Assembly: GCA_965112735.1 (NCBI GenBank)
Contig: OZ218950.1
Coordinates: 4,340,001 to 4,404,000 of the forward strand
DNA length: 64,000 nt
Reading direction: 5' to 3'
Origin: Phaeosaccion multiseriatum
Lineage: Eukaryota > Protista > Ochrophyta, other classes
Shown: positions 1 through 64,000 of the stretch, in pieces
Position numbering within the stretch: position 1 is the stretch's first letter
How the letters are laid out: every line of letters begins with the position of its first letter
Notes under the pieces: model-generated
Database searches by the model: none
Seen by the model: only the letters and a program-made list of their open reading frames with translations
What the model was told of the DNA's origin: nothing
Program-made: the position numbers and the translations under genes

Positions 1-1680
1 GGCGGTGGAGGCGAGAGAACCGGGTCAGAACCATAGTGCCATAGCAGCTGGGGCCTACAACGTCACCAGAGAGGAGTGGCTTGTGGCAAGACGGAGTGGA
101 CCGGCCAGAGCTGATGTGTCCAGCTGTTTGCACGGAGTCACTGTAGGTGCTCATGCCGAGCCGGAGCTACTCGAGTGCATTGAGAAGCGGCACGGGTGGA
201 CTGGTGAGGATGAGCTCATACTGGTCATCTCGACCCTCCCCTGCATCGGTTGTGCCCGGCTACTGGCAGAGCGGAAGAGACAAGGACGCCTGAACTGCAG
301 CGTCATCTTCGTAGGCGACTCCCGCCCTGTCCTGGGGGAGGGGAGGAGCATCCTCACGGAGGCTGGCTTTGAGGTAAGCATTGAGCGAAGGGCGCGGCTG
401 GAACAGAGGCATATGGACAGACAGGCAGGCAGAGAGGCAGGCAGGCACGGAGACAGGCAGGCAGAGAGGCAGACACGACGGAGCCGATGCTGATCCCTTT
501 CCCACTCCACCCTTTCCTCCTTCCCCCCCCCCCTCCTTGCTTCACACGTGCAGGTCAAAGAGGACAGCTGGTATTGCTCCGGGCTGCTTCCCCGCATGAG
601 GCGGGTCGAGGTTCTGAAGGGCAAGGAGGTTACTGCCACTTTCGCGGGGGGGAAAGCTCATTGGCGGACGTGGCACAACGCAACTCTTCTTGTCCTGGTG
701 CAGCCCTCGGCGGAGGAGCGCAGGCTTTATGGAGACTTGCTGCGGCGGTGTCTCCTTCTCAAGCTGACTGCGGACCCAAAGCGTAATCAGCGACAGACCA
801 AGAGACCGTTGCAGCTCGAGGCGTACCGCCGGGCTTGCAGGGCTGCCAAGAAGGCCAGCGAGGGAGGGAGGGTGTCGATGATGGCGGTGGGGAGCGATGT
901 GTTGACTCTCTCCGCCGCCATGGACGGGATTTCAGTCGCGAATCTACGCCTTTCCGCCATACAGTCCATGCCCCTCCATCGCGATGGGCAGGAAGTCTCG
1001 GGCTTCAAGCCGGTCATCCTGACATCCACGGGGAAGGAGGGGTTCCGGCTGTTCGGGCAGAGATTCCGGCGGCATATGCCCTTTTCGAGCAGCTGTGTCT
1101 CGGGGTCGAAGGCTGATGCCCTCCCGCCTAATGTTGACACGATGGCAGCGGAAGCTAAGAAGGAAAGGAAGATAAAGAAGCTGGAGAAGCGTGAGCGTGC
1201 CGCTCAGCAGAACCGACGAGTCGCCGAGCAGGTCCGCACCAATATGTTCGGCTTCCTCCCAGTCATGGCGGAAGAAGAGGATGGTGGTAGAGCTGGGGCG
1301 ACTGTCTTGCGCAATGTTCGGCTCGCCCCAGCGCGAATGGCCGCGGACACCAAGAGGAAGGAGGCGGAGGCAGCAAAGAGGAGAGCTGCATTGGCCGAGA
1401 AAAAGCCCAATCAGCGCAGGAAGAAGACTGATGCAAAGGGGGAGGAGAACAAGAGCACGAGCACCACGTCTGTGACCATCGATCCTCGGGGGCGGCCAGA
1501 GGTGTTGAGGGTGCTGAGGGGAGGAGCTGCCAGCCGAGGGGTGGCACAATGTGCTTTTAACGACGCCACGCTGCTGAAGGATTTGGTGGAGTATTTGCCT
1601 CGCTTCCTCCTGGACAAGGGGATGAGTGGACAGCCGGACAATACCATGAAATGGGGTGAGATTGATGCTGAAGGGAGTGT

Positions 1681-1711
<31 letters not shown>

Positions 1712-4700
1712 GAGTCCAAGTGCTGTTGGCGGACGCTTTGCGAGCTCTGGAGGGGCTTGAGTGCTAAACTCGAGCCGTGGTGGGGCGTGGGAAATGAAAT
1801 GTCATTCTCAGCACAGGACTCTGAAGAGCAGGCGAGGGCCGCGTTTGATGGATCCCTACCTCATTGTGTCGATGGTGTCGTCGGGGGCCACCTCAAACTG
1901 CGCTTCCTTTCTGGCCGGGGCTAAGAGACTTGAAGCACTCTTGGGGCTCTGGCGTCATGACGAGTTGGGGGGTCTGCCCCGCCAGTTTAGCCTGGAGTCA
2001 CCACAGACCTACGGGGGCGCGAAGGAGCGATTCAACGCGTGCTTGGGGCTGTTGGTGAAGCTTGGCGCGACGAGTGCCGGTGGTCGAGACAAGCTCAAGC
2101 TTTGGGCGGCGCAGGGGGTGAAGGGCCATGAAGACGAGCAGTTGCCCGGGGCTCTCACAAAGGCGCAGAGACGGGAGTTCGGCAAGGCGAAGAAGGCAAT
2201 GCAGCAGAGGAAGGAGACGGAGCAGAGGGTGGAGGACACCGCGGCGATGCGCGACGGAAACGCACAAGCGACCGCCGAAGTCATTGAGAAGAGGACGCAG
2301 GTGGCGGAGCAGCTCGCGATAAAGGGGGGGGCGGGCTGGACGGCCTCTCTTTCGTGGCATACCGATGAAGGCCTTGACACGCAGCTGAGGAGCCTCATGG
2401 CGCCGCTCCTGTTACAGGAGAGGTATCGAGGGCATGAGGAGGCGGCGTTGGAGGAGGCCAAGTTGCTGCTCCAGTCTGCGAAGGAAGAAGAGATTCCCTG
2501 GGTGACTGCCTACGGCACCGGAAAGGTGGAGACAGAGGAACCGCCACCCCCTATCCGCGAGACGACTCATATAGCTTTTGCGGCCAATCTTTACTCCTTC
2601 ATCACGCAAGGGAGACGAGGACGCTGCGTGCTGGTGAGTGGCTGGGGCAGAGGAAGGAAGAGGGAGAGAGGAGGAGGGGAGGATGGAGGGAGCGGGGCCT
2701 GTCTCGCCCTTGTATAGCTAGCACCAGGGACAGATGAGGCTCCAAATGTCGACGATGGTCCGAATTCCAACATGTGTGCCACGCTCTTTTTGTACCTGCT
2801 GCATCTGACGCTGCCAACTCACACGCCTTTGCCTGCCCCTCTTCTCAGATGCAAAATGGCTTTCTCAATGAGTTGGCCCTGTACATGTCGAGAGCCGAGT
2901 TTGTGCCCTCCCTCACGTACAAATACGCCGGCCCCAAGAAAGGACCTACCACCCCACAGCAATTCCGAGGACGGCAGGCCGGGCAGCAGCTCCCCAGCCC
3001 TTTGACTCTTCTCCGGGATGTCACGGCACAGGTGAAGAAGCGGAGCACCGTGCGACGACGACCCCTCGCGGAAGAGATTGCCATTCTCGCTGTGGAGGCT
3101 CACAAGGCAGTCCACGGCCCGGAGGGCCAAGATAACTACCGTGAGACCTACCAGCAAATGGCGGCCTCTGGGGCCCTAACATACGCCCAATCAGCGGAGT
3201 ATGAGACAGACGATCAGCGGAAGCTTGTGCTGGACGCTGCAACAACTGCTGGTTTTATGGCAGCGAGAGGAGGGGAGGAAGCAAAGCAGGTGCTGGAAAC
3301 TGCGCGCGGGCTCGTGAAGCGGTGCGTCGATCTGGGGAGGGGGGTCGGGAGGGGAGCCACTGAGGAAGAGCCGGGGCCTCCAGAGCATTCTGTTGAGCAG
3401 AAGGCTCAGGAGCAGCAGGAGAGAGTTCAGAGCGCATACTCCACTCTTGCCAGGCAGGACAGTTGGCAGGGGCTTACGAGCGGCCCGGTGTTTGAGGCCC
3501 GCCTTGCCGCTCTTGTCGTCACACAACATGTCGGAGAGACTACACTCGCCAACACAGAGACTACACTCAGCTACGTGTATGGCGGCGACAAGTGCAGGGC
3601 AAAGGCTGCGGCGGAGATCCTTACCATGGCTCTACAGCATGCCGAGCTTGGCACTGAGCAAGCGTCTGTGGACACAATCAAAGAGCGTTGTCTCCAGCCT
3701 CCGTCGAGGCGCTTTCTCCGCAAATCCGTTGACCGACAGGTGGACGCGATGCAGACACACGTTGGGGTTGGGCGATTCCGTGGGGAGCGCGGCGCAGCGG
3801 AGCGTGGGGAGAGGCAGGTGCAGAGCACCGAGTACTTTAGGGCAGGGCGTTGTGGGGACCTCAATCCGGGCGAGTTTGGGCTGCAGTACCGGAAAGATGG
3901 GGTGGGAGGGGGTGAAGCCCTCGTCGAGAAGGAAGCGAGATGGATCGAGAGGGTGACCGTGTGCGTCACGGAGGGGCACACTCTGACCCTGTTCGACCAG
4001 ACAGGGAAGCCCAGGCGGCGCCTGTGGCGGGAGCCAGCCCACCCGGCGGATGGGGGGACGTCGGTGACGCCAAGGTGGCTTTGCGTGACGGGCCCCGTGC
4101 TTGGCGACTGCGCCCATGGTACATCGCTCCATCTCCAGTTTGAGGATGACCGACCAGCTGTTCCGCAGATGGAAGTGCATGGGGGGGAGAGGGGGGAGGA
4201 GAAGGAGTTGGAAGACTACCGCAACCTCCGCCGTGAGATTCTTGGCGAAGCGGGTCCTCCTCGGGTGGAGGGGAGGGGTGAGGGAGAGAGGGAGGGAGAG
4301 AGGGAGGGAGAGACGCAGACGGGGAGGGATAGAGGAAGGGAGGAAGGGAGGGAGGGAGGGAGAGAGGGAGGGAGAGAGAGATGGAGGGGGGGAGAGAGGG
4401 AGAGGGAGAGGGAGAGATGGAGGGAGGGAGAGAGGGAGAGAGAGAGGGAGGGAGAGAGGGAGCGGATGGATGAGTTGGTGAAATTGCGTCTTCAAGCCAC
4501 GGAACTTCGTCGGGAGCTGCAGGCACTCACAGGGGTAAGTACTCTTAGGAGTAGAAGTAGTAGTAGTAGTAGTAGTAGTAATAGTAGCAGCAACAGTAGT
4601 AGTAGTGGTAATAGTTATAGTAGTAGTCAGCAGCAGTAGCAGTAGTAGCTACCTTGTCATCTCAAAGAACTCCTTTGGCTTGTGGCTTGTTTCCCTCTTC

Positions 4701-5911
4701 GCCGACATCAGGTCAAGGAATGGCGGAGCCGCCGCAAGAAGAAGAAGAAGCTGTCGAACGTGGACGCCAAGATCAGGAAGCTGGACCGAGCCATGGCAGG
4801 AGAGCATGGCCAGGACAGAAAGTGGCGCGGTCTCCGTGTGGAGGACCTTCCTCCGCGCTCTGGCCTCCACGCCAACACCAAGTATGTGGAAGTGCTTGAT
4901 CCATTCGAGGGGCACCAGGAGCCAGGGTTTGGCGACAAGGTCCGGCAGTATCTTGGAAAGCTAACCCCCGAGCAAAGATGGGGAGGGGCCGACCCCGGAG
5001 TGCGGACGTTCCTGTCCATCTGGTGTGCCCACACTGGGCGCTTCTTCAGGGTGGGTCACGGCTTCTCCGCCTCCATGCGGCCGCTGCAGAGGAGGATAGC
5101 GAAGCTGGAGAGCCAGGTGTGGCAGGCAGCGCAGGTGAGGAGGATGCGTGCCTCGCCCAAGTCTCTTGTCGTGGCTGATGTCACTTTCTAATCCCTCCCT
5201 CCCTCCCTCCGCCCGCGCACAGAGTGGACAGGACACGCGGGCTCTTCGCCTGGAGGCGGCCAAGATGCGGGCGCTCTTGCACCACAAGACGCTCGTCCTC
5301 CACACGATAGCCATACGGCTCATCGTGGCCAACTTCACGCACTTTGTGTTGCCTCCTGTCCGGGCCCAGGCATGGTCCAGCCGGCGGGGCCGCCAGATCT
5401 CGGGGCTGCCGAGGGATATGGGGAGGGACATGGACGCCCTCTCCATGGGTCTATTCCGCCAACGGCTCAAGACGGTGCGTGTGTGCGTCTGTTGCTTGTT
5501 GTTGGCTTGGTGTTGGGCTGGCTGGCCTGGCTGGTGTCGCTCAGACTGAGACACCTCCGTCCCCATCAGCAACCCTCGTGTGGCTGAGCTAACAATTCCT
5601 CTCGTTGACTTCCTTCTTTGGCTGCCCGAACTCCTCTCGCTCAGGCCATCGCCTCTCCCTCCTGCTCACTAGTGCTGCGTGAGCCCAGCGAGGCCTTCAC
5701 CACCAAGACATGCACCGCCTGTGGTGCATTCAATGAGTGCGTGGGGGCCAAGAAGGTGTGGACTTGCCCCACCTGCAAGGCCACGCTCTTACGGGACCCT
5801 TGTGCGGCCCGAACAATCACTCTGTTCGGGCTGTACGACTTCTCAAAGGCATGGCCAACTCCAAGGCCACGCCACCCACAACATCTTCCCAGTAAGTGGC
5901 TGGCTGGCTGA
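1..5911 (+). CDS. Giant spliced Fanzor (TnpB-family RNA-guided nuclease) with N-terminal Zn-dependent deaminase domain; 5'-partial; one apparent +1 frameshift near 1908
   Basis: Reconstructed exons <1-373, 554-2633 (frameshift ~1905-1912), 2849-4534, 4712-5134, 5223-5474, 5645-5911. All five introns are GT..AG and phase 0. Deaminase motifs HAE and PCIGC lie in exon 1. RuvC-I ADPGVRTF, LSMGLFRQRL, SEAFTTKTCTACG, WTCPTC and RDPCAARTI lie in the last three exons. A further possible intron 5892-5962 would extend the ORF to 6168. Confidence 0.65.
2..373 (+). CDS. Cytidine/deoxycytidylate deaminase-superfamily domain (exon)
   Basis: AIAAGAYN (like the dCMP-deaminase/TadA 'G.N' strand), HAE at 152-160, LVISTLPCIGCARLL with PCxxC at 239-253, then a hydrophobic strand VIFVG. 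Donor GAG|GTAAGC at 374. Confidence 0.8.
4712..5911 (+). CDS. Fanzor2/IS607-TnpB-like RuvC and zinc-ribbon module (3 exons)
   Basis: RuvC-I Asp at 4991 (GGADPGVRTFLSIW); bridge-helix-like LQRRIAKLESQ; Pro at the canonical RuvC-II position (FVLPPV, ~5352); alternative Glu at 5690 (SEAFTTKTC); CTAC at 5711-5722; CPTC at 5765-5776; RuvC-III Asp at 5795 (RDPCAARTI). Confidence 0.9.
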
Positions 5912-6059
5912 TTGCGTCCCTGCCTGCCTGCCTGCCTGCCTCTCGCTAATCTGCCTGTCCAGCCAGGAGGGCAGCCAGCCCTTGTTGCTTACTTGCTTGC
6001 TGCCTGAACAAGAAACACCTCCTGAGTTTCCCTGCCTTGCTTACTTGTCCTCACTCATC

Positions 6060-6200
6060 ATCATGTGCTCGGGCGGGCAACGAATCAACAACAGCTGGGG
6101 CTTTCGAGCCGGGGAAGCAGTCGGCTGCCTCCGGGCAGCCAGCGACTGTACAACACATGGTGTTGTAGGTGAGTCATAGCTTAATGCGTTGCTTGCTGCT
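6060..6200 (+). ncRNA. Candidate Fanzor omegaRNA scaffold (boundaries uncertain)
   Basis: Directly 3' of the RuvC gene. Stem CAGTC-GGCTGCC/TCCG/GGCAGCC-agc-GACTG at 6118-6148 is immediately followed by stem TACAACAC/ATG/GTGTTGTA at 6149-6167. GCTCG and CGAGC at ~6067-6109 could also pair. Confidence 0.4.
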
Positions 6201-6469
6201 GCCTGCTGCTCCCCTCCATCCCCAGCCACGCCAGAGTCAGAAAACATTTCCTCTTTCCTGACCTGCCCCTCTCCCCGCCCGCCCCTCTGCCCTCCGCCCC
6301 TGCCCTCCGATTGCCTGCCTCGTCGGCGATTTTGCTCTTCCCGCCTTTGCCAAAAAATTCCAAATTTCTTTTTCTTCTCCCTTTTCCGGGCCGGCGGTCG
6401 ACGGTATAAAAATGCGCCGGAGAAAAGGCCTCCATTCGTTCACACACATGTCTATATGTCTACTTCTAG

Positions 6470-7767
6470 CTATGCACCCGCTGCTCCCCGGTCCGGCTTT
6501 CTTGCGTCCCGCCACCGCCAGAAGGCAGCCAAGGAGCTTCCGATGAGCGAGTGAAGGGTGGCGCTGACCGCCCCGGGTATGCACGTCAGAGGGTTGCTGA
6601 AAGCCCTCGACGCCAGGACAGTCGCCAAAGCACTATTCTGCATGCCCACCTTTGACACAAAAGGCGCGCAAAGGAAGAGGGTTGAGACACAAGGGGACGG
6701 GGGCGGGGTGAGGCTTCCTCCCATTATACTACACCGAAGAGCCAGAACAGAGGGAGCATCCTCTTCGTACACAAGTGCGTAAGGGTAGATAGACGGGTCA
6801 GAGATGGCACAGACAGACACGCGAGCCGACCAGAGGCCCTCCCTGCCAAGAGCCGTAATACGACCTCAAGCCCCTGCCCCCCGCCCCAGCCTCCCCCCGC
6901 CCCCTGTTCTACACCGCTCAGCGGCTCGTCCTCTCCTCCTTCCGTCCCGTCCCTCCTCTTCCTCCCCTTGCCTTCCTCCCTGACCTCGATGGAAATGGTT
7001 CGAGCGCTCTTGTCCGCCATGCCCAAGGCCCTCGACAGACCATATCCGGCAGAAAAACCCAACACGTGAGTAGCGACGAGTGCACCGACGATGGGGATGC
7101 CTTTGGAACGGAAAGGGACGGACGGAGATACCATGTTTGTTGAGCAGACAGTAGACGCAGCTACAAAGGGAGGTACAGCAAACACACAGGCAGGCAGGCA
7201 GGCTCGCAGACAGGCCGGCCGGCAGGGCTCATTCGCGTCTTGCTTGTGTGTCGACGCGGTGGTAAGCACAAGGTAGCGTGGCCGCAGCAGCCAAACAGTA
7301 GCAGCAGTGCTGGTGTGACTTGTTTTCAACATGTGTAGTGGAGCCTACCTGACGTCAGCAGAACAGCAGCGTTGGAGGCTACGATGCTCCCGCAAATGAG
7401 AGCCACGAGCACTACACAGAGCAGCGGGGTCTTGGTGTGTCAGGGGGGGGGGGGGAGAGGAGGAAAGGAGAGGAGAGGGGAGGAAAGGACAGGGGAGGAA
7501 AGGAGAGGAGAGGAGAGGAGAGGAGAGGAGAGGAGAGGAGAGGAGAGGACAGGGGAGGGGAGGGGAGGAGACGAGAGGAGAGGCATCAGCAAGCAGGGCC
7601 GATACAATTGAGGGGGGGGGGGGGGGAGCACTTGATTGGGGAGCCAAGGACACACAACAGGGGGGATGGAAAGCGAGAGCGTGTGTGTGGGTACATTGGC
7701 GTGTCATGCAAATACTACACCCATTACGCTGATAGTCAGGTCAAGGGTTCCTAGCAAATACTGCTCG

Positions 7768-7824
<57 letters not shown>

Positions 7825-8374
7825 ACACGAGCCGCAGCCTCCCTCCACACTCACATAGGGGGCGATTTTGGATGTGAAGTCCTTGGCGAATCTGTTGAGC
7901 ACAAGCCCCGCCAGTACCGGAGCGAGTACGAGCTTGGCCGTGGAGCTGAAGAGCGCTCGGCCGCTTACACTCACCGCGGCCGTCCCGCCTGTAGGTGTGT
8001 ATGTGTGTGTGCGTGAGTTGGGAGTGTGGGTGCGCGTGGGAGGTCACAGGAAGGAAAGGGAGGTATAGCGTTACTCACTTCGCGCATGAAAAGATTGAAA
8101 CCGTCTATGCGTATGCATGTGGGAGAGTGGAGGAGCAGGGTAGGGGGCGGGCTTCTGCGAGCTTAGAAAGGAAGTGTAACGGACAGTGACAGGCAGTTTG
8201 AAAACGCACCTGATGCCACGGATCCGAAGGCGGCTCCGCGGAGGAGGCCTTGGGTGAGCAAAGGAGTCATGATGGAGGCTGCGACGGTGGACGCCGAGGT
8301 CATGAGCACACTTAGAGCGACATCCCCCTGTGGCGATAAAAGGTGGGTGCAGCAGCAGCAGTAGCAGCAGTAGC

Positions 8375-8427
<53 letters not shown>

Positions 8428-9652
8428 AAGCAGCAGCAGCAGCAGATTTTAGTACGAGTAAGATTTAAGCAGTGGGCGCAGAAAGCACGACTCTCAATAA
8501 CAGCACCTTGTCAAGCTCCACATGCCTTTCGGTACCTGAGCAATAAGTGTGACCAAGTTGCTTGCCGTTCCTCCCGGGCAGCAGCCAACCAATATCACCC
8601 CCGCAGACAGGGCGGGCGACAGGCTGAAGAGACGTGCCATGGAGAAGGCCGCGAGGGGCATAACCGTGTACTAAGGGGGGGGGGGGATAGATGCGAGAGG
8701 CAGGGCACGCAGCGCAAGGTATAGAAGAGAGAGAGATAGACCAGGCATCAGGCTCGAAGGGAGAGGGGTGGTGGCCGTCCAGTTCACACACACATGTACA
8801 CACTTACACACACATGTCCAAACACACACACACACACACACACACACTCAACATAAGTGGCCTGCCTTCCCCCCCCCCCTCTTTGATTTCTGGACGGAAA
8901 GGAGGGCAATCTGAGCATCACATACCTGCAGCATCGTGCCAAGTATGACTGGCCGGGGGTTGACGAGCACCCTCTTGAAGTCCGAGAACTTCATGGTCAT
9001 GCCCATGCAGATCATTGTAATGGAAAGGGCTGCAGTCACGTACTCGCCTGTAAACCACGTCATCTGCGAGTCGGGGGAGAGATAGAGGAGGAGGGGGAGG
9101 GGGAGGAGGGGGGGGGGGGGTGAACGGAATACCTAGGGTAGGTCAAGGAGGAGGGGGAGGTGAATGCAATACCAAGTATGGATCATAAGGGCGCAGGAGC
9201 GTCTCTTTTGAAGGCAGGATGTTCCAATTTCTTACCGTGGCGGGTCTGAGGACACCAAGAACAGCAGCTGAGCTTACCCACAAAGGGAAGGCGCTCGTGA
9301 GCTTATCGAAGGCCTGCTGCACGCTGTTTTTTCGTTGGCCTGTACTGCTACCGCTGCCGCTGCCCATTTCCTCCGTCACCTCGGTCCCTTCAATCGCCTC
9401 TGTTGTTGCTCGCCTTTGGCCACCTCTTCCCCTTGCTTTGCTGAATACTCGTTCTACTGCTGCGGTTGCTGCGCTCGCGCTCGCTCGTTGCCTAACAGGT
9501 CTTGAGGATCGCTGCAGCAGCACCTTGGAGACCATTATCGAGTCGGAAGTGAAACCGCTTGCGGGGACGAAAACCAGAGCGATAAGCAAGGCAGGCATCA
9601 ACCTCCTTCTTGAGCCTCTCGCCTCTCCCCGTTTCTCACTGAACCCCGGCAT
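6470..9652 (-). CDS. Plastid-targeted bile acid:sodium symporter (BASS/SBF) family transporter, multi-exon
   Basis: Exon peptides [59 protein letters not shown] and RTISIEV|[13 protein letters not shown]-terminus [16 protein letters not shown] resembles a bipartite plastid leader. The start may be 9598. Confidence 0.9.
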
Positions 9653-10112
9653 CTCGCTCTCAGTAAAGAGGAGGCCCCTCCTCGAACGCTTGCAAGCCCA
9701 ATGGGAAAAGCTTCCTTCTTCTCTGCGGCAAGCCCGCCGCCTGTAGCGGGTTCGCGGGTTGGAAAAGGGGATAAAAGTGGAAGGTGCAGAGGTTGGTCGT
9801 TGACTTTTACTATTGACAAACTATCAACAACGATCGAACACCCCCCACCACCCCTTACCATGGAGGTAAGAACGAATGAGCCTTGCCTGACAGCCTGTTC
9901 CTCCACCCTCTTGTGCCAATCATACCCAGCTTATCATTTCCCCCCTCTTCATTTGCTCTCCGTGTCGAACGAGGGCAGAGGAACAAGACGAGATGTTCCC
10001 CCTTTTTCTCACTTTCTACACCCCCTTCTTTCGCCTTCTTCCTGAACGCTGCCATCTTCGATAGGAGGAGCACCAGCAACAGCCGGTGGCAGGAGGAGCA
10101 GGAGAAGATGGG

Positions 10113-11634
10113 ATGGGTGCTGGAGCGGGGGGGTTATCCACGGCAGAAGAGGAGGGAGAGACGGAAGGCATGAAGGGGGAAGTAGCTGTGCCCGCAGCAG
10201 GCGCCAGCAGCGGAGGTGACGACGACGCGAAGAGAGTCGGCTGCGTCGCGGACTTCATGGAGTTTACGGGCTGTACGAGCGAGGAACAGGCATTGTTTTT
10301 CTTGACCGGTTGCGATTTCGATGTTCAGGCTGCCGTGTCCCTCTTCCTGGAGACGGGCGGACAGCAGCGGCAGCAGCCGCAGCCGCAGCAGCAGGACCAG
10401 CAGCAGCAACAACAGTCATCACAGGAGATGCAGGCGGGCTCAGGCAGTGGATGGTCCTCTGACCCTCGCCCTGACCCAGCCTCTTTCCCGGGTCAGGAAA
10501 GTGGGGATGCTTCTTCAACTCCTTGGGGGGCTTGGGGGGCTGAGGAGCAGGAGGAGGAGGAGATCCGGGCGCCTCGGCCAGCCTTCCAGGACACGCTGCT
10601 TGGGGCAGGGGGATTCGGTGGTGGGCTAGGGGGCATGGTGCGTTGTGGTGTGTTGTAGAGTGTGCCTTCACTTTGGACAGGTCCGCATCTCTCTGTGTCT
10701 TCCCCCCCTTGCCATTTGGCACTACCTCTTTCGCAAATCAGGGGTCAGGAGAGGAGGATGCAAGGGGGTGTCTGCTGTGAGCAGTATGGCGTTCGGATCC
10801 TTCCCTCCTTTCCTTCCAGGCTCTTCAATGTTGCGTTTTTTTGCCTCCCTGACTTCCTCCGCTCTTTCTTGCCCTTTATCCTACGGCCTCTCGTCTGTTG
10901 CCCCACCCACCCACCCGCCTGGGACGGATTCAAGCCTATACCGAATCAAAATTGGGCAAGCGGAGGAGGAGCAGGAGCAGGAGCAGGAGCGAGGGCGGCG
11001 GCGGGCCGTGCTTTGCAGGCCAAGAGTCGCGTTCGTACGCAGGCCAAGGAGGAGAAGGACCTGGGCATTGAGTGGATGTTCAAGCCCCCAGAGAAGCTCT
11101 CGCTCACGGAACCTTTTGACGCGGCGCGACAGAAGGCCAAGGAGGAGAACAAGTGGTTGATGGTGAATCTGCAGGACCATAAGGAGTTTAATAGCCACTT
11201 GCTCAACAGGGACGTCTGGGCTGACGAGACTATACAGCTCTTCATGAATGAGAACTTTGTGTTTTGGTGAGTGAGTGTTTGTGTGAGAGAGAGGGAGGCA
11301 GGTATACAGCTGCTTTTCATGAATGAGAATTTCTTGTCTTGGTGGGTGAGTGCAGTGTGAGAGAAAGGGAGACATTGAAGGAGGAAGAGAGAGGGAGGGA
11401 GGGGATAAGAGAGGTGGGGGAGGAGGGAGGGAGAGGGAGGGAGAGAGAGCGAGGGAACGAGAGCAAGAGGGTGACAGAGTTTGGGGGGCGGGCTGGGTGG
11501 ATGGGTGTGAGGAAGGGGAGAGAGGGAGGAACTGGGCTTTGGAGAGAAGGCCTGTACAGTCCGCTCCATTTCCGAGTGTGACGGGTGGGGATTTCTCTCT
11601 TCCCCTCTACAACAATTCCTTCGCCTTGTATTTG

Positions 11635-11667
<33 letters not shown>

Positions 11668-12762
11668 TGCACGCGCGCCCACGCAGGCAAAGGGAGAAGG
11701 GGACGATAGACGGCAAGTTCTTCATTAATCGATACCACCCCGACCTCAGCAAGCTGCCCATGATTATCATACTGGACAAGACTGGCATGAACATCCTCCA
11801 GGTGGGTGAGGGGAGTAGGAAGGATGGGTGATCGATGAAAGGAAACAAGAAGGAGAAGAAGGAGGAAGAAAGAGGCGAAGAGAAACGGGGGTAGATGGTG
11901 CGGTGCTAGCTACTCATCTCTCTCTCTCTATCTCTCTCCTCTGTTCTCACGCCTACTCGCTTGCGCTGACTCACCGTGATTGATGGATTGGTGCTCCCCC
12001 ACCCCCTCCGCCTCCTGTGGTCCTCGCCTCTCGACCGACCCAACCCACCCACCAACCAACCAACCAACCAACCCACCCACCAACCAACCAATGCTTTAGG
12101 TGGAAGGATACGTCAAGGCGTCAGACCTGCTCACCGTGCTCGTTGAGTTCATGGAGAGCAATCACCTCAAGCAGCGGGTGCGGCACCAGCATCAGAGGAA
12201 GATTAGCATCGGAAGCAGTCACGACAGGCAGTACGGGTCGGACTCAGAAGAGAAGAAGGACCCTGCGACTCCCGAAGGGAGCAGTAGCAGTGGTGGTGAT
12301 GGTGGTAGTGGTGGTGGTAGTGGTGGTGGTGGTGGTGGTATGGCGAATAGTGGCACGACGGCAGCAGGCGCTCAACAGCAGCAGGGGCAGGCGGAACGCA
12401 CACGTGAGGATAGTGCTGCTGTATCACCAACTGCTGCTGCTGATGATGATGATGATGATGATGACGATGACGATGATGACGGTAGCGAGGATTATGTGTA
12501 TGAGAGCGACGGAGAGGATGACGGGCAGTACGAGGACGACCAGGACGAGTACGAACAGCAGGAGGAGGGGCGAGGGCAGGAGGGGAGGGCAGCGACGCCA
12601 GAAAAGACTAGTAGCATCCCTGTTGTTCCTGCCGCATCAGTGAAGAAGAGGAAGGAGACTGCCTCTCCGGTCGCCACTCGTAGCACTGGCGGCAGCGGCC
12701 CTCTTCCATCTCCGCCGCCCACCGCAATGGGGACGTCACCTCCGCCCCCCCCCGTAGCACCA

Positions 12763-12795
<33 letters not shown>

Positions 12796-13224
12796 GTAGT
12801 AGTAGTAGGTGACACAACATCAGCATCGGGGACAGGAGGAGGAGGAGGAGGAGGAGGACCAGGGGAAGCGGAGGGGGGAGGGATGCTCTTTGGTGTGCCT
12901 CCCGAGCCCCCTCAGGGCGTTCAAGGTTGCACCCGTCTGCAGCTGCGTCTGGCCAATGGAAAGTCGCTGACCAGGCGTTTTGAACTCACCGATCAGGTAG
13001 GCAGGGGGAGGGAGGGGGGTGCGTTTATTGGCTTGGGGTTCGGTGGCGGTTTGTTTTGCTTCTGGAGTGGGTGTGTGTGAGTGAGAACTGATACTTCTCT
13101 TCTTGTTTGATCTCTCGCGAACAGCAAAGGACGTTTGGCCCATTCGCATATTAACATGGACGCCTAATCTTCATGGAGAGGAAAGGATGGACAGGGGGGG
13201 TACACGAACTTCATCCATGGCCTC

Positions 13225-13261
<37 letters not shown>

Positions 13262-13550
13262 TCTATCGGCGTCGGTCTTGGTGTCCATCCTATCTCCGTG
13301 TTGTGTTGTCTTGCTGTCCACCTATCTTGCCTGGCCTCAGGTGGGTGTGCTGGGCGAAGTGGCGAGGCGGGCTGTGGAGGAGGAGGACGCGTCGAACATC
13401 GGCAAGGCCTTCGAGCTCTTCACAACGTCCAACTCCATACCTCCGAGGAGGATGAGCTTGAGCGACTTGGACCCAGCGACGAGCCTGCAGGACTCCGATC
13501 TGCGTAACACCACTGTCACTATGAAGTGGACGGAGGACGAGCCGGTTTGA
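10113..13550 (+). CDS. UBA-like + UAS (thioredoxin-like) + UBX domain protein (UBXN7/Ubx5/PUX7-like p97/Cdc48 cofactor)
   Basis: VADFMEFTGCTSEEQALFFLTGCDFDVQAAVSLFLE (UBA-like); MFKPP..FDAARQKAKEENKWLMVNLQDHKEFNSHLLNRDVW (UAS); TRLQLRLANGKSLTRRF...TSLQDSDLRNTTV (UBX). Confidence 0.88.
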
Positions 13551-13826
13551 GGAGGACGGAGGAGGAGGAAGGGCAGGCAGACATGAGGGAGGAGAAGAAG
13601 AAGTGGGGCAGGCAGGCGGGAGGAGGCGACGGAGGTTGTCTCTCCTCCTCCTTCTGGCTCGAGTTAATAAAGTGTACCATTGCTGCTTAATCGCGAATCA
13701 ATTTATTTATTATTATTGTGCAGGCAAAAGGTCAAAAGGGAAGGAAAAAGAAGGCGAATTTGACTTTAGGTTATTGTATACCCCCCCCATGTTCGCCCAC
13801 TTGCGCTGCCCCTCTTGACAGCACAC

Positions 13827-16800
13827 ATGTGGGGGAGGGGTGGTGAGCGTAAGGCATGGGCGAGGCCTGTGGGGTGGCTACTGCTAGTCCTGCAGGCAGT
13901 GGTGGCCTTTGTGGCGGTGGGCTATGTGGTGTTCGAGCAGCAGCGGCAACAGTTGCAACACGAAGGCCCAGGCGATACGTTTTCCCAAGGCCTCTTCTCT
14001 CGGCAGCAAGGCGTGGTGGGGTGGGATGCACAAGGGGGGGAGAGCAGTAGGAGAAATCTAGAGAATGCAGACGCTGGGGCAGACTACTTTGCTCAGCAAA
14101 TCGCAGCAGCAGCAGCGAACGCTGGACCCAGTAACACAGGTACGGAGACGTACTCTGCGCCTCCCCAGCACAGTGACCACAGTGGGCCGGGAGGGGGACA
14201 CGGGATGGCGGGGAAGGAGAGCGCTGCGGCATTGGCGCACAAGGCACTCTTCCCGCTGAGTGCCTGGGACTATGCGGGTATTCTGTGTGCAACTCTGGGG
14301 CTGATGATCGCCGCAGGGGGGGGGATCGGCGGGGGAGGGATCTTGGTGCCCATCTATATTCTCGTGATGCGCTTCCAGCCCAAGTACGCCATTCCCCTGT
14401 CCAACATTACCATCTTCGGCGGGGCCATCACCAACACGGTCCTGAATCTTCCAAAACGGCACCCGGACGCCGACAGGCCTCTGGTGGATTGGGACCTTAT
14501 TTTGGTGATGGAGCCCCTCACCATTGGTGGGGCGTTAGTGGGAAGCTTTGTCAACAAGGTAAAGGTGTTAGAAATGCAATTAGATACTCTCCTCCTCTTG
14601 ATTGAAAGCTGTGTGCCCCTTCTAGGTAAAGTTCCTGTACCTGACCGACGCACCCTCCGCATGAATGGCTTCTGTCTATCCCTCACTACTGTCTTCCTTC
14701 CCCCACCCTCTGTCTGACAAGTGCAATGCGAGAACCTACCCATACTGTACTATCTGCGCACGTCACCATGTAAACTCCACCCCCCCCCCCCCCCTTTGTC
14801 TGCTGCGCCATGTGCGGCCATCTGTGTCATTACTTCCGTCCCTTTGGTCCAGGTTCTGCCGGAGTGGATTTTGGGCTTGTCTCTAGTGATACTCCTCACC
14901 GCCACGGCCAAGCGTACACTGGACAAGGGCCTCAAAGTGTATCGCAAAGAGACCAAGCAGCTCGCCATGGAGGTGTGTTGGGAAGAGTTGGTTAGGTAGC
15001 GCATCAGCACAGCCTCTAAAAGAGAGCGGGCACGTATGCATCTCCTCGTCTTCCCCCTTTCAGCACACCGCTCCCCCCGTCTTCTGCTGCTTCTTGCTCC
15101 GGCACACCTGCTGACTGACTGACTGGCCGACCGACTGGCTTGACTCGCCCACTCCACGTTCATCGCTCGCTCGCCCCCGCCTCCCCCATTAACTCGGTCT
15201 TCCACCTCTCTCTATCTCTCTCCCTCTCTCTCTATATATATATATTTATATGTATACATATCCTCTCCATCTCTCGCTCCCCTCCTACCCCTCTTCAGAG
15301 ACAACCCTCGAGCGAGCTAACCACTCTTCACGAGCACGAGCTGGAGGACCAGGACGGAGAGGAGGGAGAAGACTTGCTGGACAGCTCCGAGCGCAGTGTA
15401 GAGAAGGAGTACTCCTTCGAACTCAAACAGGTCGGTTCGGTCTTTGGTTCTGTCTATCTATCTGTCTATCTGTCTATCTGTCTGTCTGTCTGTCTGTCTA
15501 TCTGTCTGTCTATACTCGGGGGCTCTTGCTGGCGTGGGAGAGAGAAAGAGAGAAAGAGAGAGAGAGGAAGAGCAGCGAGACAAAGTCTCTCTCGCCCTGA
15601 CCCCTTCTCTACCCCATGCATGGCTGTGCCTGTTTTCTCTTTTACCTCCTTCCCCGCCCCCCAACCCAACCCCCCCGTCACTGGGCCCTACCCCACCGAC
15701 CGGGCACGCATTATCATCACGCATTATCATCAGGTTGTGGACGAGGAGAGAGACACTCCTCTTTTTAAGGTGGGGGTGTTGACGGGTGTGTTTATTGTGG
15801 TGCTGGTGGTCAACCTGTTGAAGGGAGGGGGTGCGTTCCCCTCCCCCGTGGGTATTGAGTGCGGCTCCATGGCTTTTTGGATGGCTTCTGTGTTCATTTT
15901 CGCGTGGGTGCTCTATGTGTCGTCAAAAGTGCGGCTATATTTGATCCAGAGGCACATTTTGAAAGAAAAGGTGAGTGAGAGAAGAGGGAGAGAAGGGAGA
16001 GAATGCAGTAGAGAGAGGGGAGGGGAGCGCGAGGCCGAGAGAGAGAGGGAGGGAGAGAAAGCGAGAGGGAGGGAGGGAGAGAGAGAGATCTGCAAGCAAG
16101 ATTGTTTGAAAAGGAAAGCGTATACGCCACAATGAAGAATGGATGGGGCTGTGTACGAGAGGAGACAAAAGAGGAGACGAGGCTTGCGAGGCAAGTGAAG
16201 GAAGGAATTTCATCCCATCCCCTCCCCTCCTCTCCCCTCCCCTGTCTGCCCCACACCACAGGTTGGATACAAATACGTTGAAGGGGACGTGCGATGGGAC
16301 GAACAAGCAACCCTCAAGTACCCAGGCATGTGCTTCTTTGCCGGCTTCTTTGCGGGTCTGTTTGGGGTGGGCGGAGGCATTGTCAAGGGCCCACTCATGC
16401 TGGAAATGGGGGTCCACCCAAGCGTGGCCAGCGCCACCAGTGCCGTGATGATCCTCTACACGAGCTTCACAGCCACGACGTCCTTCCTCGTGTTCGGGCT
16501 GGTCAAGGTGGACTACGCCTGCTTCATGTTCGTGGTGGGACTCTTGGCGACCTTCGTGGGACAGGTAAGGTGGAGCGTAGGGGAGGGGCACCTAGAGAGA
16601 GAGAGAGAGACACAGAGAGAGAGAGAGAAGAGAAAGGGATATATCGGAGAGGGAGATAGAGGGAGAGAGATTGCTGTCAACCACCGAACTCCCGGATCGA
16701 TGCTAACCACTGTCTTGGCATTCTCTTCCCTGCCCATCCCCCCCCCCCCCCCGCTGCCTTGGTGGCCTGTTCACGCCCGAAGGTGTTTGTGAACTACTTG

Positions 16801-16953
16801 GTGAAGAAGTACAAGCGCAGCAGCTTCATCATCGTGTCCATCGGGGCTGTGGTGGCGCTGTCGGCGGTGCTCATGGGTGTACAGAGCCTGCACCGGCTGC
16901 TCTACCCGCCCGAGGGCGTCGAGGAGGCAGGCTTTTGCAGCGCAGGAGAGTAA
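13827..16953 (+). CDS. TauE/SafE (TSUP, sulfite exporter) family membrane transporter
   Basis: AAGGGIGGGGILVPIY..KYAIPLSNITIFGG..RPLVDWDLILVMEPLTIGGALVG, and a second repeat FAGLFGVGGGIVKGPLMLEMGVHPSVASATSAVMILYTS. Confidence 0.92.
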
Positions 16954-17166
16954 AATAAAGTAGGACCCACTGTTTAATTAAACAAAAAGCAAAAGTGTGC
17001 TGCTTTTTATTTTAAATTTTTGAGAGAGAAAGGACAAGAACAAAGAAAAGAAGAAAAGAGACGAAAAAGGAAAAAAAAAAATGGAACGTAATCACAGGTA
17101 GGCGCGTTGGTCCTTCGGCCGATTGACACGTTCGGTCACTGACGAGATTATTACATAAATAACGCA

Positions 17167-20100
17167 ATGAATTCCCAACACCTGCTATCGCTGTGTAGTG
17201 TGCTGCTGCTAGTGGGGCGAGTGAATGCCTTTCTGACCGCAGGAGCAGTAGGAGGAAGCGGAAGAGGAACGACAGCGCCTCATGGTCAGGGGAGGCGCGG
17301 CCTCCGGATGAGTGCCGCTCCGGAGGTAGGACATGAGCAGGCCGATCACTGTCGCTGTAGGGAGGGTCTTTCTTTCTTCGTCAGGAAGGCGGAATGAGTC
17401 CCTTCCATGTTGGCTGTATACTCTTTTGAGGCTTGTACTCATCCCTTGACCCCTCCCTCTCCTTGCGTGGTCTCGGTCGCAGAAGGCGCAGCCTCCCTGT
17501 GGCCTCGACTTGGATACCCTCTGCACCAAGCTTAAGATGGAGGTGAGGGTGATAGAGAAGTGAGGAGGCAGAGGTGGATAGAAAGGCGTCTGTTGTAGGC
17601 TTTCTGTTATTGAGGCACGCCCCCCTCTGTTACACCAGGTCACAGACCTTGATTCCGCCACGATGGGCATCGACAGTCGGGACCCAGACTATGGGGTAGA
17701 GATCATCAAGACGCAGCTGATGGCGAAGGAGGGAGAGTCACTCGGACTCATCCTTGTGGAGGCTGCACAAGGGGTGAGTGAATGAGTACCGAGCGGAAAA
17801 GCCGAAGCGTTCAAAGAGAGATATCCCATCCGTGTGTAAAACTATGGGCTCAAGGGCGGACCGTATTCATGTGGGTGCTGCTGCTCTGCTGCTGCTGCAC
17901 ACAGAACGACGGGCGGGGCTTGGTCTTGATCGACGGCTGTGCGGAGGGATCTCCCGCTGAGAAGAGCGGCGCCTTCCTCCCGGGCGACTTTCTCACTTTC
18001 TGCGGTATTGAGCCCCCTGCAGGTGAGTACGTCGGTCGCTCGATCCTCTGTTCTCAGTCCTCAGTGGTTTTGGATGGATCTTATCCCTTTTTCTACTGGA
18101 GACATGTTGAATCCATTGGCCTCGTGTGTCCATGCCTGATACCGCAATCATCTTTCTTGAATCGAGACTCAGACCCTTCGACCCCCCTGCTCATGCCTGA
18201 TACCGCAATCATCTTTCTTGAATCGAGACTCAGACCCTTCGAGCCCCCTGCTCATGCCTGATACCGCAATCATCTTTCTTGAATCGAGACTCAGACCCTT
18301 CGAGCCCCCTGCTCATGCCTGATACCGCAATCATCTTTCTTGAATCGAGACTCAGACCCTTCGACCCCCCTGCTCATGCCTGATACCGCAATCATCTTTC
18401 TTGAATCGAGACTCAGACCCTTCGACCCCCCTGCTCATGCCTGATACCGCAATCATCTTTCTTGAATCGAGACTCAGACCCTTCGACCCCCCTGCTCATG
18501 CCTGATACCGCAATCATCTTTCTTGAATCGAGACTCAGACCCTTCGACCCCCCTGCTCATGCCTGATACCGCAATCATCTTTCTTGAATCGAGACTCAGA
18601 CCCTTCGACCCCCCTGCTCGTGCCTTACCTCCAGGGGCGATGACTCGTGTTGAGGGCTTTGATTTCGACCAAACGGTGAAATGCCTTATGGAGTGCGATC
18701 GGGTGCAGGTGGAGGCAGGGGAAGGTGAGGAGGAGGAGTGAAGCTTGGAGATGCTGCGGGTCGGAGCAGACGAGCGCACCCCCTTTCCTTGCCGGGCCGC
18801 CGACCAACAATCCTTATTAGTGGGTGTGCTGCCGGAATGATGCCAGCCAGCAAGGGTGGTTGGTGTGTTGTACATGCACTCCGACAGACGGGAGGAATGC
18901 GACATGTGTGGGGCTGATCTCGCAGCTAAGTTGTGAGGAATGGGTACTGAATGCACGTTTCTCTCTCTCTCTCCTCTCTCTCTTCCTCTCTCTCCCTATT
19001 CCTCCTCTCTCCGTCTCTCTGCATGGTGAGAGCAGGGGTCAACATGCAGGGGCTCACCATCGTCTCAAAGAGACTGGTGAAGCGGCAACCCGTTGCCGTT
19101 ACCTTCGAAATGCCCAACATGGCGGAGCAGAAATCTGCGGACGGACGCACTACGAAGTGGTCAGAGAGCTCAACGATTGAGATGCTGTCGGGCTCTAACT
19201 TACGTAAGGAGATGATTCGAAGGTGAGCACCAGAGAAGGAGACATCACTCGCTGCCCCCGGTTACCCAAGCAACTCCATCTGGGCGGGCTAGTAAGGCTT
19301 GGTTGCGTCAGCGCTCGCCCAGACCGGCGCCAGTCTGGAGAGTGCGGTGCCTGGAAGAAGGCAATCTCACTCGTATGTGTACGTCCGTTTGCGGTGTTGC
19401 TTTGCCTTTGCTTTGGTTTCGTGTTTGTTTGGTTCGGCGGTGGTGGCGACTCATGATGTGACCACACACACACAGGGAAGTGCCTGTGTACGACGAGAGT
19501 ACGAGGCGCTTCGATCAGCCCTATGCCACCGGCAACTGTGGAGGGGAGAGCACGTGCGGTAAGTATGATGGGTTATGAATGAAGTCTTCATCGTGTGACA
19601 TCGTGGGTATGTGCAGCGACAGCAGGGGATTTGAGTATTTGCAGAGCTTGCTTGCCGTCGGGGGTACTGCAAAGCGTTCGGTTACGCTGCATCTCTCTTG
19701 ACTTGCCTCCAGAGCGAGAGGGGGCGGGGAGCGGCACATACCTCCCCCACTAACGTGCATCGACAACACCTCAGCCGTCGTACGGAGAGGCGCAACCCCA
19801 CTTCGACACCCTCCACCCGTGCCCAACGCTCTTTGCTCTCCCACCCGCCCACCCACCCACCCACCCACCCACCCACCCACCCTACCAAATCCTCCACTCA
19901 CTTCCCCCGACCCCACACTCACGCGCACGCACACGCACACGCACACCCACACCCACACCCACGCACGCACGCACGCACGCACGCACGCACACCCCCACGT
20001 AACGCAACACACACTGTGTTGCGTTCTTTCCTTCTCTCTTTTCTTCTCCACACCACACAGGCACCTGTTTCGTCGAGGTGCTAGAGGGAGAAGAGCACCT

Positions 20101-20281
20101 CACCCCTCCCGATAGACTCGAGCAGATGCTGCTCAAGGGCTTCCCTCGACGCTGGCGACTGAGCTGTGTGGCCATTGTGGGTAAGGACAATGCCCCCGAT
20201 GCCAAGGTGCGGCTCAGGGCACAGCCGCAGAGTGCCTACCAGGCCGAGAAGAAGAGGCGCAACTCGGAGCTTGTAAGGTAG
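17167..20281 (+). CDS. Plastid-targeted PDZ-domain + 2Fe-2S ferredoxin protein
   Basis: Signal peptide ..VGRVNA-FL; PDZ-like GLVLIDGCAEGSPAEKSGAFLPGD; GSNLRKEM; spliced NCGGESTC|GTCFVEVLEGEEHLTP...WRLSC (Cx5Cx2C...C). Confidence 0.75.
18131..18618. repeat. Intronic minisatellite, 8 x 61 bp
   Basis: Unit CATGCCTGATACCGCAATCATCTTTCTTGAATCGAGACTCAGACCCTTCGA(C/G)CCCCCTGCT starts at 18131, 18192, 18253, 18314, 18375, 18436, 18497 and 18558. There are no spacers. Confidence 0.97.
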
Positions 20282-20623
20282 GGGGAGGCGGGACCCACAC
20301 ACAAGAGGTGTAAGCAACTACGTTACGCTTTGTACTACTCCGAGCTAGCTTGGATGGATGGCTTGGACGGGAGAGGAGGAAGGGCCGGTTTTTGGCGCCC
20401 TAGGAGAGCCGGAGCACACCACCGAGAATCGCGAGTGTTTTGGACTGGGCTTGGTTGAGCCTGGTTGGGGAGAGGGAGAGGGAGAGGGAGGGGAGGGGGG
20501 GGGGGGGGAGGTAGAGGCTGTGTAGTCTAGTGGCGTGGCCACCTTCAGCACACACACACACACACACACTGACGCACACACGCACGTAACACAGCACACG
20601 CACACAAACACACATACACACAA

Positions 20624-20680
<57 letters not shown>

Positions 20681-21636
20681 TGTGTGTGCAAAGCGTGGAG
20701 CGAGGAGATGTCCCTCGGAAGAGAGAGATAGGCATATGGGCATGTACATAATTGTTCAGCTCACGGGCAGGGCGGGTGGGTGAGTCCCCACCAAGACTCT
20801 ATTCGGTGGTGCAGCGATGAGCGTTAATTGACACCTACGTGGGCACACCAACTATTTGTAGCTGTAGTACAATAGAGGAGGCGCGTTGGAATACGAGAGA
20901 TAGAGATTTTTTTCTCATGTTGTACCCAAGTCCATGGTCCGTCTTACAATTTTGCATTAAAGTACGCTAAGACGATGGGGCGGGATGAAAGAAGATTATA
21001 TATTCCCTTCCTTCCCTGCCCTGCCTTACCCTTCTCTTCCGGCAAGTTCCTCTTCGCCTTGCTCTACTTTGACCCGTGCCCCACCCATGCTCTGGCGCGA
21101 AGTAGGAGAAGAGCTCGGCCTGCCAGTGCTGTCCACCGTGTCATGCCCCACATCGGCGCGGGGATGAAAACACCACCCCTGCCCGCCTCTCACACCACAA
21201 GGGGGGGGGGGGCATGGCCAGCAGCCAAACAGTGTTTTCTGTCTCTCCCTGGTGGTCCCGGGCGAGGCATTGAGGTCGTGGAATCACACTGCCCTGAGTC
21301 CAGTACTTGAAAGGGCGGGGCTCTCATGTACATGGGTAGCCTCTGTCCTCCAGAGATAAAAGACAATCTTTCGGGGGCGGGCGATACACATGAGAGGTAT
21401 GTACCTCCCGCACTTCACACCCCTGGTGGCTGACTGTCAAGCCACGCCTGTCGACGCTCCTCCTTCCCCGCTTGCTCACTCTGCCCGCCCGGTGTCAGTC
21501 CTTCCCATCGCAAGCTACACTCCCGAAGGAGGAGAGGGGGGATGCACCCAACTCGACCTTGACACGGCGACCTTGGCAGGCCAGAACGAGGTACCATATA
21601 CCCATATACCTGTTCTTAGATACCCAGGACTCTTGC

Positions 21637-23653
21637 TTATTGCTGGGGAGTCAGGCGCACTCTCGGCCTGGCGGTGGTCTTGGGGTGGAGGATTCTGCAA
21701 GCCGTATCGACAGCAAGATGGAAGGAGAGAGAGAGAGAGATGCCGAGAGAGTGGGGGAGAGGTTAAGAGAGGGAGGGATGGAGGGAGAGAGAGAGCGAGA
21801 GAGAGAGAGAGAGCACGCAAGGGGGGGACGAAGGGGCAAGGGAATCACGGATGAGCAGCAATGACTTGAGACCACAGGCGAGGGTGGGGAGCGAAGGAAG
21901 CCAAGGAAAGGGAGCGAGTTACGACCCTTGTCGGGCGGTGGGATCAATAAAGTACGTTAAGGGAAGAGGGAGAGAGAGAGAGAGAGAGGATCGAGGCCAC
22001 GTTCCCACACACACCCGAGGCCGAATCTGGAGTAGTCCAAGGCGGGGACGGGGTGAAGTTGGTCCTCCGCCACTGGCCCTACGAAGGTGATGTCGAAGGA
22101 GAGGAGCATGTGCGCCACATAGAACTTGGCCTCGGAGGCAGCGAACTTGCGCCCTGCGAGTAATGTACGTCGTGTACATGCATGAAGAGAGAAGAGCGAC
22201 AGGGGAGTGAGTGAGTGAGTGAGTGAGTGAGTGAGTGAGTGAGTGAGTGAGGGGAAGCGCGGGGAGGGAGGGCTTCCATTCCTCCCTCATTGACGTTGGA
22301 TGCAAGGGTAGCGTAGCCACAGGGCGGCGGCTCCGGGGGGGGGGGGGGGGCAGGAATTATCAAGCGCCACAGCCATCACACCAACACAAGACAAGCCAAG
22401 CCGAGCAGGCGGCATAAACATGTTGTAAGTGGTAAGCGAAATGAAACTGAAACTAAAAACTGGATTTGAAACTGGCCCGTGGCCCTTACTCCGCGTAGCG
22501 TACCTGGGCAGTACGTATAGCCACTGCCGAATGCCAGCATGGGCTTGGACAGACGCTTCCCCTTGGCGTAGAAGGTCGCCGCTTTGCCGTCTTGGTCTGG
22601 CATGTAGCGATCCCACCTTGGAGCGGCAGAGGCAGAGCAAGGGGCAGCAGGGGGGGCAAGCAGAGGGAGCAGCACCGTAAGGGGGTTAGGTAGATGGGTA
22701 GGTGGGTAGGTGGGTGGGTGGGTCAGAAAGGGCAGCCAGGGGTGTGTGGGAGTGGCAGCCCACAGACAGGGGGGAGGAGGGTGTGAGACAGAGAGTGCGT
22801 GAGCGAGCCTCAGTCACTTCTCAACAATCCCCGTCCCGCCTCCCCATACAAACTCACTCCTACCCTCCCTCCCTACCTCTCTCTTCCCCTCCTTCCCTCT
22901 TTCTCTCTCTTTCTACAGTAACAAAACATCCTCCTCTTCCCTTTTCTCTCGGCTTATCGTACCGAAACGTCAGAGGCTCGTCAAAGATGTCACTGTCGTA
23001 GTGCACCGCATGAAACATGGCCATGACGCTATCTCCCTTGCGAATCTTGTACGAGCGGCCGGAAGACTCGAAGGAGAGCGAGGTGTCCTCAGTCGCCTCC
23101 CTCACCCCCATGGACGCGGCGGAGAAGCGGCAAGCCTCGAGAAAGCAACTGTTGAGCTGTGGAGAGGGACGGACAGGCCGCCACCGCGGGGCGGAGGTCA
23201 CAGATGGGTGGGAAGAAGGAGGAGGAAGAAGAGGAGGAGGAAGGGGATACACAAGACGGCCAGTTACTAACAAATGTGTAGTGGTCGTCGATGACAGCAG
23301 ACAGTTAATACGCAAACACCATAGGATAGCCCGCCTCACTCTCAATCTTGCGTCCCAGTAGTCTCCATTCCACCGCCCCCGAAGGGTTAGCGGCACAGAA
23401 TGCCTCTTTCGTTTCAAACCTTCTCTCTCTTGGCGTCTTCCTCGTGTGGCTTGCCTGGCCTGGCCTGGCATGGCCTGGCTTGGCCTGACCTTAGCCTACG
23501 CAGCCTGCAACCTTGGCCTTCCCGTCTCCCCCTACCATGACTTGATTGAACCTTCCTTACCTTGTGCATCTTAGAGAGCTTCTCCAGTGAGAGACGCGAC
23601 GCATCGACGCGTACTGATGACTCTGACTCGCGCACGCTGCCCTCGCCTCGCCC

Positions 23654-23699
<46 letters not shown>

Positions 23700-25471
23700 G
23701 TATCACCAAGTGCTGACCCCTCCCCCTTTCCCTCCTCGTCCCCCTCCTCTGGCAGTGCGAGCACCTCCCTAATCTCCTCCAGGATGATTCGCTTCACCTC
23801 CGGGTCTCGAAGGACGAAGTACAGCAGCCAGAACACGGCCGGCGCCGTCTGCGCCACGCTGGCCCACAGAATGGCGAGCTGCAGGCCGGCTCTGTCTTTC
23901 AGACTGGTGCCGCTCTCCGCCATCACTCGAGAGCGTTCCTTCATGAGGCCGCAACTGCTGTCAGCGTCGGCGTTCGAGTCTCGCGCTGCCTCCCCCTCTT
24001 GCAGCATGGAGATGAGTATTTTGCGGCCCTTTTCGGATTGGAAAAGGAAGAACAAAGGGACGAGAGAGGGAGGTATTGCAGGTTAGGAGGAGGAGAGGGT
24101 GCCAGATCCAGGCGAGAGGGGGGAAGGGGGGCACGAAGAGAAGCAAGGTTGGGGAGGGTCAATAGAGAAGAAGAGCGCAGGCTGATCGAGCAAGGCGCGG
24201 ATACTTTTCTTTCTGTACCCACGCAATTTGTGTGTCACTCCCCCCCCCCCCCTCAGTACCTTGTTGTCAGAAAAGAGAGCCAGGGGACTAGGAAGAGAGA
24301 GAAAGATGAAGAGAGAGGGAGGGAGAGAGATAGAGGGGAGGGAGAGAGAAGAGAGAAGCAAAGAGATGAAAGAGAGCCACCCCCTTCCCGTTGGCACCTT
24401 GATGCAGGAAAGAGAGAGGATGGAGGGACGGAAAGAGAGAGAGATGAGAGGGGGGCCACATCGCCCCCCTCTCTTACCTTGTTGGCGGCAGGCACGAACT
24501 GGATGGGCACTCCTGCGAAGATGGGCACGAGGGCGTCGTCGAAGGCGTTGAGAGCAGCGAGGAAGGCCTCACTGGGCACGCCGGGGGTGTCCTCTCCGAA
24601 CAAGGTCCTTGGGGGGAGGAGAGGGGAGGGTGGAGTGAGTCGAGGGCGGTCCGGAAAGTAGGGGAGCTCTGTCAGTCACTCAGTCACTCGCCCACTCACT
24701 CATTCACTCGCTCACTCAGTCACTCACTCACTCACCCACTCACTCACTCACTCCCTCCCTCACTCACTCACTCACTCACTCACTTGGCCGTGGAATGTTG
24801 AATGACCTCCGTCACGAATCGCAGCAAGTCCACCCCGTCCTCCGCGGCCGCTCCTCCGCTCCCCACCGGTAGGGCCTCAATCCTTGCCTTGATGGCAGCC
24901 TTGACTCGCCCCACCAACTCTCCACAAGCGCCGTCCGCCAGCAAGAACTTTGTATACTGCGCGTGCAGGGTGTTTTGCAGCTTGGTTTCCAGCCCCGACG
25001 AAAGACCAAAGGCGTTCGTGAGGACCTTGTCGGCGAAGAGGTTAAAGGAAAGGTCCTTCCGTCGCTTGAAGATGATGTCAAAGTCCTCGGCGCTGAGGAG
25101 GAAGACGCATCTTGGAAAGGAGGGAGGGTGTAAGGTTGATGGGGTGAGGTACATGTGCTTATACAAATGTCCTCTTCTTTCTTTTTTCGCCCTTTCTTTG
25201 TCCTCTGACTAGATACTTACCGCTTTCCTCCCACAATGGCCACCACGGCATCCTTGCTCTTGCTCCTGCAGCGCGCGTAGAAGGCCAGAGGCTTTGTGCC
25301 CATGCGTATGGCTTGGCCAATGAAGGGAATGTTCGACCACAGCATCGGTGGCTCGCCCGGCAGCGAAGTGTTGCGCCAAATGTGATGGCCCACCAACGCG
25401 CAAGTCACCGAGCAGAGCAGCGTCACAGGGGTGATCCATGTCTCAGCACCATCTCTACTCACGCAGGACAT
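21637..25471 (-). CDS. Cytochrome P450, CYP7/CYP8 clan-like
   Basis: N-terminal anchor followed by PGEPPMLWSNIPFIGQAI; I-helix AILWASVAQTAPAVFW; K-helix FLEACRF; PLTFR|WDRY; heme motif AFGSGYTYCP|GRKFA; C-terminus FGL|GILHP..TPQQ*. Confidence 0.9.
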
Positions 25472-26056
25472 TGGAAAGAAGAAGCCTTGAAAATTAGCGC
25501 CTTTTTTCTTTCCTTCTTCGACTATAGTTCCATTTCTGGAGTCTACACACACAAGGCGACTCCCCTCTCCTCACGAATCCCCACGGCTCCTCCACGCTCC
25601 AATGAAGGTTTGGTGGATCGGCGCGTTGCTACATTGTATGTGAGGGGGTTGTAATGGAGCGTCGCACCCTGTGAGCTTCCAAAACGATCCTATCGCTATC
25701 GCTCATCTCGCCCCCCTTGATACGAGATACCTGCACTGGAGCAGGAGCAGATCAGGCTAGACGATAGTGAACAGTAGAAAGAACCATGGACATACGCGTC
25801 GTCTGCGGCGGCAAATAGGTACCATTCCCCTTCGTTCGGCACCATCTGTCAAGCTCTGCGCTGGTTGTATCTTTCTGGAGAACGCTCCTTCCCATCCTTG
25901 CCCCCCACCCCGCGCACGCACTGTGTTCGCCCACCTTGCATTACATGCTGCTTTTCTCAACGTCCATCCTTCTGGTGCCGCCACGCCCGTCTCCTGCTGC
26001 TTGTCGTTTCCCCCCGTTCCTGATCAAGTGAAACTGCAGGCGAAGGAACCTCTTCA

Positions 26057-28265
26057 ATGAACGGCGCAACCGTGGTCGACACTTTTCCTGAATCATCATT
26101 GGCGCTGGTGAGAACGTTGGAGGGAAAGACTGAGTGGATCCCGGTGACGGGTGCAGAAGAAGCGGGCTGGGAGGAGAAAGTGAAAAACTGGGCTCAAGCC
26201 AGGAACCTCATCATCCCAGGCGAAGAAGTATCTGAAAGAGTAGGGACAGAAGCAGGGCAAGAGCAAGAGCAGGAGGAGGAAGAGGCTAGCGTCGAGGTCA
26301 AGAAGCCCTCGTCCAGCAGTAGGACAGTCGGCGACGGTCCAGCAGCAAAGGGGTGCTCGATCGAGAGCGTCAAGAGCCGCCCGGGGGCAGGTCAGGCGGA
26401 GTCGCCTACCAAGAGTGCAGCAGAGGAAGGCCAGCCCACCTCGATGCGAGAGTTAACACCCGTTGAGAGGGGTAGCGAAGTGACTGCAGCATCAAAGAGC
26501 TCCGGCAAGAAGTCCGGAGGGTTCTTTTCCAAGGGCTTCCTGCTCGGTGGCGGCACGAAGAAGAAGAAGAAGAAGAAGCAGAAGAAGGCAGAAGAGGAGG
26601 ACCAGCGGGCAAGTTCTCCTGCGACTGTAACCGTTTCGCCACTATCGCTCTCTGCGAAAGAGGCAGAGTTCAATATGGGTAGTAGCAGCAGCACTACCCG
26701 CAGCAGGGAAGAGGAGCACACAATACAAGGCGGGGGGCAGTCTCCGCCCCCCTCGCCATTGGCAGCAGCATCAGGAGCAGCAGCAGAAGAAGCTCGCACA
26801 GCAATGTTCGCTTCCGGTGATACACACAAAGTCCAGAGTCGCAGAGATCTCTGGACGAAAAAGGCGCCTGGTGGGAGAAGCAACAGTGTTGACACGTTTT
26901 CCGACACATCCAGCTGTAGTGCACAGAGTAACGAGGACGAGCAAGAGGGAGAGGCCGAGAAAGGCGCGGATGCGGGCCATGCTAGTGACAACGAAGAGGG
27001 GGAGGAGGAGGGGGAGGAGGAGGAGGCAGCCGCAGCAGGTGGAGGGGGAGAGCTCCCAGATGAAGAAGACGATTGGCTGGCGGGCACTTCGGCTGCTCGC
27101 CTGACCACCAAGAGCGGTGCCGCCAGTAGCAAGAGACGGAAGAAGAAGGGCAAGAAGGGGAAGAAAGGGGGTAGTCAGCAGCAGCAGCAGCAGCAGGAGG
27201 AGGAGGAGGAGCAGCAGTCGTCCGCTCCCGTCTCGTCGGTGAAGAGTCCAAAGGCGGCAGGCGAGGGAGACCGGCAAGGGGGGGCAGGGGGTGCTGCTAC
27301 AATGAGCAAGGCGGCAAAGAAGAGGGCGAAGAGAAAGTCCAAGGCCATGGGAGGGGGCGGGGGCGGTGGACCGGAGGAGGAGAAGGACGAGGGGTACTCC
27401 ACAGAGGGTGTCTCTCCTTCCTCGTCGCCTTCGCCTCAGGCCGGAGGGCAGATGAGCCGGACTCGGTCCAAGCGAAAAGAAGGTGATGAGGACAGATAGT
27501 CAGGAGTTTAGGAGGGCGTCATTTCTTCTCCTCCGTAACATCGGTCCTATTCTCTCTTTTCTTGTGTGTGTATGTGTGCCTGTGTGAATGTGTGTGCTTG
27601 GCGTCTTTGCTCCGGATGTGTGTGTGCTTGGCGCTTAGCTCCGGATCCGCTGCCCTCCTCTCTGATGCTCGCCCCCATACAACTACAGTCCCCCATCTAC
27701 CGCCGTGTTGCATCCCCCTCGGGTGTCTCCTGCGTCCACTCATTGAACAAACAAACGAATGAACGACCCCCCCCATCCCCTGCCCTGCCCCTTTGCCCCG
27801 CCTTTCACTGCCTATGCCTACCTGCCGGTCTGTGTATCTGTCTACCTCTGCTCTGACGGCTCAGCTGTGTCTTTCGGTGGCGTGAGAGAAGTGCTGCTGG
27901 AGAGACGCGTGGGGGGCTGTGGCATGCCGAGTGAGGGCACTTGGGCCCTGCACTTGGGGCAGAGCGTTTCCGAAGTCGACATGACGGTGGACGAGTACGA
28001 AACCGCCAAAGCACATAGCCTGGAGAGCCGCACAGAGGCGCTGAACAAGAGGGAGAAGAAGCTCGCCACTGGGGTAAGTTGCAGAGTACGTGTCCCGTAC
28101 TTGAAAATAGACTTGTCCCATTCATGTATGCGCTTACTTTTGCTCCCGCGTGTATTGGGATAGGTGACACGCCCCCCCTCCCCCCGGGCTCTTTCAGTCT
28201 TGAAGCTCATTACAAGCTTTCAGACCTGCGATTGGTTTGCTAATCCGCCAATTGCCATATATGTG

Positions 28266-28304
<39 letters not shown>

Positions 28305-29585
28305 AGCAGGAAACGCGTCAGTTCGATTACCAGTCGGGCACCAACCCACTCTTTTACCGCCTGGACGAGAAGGAGCGCAAGACTCTGCTGCTGGGCTTTG
28401 CGGCCATGGCAGACCGCCAAGTGCAAGAGGAGGAGGACGAGGAGATGATGTACGGCAGCGGCAGTCACGACCGTGCGGAGGAGGACGAAGGGGGCGGTGG
28501 TAACGGTCACTACCCTGCTCCTCTAACCCTGTCCTCCAGCCTTGGCGGTGGCCACAGCAGCAGCAGCAGCAACAACAACACTATGATGGGTCGCCTGACA
28601 AGAGGCAAGGCCAGGTCTATCTCCTGCTGCTCCTCGGACTATACTCGGTCTGTCAGTGGCGGCGGCAGCGGCCTCAGCCACAGCTCCAGCGTCAACTCGG
28701 GCGGTCTGCACGACGCCTTTGAACACGACGCGGAGGTGGGGCGCAAGGAGATGGAGGAGATTCGCAAGTCCCGCTCACAGGCTGGCTGCAACTGTCATCC
28801 CGTGGTGTTAGAGAAGCTCACCACCGCCAAACTCAAGGAGGAGCTGCGGGCGAGGCACATTGACTTCAAGGCCACCAGGAAGGCAGATCTGGTCAAGGTG
28901 GGTAGCAGTGGGGCAGGGAGGGGGAAGGGTGGGTGTGTGGGTTGCAATAGATAGGAAAGGGGGTGGGTGGGTGGGTGGGTGGGTGGGCGGAGGGTGTGGC
29001 GGGAAGGCTGATGACGTTGTACTTTTTTTTCTGTTGCCTTGTCTTGTCTTGTCTTGGGAGCAGATTCTGGCACAGTCTCTGGACGCCACTGGCCAAGCTC
29101 TGTGCAACAACAACATGTGTGAGTGTTTCCGAAGCGGCATTGGCTGCCAGGCCGACGTGTGCGGCTGCTGCAAGGCCCACCGGGGGGGAGGCAAGAAGTC
29201 GCACCGCTGTACCTCAGGCGCAGAGATGAAAGCTGCGGGCTGTGGCAACCCCGATGGTGAGCACCCAACCAAGCAAGAGCTTTGCAGTATGGCGGGCGGC
29301 CGAGCTTCCTAGGCTATGTCGGTCTTGTCTGTCTACTTGGGTGGTACTGTCTCGCCTTTTTTTTTGCTTTGGAATTGTCTCGGTTCTTGCTGCTTGCTTG
29401 GTTCCCCTCTCTTCCTCTCCCATCTCTCTCTCTGTTTTTTTTTAATTCTGTGTTGCCTTCCTTCCCCTCCCTTCTCTCGCCTCCCTGCTGACGTGTGTTC
29501 AGGCGCGTATGCCTACTCGGAGGCCGTAGTGAATGAGTATAGATCGAAGTTTATCACCGCTCGCCCCGTCACTATACCCTCGTAG
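26057..29585 (+). CDS. CSRNP/AXUD1-like cysteine-rich nuclear protein with an inserted SAP motif and long low-complexity N-terminus
   Basis: VSFGGVREVLLERRVGGCGMPSEGTWALHLG; ERKTLL; EIRKSRSQAGCNC; CNNNMCECFRSGIGCQADVCGC...CGNPDG. SAP-like LEKLTTAKLKEELRARHIDFKATRKADLV at ~28808-28894. Confidence 0.72.
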
Positions 29586-30961
29586 AGGGTGGCGGCGAGG
29601 AGACGTGTATTTATTTATGTGATATATGTGGGTGACTTTCAATAACCTGCCTCCTACTTTACAGAGACGTGGTTACGGAAACATGGATTGTCGGAGGAGG
29701 GGGGCGGACGGGCGACGTACATAGGCTTGCGTCGTTCGTCTTTTTAGAAGGGGTTTTGAAGGGGGCCCTCTGTGGAAAAGAAAAGAATTAATGTGTCATG
29801 AGGAGGAGAGGGGAGGGGGGTTTTTCGGAACCCCACTCGCCTGCCCTGGATATCTAAGAATAGGCTGGAACGAGAGAAGTGTTGTTAAGTGTAAAGAGGA
29901 GTGTCAGAGGCGACTAGCTAGCACAGCGTGCAGACAGGGCCTCGGCCAATACATTTCAACTTCCCAAAATATTCGGATTTCAGTTCCAGTTTGGCCGAAT
30001 CACCCCTTGACCCTCAAGTGGCCTGCACGGTGCCAGAGATAAGATATCCCCCATGAATGTAAGTAGCAGCTGCAGATGGGTCGGGACCAGCTTGTCGTCC
30101 AGCGCGGAGGACAAACGGGGCCTGCGGGCGGGAGGTAGGGCCCCCGAGGCAAAAAGTGGGCCCCTAATTTGGAAGCAACTTGGTACAGTTTCCAGCCTCG
30201 GCACCCCGGCGATGGCATGAGAAGGGGGTCCAGTTGCCGCGATAAGAGGAACCAGAACACTTAGAGCACCTGTAGTGGCCGCGTTCGCCCGGCGGGCCCC
30301 ATCGCCGACTCGCCCGCCCTGGACTGGGTCGTGGTAGCTAGCTGCCCAGGCTGGATCAAGCTCCGAAGGAACGAAGTGGGGCGTATACTCAACGCTAAGG
30401 TAGTGTGCAGGGAGGGCCCCTGTGCGGGGCGGAGGAAGCTGCTGCAGGGTAGCTACTTGGTGTAATCGACCCCTGACAAGGTTCTGAGCGAGGCTTGGCG
30501 AGCGATAGTCGTCGACAGCCGGCCAGGTTCCAGGTTCTGGGGGAAAGCCATATAGTAAGGCAATGATGAGGGCCAAGGCTGCTCTGCCAAGCCTCGCCAG
30601 CGGGCCAGGTTCCAGCTTTTTGCCTTGCCCTGTGTCCCCTCAGAACCGATTGAGTCAAGCGAGTTGAAAAAAAGAAAATACGCGGGTTGGTCATCCCCTT
30701 TCCCGAGGGGGGCATCCGTTCCGAGTTTTGGTTGTTGTTCCACTTTGAATCCTGTTCTCTCCAATCACGGCCACCTTGCCACGCCTGAAAACAGTGAGGG
30801 CACTGCACAGAAGGGAGCTTCTCTCTCTTACTATATAGGCCTTGTTTGCCGAGGCGAAGGAGCGAGTATCATCCCTCTCTCTCTCTCTTTCTTTTCCTAA
30901 TTCCCACTAGATCCCACCTATCCAAAGAGTAGTGGGATAGGCAGTAGAGGAAGAAGTAGCC

Positions 30962-32856
30962 ATGGCTACGACATGGAGTGGAGTGGTAAGTCGTGTAATA
31001 CTCCGATTAACCGTGCTCGAAAGACCTTACCTTTTTTTTCTCTCTCTCTGTCTCTCTCAGGTCACTGGGCTTGTCTTTGGGGGCTTGCAGGGCGCTGTGG
31101 TGATGGGACTCTTCGGAGCCTGGCGCCATAAGCCCGAGTACCGCCACATCTATCAACCTGCGGCGGCCAAGTAAGTGTGGAGAGCAGCGCAGGAAGATAT
31201 GCTGTGAGGGAAAAAGAGCACAAATAATGCGGTTGAGAGGATGCGGACGTGGGGGCGGGAACAGGGTTGAAGCAGGGCACTTAACTTAACAAGCAAGGGC
31301 ACTTTAACTACAAGCACAGAGTGGGGTGCTCCTGCTTCCCAGGGTACCCCTCCTGTTGCTCCTACTGGGCCATGTCTTTCGCGAAGATCTGTGGTTTACC
31401 TGTTGAAATGCCCGACACAGAACAATTGGATCTTCGCTCACCGTGCGGCAATTCTTCCACCGCATCTCCGTTCACCTCAGCATGTAGTCTGCCTCTGGCC
31501 TCCCTGTGGAACAACAGAAACCATGCCATCCCCTAACCTTGCTCTTTGTCACCACCCTCCCCATCCAATTCTTTCTCTCCTCCTGCCTCCCCCCCCCCCC
31601 AATAGACGCCCGGACCGCGCTGTCGGCGAGCCGAAGGGCCCGTGGTACAAGGAGGCCCTGAAGGTGGGCGACAAGGAGCTACTGCACTGCGTGGGTCTGG
31701 ACTCGTACATGCTCGTGCGCTTCCTGCATATGTGCTTCAAGCTGTGCCTGGTCGGGGTGGTGCTGGCGGTTGGCATTCTCGTGCCAGTGTACTACACCAA
31801 CAAGTTTGACACTACGGAGGTGATCAAGGAGGACACCAACTTGGACAAGATCACCCTGCCCACTGGCTACCTCAGGCCCACCATTGCGCGCCTCAACGCG
31901 AGTACGTACCTCCTCCTGTGAAGAGCAATAGAGAAGACGAGAGAGAAAGAGAGGAGGAGGAGGTTGGGGGAGCAAGCCGAGAGGAGGATGGGTCGGTGTG
32001 GCGGAGTAGGAGTAGGAGCTCAAAAACCTAAGCGCCCTTCGACAGTCCATCGTTCTGAGCTCTCTGCCTCCCTCCCCCCTTCTCCCATACCCTCCTCCTC
32101 TTCATCACGCCAAACAACACAACGCAAACAGGCAGCGACCGCTTGTGGGCATCCGCCGGCGTTTTCACCATCTTCATCCTGTTCTTCCTCAAGCTCATCC
32201 ACGACGAGTGGAAGAACTTCCTGCCCCTCCGCCTGGACTACATTGTGGACGGAGACGCCGACAGTGGCCCCGAATACCGCAATTCCATCCTCGTGGAGGA
32301 GCTGCCCATGGACCTTCGCACGGACGGTGAGTCAGGAAGTCAGACAGTCAGGCAGTCAGTCAGGCAGTCAGTCAGGGAGGCAGGGAAGGAGATGGTCAGC
32401 AAGATGTACAACGTAACGCAGGAGGACTCCTCGACTTGCTTTGCTTCCTCCCCTGTTTTGACTGACTCTTGACAACTGAGACCAAAACATCAGTCTCTCC
32501 CTCCTCCTCCTCCTCCTCCTCCTCCTCCTCCTCCTCCTCCTCCTCCTCCTCCTCCTCCTCCTCCTCCTCCTCCTCCTCTTCCTCCTCCTCCTCCTCCTGC
32601 TCCTCCTCCTCCTCCTCCTCTTCCTCCTCCTCCTCCTCCTCCTCATCCTCCTTCTCCTCCTCCCTCTCCCTCTCCCTCAACCCTACTTGACCATGTGTGC
32701 ATCGCGAGTCGTCGTCTTCACGCCTTCCATCCCCCCTTCCACACACACATCACACATCACCCTTTCCATACGACATGACACCACCTCTAACCCTTTACCT
32801 TCCACGCCCACCCCCTTCTTCCCCATCCATGACCCATCTAACCCTAACCCAACAAC

Positions 32857-32888
<32 letters not shown>

Positions 32889-35218
32889 CACCAACAACAA
32901 CAACAGCCGCTCTGGAGACCCACTTCAACCAAAAGTACCCCGGCACCGTCGTGGGCGCGCGCGTGACCCAGCACACAGAGGAGGTGGACGTTCGCACCGA
33001 GGCACGCACCAAGTCAATGATCCTGTATGAGAACGCCGTGGCGGCCAGACACGCCAAGCCAGAGAAGGAAGCAAAGTTCAAGGTTGGAGGTGTGCTGTGC
33101 TGTGGTGGCAAGAAGGTGCCTGCCGAGCCACACCACCAGGCGGAGATGGAGAGGTTGACCAAGGAGGCTTACGAGGAGCTGGAGAAGGTCAAGCAGCTGC
33201 CCAAGGAGAAGGCTTCCTGCAACACTGGCTACGTGACTTTCAACACGCCCCAGGGCAAGATGGATGCGCTACGAGACAGGAGTCGCAGGTGCGGGTTGAA
33301 GGGGAAGGAGGGGAGGGAGGGGAGGGGGAGAAGGCGGGGGGGGTGGTGTAGAGAGGTAGAGGGTAAGAATGGAGGGATGGAGGAAGGAGGGAGGGAGGGA
33401 GGCAGAGAGGGAGGGAGGCAGAGAGGGAGGAAGGACCGGGGATACCACTCCCCATACGCCTCCTGATGATGATGATTGACAGTTACGTCGCGCCTCCTCA
33501 TATAACTGACTTGTCCCTGACCTGCCCCCCCCCCCCTCTCCCTCTCCCATCCCCCCTCACTTGCTCCCTCTGTCTCTCCCATCATGTCCCCCCCCCAGTG
33601 ACATGTCCGGCTCGCTGCTGAAGTTCCCCGCCCCTGCCCCGAAGGACATCATCTGGAAGAACATGACGATGGACCGCAGCAAGACCAAGATGATTGCCTG
33701 CGGCTGGTGCGTGTTCTGGAGCATCGGGATGCTCTTGTGGGTCATCCCCGTCACCTTCGTGCAGGTGCGTAAGTGAAGTGAAGTGAAGTGAAGTTAGTAA
33801 GGAGGGTTTGTGTGGCGATGATGAGGACACGCACGTAAGTAACGTAAACACGTATAGTCGGGGCGGCGGTGCCCCTCTTACCCCCAAACTAAACAGCGCC
33901 TCCCCATTCATTGCTTTGCATGTCAATGGAAACAAAACAACACAACAGTCCATCGCCAATTTGGAGGCCACGTACGAGCTCATTGGCCTGGGCGACAAGG
34001 AGGACTTCCCCATCGACACTGGCAGCGCCGCCTACGGCATTATTGCCGGCCTCCTCCCCGTCATCTTCCTCGCCATCCTTATGGCCGTCGTGCCCATGCT
34101 CATCTACTGGAGCTCCACTCAGTCGCAAAAGGTCAAGGCTCGCAGCACGGCCGACACGTACACCCTCAAGTGGCACTTCGGGTACCAAATCGCCAACCTG
34201 TGGCTCATTGTACTGTCCGGATCGCTCATCAGTCAGCTCAGCCCCATGATCAGCGACCCGGGTAGCATCCCGAAGACCATTGCCATTGCCATCCCGGGGG
34301 CGTCTCAGTTTTTCATGATTTCCGCCATTCTCGCTGCTTTGGCTGGGTTGAGCATGGAGATTAGCGGCGCGGTGAAGGTGATTGTGTTCCGCCTGCTCAA
34401 CAAGATCCTGGGCTCCGATTCCAAGAGCGACCGCACCCTGGAGGCCTCGCGCAACCCCCCTGCCTTCAAGTGGGGCTGGTTGTACCCGCCCATGATCTTC
34501 CAACTCATGGTGGCCTTCTTCTACATCTACATTACGCCCATCATGCTTGTGCCGTTGGTGGTCTACTTTGGGTACGCTTGGCTGGTATACAAGTATCAGG
34601 CACTGTTTGTGTACGTGCAGGAGAGTGAGGGAGGAGGAGCCTACTTCTTCCTCCTGTCCAAGATTATGATGGGCGTGGCGTACATGGGAGAGTTGGTGTT
34701 CATCGCCTACATGAACATTAAGGAAGCACCCGAGCAGAGCACGCTGGGCATCATGTAAGTGTGTGGGTTGTGGTGTGGAGGGGAGAGAGCGGCGATACTG
34801 GTCGCGTGTAATGTGTAATCCGTCCCTTTGTCGGCCATGGAAACTTGCTTATCCCTCCTCCAACATCTGTTCTATTGCGGGTCTTCTTACGGCGCTGTAC
34901 TTTCGACCAATCTCTCGCCAATGTGCTCACTCACTCCCCCCCCCTTCATACTCCACCCAACCCACCCACAGCCTGCTCGTTGCGACCATCTGCACGCACT
35001 GCCACGTCGGCCGCAAGTACATCAACGCCGCTGACCGAACGGCGACCATCGCTGCACGAGTTGAGGAGACAATGCGCAACAGGCAGCCAGAGAACCTCAC
35101 GACGGATTCCCTCAAGGTGTACACGCAGGAGGCGTTGAGGCCGGAGATCTGGAACGAGGCCCCGAGGGGGTACAGGGAGGAGGCGTTCGTTGAGGGGCTT
35201 GACAAGGCCGTTGTGTGA
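30962..35218 (+). CDS. OSCA/CSC1/TMEM63 (ERD4) mechanosensitive Ca-permeable channel
   Basis: VGLDSYMLVRFL, SILVEELP, GYVTFN, APAPKDIIWKN, multiple TM helices, PIMLVPLVVYFGYAWLVYKYQALFVY..ESEGG. Confidence 0.92.
32500..32665. repeat. (CCT)n intronic microsatellite (similar runs at 37780-37955 and 47740-47880)
   Basis: Direct inspection. Confidence 0.95.
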
Positions 35219-36233
35219 GAGAAGGGACTGAGAGTGAAAGTGAGGGAGTGTGGGGAGGTGTGCGGAGGTGTGCGGAGGTGTGCGGAGGGAGGGAGGAAGC
35301 GGGTGGGGGGGGGGGGAGGTTGGGAGGGAGGGAAGGTCGGGCGGAGAGGGGAGCAGTCACGTTTGGGATGATACCACTCCTCCGGCTCTCTCTCTCTCTC
35401 TCCTTCTCTCTCTCTGCCTCTGCTGTGTCGACTCATGCCTCGTGCCTCCACTCAACACGAGAAGCATATGGGGGAGGGAGGGCATTCGCATGGGGGCAGT
35501 GTTTTGGAAGTGATACTCCGCTCCAGTGGGCACATCTCACGGAGCAGGGAGGGGCTGCGTCCGGCGGGGCTTAAGGAGAGGAGGGGAGACAGATGGAGAG
35601 GAGGGGAGACAGATGATGTGACGCCGGCCAAGGAGGGAGCACTCGCACAGGGGTCGTCACGATACCGAGTTTTTTATGTCAGGTTCATCAGGTTCATTCG
35701 TTCGTTCATTCATATTCGTATGGGGGAGGGGAGGGTGTTTAGGGTTAGAATTAGGGTTCACACACAACAGTTGTTCTTTTTTCTGTGCTGCTGGCGTGGG
35801 TCCTTACATGGTTTTCCTACAATGTGCATCCATCCAATGCCTCACGTTGGCTTGAGCATGAGCATGTGTATTTTCAGACCGGCCAAGTCGACCCATATGA
35901 TGCCGGTACTGCGTCTCTTGTCTTTTGATCATGTACCTAACCTTCGGCGGCGGCGGCGAGAATCGATGAGGAAGGGGGTAATCTGTAGTAGTATTCGTAG
36001 TAGTTGTGGTAGTGGAGAGGCTTGTTTCGCCTTACCTTGCAGCAAGGGGACCGGGCCTTTCATGTAAAACTAAAAAAGAAGAGCAATCGAAGCTGGTCGG
36101 GAGCCTCTGTATCCCCCTGTCTTCAGCGAGGGTGCGTCTCACTAAGCGTGTAGCGCACAATCCAATCTACTTCCATGCGTTTGTGTATGCTGTACTTGCC
36201 GATGGCCTTGGCTATCTGCTGTCTACCAGCTAC

Positions 36234-37196
36234 TCAGCGTGCTGTCTGCGCATTGGTGGCAAAGGCCCAGCACAGCGCAAAGTGATGCACTTCTGCCGGT
36301 ATCGTCACCGCTGTGGGAGTCACGCCACCACCACCACCACCACCACCACCAGCAGGTGGTGATAGAGCAGTAGCAGCAGCACCAGCAGCGGCGGCAGTCG
36401 GCTCCTTTGTGCTGCTACCACTACCAACTGTAGCAGCGGTCGCTGTATCGCTCCAAGGCGTCTGCTGTATCACCAACTGCTGCGGCTGCCGCTGGACGAG
36501 CAGCACCAGCACCCCCGCCGACAGGCAGAGCGAAGACACAACCAGGGCTCGGCCTCCGCAGCAGCAGTTGGTGATACAGCAGGAGTCGCCCACCATCATA
36601 GCCCCACCGCCACCACCACCCCCCTCATCGCCGCTGTTGCTGCATCGTTCTCTTTCTCGTCCATTCACCTTACCATCCAGCACAGTCGTGTCTACAGTCC
36701 TGGCAGTCGTGGTGGTGGAAGCAGCGGGCACAGAGGGGGGCTTCTTCCGCCGGCCGAGGAGGAGGATGTCCCGCTTAAAGAGTCTGCACGCCGCTCGAAG
36801 CATCTCATCCTTCTGCCACACAGGGAGGAGGGAAGCAAGCAAGGAAGGAAGGAAGGAAGGAAGGAGGGGTACGCATGTAGATACGTAAAAGTACAGCAAA
36901 CGGACAAGGAAGGAGATGGAGAAGGCGCGAGTAGACAAGAGAGAGAGAATGGAGAATGAGAGGTAGACGCCGCAGCCTCAACGCCTTTGGGCGCGTTGGA
37001 GAGTGGAGCGAATGCCTGCAGTACTGCGTGAAGACTGACGAAGTGCCTGCTGCTGGTAGAGAGCAGGGAGAAGGGAGTGATAGTGGAGTGTGATTCATGG
37101 TCTCACCTGTCGCTCAGCTCGACAGGCCCGGCAGTCGCCCTCGCTGCTGCTCCTGTATGCCGTGAACATGGCGTAGCTCGCGCACCGCTCCTGTCC

Positions 37197-37244
<48 letters not shown>

Positions 37245-37919
37245 CTGAGCCAGGGATGCCCAGGTAAGCTTGCCGATGGCCTCCTCCACTCGGCACAGAG
37301 CCGCCGCTTCATCCCCTTCGCTGCATATACTTCCTCCTCCGTCTGCTCCTTCTTCGTCCACAACTGGTCCTTGATTCGTACACGCCACGCCTGCAGCAGG
37401 CGTAGCAACGCTTTCCACCGCCGGAGAAAGACGTGCTCCACGCTTTCCCATCCTGGGCAAAACGATCACACAAGCAGGCACGTAGGGAGAGGGAGAGAAC
37501 GATGTACAGATAGTGGATGAGTACAGCGCACCCCACTGGTCAAGGCGGAAGGCCAGGGGTGCGTCTGTTGGTCCTTCCGTGCGCTGCGCCTCTACGCATG
37601 CACACATGCATGCACACACGCACCCACCCACCACCCACCTGCTTCTGAGCCACGAGGTGACTCTGCCCACCGCCAAAGGGGGGCGCTTGGCTGCAATCTC
37701 GCGGCGTGCTACCCCCACCCCCACCCCGTTCTGGTGCTCACTCCTCTGCCCGGGTCGAATCTCGTCTTCGGAGCAGCCTCCTCCTCCTCCTCCTCTCCCT
37801 CCTCCTCCTTCTTCTACTCCTCCTCCTTCTCCTTCTCCTCTTACTCCTCCTTCTCCTTCTCCTCCTCCTCCTCCTCCTCCTCCTCCTCCTCCTTCTCCTC
37901 CTCCTCCTCCTCTTCCTCC

Positions 37920-37951
<32 letters not shown>

Positions 37952-38408
37952 CTCTTTGTTCTTGTTGTTCTACTGCTGCCGGTGACTGGCGTTCGCCTCC
38001 TCCCTCCCCCTTATCCTTTGAGTAGCTTGTCTCTCCTTCCTTGCCCATATCCTGCCATCCGCCCTTCTCCGCCCTGTTCCCATCACCCGCAGCGGCAGAC
38101 TCTCTGTCGCCCTCTTCCATCTTCTCCTGTGACGATAGCGCAGGGGGGGGGGGCGGGGCAACATCGAGGAACGCAAGTCGGAAGGGCGTGCGGGAGGGAG
38201 AAGGAAGTACACACAAGGTCAGCGAGCGAGTGCAGCGCAGAGCATGGCCCGAGTCCTGTGCCCTCGCTGCAACTGGACATGGCAGGAAAGGAGTGACAGC
38301 TGTACTCACTCATGCGGTGGCCCTCCTCTATTTGCCCTCCCCACCCCCGAACCTCGCACTCACTTCATTCATTCGCCAAACACAAACACACCATCCCAGT
38401 CATACTCG

Positions 38409-38474
<66 letters not shown>

Positions 38475-39901
38475 ACACACAACGAACCTTGAGTGCAAAG
38501 TACTCGACGGTGTCCACCGCGTCCACCTCTCTGCCGGCAATGGCACGCAGGAGCCCTTCGGCCGTGGCAGCCCTCCTGCTCGCACCTTGGTGGGAAGGTA
38601 GCGCTGCTGATGATGGCGATGCTGCTACTACTGCTGCTGGTGCTGGTGCTGGTGCTGCAGCGGCGGCGACGGCGGTGGCTCCTTTTCCTGCTGCCGCCCT
38701 TGCTGTTGGGGTCTCTGGAGTGGCTTTACAGGTCAGCGGGTGACTTGATGTCGCGTCCCCGGTGCTTTCCAGAAGGCCGGGCTCCAGTGCTCTTCGCACT
38801 GCTTCCAACGACACCACTCCGACCCAAGCGCCGATCAGCGGCTGCTGTTGCTGTTGCTGGTGCTGCTGCGGCTGCTGCTGGGGCGGCTGTTGTGGCGATT
38901 CTCCCGTCGCTTTGGGTAGTGTCTGTGTCTCCTGCTCGACCTCCCGTTGCCTCGGTGCCGTCGCCAGTTGGGATAGAGAAGGGAAGGTTATCAAGGCGGC
39001 GAGTGAAGCAACTGCCTGCTCTTCCAGCTCATCAAGATGGAGGCTCACCTCCTCTCGAAGGGAGGCATTGAAGCCTTCAGCAGGGATCGAAGGGAAGGAA
39101 GTGGGAAGGAAGGTGCACACGAGAGCGAACGAGGAGGGCGCAGATCGAGTGATGAGACACACATAGACAGAACAGAGAATCTAAGCTTGTGGGATAGCCG
39201 TGTGGCCGAGGGTGGGGGCTGAGAAGGAGACCGCTGGTGGATTGGTGGATTGAGAAGGAGTGTGCGTGGAAGATGGGCCTCGAAAACACACTCTCACCTT
39301 TGAATGCACTAGTGCCCTTCGATGCCAACACCTCAATGCTTACCCGCCCCCCCTCTTCCGCGTCGTCCTCGGCAGTCGGGGTGCGGGGTGGAGGAGGAGT
39401 GTGGGAGAACTGCTGGACAAACCTCTTGCCGATGCGACAGAGTAAGCTCTCTGCTGCATTGGAGCCGAGGAGGGGGCTGCACAGAAGCACAGCCAAGACG
39501 CCAGCCTGCACGAAGGGCTGAAAGTACAGGGATACGCCTGCTGTCTCAAACACCTGCAGACTGGCCTGAGGCGCCGCCGGCTGTTGTGAAGGTCCTTCCC
39601 CATTCTCCTTAGTCCGTACGTCCTCCTCCTCCTCTTGCTCACTCGCGGAAAGTGAGGTTAGGCTACCCGCATTCACGTGGACGGCGTACAGAAAGGCAGC
39701 CACATTGAGGGACTGAAGGAGCCTTTCGTCTCGCTCTGACGCGTTGCGCTCTTGCCCTTGATCTACATCGCTTCCCGTTGTCGAGGAAGAAAGCCCCAAG
39801 CCCTTTTCGAAGGCCTTGGCGTAGAAAAGCACCCCACTCCGCAGCGAAAGTATCACCACACCCTTCACGACCGAATGCGGCCCCGACGAGGCCGAGGCCA
39901 T
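36234..39901 (-). CDS. Protein with N-terminal longin-like domain (FUZ/MON1/HPS1-like fold); exon structure uncertain
   Basis: Beta-beta-alpha-beta-beta-beta-alpha pattern: VKGVVILSLRSGVLFYAKAF / LNVAAFLYAVHVNA / LQVFETAGVSLYFQ / VLAVLLCS / AESLLCRIGKRFVQQF. Later coding-like exons run to ~36234. Confidence 0.5.
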
Positions 39902-40043
39902 GGCAATGGCAATAACCAAAAGATCCTGAGTTGACCCGGATCATCTGACCCGTTGAGGCCCCGTTACTATTAGGCAAGGATGGCACCCGAACGGATCCAC
40001 GTCGTAAAAGCGGGATAAGAAAGGAATAAGAAGCAGCTGCATC
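39902..40043. promoter_or_regulatory. Probable compact bidirectional promoter
   Basis: Only ~140 bp separate the divergent predicted start codons of the longin-like gene (39901) and the multifunctional enzyme gene (40044). Confidence 0.45.
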
Positions 40044-43000
40044 ATGGATGTCTCATATCAATTGCGGCCGGACGGAGTGGCCGTGATATGGTAAGTAAAG
40101 TCGTCCAAATATTTTCTCGTCCCTCCTCTCCCTTCCAGCTCTTCCTCTCCAATCCTCCTTCCTTCCTCCTCCACCCCTCCTGCCCCTTGCCCCCTCTTCT
40201 CCCTTCCTCCTGCATCTTATCTACACCGCGCTGCTGCTACCGTCCTGCCATCCCTCCCCAACTCCGAAAACAGCATGAACAATCCTCCTCTGAATCCTCT
40301 GAGCCACGGCGTGCGAGCCGGTCTCCTCTCCCACATTACCGAGGCGGGGGCGGACCCGCAGGTTAGCGCGGTGATACTCACAGGATCAGGCGGTAACTTC
40401 TCCGCTGGAGCAGACATTAAGGAGATGGCGGGGACAGACGGAGGCGTGAGTCGCCCCCCCCTCCTCACGGAGGTGGTTGAGGCCATCGAAGCATGCCCCA
40501 AGCCCGTGGTTGCAGCAGTGGACGGTGTGGCATTGGGTGGAGGCTGCGAGGTGGCGCTGGCAGCACACTACAGAGTTGTCACGGCGAGAGCGCGAATGGG
40601 GCTCCCCGAGGTGCTCATTGGACTCATTCCGGGCGCAGGAGGCACGCAGCGGCTGCCCCGTCTGGTAGAGGCGCCTGTGGCTCTAGGCATGATCACCACG
40701 GGCCGTATGCTCAAGGCGAAGGAGGCCTTGGCGGTGGGCTTGGCGGACCACTTGGTCGTCGGCCCTTCGACCGGCAAGAAGGGGGAGGTCAGTACAGCCC
40801 AACTGGTGGAGGGTGCTGTGGGTTTTGTCGTGTCTGCGACGAAAGGGAGGAGTCGAGGTGTTGGTGGTGCTGCGCATCATCAACCTTCTTGGTTGGATAA
40901 CCGAAGGTGCTCCAAACTACCGCTACGCAGCGACGCGCGTGAAGTGGAGGCATGCATCACTGCTGCCCTAAGCAAGGCCACCAAGAGGGGAGGAGGGGCA
41001 GCAGCAGAGCAGCCTGTGCGAGGCAACGAGCCTGTATGGGCAGCGATGCAAGCCCTTCGCGCTGCGGCTGATGCGTCCAACTCTTTTGAGGATGGAATGC
41101 GTGCAGAGGCATCACTCTTTGCCACGCTCATTCAATCTCAGCAGAGTAGGGCGAAGCGGCACCTGTTCATCTCAGAGAGAGGAGGAGGCGGAGGGAAGGA
41201 CAAGAGGAATAACAAGAAGGGAGGAGCCAGCGGGGCGAAGGCCAAGGCCGTGAGGAGAGTCGGAGTAATTGGGGCAGGGACCATGGGGGCCGGCATTGCT
41301 ATTGCACACCTCATGGCAGGACTCGAGGTGACCCTTGTGGACGTGAAGCAAGAGGCTCTGCAGCGAGGGCTGGACTACATCACGCGGGCAGTGGAATCCT
41401 TTGTGCGGCGTAAGAAGATGACTCCGGCCATGGCGAAGGAGCTGCCCAAGCGGCTGAAGGGCGCAACCAGCCTGAAGGAGGTGGCGGACTGTGACGTGGT
41501 CGTTGAGGCGGTGTTTGAGAACCTAAACTTGAAGAAGAAGATCTTCACAGAGGTAAGAGATGGATAACCGTATTGTTGGAGTCTTGAGTATGGTTAGGTA
41601 TGCAGGTCCGTGCCGGCGTGTGTGTGTGTGTGTGAGGGGGGGTGTACGTGTGTGAGTGCGTGCGTGAGTGCGTGTGTGTGTACGTGTATGACGGCATGCG
41701 TGAGTGCGCCTAGCGAAAGAGCATAGATGCAATACATTGACGTGTGAGTGGTTGTGTGTGTGCTTGTGTGTGCGTGTGTGTGTGGATGAATGTGCACTGC
41801 TGACTTGGGCGTGCTGTTGTACTGTTGCTATGTACTATTGCGATTGCCAGCTGGATCAAGTATGCCCGCCCTCCACCATCCTGGTGACCAACACAAGCAC
41901 CCTCGACATTGACGCCATCGCCTCCGCTACCCGGGGGGGGCGTCCCGAGCGAGTCATGGGCATGCACTTCTTCTCGCCCGCGCACATGATGCCACTGGTG
42001 CGTGCGTGCGCGTATAGACAAAAGAGAGAGGGAGAGAAGAGAAGAGACAGAGACAGAGACAAAGGATGGAAGAGAGGGAGGGAGGGAGGGAGGGAGGAAG
42101 AGGGGTGGAGGTGGCAGCGAGGGACAGACATGTATGGGATGTGGGATTCATTCCTTCCTTGCCGCCCTGCCTCCCGAGACACGTCTTCAACCTCCTCTTA
42201 CGCCTCTTCTCTTCGCGTGTCTCCATCTGTCCTCCTCCTCCTCCTCGTCGTCGTCGTCGTCGTCGTCGTCGTCATTGATCTATTAGGTAGAGTGTGTGCG
42301 TGGCCAAAAGACGACACCGGCCACCATTGCTGCTGTGGTGGGCCTGGCCAAGAAGTTGCCTGGCAAGGTGGTGGTGGTGGTCGGCAACTGTGATGGCTTC
42401 GTGGGCAATCGCATGCTTAAGTCATACACCGCAGAGATGGTGTTCATGCTTGAGGAAGGAGCCACGCCCAGACAGGTAGCGGAGGGGGGAGGGGAGGGAG
42501 GGATGGAGGAGGGGACGAGGGGAGGAGCGAGGAGGGAGGGAGGGACGGAAGGTGAGGGAGTGAGGGAGGGAGGAGGAGGGGGGAGAGAGAAAGAGGAGGG
42601 GGGAGGAGGCGGGTGGGCAGGTGGGCACTTTTCTTCTCTCTCTCCCTCTCTCTCTTGCCTCCTCTCCAACCCCTCTCGGGCTATTTCTCCTCGGGTTCAC
42701 CGAGCTCACTTGCTCGTCGCGTGACATCGACACACACACGCAAACAAGCAAGCATCCTCTCCCTCGCACCCATCCAACCCCTCATGATGACTGACGAATG
42801 AAGCATGACCTGTCTGGCTATAGATCGACAACGCAGTCAAGGCGTTCGGTATGGCAATCGGCCCCTTCGAAATGTCCGACCTGGCGGGGAACGACATTGG
42901 CTACCTCATTCGGAAGGAGCGAGGGCTGCTGGACCCCAACAATAGACCCAAGGACGAGCGCTACAGCACGCTCGGCGACAAGCTGGTGGAGATGGGAAGG

Positions 43001-43685
43001 ACGGGTCAGAAGGCCGGCAAGGGCTGGTACAGGTCAGTCAGTCAGTCAGTCAGTCAGTCAGTCAGTCAGTCAGTCTTTGTCTGTGTCGATGGATGTGCTG
43101 GTCCCAAGAGAGCTTTCCTAAAGACTGGAACCATATTATCTGCTGCTCTCCGGGTGGTGTCCATATGTGTGCCTGTTTATCTGCCTGCCTGCCTCTAATG
43201 TATGCCTTGCATGTGTATCTATCTGCCTGTCTGGCTCCCTTCCCATCCTCCTCTCCCACAGGTACGAGGGCTCCGATCGCCGAGCCCTGGACGACGAAGA
43301 GGTAGATCGACTCATCTCGGAGCACCGGAAGGAGACGGGTATGAAACCGCGGAACATTTCAGACGAGGAGATTGTTGCGAGGTGCTTTTACCCTTTGATC
43401 AACGAGGGCTTTCAGATTCTGGAGGAGGGCATTGCCGACCGCCCGTCCGACATTGATTTGGTGTGGGTGTATGGCTACTCCTGGCCTCGGTGGAGAGGAG
43501 GCCCCATGTTCTGGGCGGATGAGATGGGCCTCTCTACCCTGTTGAGTGAGCTGGAGCGGCTCGGGAAGGCCTTGCCGCAAGTGTCCCACTGGAAACCCTC
43601 GGCGCTGCTCAAGCGGCTGGTGGACACGGGGGAAAGCCTTGGAGGGTTTTACCGACGGAAAGCAGCCATGAGAAGCAGGCTTTGA
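40044..43685 (+). CDS. Peroxisomal multifunctional enzyme (enoyl-CoA hydratase / 3-hydroxyacyl-CoA dehydrogenase; EHHADH-like)
   Basis: [44 protein letters not shown]; [10 protein letters not shown]; VVEAVFE; TNTSTL; GMHFFSPAH; GFVGNRML; RGGPMFWAD; C-terminal PTS1 SRL*. Confidence 0.96.
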
Positions 43686-44265
43686 TCAGTGATCAGGCCA
43701 TTCATCCATTGACGTATTGAGGACGGGGAAGTTCTCTTTTCTTTCCTTCCTTCTATTGTCCATTGTTCAGTCGTTACGTAGAAGCGTCGGTTTTTTTACC
43801 ATTTAAATAGAGTTATCGTAGGAGATTCTTCTGGGGGCCGGGTCTATCTGCATTTTGTTGTTCTACCTCCTCGAGAGGATGAGAGGGGAAGATTTTGTAT
43901 ATTTTAAGTGCCATCTATGATTGTCTAAAAGTAATGTCTCACCTCCCCGGGGAACTTAGCCCTCGAGGTCGTATCCGATGCGTCAGTTCTCCCGATTGGC
44001 ATAAAGTTGATGCCAGCCAGGATCCTATGGCGAATCGATCTTTCGTGTCGAGCCCGCTGGAGCGCAACGGCTAAACGCCGCCGAATGACGCAAACAGCCC
44101 TCCATTCCAGATGTTAGCTGTGAATCCAACTTTGAATCACCAACTCCCAAAGGCCCAGGGCGTGGCGGTCTCAACAAAATTACGTTACGATGGAAGATAT
44201 TAAGGACGCACAAGACGCGTGTCCGGGGAAGTCGGCTCTATCATCGGGCGGAGGTCTTATCTTCC

Positions 44266-46371
44266 ATGGCGCCCGGGGAGGGGGCGTGGCGTTCGTGGGG
44301 GGCGTGTCTTTGCACCCTTTGGTTGTGGCACAGGGCGACAGCCTCGGGGGACGTCCTATGCGCCACGGGCACGAGAAACACATGCGTCCTGCACACTCCT
44401 TCTGGGGAGCTCCAATGCTGGGGAACGTGAGTGCAAATTCGTTCTTGGAGGCCTCTAATGGAAGCACCAATCAAAGAGCAGAGGGGGAGGGAGGAGGAAG
44501 AGCGGCGGGAGAATCCGGGAGAGGTGGAAGCATGTGGGCTGGCAAAGTAGTGTAGGCGGGAGGATGCATGAGTGGCTACAACCACCACGCCTGCTGCCCC
44601 TCTAAATGCGCTCACTCCCCTGTGCTATCGTGGTCGTCGATCTGTGTTTGAGCGCGCAGCTACCAAAATGGCGCCCTGGGGCTCGGCACCATCGACCCAG
44701 GGGAAGACTTGGGGGATAATGCTGGAGAGATGGACGACATTCTTGCCTTGACGGTACGAGCCCAGTCCATCAGCGTAGTCCCGAGCTGTCTTCGACAATG
44801 GCTTTAGCTACCCCTACAGGCCGAGGGTGGGAGGATCCTTTGCCAATGACGCCCCTTTTGTTTGTTTGAAACACCTGTGCGCCCCTCGCCGACCCTGGAG
44901 CAGAATCCTATTGACCTAGGCCAGGGATACAGTGCGCAAGACATCTCCGCCTCGTTCCACGGCCAGTGTGCGGTGAGATGAGAAAGAAAGAGAAGGCAGA
45001 GAGGCACAGAAAGGTGGTGTAGCCAGGCAGCCACCCTCCACTGCGACGTGCACTCACAAACCTTTCCCCTGACATCCGCCTTGTTGCCTTCCTTGTTGTC
45101 TTCTTGCTTTCTTCTTTGCCCGTTGGTCCAGCTTGGGACCGGGGGAGGAGTGAAGTGCTGGGGGCTGAACAACTTCGGGCAGCTGGGACAGGTAGGAGGG
45201 TGGGGAAAGACAGAGGCAGAGAGACCGGCTCAAAGGCCAAGGGAGGACGTGGTGCGGATACTAAGTGAAGGAGTGAAGGACTGACTTAAGGGAGTAGTAG
45301 TAGGTGTGTGCGTAGCTTTTCCATCGTGCTGCTTCTCACTCTCTGTCCGTCTCTCGTGACTGCTGCCTCCTCCTGCAGGATGATGACCAGGATCGTGGGT
45401 GGACCGACTCCGAGATGGTAAGAACGAGCCATGATGGAAAGAATCTGCATCTTGTCTGGTACACAGCCTTCGCTCGACCCCGTTTACTAGTCCTTAACAT
45501 CTTTCCCCTCTTGGGAACACGTGCAATTGCCTTCCTTGTTCTCCTGTGCGGCGTCAACAGGGCGACGGTCTGGCTGCAGGTGAGAAGGCTACGCGCCTTT
45601 GCTCTGGCCCTTTCTTTCCCTCACCTTTTGAAAAAGGCTCCCTGCTCATACCCCATCAGACACTTCCCTTCTGACAGACTGACTCGCGTGTTTCCTTTCC
45701 TGCCCATCGCCCCCCACTCCTACTCACCGTGCGCTGATGTGAACGAGAGCAGTGGCTCTAGGGGAGAATGCCACGCAGATTGCCACTCACAGGTACACGG
45801 CGTGTGCGCTACTTGCATCCGGAAACGTGAAATGGTAAGACCCTGCTTTGACCTCCCTTCTCGGCGAGAAAGGCAGGCACACGACCGCAGAACCGCTGCT
45901 GCTGCTGCTGCTTTTGTTTCTGCCCACCTCTGTCCCCGTATGCCCAACTTCTGGGCTGCCAAGCTTCTCGTCCGGCCTTTTGCTTCTTGTTTGTACCCTT
46001 CTCTCACTTGTTCGTCGCATGGATGTGTGTGTGTCTTTGACCATGCGCACAGCTGGGGCGACAATACCAAGGGACAGGTGAGCGACCGAGCGCAGCAACA
46101 AGTAGAGAGCTTAGATTAACACGCTGTCCGTTACCCGTCACGAAAGCAGTAGTGGTAGTCGCAGGGGGGGGGGATCACCAGTGATTGACAAACACCCCTC
46201 GTTTGCGCGCTCTTGCTGACACACAGTGCGGACAGGGAAGTACCAACGCCACCTTTGGAGCGTCGTCGAATGCTAACGAAACGATGGCCGATGTATCGAA
46301 CGTGCAGCTCCCCACTGGAAGGAACGCAACCTTCATCGCCACGGGCGGGGATCATGTGTGCGCGGTGAGTG

Positions 46372-46442
<71 letters not shown>

Positions 46443-49400
46443 ACTGTCACCTCCCCGTGGCTGAGGGAAAGAGGGATCGAGAGACCACGAGTGTTGTTGT
46501 AGGCCATCCGTTTCGCCCTCTGCCTGGGTATACCGTATCGCCCTTTCTCCTTGGACTGGCGTTAGCTGAAGGGAAGGACCACCTTACCCCCTGCTCACAG
46601 ACATACATGCATGGTATTCATCCTCCTGTGACTTGCGCTCTGTGCCAACAGATTCTGAACACGGGCAACCTGACCTGCTGGGGCGACAACACCTACGGAC
46701 AGGTGAGAAACCGACCAGCCAGTCAGCCAGCCAAGGCGAGCCTTTCTGAATGGCACGTAGCTATGCTCATGCCCTCGCCACTCTCTCCCTCCCTCCCTCC
46801 CTCTCCCTCTCGCTCACGAAACAGCTGGGCACCGGTACCAGCGGCAATATAATCGGAAGATATGCATCTGAAATGGGAGATAGCTTGGAAGAGGTCATCG
46901 TCGGTGTCGGTGCCAGAGCCGTCGCACTCAGTGTTGGGTATCAGCACACATGCGTGGTAAGCTTAGCTTGCGGTTTACCTGGCGCGCGAGGAAGAAGTGC
47001 TTCTTGGAGATTGTTTCCTTGAACGTGCTGCTTGAGCCTCGCCGAGGGAAGAAGTGCGTGTGAGCGTGCAGGGTGACTCTCGAGAGCAAGACTTCTCCTC
47101 CTCCTCCTCCTCCTCCTCCTCCTCCTCCTCCTCACTCCCTTCTTGCCCCCTTGACAATGCCTGCTCTCGGGGTGACTGCTTTGATCGGCGCCGTTGCTCA
47201 ATCACTCACCAGATTCGGCAATACGCTGCGAATAGCACCAAAGACGTGGTCTGCTGGGGGAGGAACGTTTTCGGTACGCACCTACATCCCGCATGGATGG
47301 ATGTGATGCGTGGCGGAACGTCTTTCCCGTATACACCAGACTATCGAAGAGGATATGGCATTCACACGCTGCGTTTGCTTTATACTTCCTTCCTTGCTTC
47401 CTTCCTTCCTTCCTTCCTTCCTTCCTTCCTTCCTTCCTTCCTTCCTGCCAGTTGATCCAACACTTGACGCTCGAATCTGATCTTGTCTGCTCATCCTCCC
47501 TCACACGATGCAAATTCGCATGATGGCACGCACTCTCTTCCTCGCCTCTCTTCTCCTCTCAGGAGAGCTTGGAACTGGGACGGCGGACAACCAACACAGC
47601 CCCACAAACGTGGTAAGTGGAACAGGATGGGGCACGTCAAGACTTTGCATTTCGACACACACGGGAAAGAGAGTCCATTCTGAGAGGCTTCCCCTCTTAC
47701 CGGCTGTGCGTGTTCTGTTCTGGTGTGCGACCTTGGGCCCTCCTCCTCCTCCTCCTCCTCCTCCTCCTCCTCCTCCTCCTCCTCCTCCTCCTCCTCCTCC
47801 TCCTCCTCCTCCTCCTCCTCCTCCTCCTCCTCCTCCTTCTCCTCCTCCTCCTCCTCCTCCTCCTCCTCCTCCTCCTCCTGGGATCGATTATCGTAGACCG
47901 GTGTGGATCTGGGCTCTGGGCTCACTCCGAGTTCTGTACACGCGGGAAAGAAGCTAACGTGTGTACTCTTCGAGAATGGTAAGTAAATGCCCCGCCCTAG
48001 ATTGGTGTTGGCAGCAGCGCCGTCCGACATGGGCTTCGGTAGCAGCGCCGCGCCGCTTTTGATTGGCTTTGTTGGGATGTGGGAAGGGCGCTCGCTCTCT
48101 CTCTCTCTCTCTGGCCCGCCTGGATCATGCTTGGCTCCTTAGCTATGATTGCAGTCACAGAAGCAAGTCGTACACAAGAAGATGGTCAATCACCCCCCCC
48201 CCCCTTCCTGCCCCTCTCCATCTTTCCTTTTACCCTTTCTGCTTTACTTGTTCCTTCTCAGGAGCGGTCAAGTGCTTCGGGGAGAATGACAAAGGTGCGT
48301 GCGTGCGTGCATGCGTGCGTGCGTGCGAGTGTGCGAGTCAGTGCTTCTCCTGCAACGTCAGTTCAAAATGGGCTCAAACATGGCGAGGAAGGATGGGGCT
48401 TCGCTCTGGCTGTTCCACGCTCCCTCCCTCCCTCCCTCCGTCTCTGAAGCTCAATAGTGTGAAAACAATTCGTCCCTCGACTGAAGCTCAATAGTGTGAA
48501 AACAATTCGTCCCTCGACTGTTGCTTGCTCTGCGTGTGGCCCACCCACCCATCCACCCACCCACCCATCTGCCCATCCACTCTTATTCTGAGTCACAGGT
48601 CAACTAGCGAACGCCGATCTCGGCGAAGTAGGGGCTTATTCGCATCACATGGGCGACAACTTGACCGCTGTGGCGTTTGGGTCAAGTGGCAACAAAACTG
48701 TACAGAGCTTGTGCATTGGAAAGAAAACGGTGTGCGCTGTCATGAACTCCTCTGACGAGCTCGTGTGCTGGGGACTAAACGACAGGCAAGTAGGGCAGGG
48801 TGGTGAGGGGGAGAAAGGATGAGAACTCAGGCGGGGCAAGAGGGCTGCTGGAGGAAGAAGGGGCCGCCCGCCTTGAAGGCACGAAGTTGGAGGCAAAAGC
48901 TTTTTGCGTGGGGTGCGGGAGTGAGGATACACGTGCTGTGTACGCACGGTATCCTTCGAGACGTCCTACCAAAGCTTGCTCTTGCCCTCTTTTGCTTCCT
49001 TGCCCTTTCCATCAGGGCCGACTGACCAACACTTTTGCTATGTCTATATTGTGTCGGACTCTACTTGTTCACAGCGGTCAGCTGGGGGTGGGAAGCACCT
49101 CCAACATCGGAGGAGAAGCGACAGACCTCCCCCTCGTGCATAGCTTGGCGTTCGACTTTCCCGCAACCCTTTCACCAACAGCAGCTCCGACAGCAGCTCC
49201 GACAGTAGCACCAACGGCAGCTCCAACAGCAGCTCCGACAGTAGCACCAACGGCAGCTCCAACAGCAGCTCCAACGGCAGCTCCAACAGCAGCTCCGACA
49301 GTAGCACCAACGGCAGCTCCAACAGCAGCTCCAACAGCAGCTCCGACAGTAGCACCAACGGCAGCTCCAACAGCAGCTCCAACAGCAGCTCCAACAGCAG

Positions 49401-52400
49401 CTCCAACAGCAGCACCAACAGCAGCACCAACAGCTCAAGCAAAAGAGGAGACAGATACGACATTCAGGCAAGAGCTCTGGACCGTCGTCGCCCTCAACTC
49501 CACCATACGCGGCGAGAACACTTCTTCGTCGGAGGAGCAGCGGAAACTCTCATCGGAAGGTATACGGTTCGCGTAGAGACCTAATCGCACCATCCTCGAC
49601 TGTTGCTACGATGTCGCACTCACTCGCCTTCTCCGAACCGAACCGAACCGAACGGAACCGACCGACTTTCCCCCGGATTGCTTCTGCTCTGTGCACGCAG
49701 AGCATTGGTGGCTTCCATTCATCTTGGATTTACTTGTCCCCTTGTCTCTGCCGCCGCCCACCCAACCACTCCCGCCGTCATCCTCATCGCCACCTGCTCA
49801 GGTCTGTCCGCAGATGCTTCCACCGTGGAGCAGCTGCTGTACAATGGTACCCTCTATGTCCTCGGGGCATCGCTGCCCGGCTTTACGGACTCGACTCCGA
49901 CCGTCAAGCTTCCTCTCTTCTCGGCGACAGAGACTTCTTCCTCCTCGGCGTATACACCACTTTCCTCCTCCTCCTACCTTCTCAACTACACTGCCGAGGT
50001 CACATACAACACCGCACTCCTCTTCTCAGAGGCCTCCGTGAGCGGTGGCACCACCAACGCCATCGCCGAGTCCATTATGCAAGGCCTGTCTAATAGCTCG
50101 GCCTTCCGGCAGAGCTTGTCCTCGTGGGTCCTGCAGGCCTCTACCTCGACCCTCACGATCACCGGGGTGGACGTGGGCCTCCCGACCGTGCACGTGACCA
50201 CAGACTTTACCTTCGTCAACGCCACGGACGGCTCCACCCCGGCCCCCACTCCGCCCCCCAAGCAGGTGGTGGAGGAGGCCTTGGGCACGACGGCCGCGGT
50301 GGCAGTAAGTGTCGCAGTCGGAGCTTCAGCGGCTGCGGCCTCTGCCACAGCATCCGCCGCGGCCACGTCCGCTTCCGCCTCATCCGCAAGGTGGGTGGGT
50401 GGGTGGGTGGGTGGACTCGTTGATTCTGGTCTGTTGGTTCTTGCTTGCTCGCTTGTTGTTTGCATGCTTGGTTGGTATGGTGAGAGAGAAGTCATCTCGT
50501 CCCTTCGCACCATACAGTAACGAGGCGCCTGTTCAAGGGGGGGGGGGGCTAAAGCTCAGGGGCTAAAGCTCAGGGGCTATAGCTCAGCCTGAGCTGTGCC
50601 CGTCATCCCATGCCCCATGCTCTGCGTCGTTCTCAATGTCTTCTTGCTTTGCTCTTCTGTCGCTTCGATGCTCTCCCTCTCTGACCTTATGGGGGCTGTG
50701 CTTCTTTTCATTGGGGGTGGGTGGGCACAGCGCTGCTGCAAGCACCAACTCGGCCGCGGTAGGGGGAGGGGGCGGCGCCCCGGGGGGTGGGGGCGGAGGG
50801 GGCGGAGGAGGGGGCCGAACTCTGCCGCCGGAGCAGATGGAGGAATGGCCGATCCAGGCAAGGGTACCAATGTGGATGGAGGTGAGCAGCAGCAGGGGAG
50901 CACCGCCACCAATGCGGGTGATGGCAGCGGACGGTCCGGCTCATCCTCCACGTCGTGGCTCATGCTCGGGCAGGTAAGGCACAGGCGGGTGCGCATGTGG
51001 AGAAAAGGGGGGGGGGGGCGGGTGGCATGCCGTCACCCCGCGAGACGACGGCTGTCGGGGAAGAGGCCGGACAGGGGTGTCTGCTCGTCCTTGGGCTAAG
51101 TCAACAAAGAGCTAAGTCAACAAAGAGGCCAGTCTGCTTGTCTTGTCTTGTGAGCAGTCTCTTCTTGACTTCGCCTAAGGACGGGCACGGTCAGTGGCGG
51201 CGCTCCCACTCAAAAAGGCCCACTACTCCCTCCCTGATGTGTTCTTTCCTTTGTTGCCCTCGCTGCTGCTCGCGCTCTCGCAAACGTATGCACTCTCTTC
51301 TATCTGCGCGATGCTGTGCAGATCAAGATGATGTCGCTGCTGGGCCAAGTCACGGATGTAAGTCGTGAGTCATGAGAGGGGGCTTTCGCTCACTTGCTCG
51401 TATACTCTGTGCTCGTACGCTCCTCCCTTGCAGCTTTCGCTTGTCGTTGTGTCGGGCATGGTCCGTCCGTCGCGCCGCCCCCTTCGAAACTCACACCCCT
51501 GCGAATGAACGAAGGAACGAACGAACGAACATGCCCCTCCTTCTGCCCATCTCTCTCTCTGTCTCCCTCCACAGCCGACGAGACTGCCCGGCTTCGGGGC
51601 CTTGGCGGCGTCTTTCGACAAGTTCAATCTGTGGGGAATCGTCTCCTTCCCGACCGTGTGCACGTGAGTGTGGCAGGAGCGCTGAAGCCTCTTCGTCCAC
51701 AAGGGGGCCCACCCTCTTGTGTTCTGACAATCGCGCCGTGTTGCTGATGATATCTGCGACAGAAACGATCGAATCACATCATCCGTGGTTGTTTGATTTC
51801 GTTCATTTACGCTGCCTGCCCCAGGCTCCGCGGCTCCTGACTTGCCCTTGCCTTGCCTTACAAGTACCCCTCCTCTATCTTGGCTATTGGTGACAGACCA
51901 CATGCCTGCGGGGTGCCTCATCGAGCCTTCCGCAACTTACTTGCACTTACGTGTGGCTTTCCTTCCCCTCCCCTCCCTTTCCTTTCCTTTCCTTTCCTTT
52001 CCGTGTGCAGCAACTTGGACGACGAGGGTCGCGACAGCGTGAATAGATTCCTGGGCAATTTCACCATGGTAAGTATGGACACGTAGTAACATGTACACCT
52101 GGCATACCTCAGCGAGCTGCTTACGGACTCTGGCTCTGCCCATGCTCTACATCAGGTATTCGGGCTTCTCCTGCTGCTTGTCCTTGTGCATCTCCTCTGG
52201 ATCTCCCACCGAGAGGCAGCGGTTCTTGCCGTCCAGCGCACCAAGCAAATGACCAAGAACGAGGAGCAGCTCATGCGAACCCGAGCCATCCACGACAAGT
52301 TGGACGTAAGGAGACTGACCATGGTGAGTGAGGGGGCGCTCTTTGAAGTCAGCAAAAGCATGCCACCTATACACGCCACGTCAGCACTGCTCTGAGATGA

Positions 52401-55018
52401 AGCAGAAGCAGCTTGTCGACCTTCCCTTCCCCGATATTCAGTGACATGGCTCGCTCTACTTATCCCAACAGTTCCTTCCCCACACTGCATACCGCACATC
52501 TCCTCCACAGTTCTTACTCTTGTTTGCCCCTACTGTACCCTTGCCGCTCACCTCAGGATGAAGACGACGACTGCGCCGCCCAAGCAGTTGCAAGGGCCAA
52601 CTCAGAGGCGAATGTGGTCACTGCAGCACATGTTCTGCAGCTGATGCGTCGAGACCCCCACTACCTTATCTACGTACCGGTGCGTAAACGACAGGCCCGC
52701 CATAGCTCGCTCACACTCTCCCCACCCCACCCTACGTGTTGTATCGGAATGAATGATTGCTTCCTCGTCGGGCTCTCACCCCTTTGCTCTGCCCCTTCGC
52801 ACCCCGTTGTTGCAGCATGTCGAGATACTATGGCTTCTCTTTTGCTTCGAGGGGGCGGTCGAGGCTCAGGTAGTGTGATAAGCCTGCGCTCTACCGATGG
52901 GAGCTTGCCTCAGCGAAGAGGAGGCTGAACATCTCACCACACTTAGCTTTTCCATACTTCGCCCCGCCCTTTACTCTCCCTTTCCAAAACCTGTGCACCG
53001 GCAGAGTGAAGCCATTGCGCTCGGGGTCAAGTGCCCCGAGATCTCCGCCGTGGCTCTGCTGTCCTTCCTCTGCTTCCCCGTGCTGCTCCTCCACAGCATC
53101 CACAGAGTCATTCATCGAATGGTGAGTACGTACCCTTACACTTGGAGTGTGGTGCCCTTTCGAAAACTGGCACGTCATATCTACCCTCTTTGTAAGGGCA
53201 TCATGCATCCGCCTTAGTTGGGTCCCTCCGTCTCTCCCCTGCCTCGCTCACTTCACCCCCCCCCCAAACCTCGCCTTTCCTCCCCTTCTCCTCTCCTCTC
53301 CTCCTGAGTAGATATTGGTCGCCTGCCTCACCTCACCTCACCTCATCCCACCTTCCCTTCCCTCTCTCCGCCACTCTCCCCCTGTGTGCAGGTGGTGGCG
53401 GACTCGGCTCCTCTCGTCTACCGCAACTACGAAGAGTACCTGCGGCAGGAGGTGAGTCTTTTGATTCGATTCAATGGATCAGTCTTTGGGCAATGGCAAT
53501 CTTCAATCTTCCTTGCGCGAGACACCCCAACCGATGTCGTGAGGGCACTTGACTGCGAAGCCCCGCAGCAGAGGTGAGAGCTTGTACTTGGCTCACCCCT
53601 CCTCCCTCCTCCCTCCTGCCCCTTACCTTGATTGGCATACCCCTCCCACCCAACGACAAAAGCGCCTGAACACGCCTCTTCGAAGGAGGGCATGGCAAGG
53701 GCTCAAGCGAGCATGGAGGGAAGGGACATCCATCTTCACGTGGTGAGTCCATGTGTCGCCCCTCTCTGTCCTGTCCACTCGTTGCCGCTCGCTCACCCAC
53801 TCCCCCCTCACCGACTCACTCACTCACTCACTCACTCACTCACTCACTCACTCACTTACTCACTTACTCGCGCACGCACTCACTCACTCACTCGCTCACT
53901 TACTCACTCACTCATTCTTTCTTTCTTTCACTCACTCACTCACTCACTCACAGCTCTTCTCACTGACTACCCCTCTCCACTTTCCAATGCCTGAGGCCCC
54001 TTTCGATCAAGCAGCATGCCTGGCCCTTGGTCTGAGACCTCTCTGTAGATCGAAGGCCCGCTCTGTTGCCTTCACTCAGTTCCTGTCGCTGCTCTACCTT
54101 GCTTCCCTTTGACGCCAATCAATCTTCCTGCTATTGTACAAGGGCGGCGCGGGGGGAGTGGCACAGCAAAGCGAACGAAACGAGTCGTATCAACTTACGC
54201 CGCATGCGCATTGGCTACGAGCCCCTCTTCTCTGAGTACACTCGACAGGTCCGTGGTGGGTGGCCTCACCTTTCTGGGCATGAGGATCACAGAGCCTCTG
54301 TCCAGCGCTGAATGGCCCCCTCCTTGCCCCGTGTGTGTGCATTCGTTCGGTTTCATACGGCCCTCGTTGCTCTTTGTGTTGCGCGTCCCTCCGTCCGTCC
54401 GTCCGTCCGTCTCTGTCTGTCTGGTGAATGTGTTCGTGTCATTGACTCCTTTTTCTCTCTTCTTTCGCTCTCAACTGTGCGCACAGGGAAGCAAGCACCT
54501 TCTCGTGATATTGACCAAAGGCCTCGTACTGGGCGTGGTGGCCGGGGCATTGGGAGAAACGAAGGTACTGTACTCTTTCAAGAGAGGAGAAGGAAAAGGA
54601 CTAACAGGAATCAACCTAAGAATTTCGGTCACATATGTGTGCATAAAAGCGCCAAGCAAACCGGGAATATGACAAGCGCCCCCCTGCAGTCTCTCGTTGT
54701 GACTGCCGTACTCCGCCCCTCTGAGCGGCTCTCGCCTATTCGCCCGCCTTGCCCACCCCCGCCCCGCTTCACCCCGCCACCTCTTCTCAGACAACGACCT
54801 TCGTCTTCCTGGTGTGCAGCATAGGGGAACTTGTGGCTCTCGTCGTTGTGGGGCCCTTTAACAACCTTATGGCCAACATCATGGAGGGCTTTTACGTGTC
54901 GTGTAATTGCGTGACGCTGGGCCTGCTCGCCGCGTCGCAGTTCAACCCTAACCTCAGCACAGAGGCCGATGCGCTCATGATTTCAATGAGCATGCTTACC
55001 TTGACCATCACCGGTGCG

Positions 55019-55057
<39 letters not shown>

Positions 55058-56600
55058 GCATGCGTGCGTGTGTGTGTGTGTGTGTTGGTGTGTGCGTGTG
55101 TGTATGTGAGTCTGCGCGCGCGCGTGTGTGTGTGCGTGCGCATGTGCGGTGTATCGAGGTGAATATACACCATTGTTCACCATTCGCTTTGGCCTCGCCC
55201 GTCTCACAGAGGACCCCTCCTCTCTTCCATCCGCTCCACCTCAGTGATGCTGCTCTACTTGGACATGGGCTTCACAACGGGCAAGCAAGCCTTCTGGTCC
55301 CTAATGGTGCGTCCCAGAAGGGGAAGGCGTCAGCGGTGGCTCAGCTGTTGCCGTAACCCTGGCTGCTGATGCTGCTGCTGGCTTTGCTTGGTGCCCTGAA
55401 TCTCCATCGCCTGCCGTCTTAATCTCTTCATCCTCCCTCTCTTTCTATCATTGGTGTCCACTCTCCTCCCCCCCCCCCCCTGGTCACACACACGATCGGA
55501 TGCAGGTGTTTCTTCGTTGGGCACCCACGTACAAGATTGATCAGGCCAGGCAGGAACACCACAAAGCCGGGCTGAAGAAGAGGCAAGCGGTGAGTGAGTC
55601 CTCCCTGCTACTCGTGGCGTCTTTGGCACTTGAATCGTCGTACCATAGGCCTTTACAAAGCAAGGCGACTCTGAATGACTGGAAATGGGCACATCTGTGT
55701 ATCTGTCTGTCCCGCTGTCTCCTCTTTCCGGAACAATCAAATGACATCACCTCCCGTCTGTGTGTGTGCGTGTGTGCGTGTGTGCGTGTGTGTGTGCAGA
55801 GAGCGGACCGCGAAAGATACGCTCCTACCCGAAAGCTCATGAGGGCTTTATGGTATCGGACTTTCATCGTCAACGTCCGCTTGAGCACGAGTCTGACGTC
55901 CACTCGCATGGACCAGCGAAGGGCGGAACTGGCGGTGGAGACGAAGCTGGGCAAATCAGCAGCGGTGGGAGGTAGCAGGGCGGATGCGACGAGCACTAGG
56001 GGGCCGTCGGGAACTGATGGTACAGCGATAGCATTGGCGGATACTGATGGAGGTGGTGGTGGTCTGAAAAGGGCCTTGCCGCTATCAAACCCGAGCCGAG
56101 CGTCCGTTAGCAGCCGCGTTCGAGTGGTGCCAACCGCAGCAGCGGGCGATCATAACGCCAGCGCCAGCAGACCCACACGTGCTAGCATCAGTAGAGGAGC
56201 GGGCAAAGCGCAGAAAGAAGCCGTACCGGCGCCAACAGGAGGCAGAGGAGGGCGGGCCTCGATATACGTCAATGCGGAAGAGGGGGCAGCAGCAAATACC
56301 AGCGAGAAATATACAAAGGAAAAGGAGGGAGGGGTAAGGTTTAGGAGAATGCCTTCGGACAGGGGGGTTTCTTTCGACGAATGCGGAGGCTCCTTGAGCG
56401 AGACGTTGGATGAGGTAGAGACGTTGTTCAAAGTCACCGTTCTCCAGCAGCGATCCCCGGCCAACTCCACCACTACCCAAACTGACCGGAGCGCGGCCGG
56501 CAAGAGGAAACGACAGAATAGGAAGAGATCGACTGCTCGGAGGACACGACACAGCTTGGAAGGCTACTCCATGCAGAAGCATGGCCTGCATGGCTTGTGA
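44266..56600 (+). CDS. Secreted-domain multi-pass membrane protein: signal peptide, RCC1-like repeats, PT-rich stalk, TRP/polycystin-like multi-TM region, cytoplasmic tail
   Basis: RCC1 blades LQCWGT|YQNGALG, VKCWGLNNFGQLG, LTCWGDNTYGQ|LGTG, VVCWGRNVF|GELG, VKCFGENDK|GQL, LVCWGLND|SGQLG; (PTAA)n; AVAVSVAVGAS..WLMLGQ; RIGYEPLFSEY; several hydrophobic exons. Confidence 0.7.
49175..49435 (+). repeat. Coding 12-bp tandem repeat encoding PTAA/PTVA (mucin-like PT stalk)
   Basis: About 21 units of CCRACRGYAGCW translating to PTAAPTAAPTVA... Confidence 0.95.
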
Positions 56601-56791
56601 TGTGATTGCAGCAAGTTCCTCTTCCTCTCTCTACGATCGTCGATACTTCATTAACAATTTACATGTCCAGCTTCAAAGTGGGGCTTCGAAAGTGTACCGC
56701 TGCGACGGACGTGGGCATGTACGTGCACGTGAACGAAAGGACTGCAGAAGAAAGGGGGAACGCCTCCTTCCAGTGCCTCCATACAATAAAA

Positions 56792-57165
56792 CTACACGCA
56801 GTTTTGATGGAACATGACCAGAGCCTTGGCGTCGTCTCTCTTCACTCCTCGGCTCTCGAGGTAGAACAAGCTCTCCTCGTCGAGGTCCGTCACAGTGGCT
56901 CCGTGGGCGCACTTGACGTCGCTATTGATAATCTCCAGAGAGGGCATGCACGTGATTCGCGCCTTGCTGCTCAGTAACAGTGTCCGGCAGATCTGGTCGG
57001 AGTCGGTCTTGGCTCCCTCCTCATCCACTCGTATCCTTCCCTTGAACACACACTCAATCCAATCCGAAGCCGGTGGTATTGGTGGCGATGTGTCCGATGG
57101 AGGTGTGGCAGTGAATGAGCTGGCTCAAGTGAGGCAGAGCCAGCAGCTGGGTACTGCACTTCACC
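56792..57165 (-). pseudogene. Truncated, frameshifted SufD (Fe-S cluster assembly SufBD family) fragment
   Basis: ECVFKGRIRVDEEGAKTDSDQICRTLLLSSKARITCMPSLEIINSDVKCAHGATVTDLDEESLFYLESRG. The upstream piece QLIHCHTSIGHIATNTT is in a different frame and hits a stop. The C-terminus ends early and there is no N-terminal part. Confidence 0.75.
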
Positions 57166-57333
57166 TGGTGTGACCAACAAAGCATTCTTCGCCGACTGTC
57201 CCACTTGCATACTCCTCACTCATTCCCTTAACCCCCATCCACTTCCAAGTCTCCCCTCCCCCCAAAAGGAGGTGCGGAGGTGCCGCTCAACACATGTTCA
57301 TTTACCCCATCTGCCCCGACCTTCCCCGACTGA

Positions 57334-59175
57334 TCACTTCTTGGTGCGGTGCCGTGTCCGCGGATCCACGCTCCCATTCTTCTTCTTCGTCTTCGTCTTC
57401 GTCTTCTTGCTCTTCTTCTCCTCCGCTCCCTTTTGGAGCGTTAGCAACTTCTCCTTCTCCTTCTCCTCCTCCTCCTCCTCTTCTCTTAGGAGCAATGCCA
57501 GCTTCTTCTTCTTCTCCTCCTTCATCTCCATCTCCCTCTTCTCCTCTTCTTCCTTTTGCAGCAATGGCATCTTTACTTTCTCCTTCGCGTGGCGCCATCC
57601 CGTGTGCTCAAACTTCTTCATCTTCTCCACCTCCACCATTGGCGTCTCGGGCGGTGACGCCGGGACCGCTGATGCCCCTGCAGGTGCTCCAGATGACGGC
57701 GGTGGCACTCCCCCGGAGACGCCTTGCTGCTGCTGCTTCTCGCGTTGGATGAGCTGCTCATGTGCCTGCCTCATCATTTCGAGCTGCTCCTCCACAGCAG
57801 CCTGCCTGGATGGGTCTCCCTTCAACGCCACCTCCACCTCCAATTGCTGAATCTTGGGCGCAGGTGGGATAGAAGACTTGGGAGCAGGAGCAGCAGCAGC
57901 AGCAGCAGCAGCAGGAGCAGAGGAACCGGCTGCGGGAGGGGGAGGAGCATCAGCGGCTCCGTTCCGCCCGACATCAGTAGACTGCCACACGTCCTGCAAG
58001 CCTCTCTCAAAGTCCGCCTCGCTGACACTCCCCACGTCCTCCTCCTGCCCTTCTCCAGTCACGGCTCTCTCCAGCGCATACGAAGCCGCCGCGCGCACCA
58101 GACCGGCAAGCTCTGCCCCAGACCAGCCCTCGGTCCGCTGAGCCAGCCCCTCGATGAAACGCTCGTAACCGTCGATACCATCAGTCTTCGCGTTCGCCTT
58201 CGCAGCAGCAGCAACACCACCACCACCCCTTTCGCTGCCCACCCGCAGCCGTCCCGAGTCCCGCATCTTCCTGCAGTGAATCTTGAGAATCTCGCCTCTG
58301 CCTTTCGCGTCGGGAGGAGGCACCAGGAGCTGTACTTCGAAGCGGCCGGGACGGAGGAGGGCGCCGTCGATCAAGTCCAGGCGATTCGTCAGAGCCACCA
58401 CCTTGAGAGAGACAGAGAGAGAGAGAGGAGTGGAGTGGGGCGAGGGAGGGTCGGGTGGGGGCGGCCCGGGGAAGGGGGGCGAGAAAGGGGACGTCAGCAC
58501 ATCATTCCACAGCGCGAGAGAGAGGCATAACAATACTTGCGTCTCTTGCTCTTCCCTCGCTCACGAAAGAGGATCCTCCACGCCCGCACACATACACAAT
58601 GCGCACGCACACACACCACGCACGCACGCCCACACGCACGCCCACACGCACCAGAGTCGGATGTGGTAGGCGCTCCACGCCGTCCATTCGACTCAGCAGT
58701 TGGTTCACCACGGAGTCGCGCACCCGCTCCCCGCTCTCGCCCGAGGACGCCGCCGACTGCCTCTGCGCCGCGATAGCATCGAACTCATCCATCACAATCA
58801 CGTGCAACGCCGTCAAAGTATCGTCATCGTATCCGCCCTCTTGACCCGAGCCAAAAGTATTCACACCCGACCTCATGCCTCGATACGGGCTTGCACCGCC
58901 ACCGACAGACTCCAGCGCCGGCTGCTGCTGTCCCTGCGAGGTCATGGAAGGGGCTTTGATGACTGTCTCTTGACCCAAGTAAGAGGGGGCAGGGATGTCA
59001 GGGGGGTAATCGAAAAGGGCGCGGATGTTGGCCTCCGAGGCGCCAACAAATCTGCCCAGAGGGGGATGGGGGGGAGGGGAGGGGCGACGACGGATGATTA
59101 CAACATGTCAAACTACTTGCTTACCATCATTAAAAGGGAGGGAGAAAGATGGAAACCAGAAGGAGGGACAGAATG

Positions 59176-59206
<31 letters not shown>

Positions 59207-61270
59207 AAGCAAAAAGAGATGTGTTGGGAAGACGACCAATCCACCATCCACCCGCACCTGTCCAACACCTCGGGGCCGGAGACGAAGGTGGGCGGTCTCC
59301 GCGTCAGCAAATTGGCCAATTTCCGGGCCAGGAGACTCTTGCCGCAGCCCGGTGGGCCATGGAGTAACAGTCCACTCACAGGGGAGACTCCCAAATCTTT
59401 CAGCAGGTCGGGCGGGGCCGCCAGAGGTACCCAGATCCGGCGGCGGATAGCCTCAACCACTTGGTCCAGACCACCCACCCCCAGGCTCTCGGAGTCAATG
59501 TGTGCCGGGGCTCGGTGGCGGCTTTTGGGGGCGGAAGAGGAGGAGGGGGGCGGGTAGGAAGGGGGGGTGGCGTAGGCAGAGGAGGAAAGGGGGGAGGCGG
59601 AGGAGGAGGAGGTGGAGGAGGAGAAGGAGGGGGGGGGGGCGAAAGAGGAGGAGGAACCGGGCGAGGCGGAGGAGGAGGAGGTGGTGGAGGAGAATGAGGG
59701 GGGGTCGGAGGAGGAGTAGGAGGAGTAGGACGAGGTTGTGGGAGTGTAAGAGGCGGAGGAGGAACCGGGCGAGGCAGAGGAGGAGGAGGTGGTGGAGGAG
59801 AATGAGGGAGGGTCGGAGGAGGAGTAGGAGGAGTAGGACGAGGTTGTGGGAGTGTAAGAGGCGGAGGAGTAACCGGGCGAGGCAGAGGAGGAGAAGGAGG
59901 GGGGGTCGGAGGAGGAGAAGGAGGAGTAGGACGAGGAGGAGTAGGAGGAGGAGGAGGAGGGAGGGTAAGAGGAGGAGGAGGGAGGGGAGGAGTAGGAGGT
60001 GTAGGAGGATGAAGAGGAAGGAGGGGAGGAATAGGAGGATGAGGAGGAGGGAGGGGAGGAGTAGGAGGAGGAGGAGGAGGACGAGGAGGAGGGAGGGGAA
60101 GAGTAGGAGGTGTAGGAGGATGAAGAGGAGGGAGTGGAGGAGGAGGAGGGGCGGGAGTGAAGAGAGAATGGTTTTGGGTCTCCTGCTCTCGGAGGGGGTT
60201 GGGGGAGGGACAAACAGAGAGAGCGAGGGAAACACACAGAGAGAGAGGGAGGGAGGAAGGGAAGGGGCGAGGATGAGCGGGGTCGGAGTCGACAGTGTGT
60301 TATCGCCTCGACGGATGTCAACCACAAAGGGCGTGGGGCACTCTTCGACTCCACGCTGGGCGGACATTCAATAACGTGGTGATGTTGCCGCCCCCCCTCC
60401 TTCCGACCATTGCATTTCTTCTCGCTCCTCTTGTTTTGAACCCATACGGACAGACGCAGTACGGACGCCCATGCTACGCCTGCTCCTCTCCGTCCCACCA
60501 AACCCCCCCACTTCCCGCCCCGTCTTCCTTCTTTCCCTCACGCAACTCTCTCCCTTACCCTGGTCGATGATTCCGGCGGCCCCACAGCCAGCCAAGGCAG
60601 CCCCCTCGGGAACCTTGGGGAGCTTGGCCAGAGCAGCAGCCGCCGCCGGAGAGGTCCTCCTCTTCTTGGCGAGGAAGTTGGCAGCGTACTTCTCTCGCTC
60701 CTCATCCATCGCCGAGCGATAGTCGGTAAACTCCTGCAGCTCCCTCTGTTTGTAGTGCGTTGAGCTAATGGGCATGCCCAGCATGAACGACTCCTCATGG
60801 ACGCCGGCGCGGACACCGTCACCAGGGTCCACGGTGATGGGGTTGCCGCGCTTCCTGTTCAACCCAGTGTTTTCGTATCTGTCTTCGTCCTCGTCCGTCT
60901 GCAGATTCCGGCTCTCTATAAAAGGGGAAGGACTAGCGCCCCACCCGCCACTATGGCGTGAAATAACGCTACTATTCTCCTCCTGGTGTCTCCTTAGCCT
61001 CGTGGCCTCTGCTTTGTTCTCCGGAAGGTAGTCCGAGGGGGCAGTCACCGGGGGGGGCAGGGCAGGGCCACTCTTCACAAGGTTGCTCTTCACCGCTTGT
61101 TTCTTCTTTCCCTTTCTCCCGTGATGCGACTTGGCCATCGCGGTAGAAGATCCTCTTTGCCGATGAGAAGAGGATACAGGGCCTGCAAAGAGGGCGGCAG
61201 GAGAAGAGAGGTCAGTTTTTACTGCCCAAAAAACTCTGAGCAACAGGCTTCCCCATGTCATGGAGGCCAT
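57334..61270 (-). CDS. AAA+ ATPase with a single NSF/Sec18 D1-like domain and Ser-rich linker; 5' end uncertain (may extend to ~61640)
   Basis: [24 protein letters not shown] (Walker A), [10 protein letters not shown]|[25 protein letters not shown] (Walker B), [44 protein letters not shown]. Confidence 0.85.
59560..60150 (-). repeat. Ser/Pro/Tyr-rich coding tandem repeats in the AAA gene linker
   Basis: Repeated units SSSSASPG(S/Y)[25 protein letters not shown], and [10 protein letters not shown]. Confidence 0.85.
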
Positions 61271-61848
61271 CTTGTGGTCTCCGGTAGCGGCGGCAGCAGT
61301 AGCACCACCAGCAGTAGAAGAACCACTACCACCACCGCCGCCGCCACCACCACCATCAGCAGCAGCAGCAGCAGCGGCAGAGCAGTGGTGGAGGCAGGCG
61401 CATGCCTCTCCTTGGGTTGGGGAAGAAAGGTTCCTCTTTCTGTCTACTGCTCCCTCATTAACGACTATTCACACTCACCATGGCGTCCGACGGAGACGGA
61501 CGGCGTCACAAAGGCGGGGCACTTCCCTCCCCCATGTCCGCTGTCGCTATTGCCAAGGCCGGTACCACCACCAACTGCTGTTGAGGTGCAGGCAAGCAAG
61601 AGGCCCAAGACAAGCACAGCACCATGCGTGCCATCCATCGCACTATCTTCTTAGATTGACCAATACGTCAGCCACCACACAAGGGCATACGCGTTGATTG
61701 GAAGGGAGGGGGGGACAAACAAAAGGGATTATGAGGGAAGAAATGGAAATGGGCCATCGGCCAAACGTACCATTCGAGAAAAATTCCCAATTTTAGATAT
61801 TAGACATCGATTTTAGAAACCGACCAAACTGAAACTGAAACTGAATCG

Positions 61849-64000
61849 CTACAACTGCGCTGCGCCACTCCGCTTCTGCCTGACGACCAGCACGCACATT
61901 AGCATTACCACAAGTACAACAAGAGCCACCGAGTCGGCTTTGCTCCCACCCCCACCGCCATCACTCCCATGCGCCTCCTTCCAGCCGTGCCGGCTCCACC
62001 GTTTGAGCAACACGAGCAAGCCGCCTTCGGCAGAGGACCCTTCTCGCGAGGGCAGCAGCACCGCATGGGGCCCTCCTTGCCCTCCTCCTCCTCCTCCACC
62101 ACCACCACCACCACCACCACCGCCAGCACTGCCATCACTGCCGCCTCCACCCACCCACATGATGGCCAGGCCCCTGCACGTCTGCTGCCACCCCTCCGTC
62201 ACTTGACGCGTCTGCGCCTGCAAGGCTCTGACCCAGGAGGGCAACCAGCTCGCCGACGATGAGAAAGCCGACAGTGATCCTCCTCCCTCGCCATAGGAGT
62301 ATTCGAACCCCGGACTAAACGCCCCTGCACCGAGTGCCTTGTGCACCGCCAGCCGCGCTCTTGTGAATAGCACGAGGACTCGCAAGGGCATGGACAGCCA
62401 CGACCCCGACCCCGATACTGAATCGGCCATGCCTTCCACTCTGCCGTAGTAGATAGCAGCAAGGTCGAGGTCGGCCTCCACCCCGAGCCCAAACTCATAC
62501 ATGTACCCCATGTTGTAGTAGCCCTGCGCCAGGCCTGACGACGCTGCCCTGGAGTACCACCACGCCGCTCTTATGGGGTCCCGAGGCATGCCCCCTTGAC
62601 CGTAGAAGAAGGCATCCCCGAGGGGCAAAAAAGCTTCCGCCTTGCCTTCGGAGGCCTCCATGACGTGATATCGCACTGACACGGCGCGTTTCCACCCCTG
62701 TGCTTCTTCATTAGAGGAGGGACGATGATGATGCAAAGAGCCACGCTCATGATTCTCCCAACCTTGGTCTTGGTCGGCCTCGCTACCATGACCACCACCA
62801 CCACCACCACCACCACCACCATCGCCACTATCGACGCTGCCACCATCGCTGCTCCTCTCCGACTGCGGCAGGGTGTCTGTCTGGCCGTGATGGTCCTGAA
62901 GAGGCGCCGCAAGAGGCGGCCCGAGGAGAAGGTTGGGCTTATTGTCCACGAGGAAGGCCACGTTGCTGCCCGCTACCTCATACCCCATCTCACTCGCAAT
63001 AGCGTAGGCCATGACCGAGCACCCTGAGCGAGAGAATGGGGAAGGGGGGAGGGGGAAGGGGGGAGGGGGAAGGGGAGGGAGGCAGGAGGAGATGAGTGAG
63101 GTAGCTGGGTAGGCAGGCAGGCAAGGAGGGAGGGTGGGAGGGAGGGAAGGAGGGAAGGAGGGAAGGAGGGAAGGAGGGAAGGAGGGAAGGAGGGAGGGAA
63201 GGAGGGAAGGAGGGAAGGAGGGAAGGAAGGAAGGAAGGAAGGAAGGAAGGAAGGAAGGAAGGAAGGAAGGAAGGAAGGAAGGAAGGAAGGAAGGAAGGAA
63301 GGAAGGAAGGAAGGAAGGAAGGAAGGAAGGAAGGAAGGAAGGAAGGAAAGAAGGAAGGAAGGAAGGAAGGAAGGAAGGAAGGAAGGAAGGAAGGAAGGAA
63401 GGAAGGAAGGAAGGAGGGAAGGAGATGGAGGTCCAGAGAGCGAGCAAGACAGCGACCGAGAGAGAGAACGAAGGAAGTCCGCCCACTCACCGAGGTCCTT
63501 CTGCAGGTAGCAGTCGAAGCCCTGGCGGACGAGCTTGCCCCACGTTCCGGCCAAGGCGGCCGGCAAGAGGTACTTGGCCGCCTCTGCCCCGCTACGCTTC
63601 CCACCCTTCACCCCCTCCCCCTTAAGGTGCATGCCACCGAGCTCGTAAGCCGAGTCGAAGTGGCCGTGAGAGTGCGCCGCTACCGCAAACAGCCTCGCTG
63701 CCTCCGCCTTATCCTCCCGTGTGCCCAGCCCTCTTCTCAGCATGTGACCGGCGTTGTAGCATCCGTCTCCGTCGCCCCCATCGGCCGCCCGCCGAAACAG
63801 CGCATAGGCCTGCGTCAGATTCTGCTCCAGCTCCGCCCCGAAAAAGTACTCATACGCCAGCCCATTCAGTGCGCGAGTGCTGCCCTCGTCGGCGGCGGCC
63901 TGTGGTACGATTTCAGGTTCAGTTTCAGTTTCCCGTTTCAGGTTCAGTTCTTTTACCCCGACCAATGCACTGCCATGGTATCGAGAACTGATACATCGAT
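61849..64000 (-). CDS. SEL1-repeat protein with C-terminal TM anchor (SEL1L/Hrd3-like), 5'-partial
   Basis: ALNGLAYEYFFGAELEQNLTQAYALFRRAA, GCYNAGHMLRRGLG, AYELGGMHLKGEG, ASEMGYEVAGSNVAFL, LGDAFFYGQG, GYYNMGYMYEFGLG; terminal TM VALVVLVVMLMCVLVV. Confidence 0.88.
63140..63422. repeat. (GGAA)n intronic microsatellite
   Basis: Long perfect GGAA run preceded by GGAAGGAG units. Confidence 0.95.

Follow-up and report, generated by a model that had tools for sequence, protein, structure and literature searches.

The locus

At the start of the analyzed window (64,000 nucleotides of contig OZ218950.1, from Phaeosaccion multiseriatum), forward-strand open frames cover positions 1-5909, and stretches without a long open frame occur only inside proposed introns (Table 1). 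These five GT-AG, phase 0 introns lie where a first-pass annotation had placed them; their positions, and the continuity of frame across them, are direct observations. They resemble the host introns of the MFP gene in the same window, the host genes of which are stramenopile-like. Two of the five contain microsatellites: (CAGG)n in intron 1 (a tandem repeat at 418-472), and (TAG)n in intron 3. All coding pieces carry the host-like GC1/GC2/GC3 pattern: 0.62/0.48/0.70 in the first part of exon 2, as in host exons; 0.65/0.46/0.75 in its second part; and 0.70/0.48/0.68 in exon 3.

A unit spanning these positions would begin upstream, with its N-terminus and 5' end outside the window. Its first visible exon would encode a very divergent CDA-fold zinc-deaminase-like domain, followed by about 1,200 residues without known relatives and then by a recognizable nuclease half. 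The product within the window, if read through, comprises 1,693 residues.

Table 1. Features of the locus, in window coordinates
Feature	Positions	Strand	Remarks
First visible exon (exon 1), divergent CDA-type zinc-deaminase-like domain	2..373	+	5' end off-window
Intron 1	374..553	+	180 nt, phase 0; GAG/GTAAGC ... GTGCAG/GTC, polypyrimidine tract
Exon 2, first part	554..1921	+	frame 2, 456 codons; ends at TAA 1922
Frameshift zone	1761..1921	.	frames 2 and 0 both open (stop map)
Exon 2, second part	1922..2633	+	frame 0; coding, without known relatives
Intron 2	2634..2848	+	215 nt, phase 0; CTG/GTGAGT ... TCTCAG/ATG
Exon 3	2849..4534	+	562 codons, ATG at start; coding GC pattern, AF2
Intron 3	4535..4711	+	177 nt, phase 0; GGG/GTAAGT ... 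ATCAG/GTC
Exon 4	4712..5134	+	basic KKKKK patch (NLS-like); RuvC-I GADPGVRTF
Intron 4	5135..5222	+	88 nt, phase 0; CAG/GTGAGG ... CACAG/AGT; viral Fanzor alignment crosses junction
Exon 5	5223..5474	+	central RuvC region; aligned to viral Fanzor
Intron 5	5475..5644	+	170 nt, phase 0; ACG/GTGCGT ... CTCAG/GCC; viral Fanzor alignment crosses junction
Exon 6	5645..5911	+	alternative Glu, C4 zinc ribbon, RuvC-III; stop TGA 5909-5911
3' end of ORF and downstream flank	5780..6200	+	RNA fold z-score -3.25 versus shuffles

The nuclease module

The 3' exons make a strong case, by sequence, for a genuine Fanzor/TnpB RuvC and zinc-ribbon module, as the first-pass annotation had proposed. The Pfam family Cas12f1-like_TNB matches exon 6 above its cutoff (32.8 bits; gathering score, 26.3), and NCBIfam TnpB and PADLOC Cas12f match it also. 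Among PDB sequences, exon 6 matches UnCas12m4a (7e-6), mimivirus Fanzor2 L79 (8e-5), and LaTranC (3e-4); its identity to giant-virus Fanzors is 42-46%. A 631-aa giant-virus Fanzor aligns with the spliced exons both by blastp (27% identity over 212 residues; E 4e-17), in an alignment that spans two exon junctions, and by phmmer (1.2e-11). Three giant-virus Fanzors are the only relatives found, and none has a deaminase.

All three RuvC catalytic residues are present, and the nuclease is intact: the RuvC-I aspartate in exon 4 (codon 4991-4993), in a motif that aligns with CGIDPGVRTF of a giant-virus Fanzor; an alternative glutamate in exon 6 (GAG 5690-5692, within SEAFTTKTC); and the aspartate of the RuvC-III RD motif (codon 5795-5797). 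Where RuvC-II canonically has its glutamate, exon 5 reads FVLPPV, the rearranged type of site known in Fanzors (PMC10530073). The alternative glutamate lines up with ApmFz2 E467, which has a role in the catalytic site (PMC10530073). The C4 zinc ribbon reads CTAC...CPTC, and the spliced exons satisfy the Bao and Jurka motif, D-X149-TT-xx-C4-x-RD.

The Fanzors compared were algal and protist Fanzor1, the giant-virus 631-aa ORF (L001:6261-8153), and mimivirus ApmFz2/L79. Common to these and the locus are the RuvC-I motif DPGVRTF; loss of the canonical RuvC-II glutamate, with an alternative glutamate just before [TS][TS]xxC; the C4 zinc ribbon; the RuvC-III RD; the D-to-TT spacing of 149 residues; introns like those of the host; a basic patch resembling an NLS; and high divergence in the N-terminal half.

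Exon 3 opens with a P/Q/G-rich, basic stretch. Thereafter come a helical region, a beta-rich segment, an in-frame (GGAGGGAGAGAG)n tandem repeat (4267-4462), and a coiled-coil-like end. Its AF2 model (pLDDT 38) has helices in residues 1-300 and strands in 344-433, and HMMER found no match to it among 1.84 billion representative proteins. The WED/REC half of the Fanzor, much diverged, is probably encoded here. Exons 4 to 6, probably with the end of exon 3, encode a complete TnpB/Fanzor effector. By homology, such a module would bind a guide RNA that the 3' end of the locus itself supplies, form an R-loop on target DNA, and cut.

The structured segment at 5780..6200 lies where a Fanzor guide RNA (omegaRNA) is expected, which is only a lead; no Rfam family matches it, and a guide RNA was not found. 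Searches of the locus for transposon ends, terminal repeats, and a transposase found none. A strong unused donor (GTAAGT) is present at 5892, and a strong acceptor at 6225.

The deaminase-like exon

The first visible exon may encode a CDA-fold zinc-deaminase-like domain, an identity with weak to moderate support from sequence profiles and a structure model. Its frame, open from base 2 to 490, holds both halves of a zinc site exactly where they had been annotated: HAE (CAT GCC GAG, 152-160) and PCIGC (CCC TGC ATC GGT TGT, 239-253). The 27 residues that separate the Glu of HAE from the Pro of PCxxC are a canonical spacing, and the C-terminal motif of the domain is GEGRSILTEAGFE. In a six-frame translation of the window, the pattern [HC][AV]E-x20-40-PCxxC occurs once, compared with 0.013 expected per simulated window.

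Five deaminase-clan families are among the top seven Pfam matches of exon 1, all under the gathering score. The best are SNAD4 (E 0.002), which is AID/APOBEC-like, and dCMP_cyt_deam_1 (E 0.005); the others are APOBEC2, APOBEC_N, and MafB19-deam. The AF2 model, a poor one (pLDDT 50), has the CDA-like order strand, helix (HAE), strand, helix (PCxxC), strand. Foldseek against the PDB places APOBEC3G, APOBEC3C, and APOBEC3H on top at non-significant E-values of at least 0.05; the top matches are mostly APOBEC3, AID, and TadA, and none is significant. The annotated deaminase exon thus retains its signature, its secondary-structure order, and weak clan-wide profile matches, but no match over threshold and no significant fold match.

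The zinc site HAE...PCxxC is shared with both the TadA/RibD/dCMP-deaminase and the AID/APOBEC-like branches. Local resemblance to E. coli TadA and RibD is seen at PCxxC and at the motif after strand 4: LVISTLPCIGCA corresponds to TadA LYVTLEPCVMCA, and the post-strand-4 motif is similar to that of RibD. No branch of the CDA superfamily matches exon 1 above any curated threshold.

A second reading takes exon 1 for something other than a nucleic-acid deaminase: a nucleotide or base deaminase (dCMP-deaminase, RibD, or TadA type), a zinc-binding remnant without activity, or a motif that arose by chance. Consistent with this are the sub-threshold profile matches; empty searches of NCBIfam, PDB sequences, protein databases, and phage and plasmid collections; pairwise E-values of only 0.05-0.66 against TadA and RibD; an end motif, VLGEGRSILTEAGFE, similar to VAGRGLYRLQQAGID of RibD, the substrate of which is free and nucleotide-like; and the position of the N-terminal part of the fold outside the window. 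However, the zinc site is intact and canonically spaced, the motif is rare, the five matched families belong to one clan with an AID/APOBEC-like family best, and APOBEC3 domains lead the fold matches. Moreover, housekeeping nucleotide deaminases would be expected to clear the Pfam and NCBIfam thresholds by a wide margin, unlike exon 1. This second reading seems somewhat unlikely.

One unit or two genes

The sole in-frame stop of the exon 1 frame, at 491, falls inside intron 1, for which the rough chance of an in-phase signal pair (374/553) is about 0.02. Intron 2 has the strongest splice signals of the region, a GTGAGT donor and an acceptor with 88% pyrimidine. Signals this strong occur at 0.9 donors and 0.33 acceptors per kb; in positions 1-6500, just four donors and three acceptors rate as strong, those of intron 2 included. 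In-phase bridging of two frames by 2634/2848 has a chance of about 1e-3. The absence of an ORF-free gap, together with these rare signals, favors one transcription unit over two genes. The 160-nt overlap of the frames around the break described below is unlike separate eukaryotic genes, and also counts for one unit. The first-pass annotation saw no intergenic-looking gap, and indeed the open frames run along a single strand and are joined by in-phase introns.

A quite unlikely alternative is that two neighbors lie here: an upstream gene for a lineage-specific protein whose deaminase domain is N-terminal (exon 1 with positions 554-2633, running up to a frame-0 stop at 2715), and a stand-alone 875-aa Fanzor of standard type from the ATG at 2849. 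The start of exon 3 counts against a fusion, as it presents a methionine, the disordered P/Q/G-rich stretch, a basic KKRSTVRRR patch, and the motif RPLAEEIAIL, and so is similar to the N-terminus (disordered, with an NLS) and the first WED/REC motif of normal Fanzors (for NLS in Fanzor N-termini, see PMC10530073). The length is the usual Fanzor size, and the 631-aa giant-virus relatives do without a deaminase. In stramenopiles, several lineage-specific proteins combine a deaminase at the N-terminus with a long C-terminal region (PMC3239186). Genes are also closely packed in this compact genome, as shown by the distance of about 350 nt between the MFP start and an adjacent divergent ORF. Nevertheless, only 131 nt (stop 2715 to ATG 2849) would have to accommodate a 3' UTR, promoter, and 5' UTR, and the strongest donor and acceptor of the region flank that gap exactly and in phase. 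Position -3 of the ATG is C, and no stop-rich intergenic stretch occurs anywhere in 1-5909.

The preferred reading, to which we assign a probability of roughly 0.55, is that positions 1-5911 form one intron-containing, transposon-derived Fanzor-type transcription unit in the algal nuclear genome. Fanzor genes have acquired both host-like introns and nuclear localization signals (PMC10530073).

The frame break

A one-base indel somewhere in 1761-1921 separates the upstream from the downstream reading frame, with frame 2 closed by a stop at 1922 and frame 0 open from 1761. This break, directly observed, is the frameshift that had been annotated as needing to be bridged. No credible GT-AG intron joins frame 2 to frame 0 (best score 5.4, compared with 6.1-7.65 for the five accepted introns), and codon statistics do not localize the break within the zone. 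As assembled, therefore, the single protein of about 1,700 residues that had been proposed cannot be translated, and the copy is either a young pseudogene or affected by an assembly indel.

Fanzor copies often decay, and this one may be a pseudogene. The locus could be a dead relic, a mobile-element gene copy in decay whose frameshift is genuine and from which no fusion protein is made today; its product would at most be a truncated one, the deaminase plus 441 residues (about 565 visible in the window). This is a real possibility, if short of even odds, and is compatible with an ancestral fusion. Besides the unbridged frameshift, it is supported by in-frame microsatellite expansions within exons, both the exon 3 repeat and a poly-Q run, (GCA)10, in the first part of exon 2 (1681-1710). 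Fanzors are carried by transposons (PMC3627910, PMC10530073). The coding sequence of the host MFP gene, about 2.2 kb, is free of frameshifts, so errors of assembly are infrequent.

Conservation, moreover, is detectable nowhere in the protein databases searched. Searches with exon 1 and with the ~1,200 residues in the middle found neither homologues nor paralogues or orthologues among 1.84 billion representative proteins, 5.8 billion clustered proteins, or metagenome, viral, prokaryote, phage, and plasmid collections. Neither part of exon 2 matches a Pfam, NCBIfam, or PADLOC family. On the other side, the coding sequence (about 5.1 kb) contains no other disabling lesion, every catalytic or zinc-binding residue is intact in both domains, canonical signals are kept in all five introns, and an error in a long-read assembly also looks like a single-base indel.

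Comparison with known systems

The locus differs from known Fanzors in its N-terminal extent, with about 1,470 residues before RuvC-I compared with about 450 in the viral relative. The Fanzor literature searched makes no mention of a far-N-terminal deaminase-like domain. Every listed paper that pairs Fanzor or TnpB with a deaminase concerns engineered constructs. The searched literature contains no account of a natural fusion of a deaminase with Fanzor or TnpB, in keeping with the earlier statement that none is known to have been described.

Those engineered base editors join a deaminase to Cas9, Cas12, TnpB, or IscB. On paper the locus would do likewise, placing a zinc deaminase and an RNA-guided R-loop former on one polypeptide. 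A single polypeptide is unproven for the locus, however. In base editors the nuclease is dead or reduced to a nickase and the linker is short, whereas the locus keeps an intact RuvC triad, with about 1,350-1,400 residues between the deaminase-like domain and RuvC-I. The earlier description of the system as base-editor-like was thus too strong.

A similar layout is found in the lineage-specific multidomain deaminases of stramenopiles and other protists described by Iyer et al. in 2011 (PMC3239186). These too are encoded by protist nuclear genes, are very divergent in sequence, and combine an N-terminal CDA-fold domain with a long C-terminal region. The partner domains described for them (Rossmann, CCCH, SAM, and Tudor) include no TnpB/Fanzor nuclease or transposon protein (PMC3239186). 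Pfam and the protein databases revealed no sequence relationship between exon 1 and these deaminases.

Implications

The sequence suggests a single transcript and a single polypeptide, although a deaminase-Fanzor fusion as one protein is unproven. If the whole protein is made now, or once was, its most likely mode would be that of an RNA-guided nuclease with an accessory deaminase, which would act on nucleic acid held in the complex: the displaced DNA strand, or RNA. Base editing without cutting is not the expected mode. Were exon 1 not a nucleic-acid deaminase, its link to RNA-guided targeting would carry no editing meaning. If the two ends do belong to a single protein, a deaminase-like exon and a Fanzor end on one polypeptide would plausibly represent a natural architecture not previously described.

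An exon chain with one break

The proposed gene occupies window positions 1–5911 on the plus strand, and its 5′ end lies off the window. The first-pass annotation had placed two deaminase motifs in its first exon (exon A, 2–373), HAE encoded at 152–160 and PCIGC at 239–253, in a frame open from base 2; these coordinates are exact, and the frame contains only one stop (TGA at 491) ahead of 1922. The five introns proposed earlier hold up as well: all are canonical, and all (5/5) lie in phase 0. They resemble, in donor and acceptor sequences, the introns of the host comparison gene MFP in the same window, whose structure was mapped using stramenopile homologues. Open frames tile the region (see the table), and forward-strand stretches without an open frame fall solely within the proposed introns, so there is indeed no intergenic gap. 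Each exon piece shows the pattern GC1 > GC2 < GC3 (about 0.65/0.48/0.70), as does the host MFP exon, and the chain is the longest coding-like chain of the window.

Features of the exon chain, its viral relative and the neighbouring genes
Feature	Position	Strand	Remarks
Introns 1–5	374–553, 2634–2848, 4535–4711, 5135–5222, 5475–5644	+	GT-AG, phase 0; donors in order GTAAGC, GTGAGT, GTAAGT, GTGAGG, GTGCGT; acceptors pyrimidine-rich CAG
Open frames tiling the chain	2–490, 494–1921, 1761–2714, 2738–4636, 4649–5188, 5139–5546, 5609–5908	+	
Poly-Gln run	1681–1710	+	in-frame (GCA)10 microsatellite in putative exon
Gly/Glu/Arg run	4267–4462	+	in-frame (GGAGGGAGAGAG)n microsatellite in putative exon
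RuvC Asp	codon 4991–4993	+	in GADPGVRTF
Relocated Fanzor Glu	codon 5690–5692	+	in SEAFTTKTC, aligned to ApmFz2 E467
RuvC Asp of "RD"	codon 5795–5797	+	LLRD aligned to DRD
Giant-virus Fanzor, 631 aa	L001:6261–8153 (also L002, L003; giant-virus metagenome contigs)		Pfam: HTH_OrfB (weak), OrfB_IS605, TNB
Bile-acid:sodium symporter (SBF/BASS) family gene	6470–9100	-	several exons
Thioredoxin-like gene	10662–11270	+	Pfam
TauE/SafE exporter	13815–14717	+	Pfam
OSCA/CSC1-like channel	31271–34755	+	PHM7_cyt, RSN1_7TM (Pfam)
MFP, multifunctional enoyl-CoA hydratase/3-hydroxyacyl-CoA dehydrogenase	40275–43680	+	five exons
AAA ATPase	57334–60501	-	Pfam
Sel1-repeat protein	61849–63486	-	Pfam

The frameshift reported at first reading is also present: frame 2 ends with TAA at 1922, and frame 0 opens at 1761. 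Codon statistics do not place the indel within 1761–1921, where the likelihood profile is flat, and the break may be either a genuine mutation or an indel introduced in assembly. An intron bridging it was rejected after all GT-AG pairs had been enumerated: the best scored 5.4, versus 6.1–7.65 for the accepted introns, and a pyrimidine tract is absent from every candidate. Because the frame is broken in the assembly, the long protein is not translatable as assembled. The first suggestion was one protein of about 1,700 aa or more; the in-window read-through product has 1,693 aa (with X at the break), but only across that interruption.

Could the chain be two genes? The main rival reading starts the coding sequence of a normal 875-aa Fanzor with exon D (2849–4534), and ends a separate deaminase gene upstream at 2715. 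Exon D does open with an ATG (2849), followed by a basic stretch rich in P, Q and G. However, the gap between two such genes would be only 131 nt, and its borders are a GTGAGT donor on one side and an acceptor of 88% pyrimidines on the other. Donors of this kind occur at 0.9/kb on this strand and such acceptors at 0.33/kb; within 1–6500, strong donors are found only at 2634, 4535, 5892 and 6169, and strong acceptors only at 2848, 5672 and 6225. The chance of the 2634/2848 pair falling in phase within stop-limited stretches is roughly 1e-3, and that for intron 374–553, which has weaker signals, is about 0.02 (both are rough, informal estimates from site densities). Moreover, around the break the two frames share 160 nt, as those of separate genes would not. 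Together, the small gap, the rare in-phase splice signals and the frame overlap favour a single transcription unit, and an ancestral single reading frame is likely.

The unit appears once in the window, with no second copy found. A search of 1–7000 for the terminal inverted repeats of a transposon returned only (CAGG)n/(CCTG)n microsatellite inverted repeats; repeats of this CAGG/CCTG type are also present in introns and at other places in the window.

A Fanzor nuclease module with a complete RuvC triad

By its sequence, the 3′ part of the unit is a Fanzor. The TnpB/Fanzor RuvC–zinc-ribbon C-terminus recognized earlier is borne out by Pfam, structure-sequence, NCBIfam, PADLOC and viral Fanzor matches. 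The zinc-ribbon exon (exon G; 5645–5908 without the stop) matches Pfam PF07282, Cas12f1-like_TNB, at 32.8 bits against a gathering cut-off of 26.3; NCBIfam TnpB models at 3e-6; and PADLOC Cas12f models at 7e-7. Its matches among PDB sequences are UnCas12m4a (7e-6), the mimivirus Fanzor2 ApmFz2/L79 (8e-5), and LaTranC (3e-4). When viral contigs were scanned with this exon, three giant-virus contigs emerged, carrying a Fanzor of 631 aa; no other piece of the chain that was searched returned relatives.

The viral protein and the spliced window product align by blastp with 27% identity over 212 residues (E 4e-17), in agreement with phmmer, and the segments DPGVRTF and EAFTTKTC are nearly letter-identical in the two. 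The alignment passes unbroken over 5134/5223 and 5474/5645, validating the introns at these two exon junctions. In the viral Fanzor, about 200 residues without a family match precede the TnpB core, and the weak HTH_OrfB match lies at 205–235.

Bao and Jurka (2013, PMC3627910) defined a Fanzor C-terminal signature, D-X(125,275)-[TS][TS]-X-X-[C4 zinc finger]-X(5,50)-RD. The spliced product conforms to it: D1474 is followed by 149 residues, and then by TTKTC, CTAC...CPTC and LLRD. The RuvC catalytic triad is complete, including the relocated glutamate characteristic of Fanzors; mutation of its ApmFz2 counterpart, E467, abolishes activity (PMC10530073). The introns of the chain, along with a basic patch (RRKKKKK), fit the description of Fanzors adapted to eukaryotic hosts (PMC10530073).

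The WED/REC N-terminal half, sought together with an HTH_OrfB-like first motif, gave no Pfam match and no alignment to the N-terminal half of the viral Fanzor. Fanzor N-terminal halves are highly diverged, and an unrecognizable one is usual (PMC3627910). The single-sequence AF2 model of D1 (2849–4267, the first part of exon D) has a pLDDT of 38, too weak for a firm fold call, and Foldseek was uninformative; candidate N-terminal motifs near spliced residues 174 and 890 were assessed only visually.

A middle region without relatives

Between the deaminase-like exon and the recognizable Fanzor half lie about 1,200 residues. The pieces encoded by 554–1921, 1922–2633 and 2849–4267 have ordinary globular-like hydrophobic content and interspersed charged stretches. 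They matched no family in Pfam, NCBIfam or PADLOC, had no related protein in the databases searched, and contain no helicase, transposase, Walker A or extra zinc-finger motifs. HMMER found no hit to 2849–4267 among 1.84 billion representative proteins, and word-indexed protein database searches with exon A and 554–1921 likewise had 0 hits. Nor did anything emerge from back-translated scans of metagenome contigs (A and D1), of viral contigs (chain pieces A, B, C, D1 and E), or of prokaryote genomes (A), or from tblastn of exon A against phage and plasmid collections. Integration from a giant virus, considered as the origin of the whole unit, was rejected: the introns and codon pattern are host-like, and pieces A–D had no relatives in the viral contigs scanned.

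A divergent deaminase-like exon

The first-pass annotation had also seen an intact zinc-deaminase active site in exon A. The signature is intact, but every deaminase-clan Pfam profile scores below its gathering cut-off. In the spliced product (residues 1–124 of which translate window 2–373) HAE occupies residues 51–53 and PCIGC 80–84, with 26 residues between; the CDA signature sought was [HC][AV]E ... PCxxC with about 24–36 residues between. In all six frames of the window the looser pattern [HC][AV]E-x20-40-PCxxC is found a single time, against an expected 0.013; 4 of 300 simulated windows contained it.

Five of the seven best Pfam matches of exon A are deaminase-clan families, none above the curated family threshold: SNAD4 (E 0.002, 18.6 bits against a cut-off of 27), dCMP_cyt_deam_1 (E 0.005, 17.1 bits against 25), APOBEC2, APOBEC_N and MafB19-deam. 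Exon A found nothing in NCBIfam at E <= 1, no match in PADLOC, and nothing relevant among PDB sequences. No alignment could be built for it, because there were no homologues. Local agreement with Escherichia coli TadA and the RibD deaminase domain is seen at "LVISTLPCIGCA" and "DSRP-VLGEGRSILTEAGFE".

The single-sequence AF2 model of exon A (pLDDT 50) is likewise too weak for a firm fold call. Its order of elements, namely the HAE helix, a strand, the PCxxC helix and further strands, is that of the deaminase fold. The best Foldseek matches in the PDB are APOBEC3G-CD2, A3C, A3H, A3B, AID and TadA, none of them significant (E >= 0.05; APOBEC3G, A3C and A3H at 0.05–0.4), and in the viral structure library dCMP deaminases appear solely at E > 0.8. 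The Pfam alignment begins at profile position 19 with residue 9, which puts the start of the domain, with its first strand and helix, at the window edge or past it. Exon A is probably a real, if very divergent, member of the CDA fold.

The 3′ end and the neighbourhood

The end of the ORF and its 3′ flank (5780–6200, plus strand) fold more stably than shuffled controls (z -3.25). The fold includes a hairpin of 16 bp within the coding sequence, around 5800–5838 (plus strand). The 3′ region has no Rfam match among known RNA families. This is the position expected for a Fanzor guide RNA, and the fold signal is only a lead.

A perfect GTAAGT donor at 5892 (plus strand) precedes the Fanzor stop by 17 nt, and an acceptor very rich in pyrimidines lies at 6225 (plus strand); the gene may have an extra 3′ intron or end in an alternative C-terminus. 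Past 6225 the frame is open until 6554, but its product is a low-complexity tail rich in proline. The SBF/BASS gene converges with its 3′ end on that of the Fanzor, with only about 300–560 nt between the stops.

The window is ordinary nuclear DNA from a fairly compact, intron-containing genome. In a protein search, the MFP exon best matched the stramenopile algae Tribonema, Ectocarpus and Laminaria, at only about 49–50% identity; the window's own MFP protein was absent from the collection searched. The source is therefore taken to be an alga, probably ochrophyte-like, whose genome appears to lack annotation in this stretch. A 480-aa ATG ORF at 26057–27499 matched no Pfam family.

A nuclease with an accessory deaminase?

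Homology predicts that the Fanzor module acts as a double-strand DNA nuclease directed by a guide RNA, with the guide expected from the 3′ end of its own locus. Were the deaminase part of this protein as well, it would sit on an enzyme that forms R-loops, much like the deaminase of an engineered base editor. Here the putative deaminase and the RNA-guided module lie in one in-phase exon chain whose reading frame is broken at 1761–1921. Unlike base editors, the window gene would specify a catalytically complete nuclease and a tether of about 1,350–1,400 residues. The label "base-editor-like" therefore goes too far, since all three RuvC catalytic residues are present, where a base editor has an inactivated nuclease or a nickase; with a catalytically complete nuclease and so long a tether, "nuclease with an accessory deaminase" fits better.

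The original observation is thus confirmed, and its interpretation is partly supported. The strongest reading is that this locus codes, or recently coded, for one polypeptide of about 1,700 aa that joins a Fanzor programmed by guide RNA to an active deaminase of nucleic acids. It would be an RNA-guided editor or mutator of natural origin, which a mobile element uses or which an alga has domesticated against other elements or viruses. This is unlikely, with a probability of roughly 0.15. The case consists of a single copy, broken in frame and with no relatives found, and of a deaminase call below threshold; it is a lead, and no discovery.

The earlier statement that no natural fusion of this type has been described stands within the literature searched, where neither Fanzor/TnpB surveys nor the deaminase classification include one, and where RNA-guided deaminases are all laboratory constructs. 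Should this be a natural union of a zinc deaminase with a TnpB-family effector, evolution has also arrived at the combination, which could supply a new compact editing scaffold; one would then ask what benefit guided deamination brings to a transposon or its host. A weaker reading would still extend the range of Fanzor architectures. Known Fanzors have been described so far only with short, disordered, NLS-bearing N-termini, whereas this one would carry a giant N-terminal extension without known relatives, including a deaminase-like fold; if real, the architecture would be a new Fanzor variant.

Follow-up and report, generated by a model that had tools for sequence, protein, structure and literature searches.

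Among the systems closest to the locus here described, the Fanzor2 of Acanthamoeba polyphaga mimivirus, ApmFz2 (L79, PDB 9b0l), is a compact and intron-less protein of 520 residues with NTD, REC and WED regions, encoded in an IS607 element where it adjoins TnpA and provided with a 247-nt omega-RNA (PMC11832414, PMC10530073). Asp324, Glu467 and Asp501 are reported as its catalytic triad (PMC11832414). In TnpB and Fanzor2 systems, the region encoding the omega-RNA overlaps with the 3' end of the nuclease gene (PMC10530073, PMC11832414), and eukaryotic Fanzor2 genes have been reported with other transposons as well (PMC10530073). The pro-Fanzor IS607 TnpB proteins of Yoon et al. 2023 are prokaryotic and intron-less, with ~350-480 residues and a well conserved N-terminal half; there, TnpB/Fanzor proteins with a rearranged active site were selected by means of the regular expression DPG-x(120,160)-E-x6-CxxC-x(12,18)-CxxC-x(4,8)-D (PMC10711439). 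Fanzor1 proteins, such as SpuFz1 and the intron-containing Chlamydomonas Fanzor1c, are found in a eukaryotic setting, have introns and the DPG/alternative Glu arrangement, and also carry long N-terminal additions (PMC10530073, PMC10711439). In general, Fanzors are known with acquired introns, nuclear localisation signals, extra domains and a rearranged site (PMC10530073).

The module under study lies at 4712-5911 of a 64-kb window, this being the whole stretch of DNA that was analysed. With ApmFz2 it shares the DPG motif at RuvC-I, the lack of an acidic residue at the canonical RuvC-II position, an alternative Glu placed six residues before the first CxxC, a CxxC...CxxC ribbon and the RD of RuvC-III. 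Unlike ApmFz2, it presents only the RuvC-ZnF half in recognisable form, is interrupted by two introns, has no serine recombinase detected in the window, is preceded by at least 587 orphan codons, and carries Thr at the second RuvC-III Asn. It satisfies the regular expression as pro-Fanzor TnpB proteins do, while differing from them in its eukaryotic nuclear context, its spliceosomal-type introns and the lack of a detectable N-half. With Fanzor1 it has in common the eukaryotic setting, the introns, the DPG/alternative Glu pair and a long N-terminal addition, although by sequence it is much nearer to Fanzor2/IS607 TnpB than to Fanzor1. Since intron-bearing algal Fanzors have already been described, the module is an added member of a known family.

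The module is assembled from three open reading frames (frame-2 4682-5191, frame-0 5148-5549 and frame-2 5618-5911) upon removal of two predicted introns, both with GT-AG ends and in-frame stops, and splicing of 4712-5134, 5223-5474 and 5645-5908 yields 313 residues free of stops and frameshifts. The predicted joints recover the family spacing nearly gap-free, the profile alignment crossing the 5134/5223 joint with one single-residue gap, and both introns inside the module are thus supported, as far as alignment can tell, by the co-linearity of the exons with the family profile. Further upstream, the only stops in frame 2 between 2774 and 5188 are those inside the predicted 177-nt intron, whose GC content is 0.42 and which shows no codon periodicity. 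We infer that 4712-5911 is not a whole gene but comprises the three final coding exons of one that is larger and contains introns; a donor-like CA/GTAAGT is present at 5891/5892, and a further exon could follow. As for expression, two metatranscriptome runs contain 9-12% of the sampled words, which may be taken as a hint of it. The features of the locus are collected in Table 1.

Table 1. Exons, predicted introns and other features of the locus, with positions in the window (a slash marks a predicted splice boundary).
Feature	Positions	Strand	Remarks
Deaminase-like exon (HAE...PCxxC)	5-373	+	At the start of the window
Orphan ORF, 587 codons	2774-4534	+	Same frame as exon 4712-5134; occupies the WED/REC place
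Predicted intron, 177 nt, phase 0	4535-4711	+	GGG/GTAAGT...ATCAG/G; (AGT)n tract, three in-frame stops
Exon	4712-5134	+	RSRRKKKKK NLS-like basic cluster at 4724-4750, last WED-like strand KYVEVLDP at ~4880, RuvC-I
Predicted intron, 88 nt, phase 0	5135-5222	+	CAG/GTGAGG...CACAG/A
Exon	5223-5474	+	RuvC helices, conserved His (LVLHTIA), Pro at the RuvC-II site, LSMGLFRQRL
Predicted intron, 170 nt, phase 0	5475-5644	+	ACG/GTGCGT...CTCAG/G
Last coding exon	5645-5911	+	Alternative Glu, zinc ribbon, RuvC-III, stop at 5909-5911
Candidate 16-pair hairpin (13 Watson-Crick + 3 G-U)	5800-5838	+	Within the RuvC-III codons

When searched alone, the last coding exon matches PF07282 (Cas12f1-like TNB, the OrfB zinc ribbon) with 32.8 bits, the gathering cut-off being 26.3, and IS607_TnpB is its top NCBIfam match. 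Exons 4712-5134 and 5223-5474, each searched alone, gave no Pfam match of their own, and the gene is therefore missed by ORF-based searches. This supports the original prediction in that the introns split the module and hide its RuvC part, exon 5645-5911 being the only one visible to domain searches. An exhaustive HMMER search with this same exon returned 309 relatives, none of them above ~47 bits, and the signature formed by DPG and the alternative Glu is present in nearly all the full-length ones. Its top match (P0001) was an unrelated repeat protein and was rejected.

A family HMM was made from 61 full-length relatives, with the window sequence left out. Against it the spliced protein, expected from the outset to be recognised by a TnpB/Fanzor profile, gave a single domain covering positions 261-460 (162.7 bits, E 7.7e-52), and a chance match of motifs is ruled out at this level (E 8e-52). 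The three exon ORFs match successive segments of the HMM, namely 261-310 for exon 4712-5134 (28 bits, E 9e-8), 311-391 for exon 5223-5474 (31.7 bits, E 7e-9) and 400-461 for exon 5645-5911 (86.8 bits). All three exons are likewise covered by a BLASTP alignment to a giant-virus IS607-like TnpB (L002), with 26% identity over 225 residues. Homology is detectable from ~4880 onwards, the hhalign alignment starting at residue 57 of its exon with a profile that includes exon 4712-5134 itself as one row. No close relative was found among 1.84 billion cluster representatives, and a scan of metagenome contigs returned relatives at 40-47% identity only. A scan of viral contigs with exon 4712-5134 gave no match, and neither did word-index protein searches with the upstream ORF and the exon 4712-5134 ORF, in a collection that does not contain the proteins of this genome.

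All the motifs initially named are found at their positions. In RuvC-I, the Asp of DPGVRTF (within ADPGVRTF) is encoded at 4991-4993, and Asp, Pro and Gly of DPG are each invariant in the profile columns of the relatives (61/61). VLPP begins at 5346 (within FVLPPV), and its Pro at 5352-5354 occupies the canonical RuvC-II site, where Pro is also found in 46/61 relatives; LSMGLFRQRL is located in exon 5223-5474. The stretch EAFTTKTCTACG starts at 5690, with the alternative Glu encoded at 5690-5692 in the context E-x6-CxxC, and in the 313-residue product SEAFTTKTCTACG has its Glu at 5690. The four Cys of the zinc ribbon are at 5711, 5720, 5765 and 5774, CPTC beginning at 5765, and the RuvC-III Arg-Asp is encoded at 5792-5797, the Asp of RDPCAARTI being at 5795-5797. 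The module pattern is consequently DPG-x144-E-x6-CxxC-x14-CxxC-x6-D, which agrees with the Fanzor/pro-Fanzor regular expression in its three variable spacings (144, 14 and 6), that between DPG and Glu falling within the 120-160 range only upon removal of both introns.

Residue-by-residue comparison of the last coding exon with PDB 9b0l places Glu5690 on Glu467 and Asp5795 on Asp501, and in the nearest-relative profile alignment the DPG Asp4991 corresponds to Asp324 of the mimivirus Fanzor2. Both the exchange of the canonical RuvC-II acidic residue for Pro, compensated by an alternative Glu, and the retention of the D/E/D triad and the four Cys were thereby borne out, the triad aligning with that of ApmFz2. 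With these three acidic residues and four zinc ligands intact, the module may be an active nuclease, and judged by its residues the domain looks catalytically competent. The suggestion that it may act as a Fanzor2 nuclease stands with regard to the catalytic residues and is not supported with regard to RNA guidance, the WED/REC half not being detectable.

The replacement of both Asn residues in RDPCAARTI had been considered as possibly weakening cleavage, which turned out to apply to one of them. At the first Asn column the relatives carry N in 33, C in 13, G in 8 and H in 5 of 61 sequences, so that by this comparison the Cys is an ordinary family variant and no defect. On the contrary, the second column has N in 58/61 relatives and the Thr (5813) is unique to the window; on the aligned sequences, this Asn-to-Thr exchange is the sole unusual change of the motif.

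Family placement relied on similarity. The nearest-relative profile, of 30 rows, three of which are pieces of the window, retrieved PDB 9b0l as its top match among solved structures, with 253 bits, and ISDra2 TnpB with 105 bits, and no chain named Fanzor1 appeared among these matches even at E<=10. The best-scoring relative (P0112) is immediately preceded by a Resolvase gene, on a contig of 61% GC; in three giant-virus loci a serine recombinase is followed by the TnpB-like gene, and two more relatives (P0103 and P0163) are on giant-virus-like contigs. The assignment to the Fanzor2/IS607 type made in the original prediction is thus supported by similarity, its placement in the tree of RuvC cores being weak. 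What does not hold is its derivation from the motifs, as DPG and the alternative Glu are common to Fanzor1, Fanzor2 and pro-Fanzor TnpB (PMC10711439) and, taken alone, do not indicate Fanzor2.

With regard to the surroundings, tblastn of the window with two resolvases of related loci gave nothing better than E 0.14 for a serine recombinase, and the element around the module may extend beyond the start of the window. The other genes of the window are ordinary host ones (TauE, enoyl-CoA hydratase/3HCDH, RSN1_7TM, AAA and Sel1), and a second copy of the gene or of its 3' flank was not found within it.

Taken together, we consider that these exons probably encode the nuclease domain of a large protein, specific to its lineage, that originated from an IS607/Fanzor2-type gene and whose target-recognition part is either new or diverged beyond recognition. 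The difference between both halves is apparent in the scores, since the window yields 143 bits with the C-half HMM versus -2.1 bits with the N-half HMM, while all 61 relatives reach at least 38.6 bits with the latter. Profile positions 1-260, corresponding to the WED/REC half, found no match in any frame of the whole 64-kb window. In terms of detectable homology, nothing beyond the C-terminal half of a Fanzor, formed by RuvC and the zinc ribbon, can be recognised. The orphan ORF that precedes it contains a Gly/Glu/Arg low-complexity tract at ~4270-4460 and has no Pfam, NCBIfam or database homologue; PH-like Atlas leads for it (<=0.83) were within the noise range and were rejected. Nonetheless, the missing sequence match is no proof that WED/REC is absent, as it may have diverged, and the N-terminal parts of Fanzor1 are likewise very divergent (PMC10711439).

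Beyond the orphan ORF, two long ORFs in different frames overlap at 1761-1924, where enumeration of GT-AG pairs left too many candidate joints to pick from (ORF 1761-2717 was searched as 1761-2654). The deaminase-like exon at the start of the window scores below the Pfam cut-off with SNAD4 (17.9 bits) and dCMP_cyt_deam_1 (15.7 bits), and continues in frame from 554 via a predicted GT-AG intron at 374-553. It may belong with the nuclease exons. A more radical version, in which the RuvC-zinc-ribbon half of a Fanzor2 was grafted, in the form of three terminal exons, onto a very large deaminase-headed protein devoid of an ordinary WED/REC, appears unlikely. Such a protein would be a natural deaminase-nuclease fusion borne by a multi-copy element, and would either recognise its targets through a new RNA- or DNA-binding module or employ the TnpB core guide-free. 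In the literature, only engineered editors were found among the matches listed for a deaminase-Fanzor fusion, none of them natural. A similar architecture is seen in a Cyanophora paradoxa gene model (tig00000912_g5430.t1 of EukProt, P0119, 1,449 aa), with 165 bits for the C-half and -0.2 bits for the N-half; it differs in a long insertion that interrupts RuvC. The upstream parts of the two genes are not significantly similar to each other, and the Cyanophora model may itself be a fusion produced by gene modelling.

The lack of a recognisable N-half could also be explained if the gene encoded a complete RNA-guided Fanzor2, with strongly diverged WED and REC regions in 2774-4534 plus the first 56 codons of exon 4712-5134, and with an omega-RNA at the 3' end. 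This is, in our opinion, somewhat unlikely. The intact catalytic half would agree with it, as would the NLS-like basic cluster, gains of nuclear localisation signals having been described for Fanzors (PMC10530073), and the order of elements in a low-confidence structural model (a long helical region, ~seven strands and a helix) would allow REC followed by WED. However, the single-sequence AlphaFold model of 2774-4270 has a pLDDT of 38 and is too poor to be used, and the N-half HMM score of the upstream protein stays inside the range of shuffled sequences. Similarly, hhalign of 2774-4534 versus the family profile gives a probability of 0.4%; a relaxed run orders FRxKK-like and yyLxxP-like motifs correctly, at near-zero confidence, its 48% being carried by the DPG segment only. 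Relatives whose C-half is about as weak as that of the window (153-171 bits) still keep 39-110 bits in the N-half, these scores being somewhat inflated in members of the training set. At the 3' end, the region 5800-6200 folds better than its shuffles (z = -4.35) and includes the candidate hairpin over the RuvC-III codons, in line with the position of an omega-RNA; nevertheless, the energy of this fold is exaggerated by CTGC and GCAG microsatellites that are complementary to one another, and no Rfam family matched the 3' region. A different way to dispense with the upstream part would be a stand-alone RuvC-ZnF protein of 286 residues, translated from the first in-frame ATG of exon 4712-5134, at 4793, which is upstream of all detectable homology, with transcription starting within 4535-4711. 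We regard it as highly improbable, given that the frame is continuous with the 587-codon upstream ORF via an intron with strong GTAAGT...CAG ends and a length divisible by three. To our knowledge, no TnpB/Fanzor has been described as functional without its N-terminal half (see also PMC11832414), which also counts against such a protein.

A further explanation considers the locus as the relic of a Fanzor2-bearing element, whose last exons look intact while no working protein is made from them. Compatible with decay are a long terminal branch in the FastTree of RuvC cores (1.57 versus a median of 0.60, 2.6x, in a tree where the grouping of the window is weak, with support 0.79 and a long branch), the Thr in place of a near-invariant Asn, the many altered second-tier positions (6/17 columns of 70-90% conservation kept), the apparent change of frame upstream at 1761-1924, and the lack of a close relative among the cluster representatives mentioned above. 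Still, 313 stop-free codons would arise with a chance that we estimate as ~1e-5 in random sequence of the same composition, the four canonical splice-site pairs are all in phase 0, and the exons exhibit a clear codon-position GC periodicity, unlike the introns, which have no codon periodicity. In addition, the window keeps 21/24 of the columns that are >=90% conserved among the 61 relatives, all catalytic residues and zinc ligands among them, the three lost being T102S, L175I and N282T; in columns conserved below 50%, it agrees with the consensus in 15/100. This retention tracking conservation, together with the stop-free codons and clean splice sites, suggests that purifying selection has acted along most of the long branch, and we therefore consider decay improbable, though the long terminal branch and the second-tier columns could reflect relaxed constraint. 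As to its age, GC3 of the exons is 0.68-0.83, comparable to that of host genes in the window, while the locus of one viral relative has 20% GC. Such host-like values fit a long residence in this genome, as had been proposed from the introns.

According to the interpretation as the nuclease domain of a lineage-specific protein, the module would be, now or until recently, a working Mg-dependent DNA nuclease domain that cuts DNA via Asp4991, Glu5690 and Asp5795, in the manner of ApmFz2. It would form the C-terminus of a protein with a minimum of 900 residues, or perhaps ~1,900 should the deaminase-like exon be part of it, in which the upstream part would either replace the guide-RNA-binding WED/REC half or conceal it beyond recognition.

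The locus illustrates how a gene of viral/IS607 type has adapted to a nuclear genome of 58% GC, with introns and host-like codon usage. In it, as well as in the Cyanophora gene model, a catalytically complete and apparently selected TnpB core ends a far longer protein whose guide-binding half is not recognisable; in the window, a deaminase-like exon precedes it. If this architecture is real and expressed, it would bear on the range of ways in which eukaryotes have redeployed the TnpB core, as well as on the existence of natural deaminase-nuclease fusions.

At the 3' end of the module, the RuvC-III stretch with its unusual residues, CAARTITLFGLY, is encoded by codons that can themselves pair into a hairpin (see table), and the chance of such a repeat occurring within 1.2 kb is roughly estimated at a few percent. 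RNA or DNA structure over these same codons might be a partial explanation for the odd residues that they encode. A perfect donor-like site, CA/GTAAGT, also lies at window 5891-5897, 18 nt ahead of the stop codon, so that the coding sequence may run on into an additional 3' exon rather than terminate at 5911.

Coordinates of features in the window and of related units in giant-virus metagenome contigs
Feature	Location	Remarks
Deaminase-like exon	window 5-373	HAEPE...PCIGC
Predicted intron, 180 nt	window 374-553	GAG/GTAAGC...GTGCAG/G
Gly/Glu/Arg low-complexity tract	window 4270-4460	GGGAGAGA-type repeat; inside open frame
(AGT)n microsatellite	window 4545-4645	fills predicted intron
Hairpin	window 5800-5838	16 pairs (13 Watson-Crick + 3 G-U), 7-nt loop
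IS607-like unit	L001 2257-4156	giant-virus metagenome contig
IS607-like units	L002 and L003 2260-4156	giant-virus metagenome contigs

In the glaucophyte Cyanophora paradoxa, the related gene model P0119 (EukProt EP00741, tig00000912_g5430.t1) comprises 1,449 residues, the Fanzor2-type RuvC-ZnF half forming its end and being split by a long insertion. The profile built from 61 relatives matches it with positions 259-327 at residues 1056-1123 and with positions 310-456 at residues 1279-1429, and WED/REC was not detectable in it. All three giant-virus units contain a 207-residue MerR-HTH/serine-recombinase ORF that lies, in a different frame, within the start of a 630-residue ORF, the TnpB/Fanzor2 corresponding to the C-terminal ~420 residues of the latter.

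At the window start, the predicted 180-nt intron would link the deaminase-like exon in frame to a long ORF beginning at 554; the Pfam matches of this exon are SNAD4, dCMP_cyt_deam_1 and APOBEC2, each under its threshold. Further downstream, two long + strand ORFs, 548-1924 (frame 2) and 1761-2717 (frame 0), overlap by 164 nt at window 1761-1924. As judged from the sequence, they could be linked either by an intron with a (CAG)n tract, such as 1679-1811, or by a frameshift, the GT-AG candidates for joining them being too numerous to single out one. Window 2656-2691 appears to lie within an intron separating ORF 1761-2717 from ORF 2774-4639. Introns here frequently contain microsatellites; besides the (AGT)n tract, examples are the (GGCA)n repeat of 374-553 and a (CTGC)n repeat located after 5911.

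Finally, a basic cluster, RSRRKKKKK, is encoded at window 4724-4750, at the beginning of exon 2, and resembles a nuclear localisation signal of the monopartite type. This cluster would be internal, not N-terminal, should the protein include the upstream ORF.
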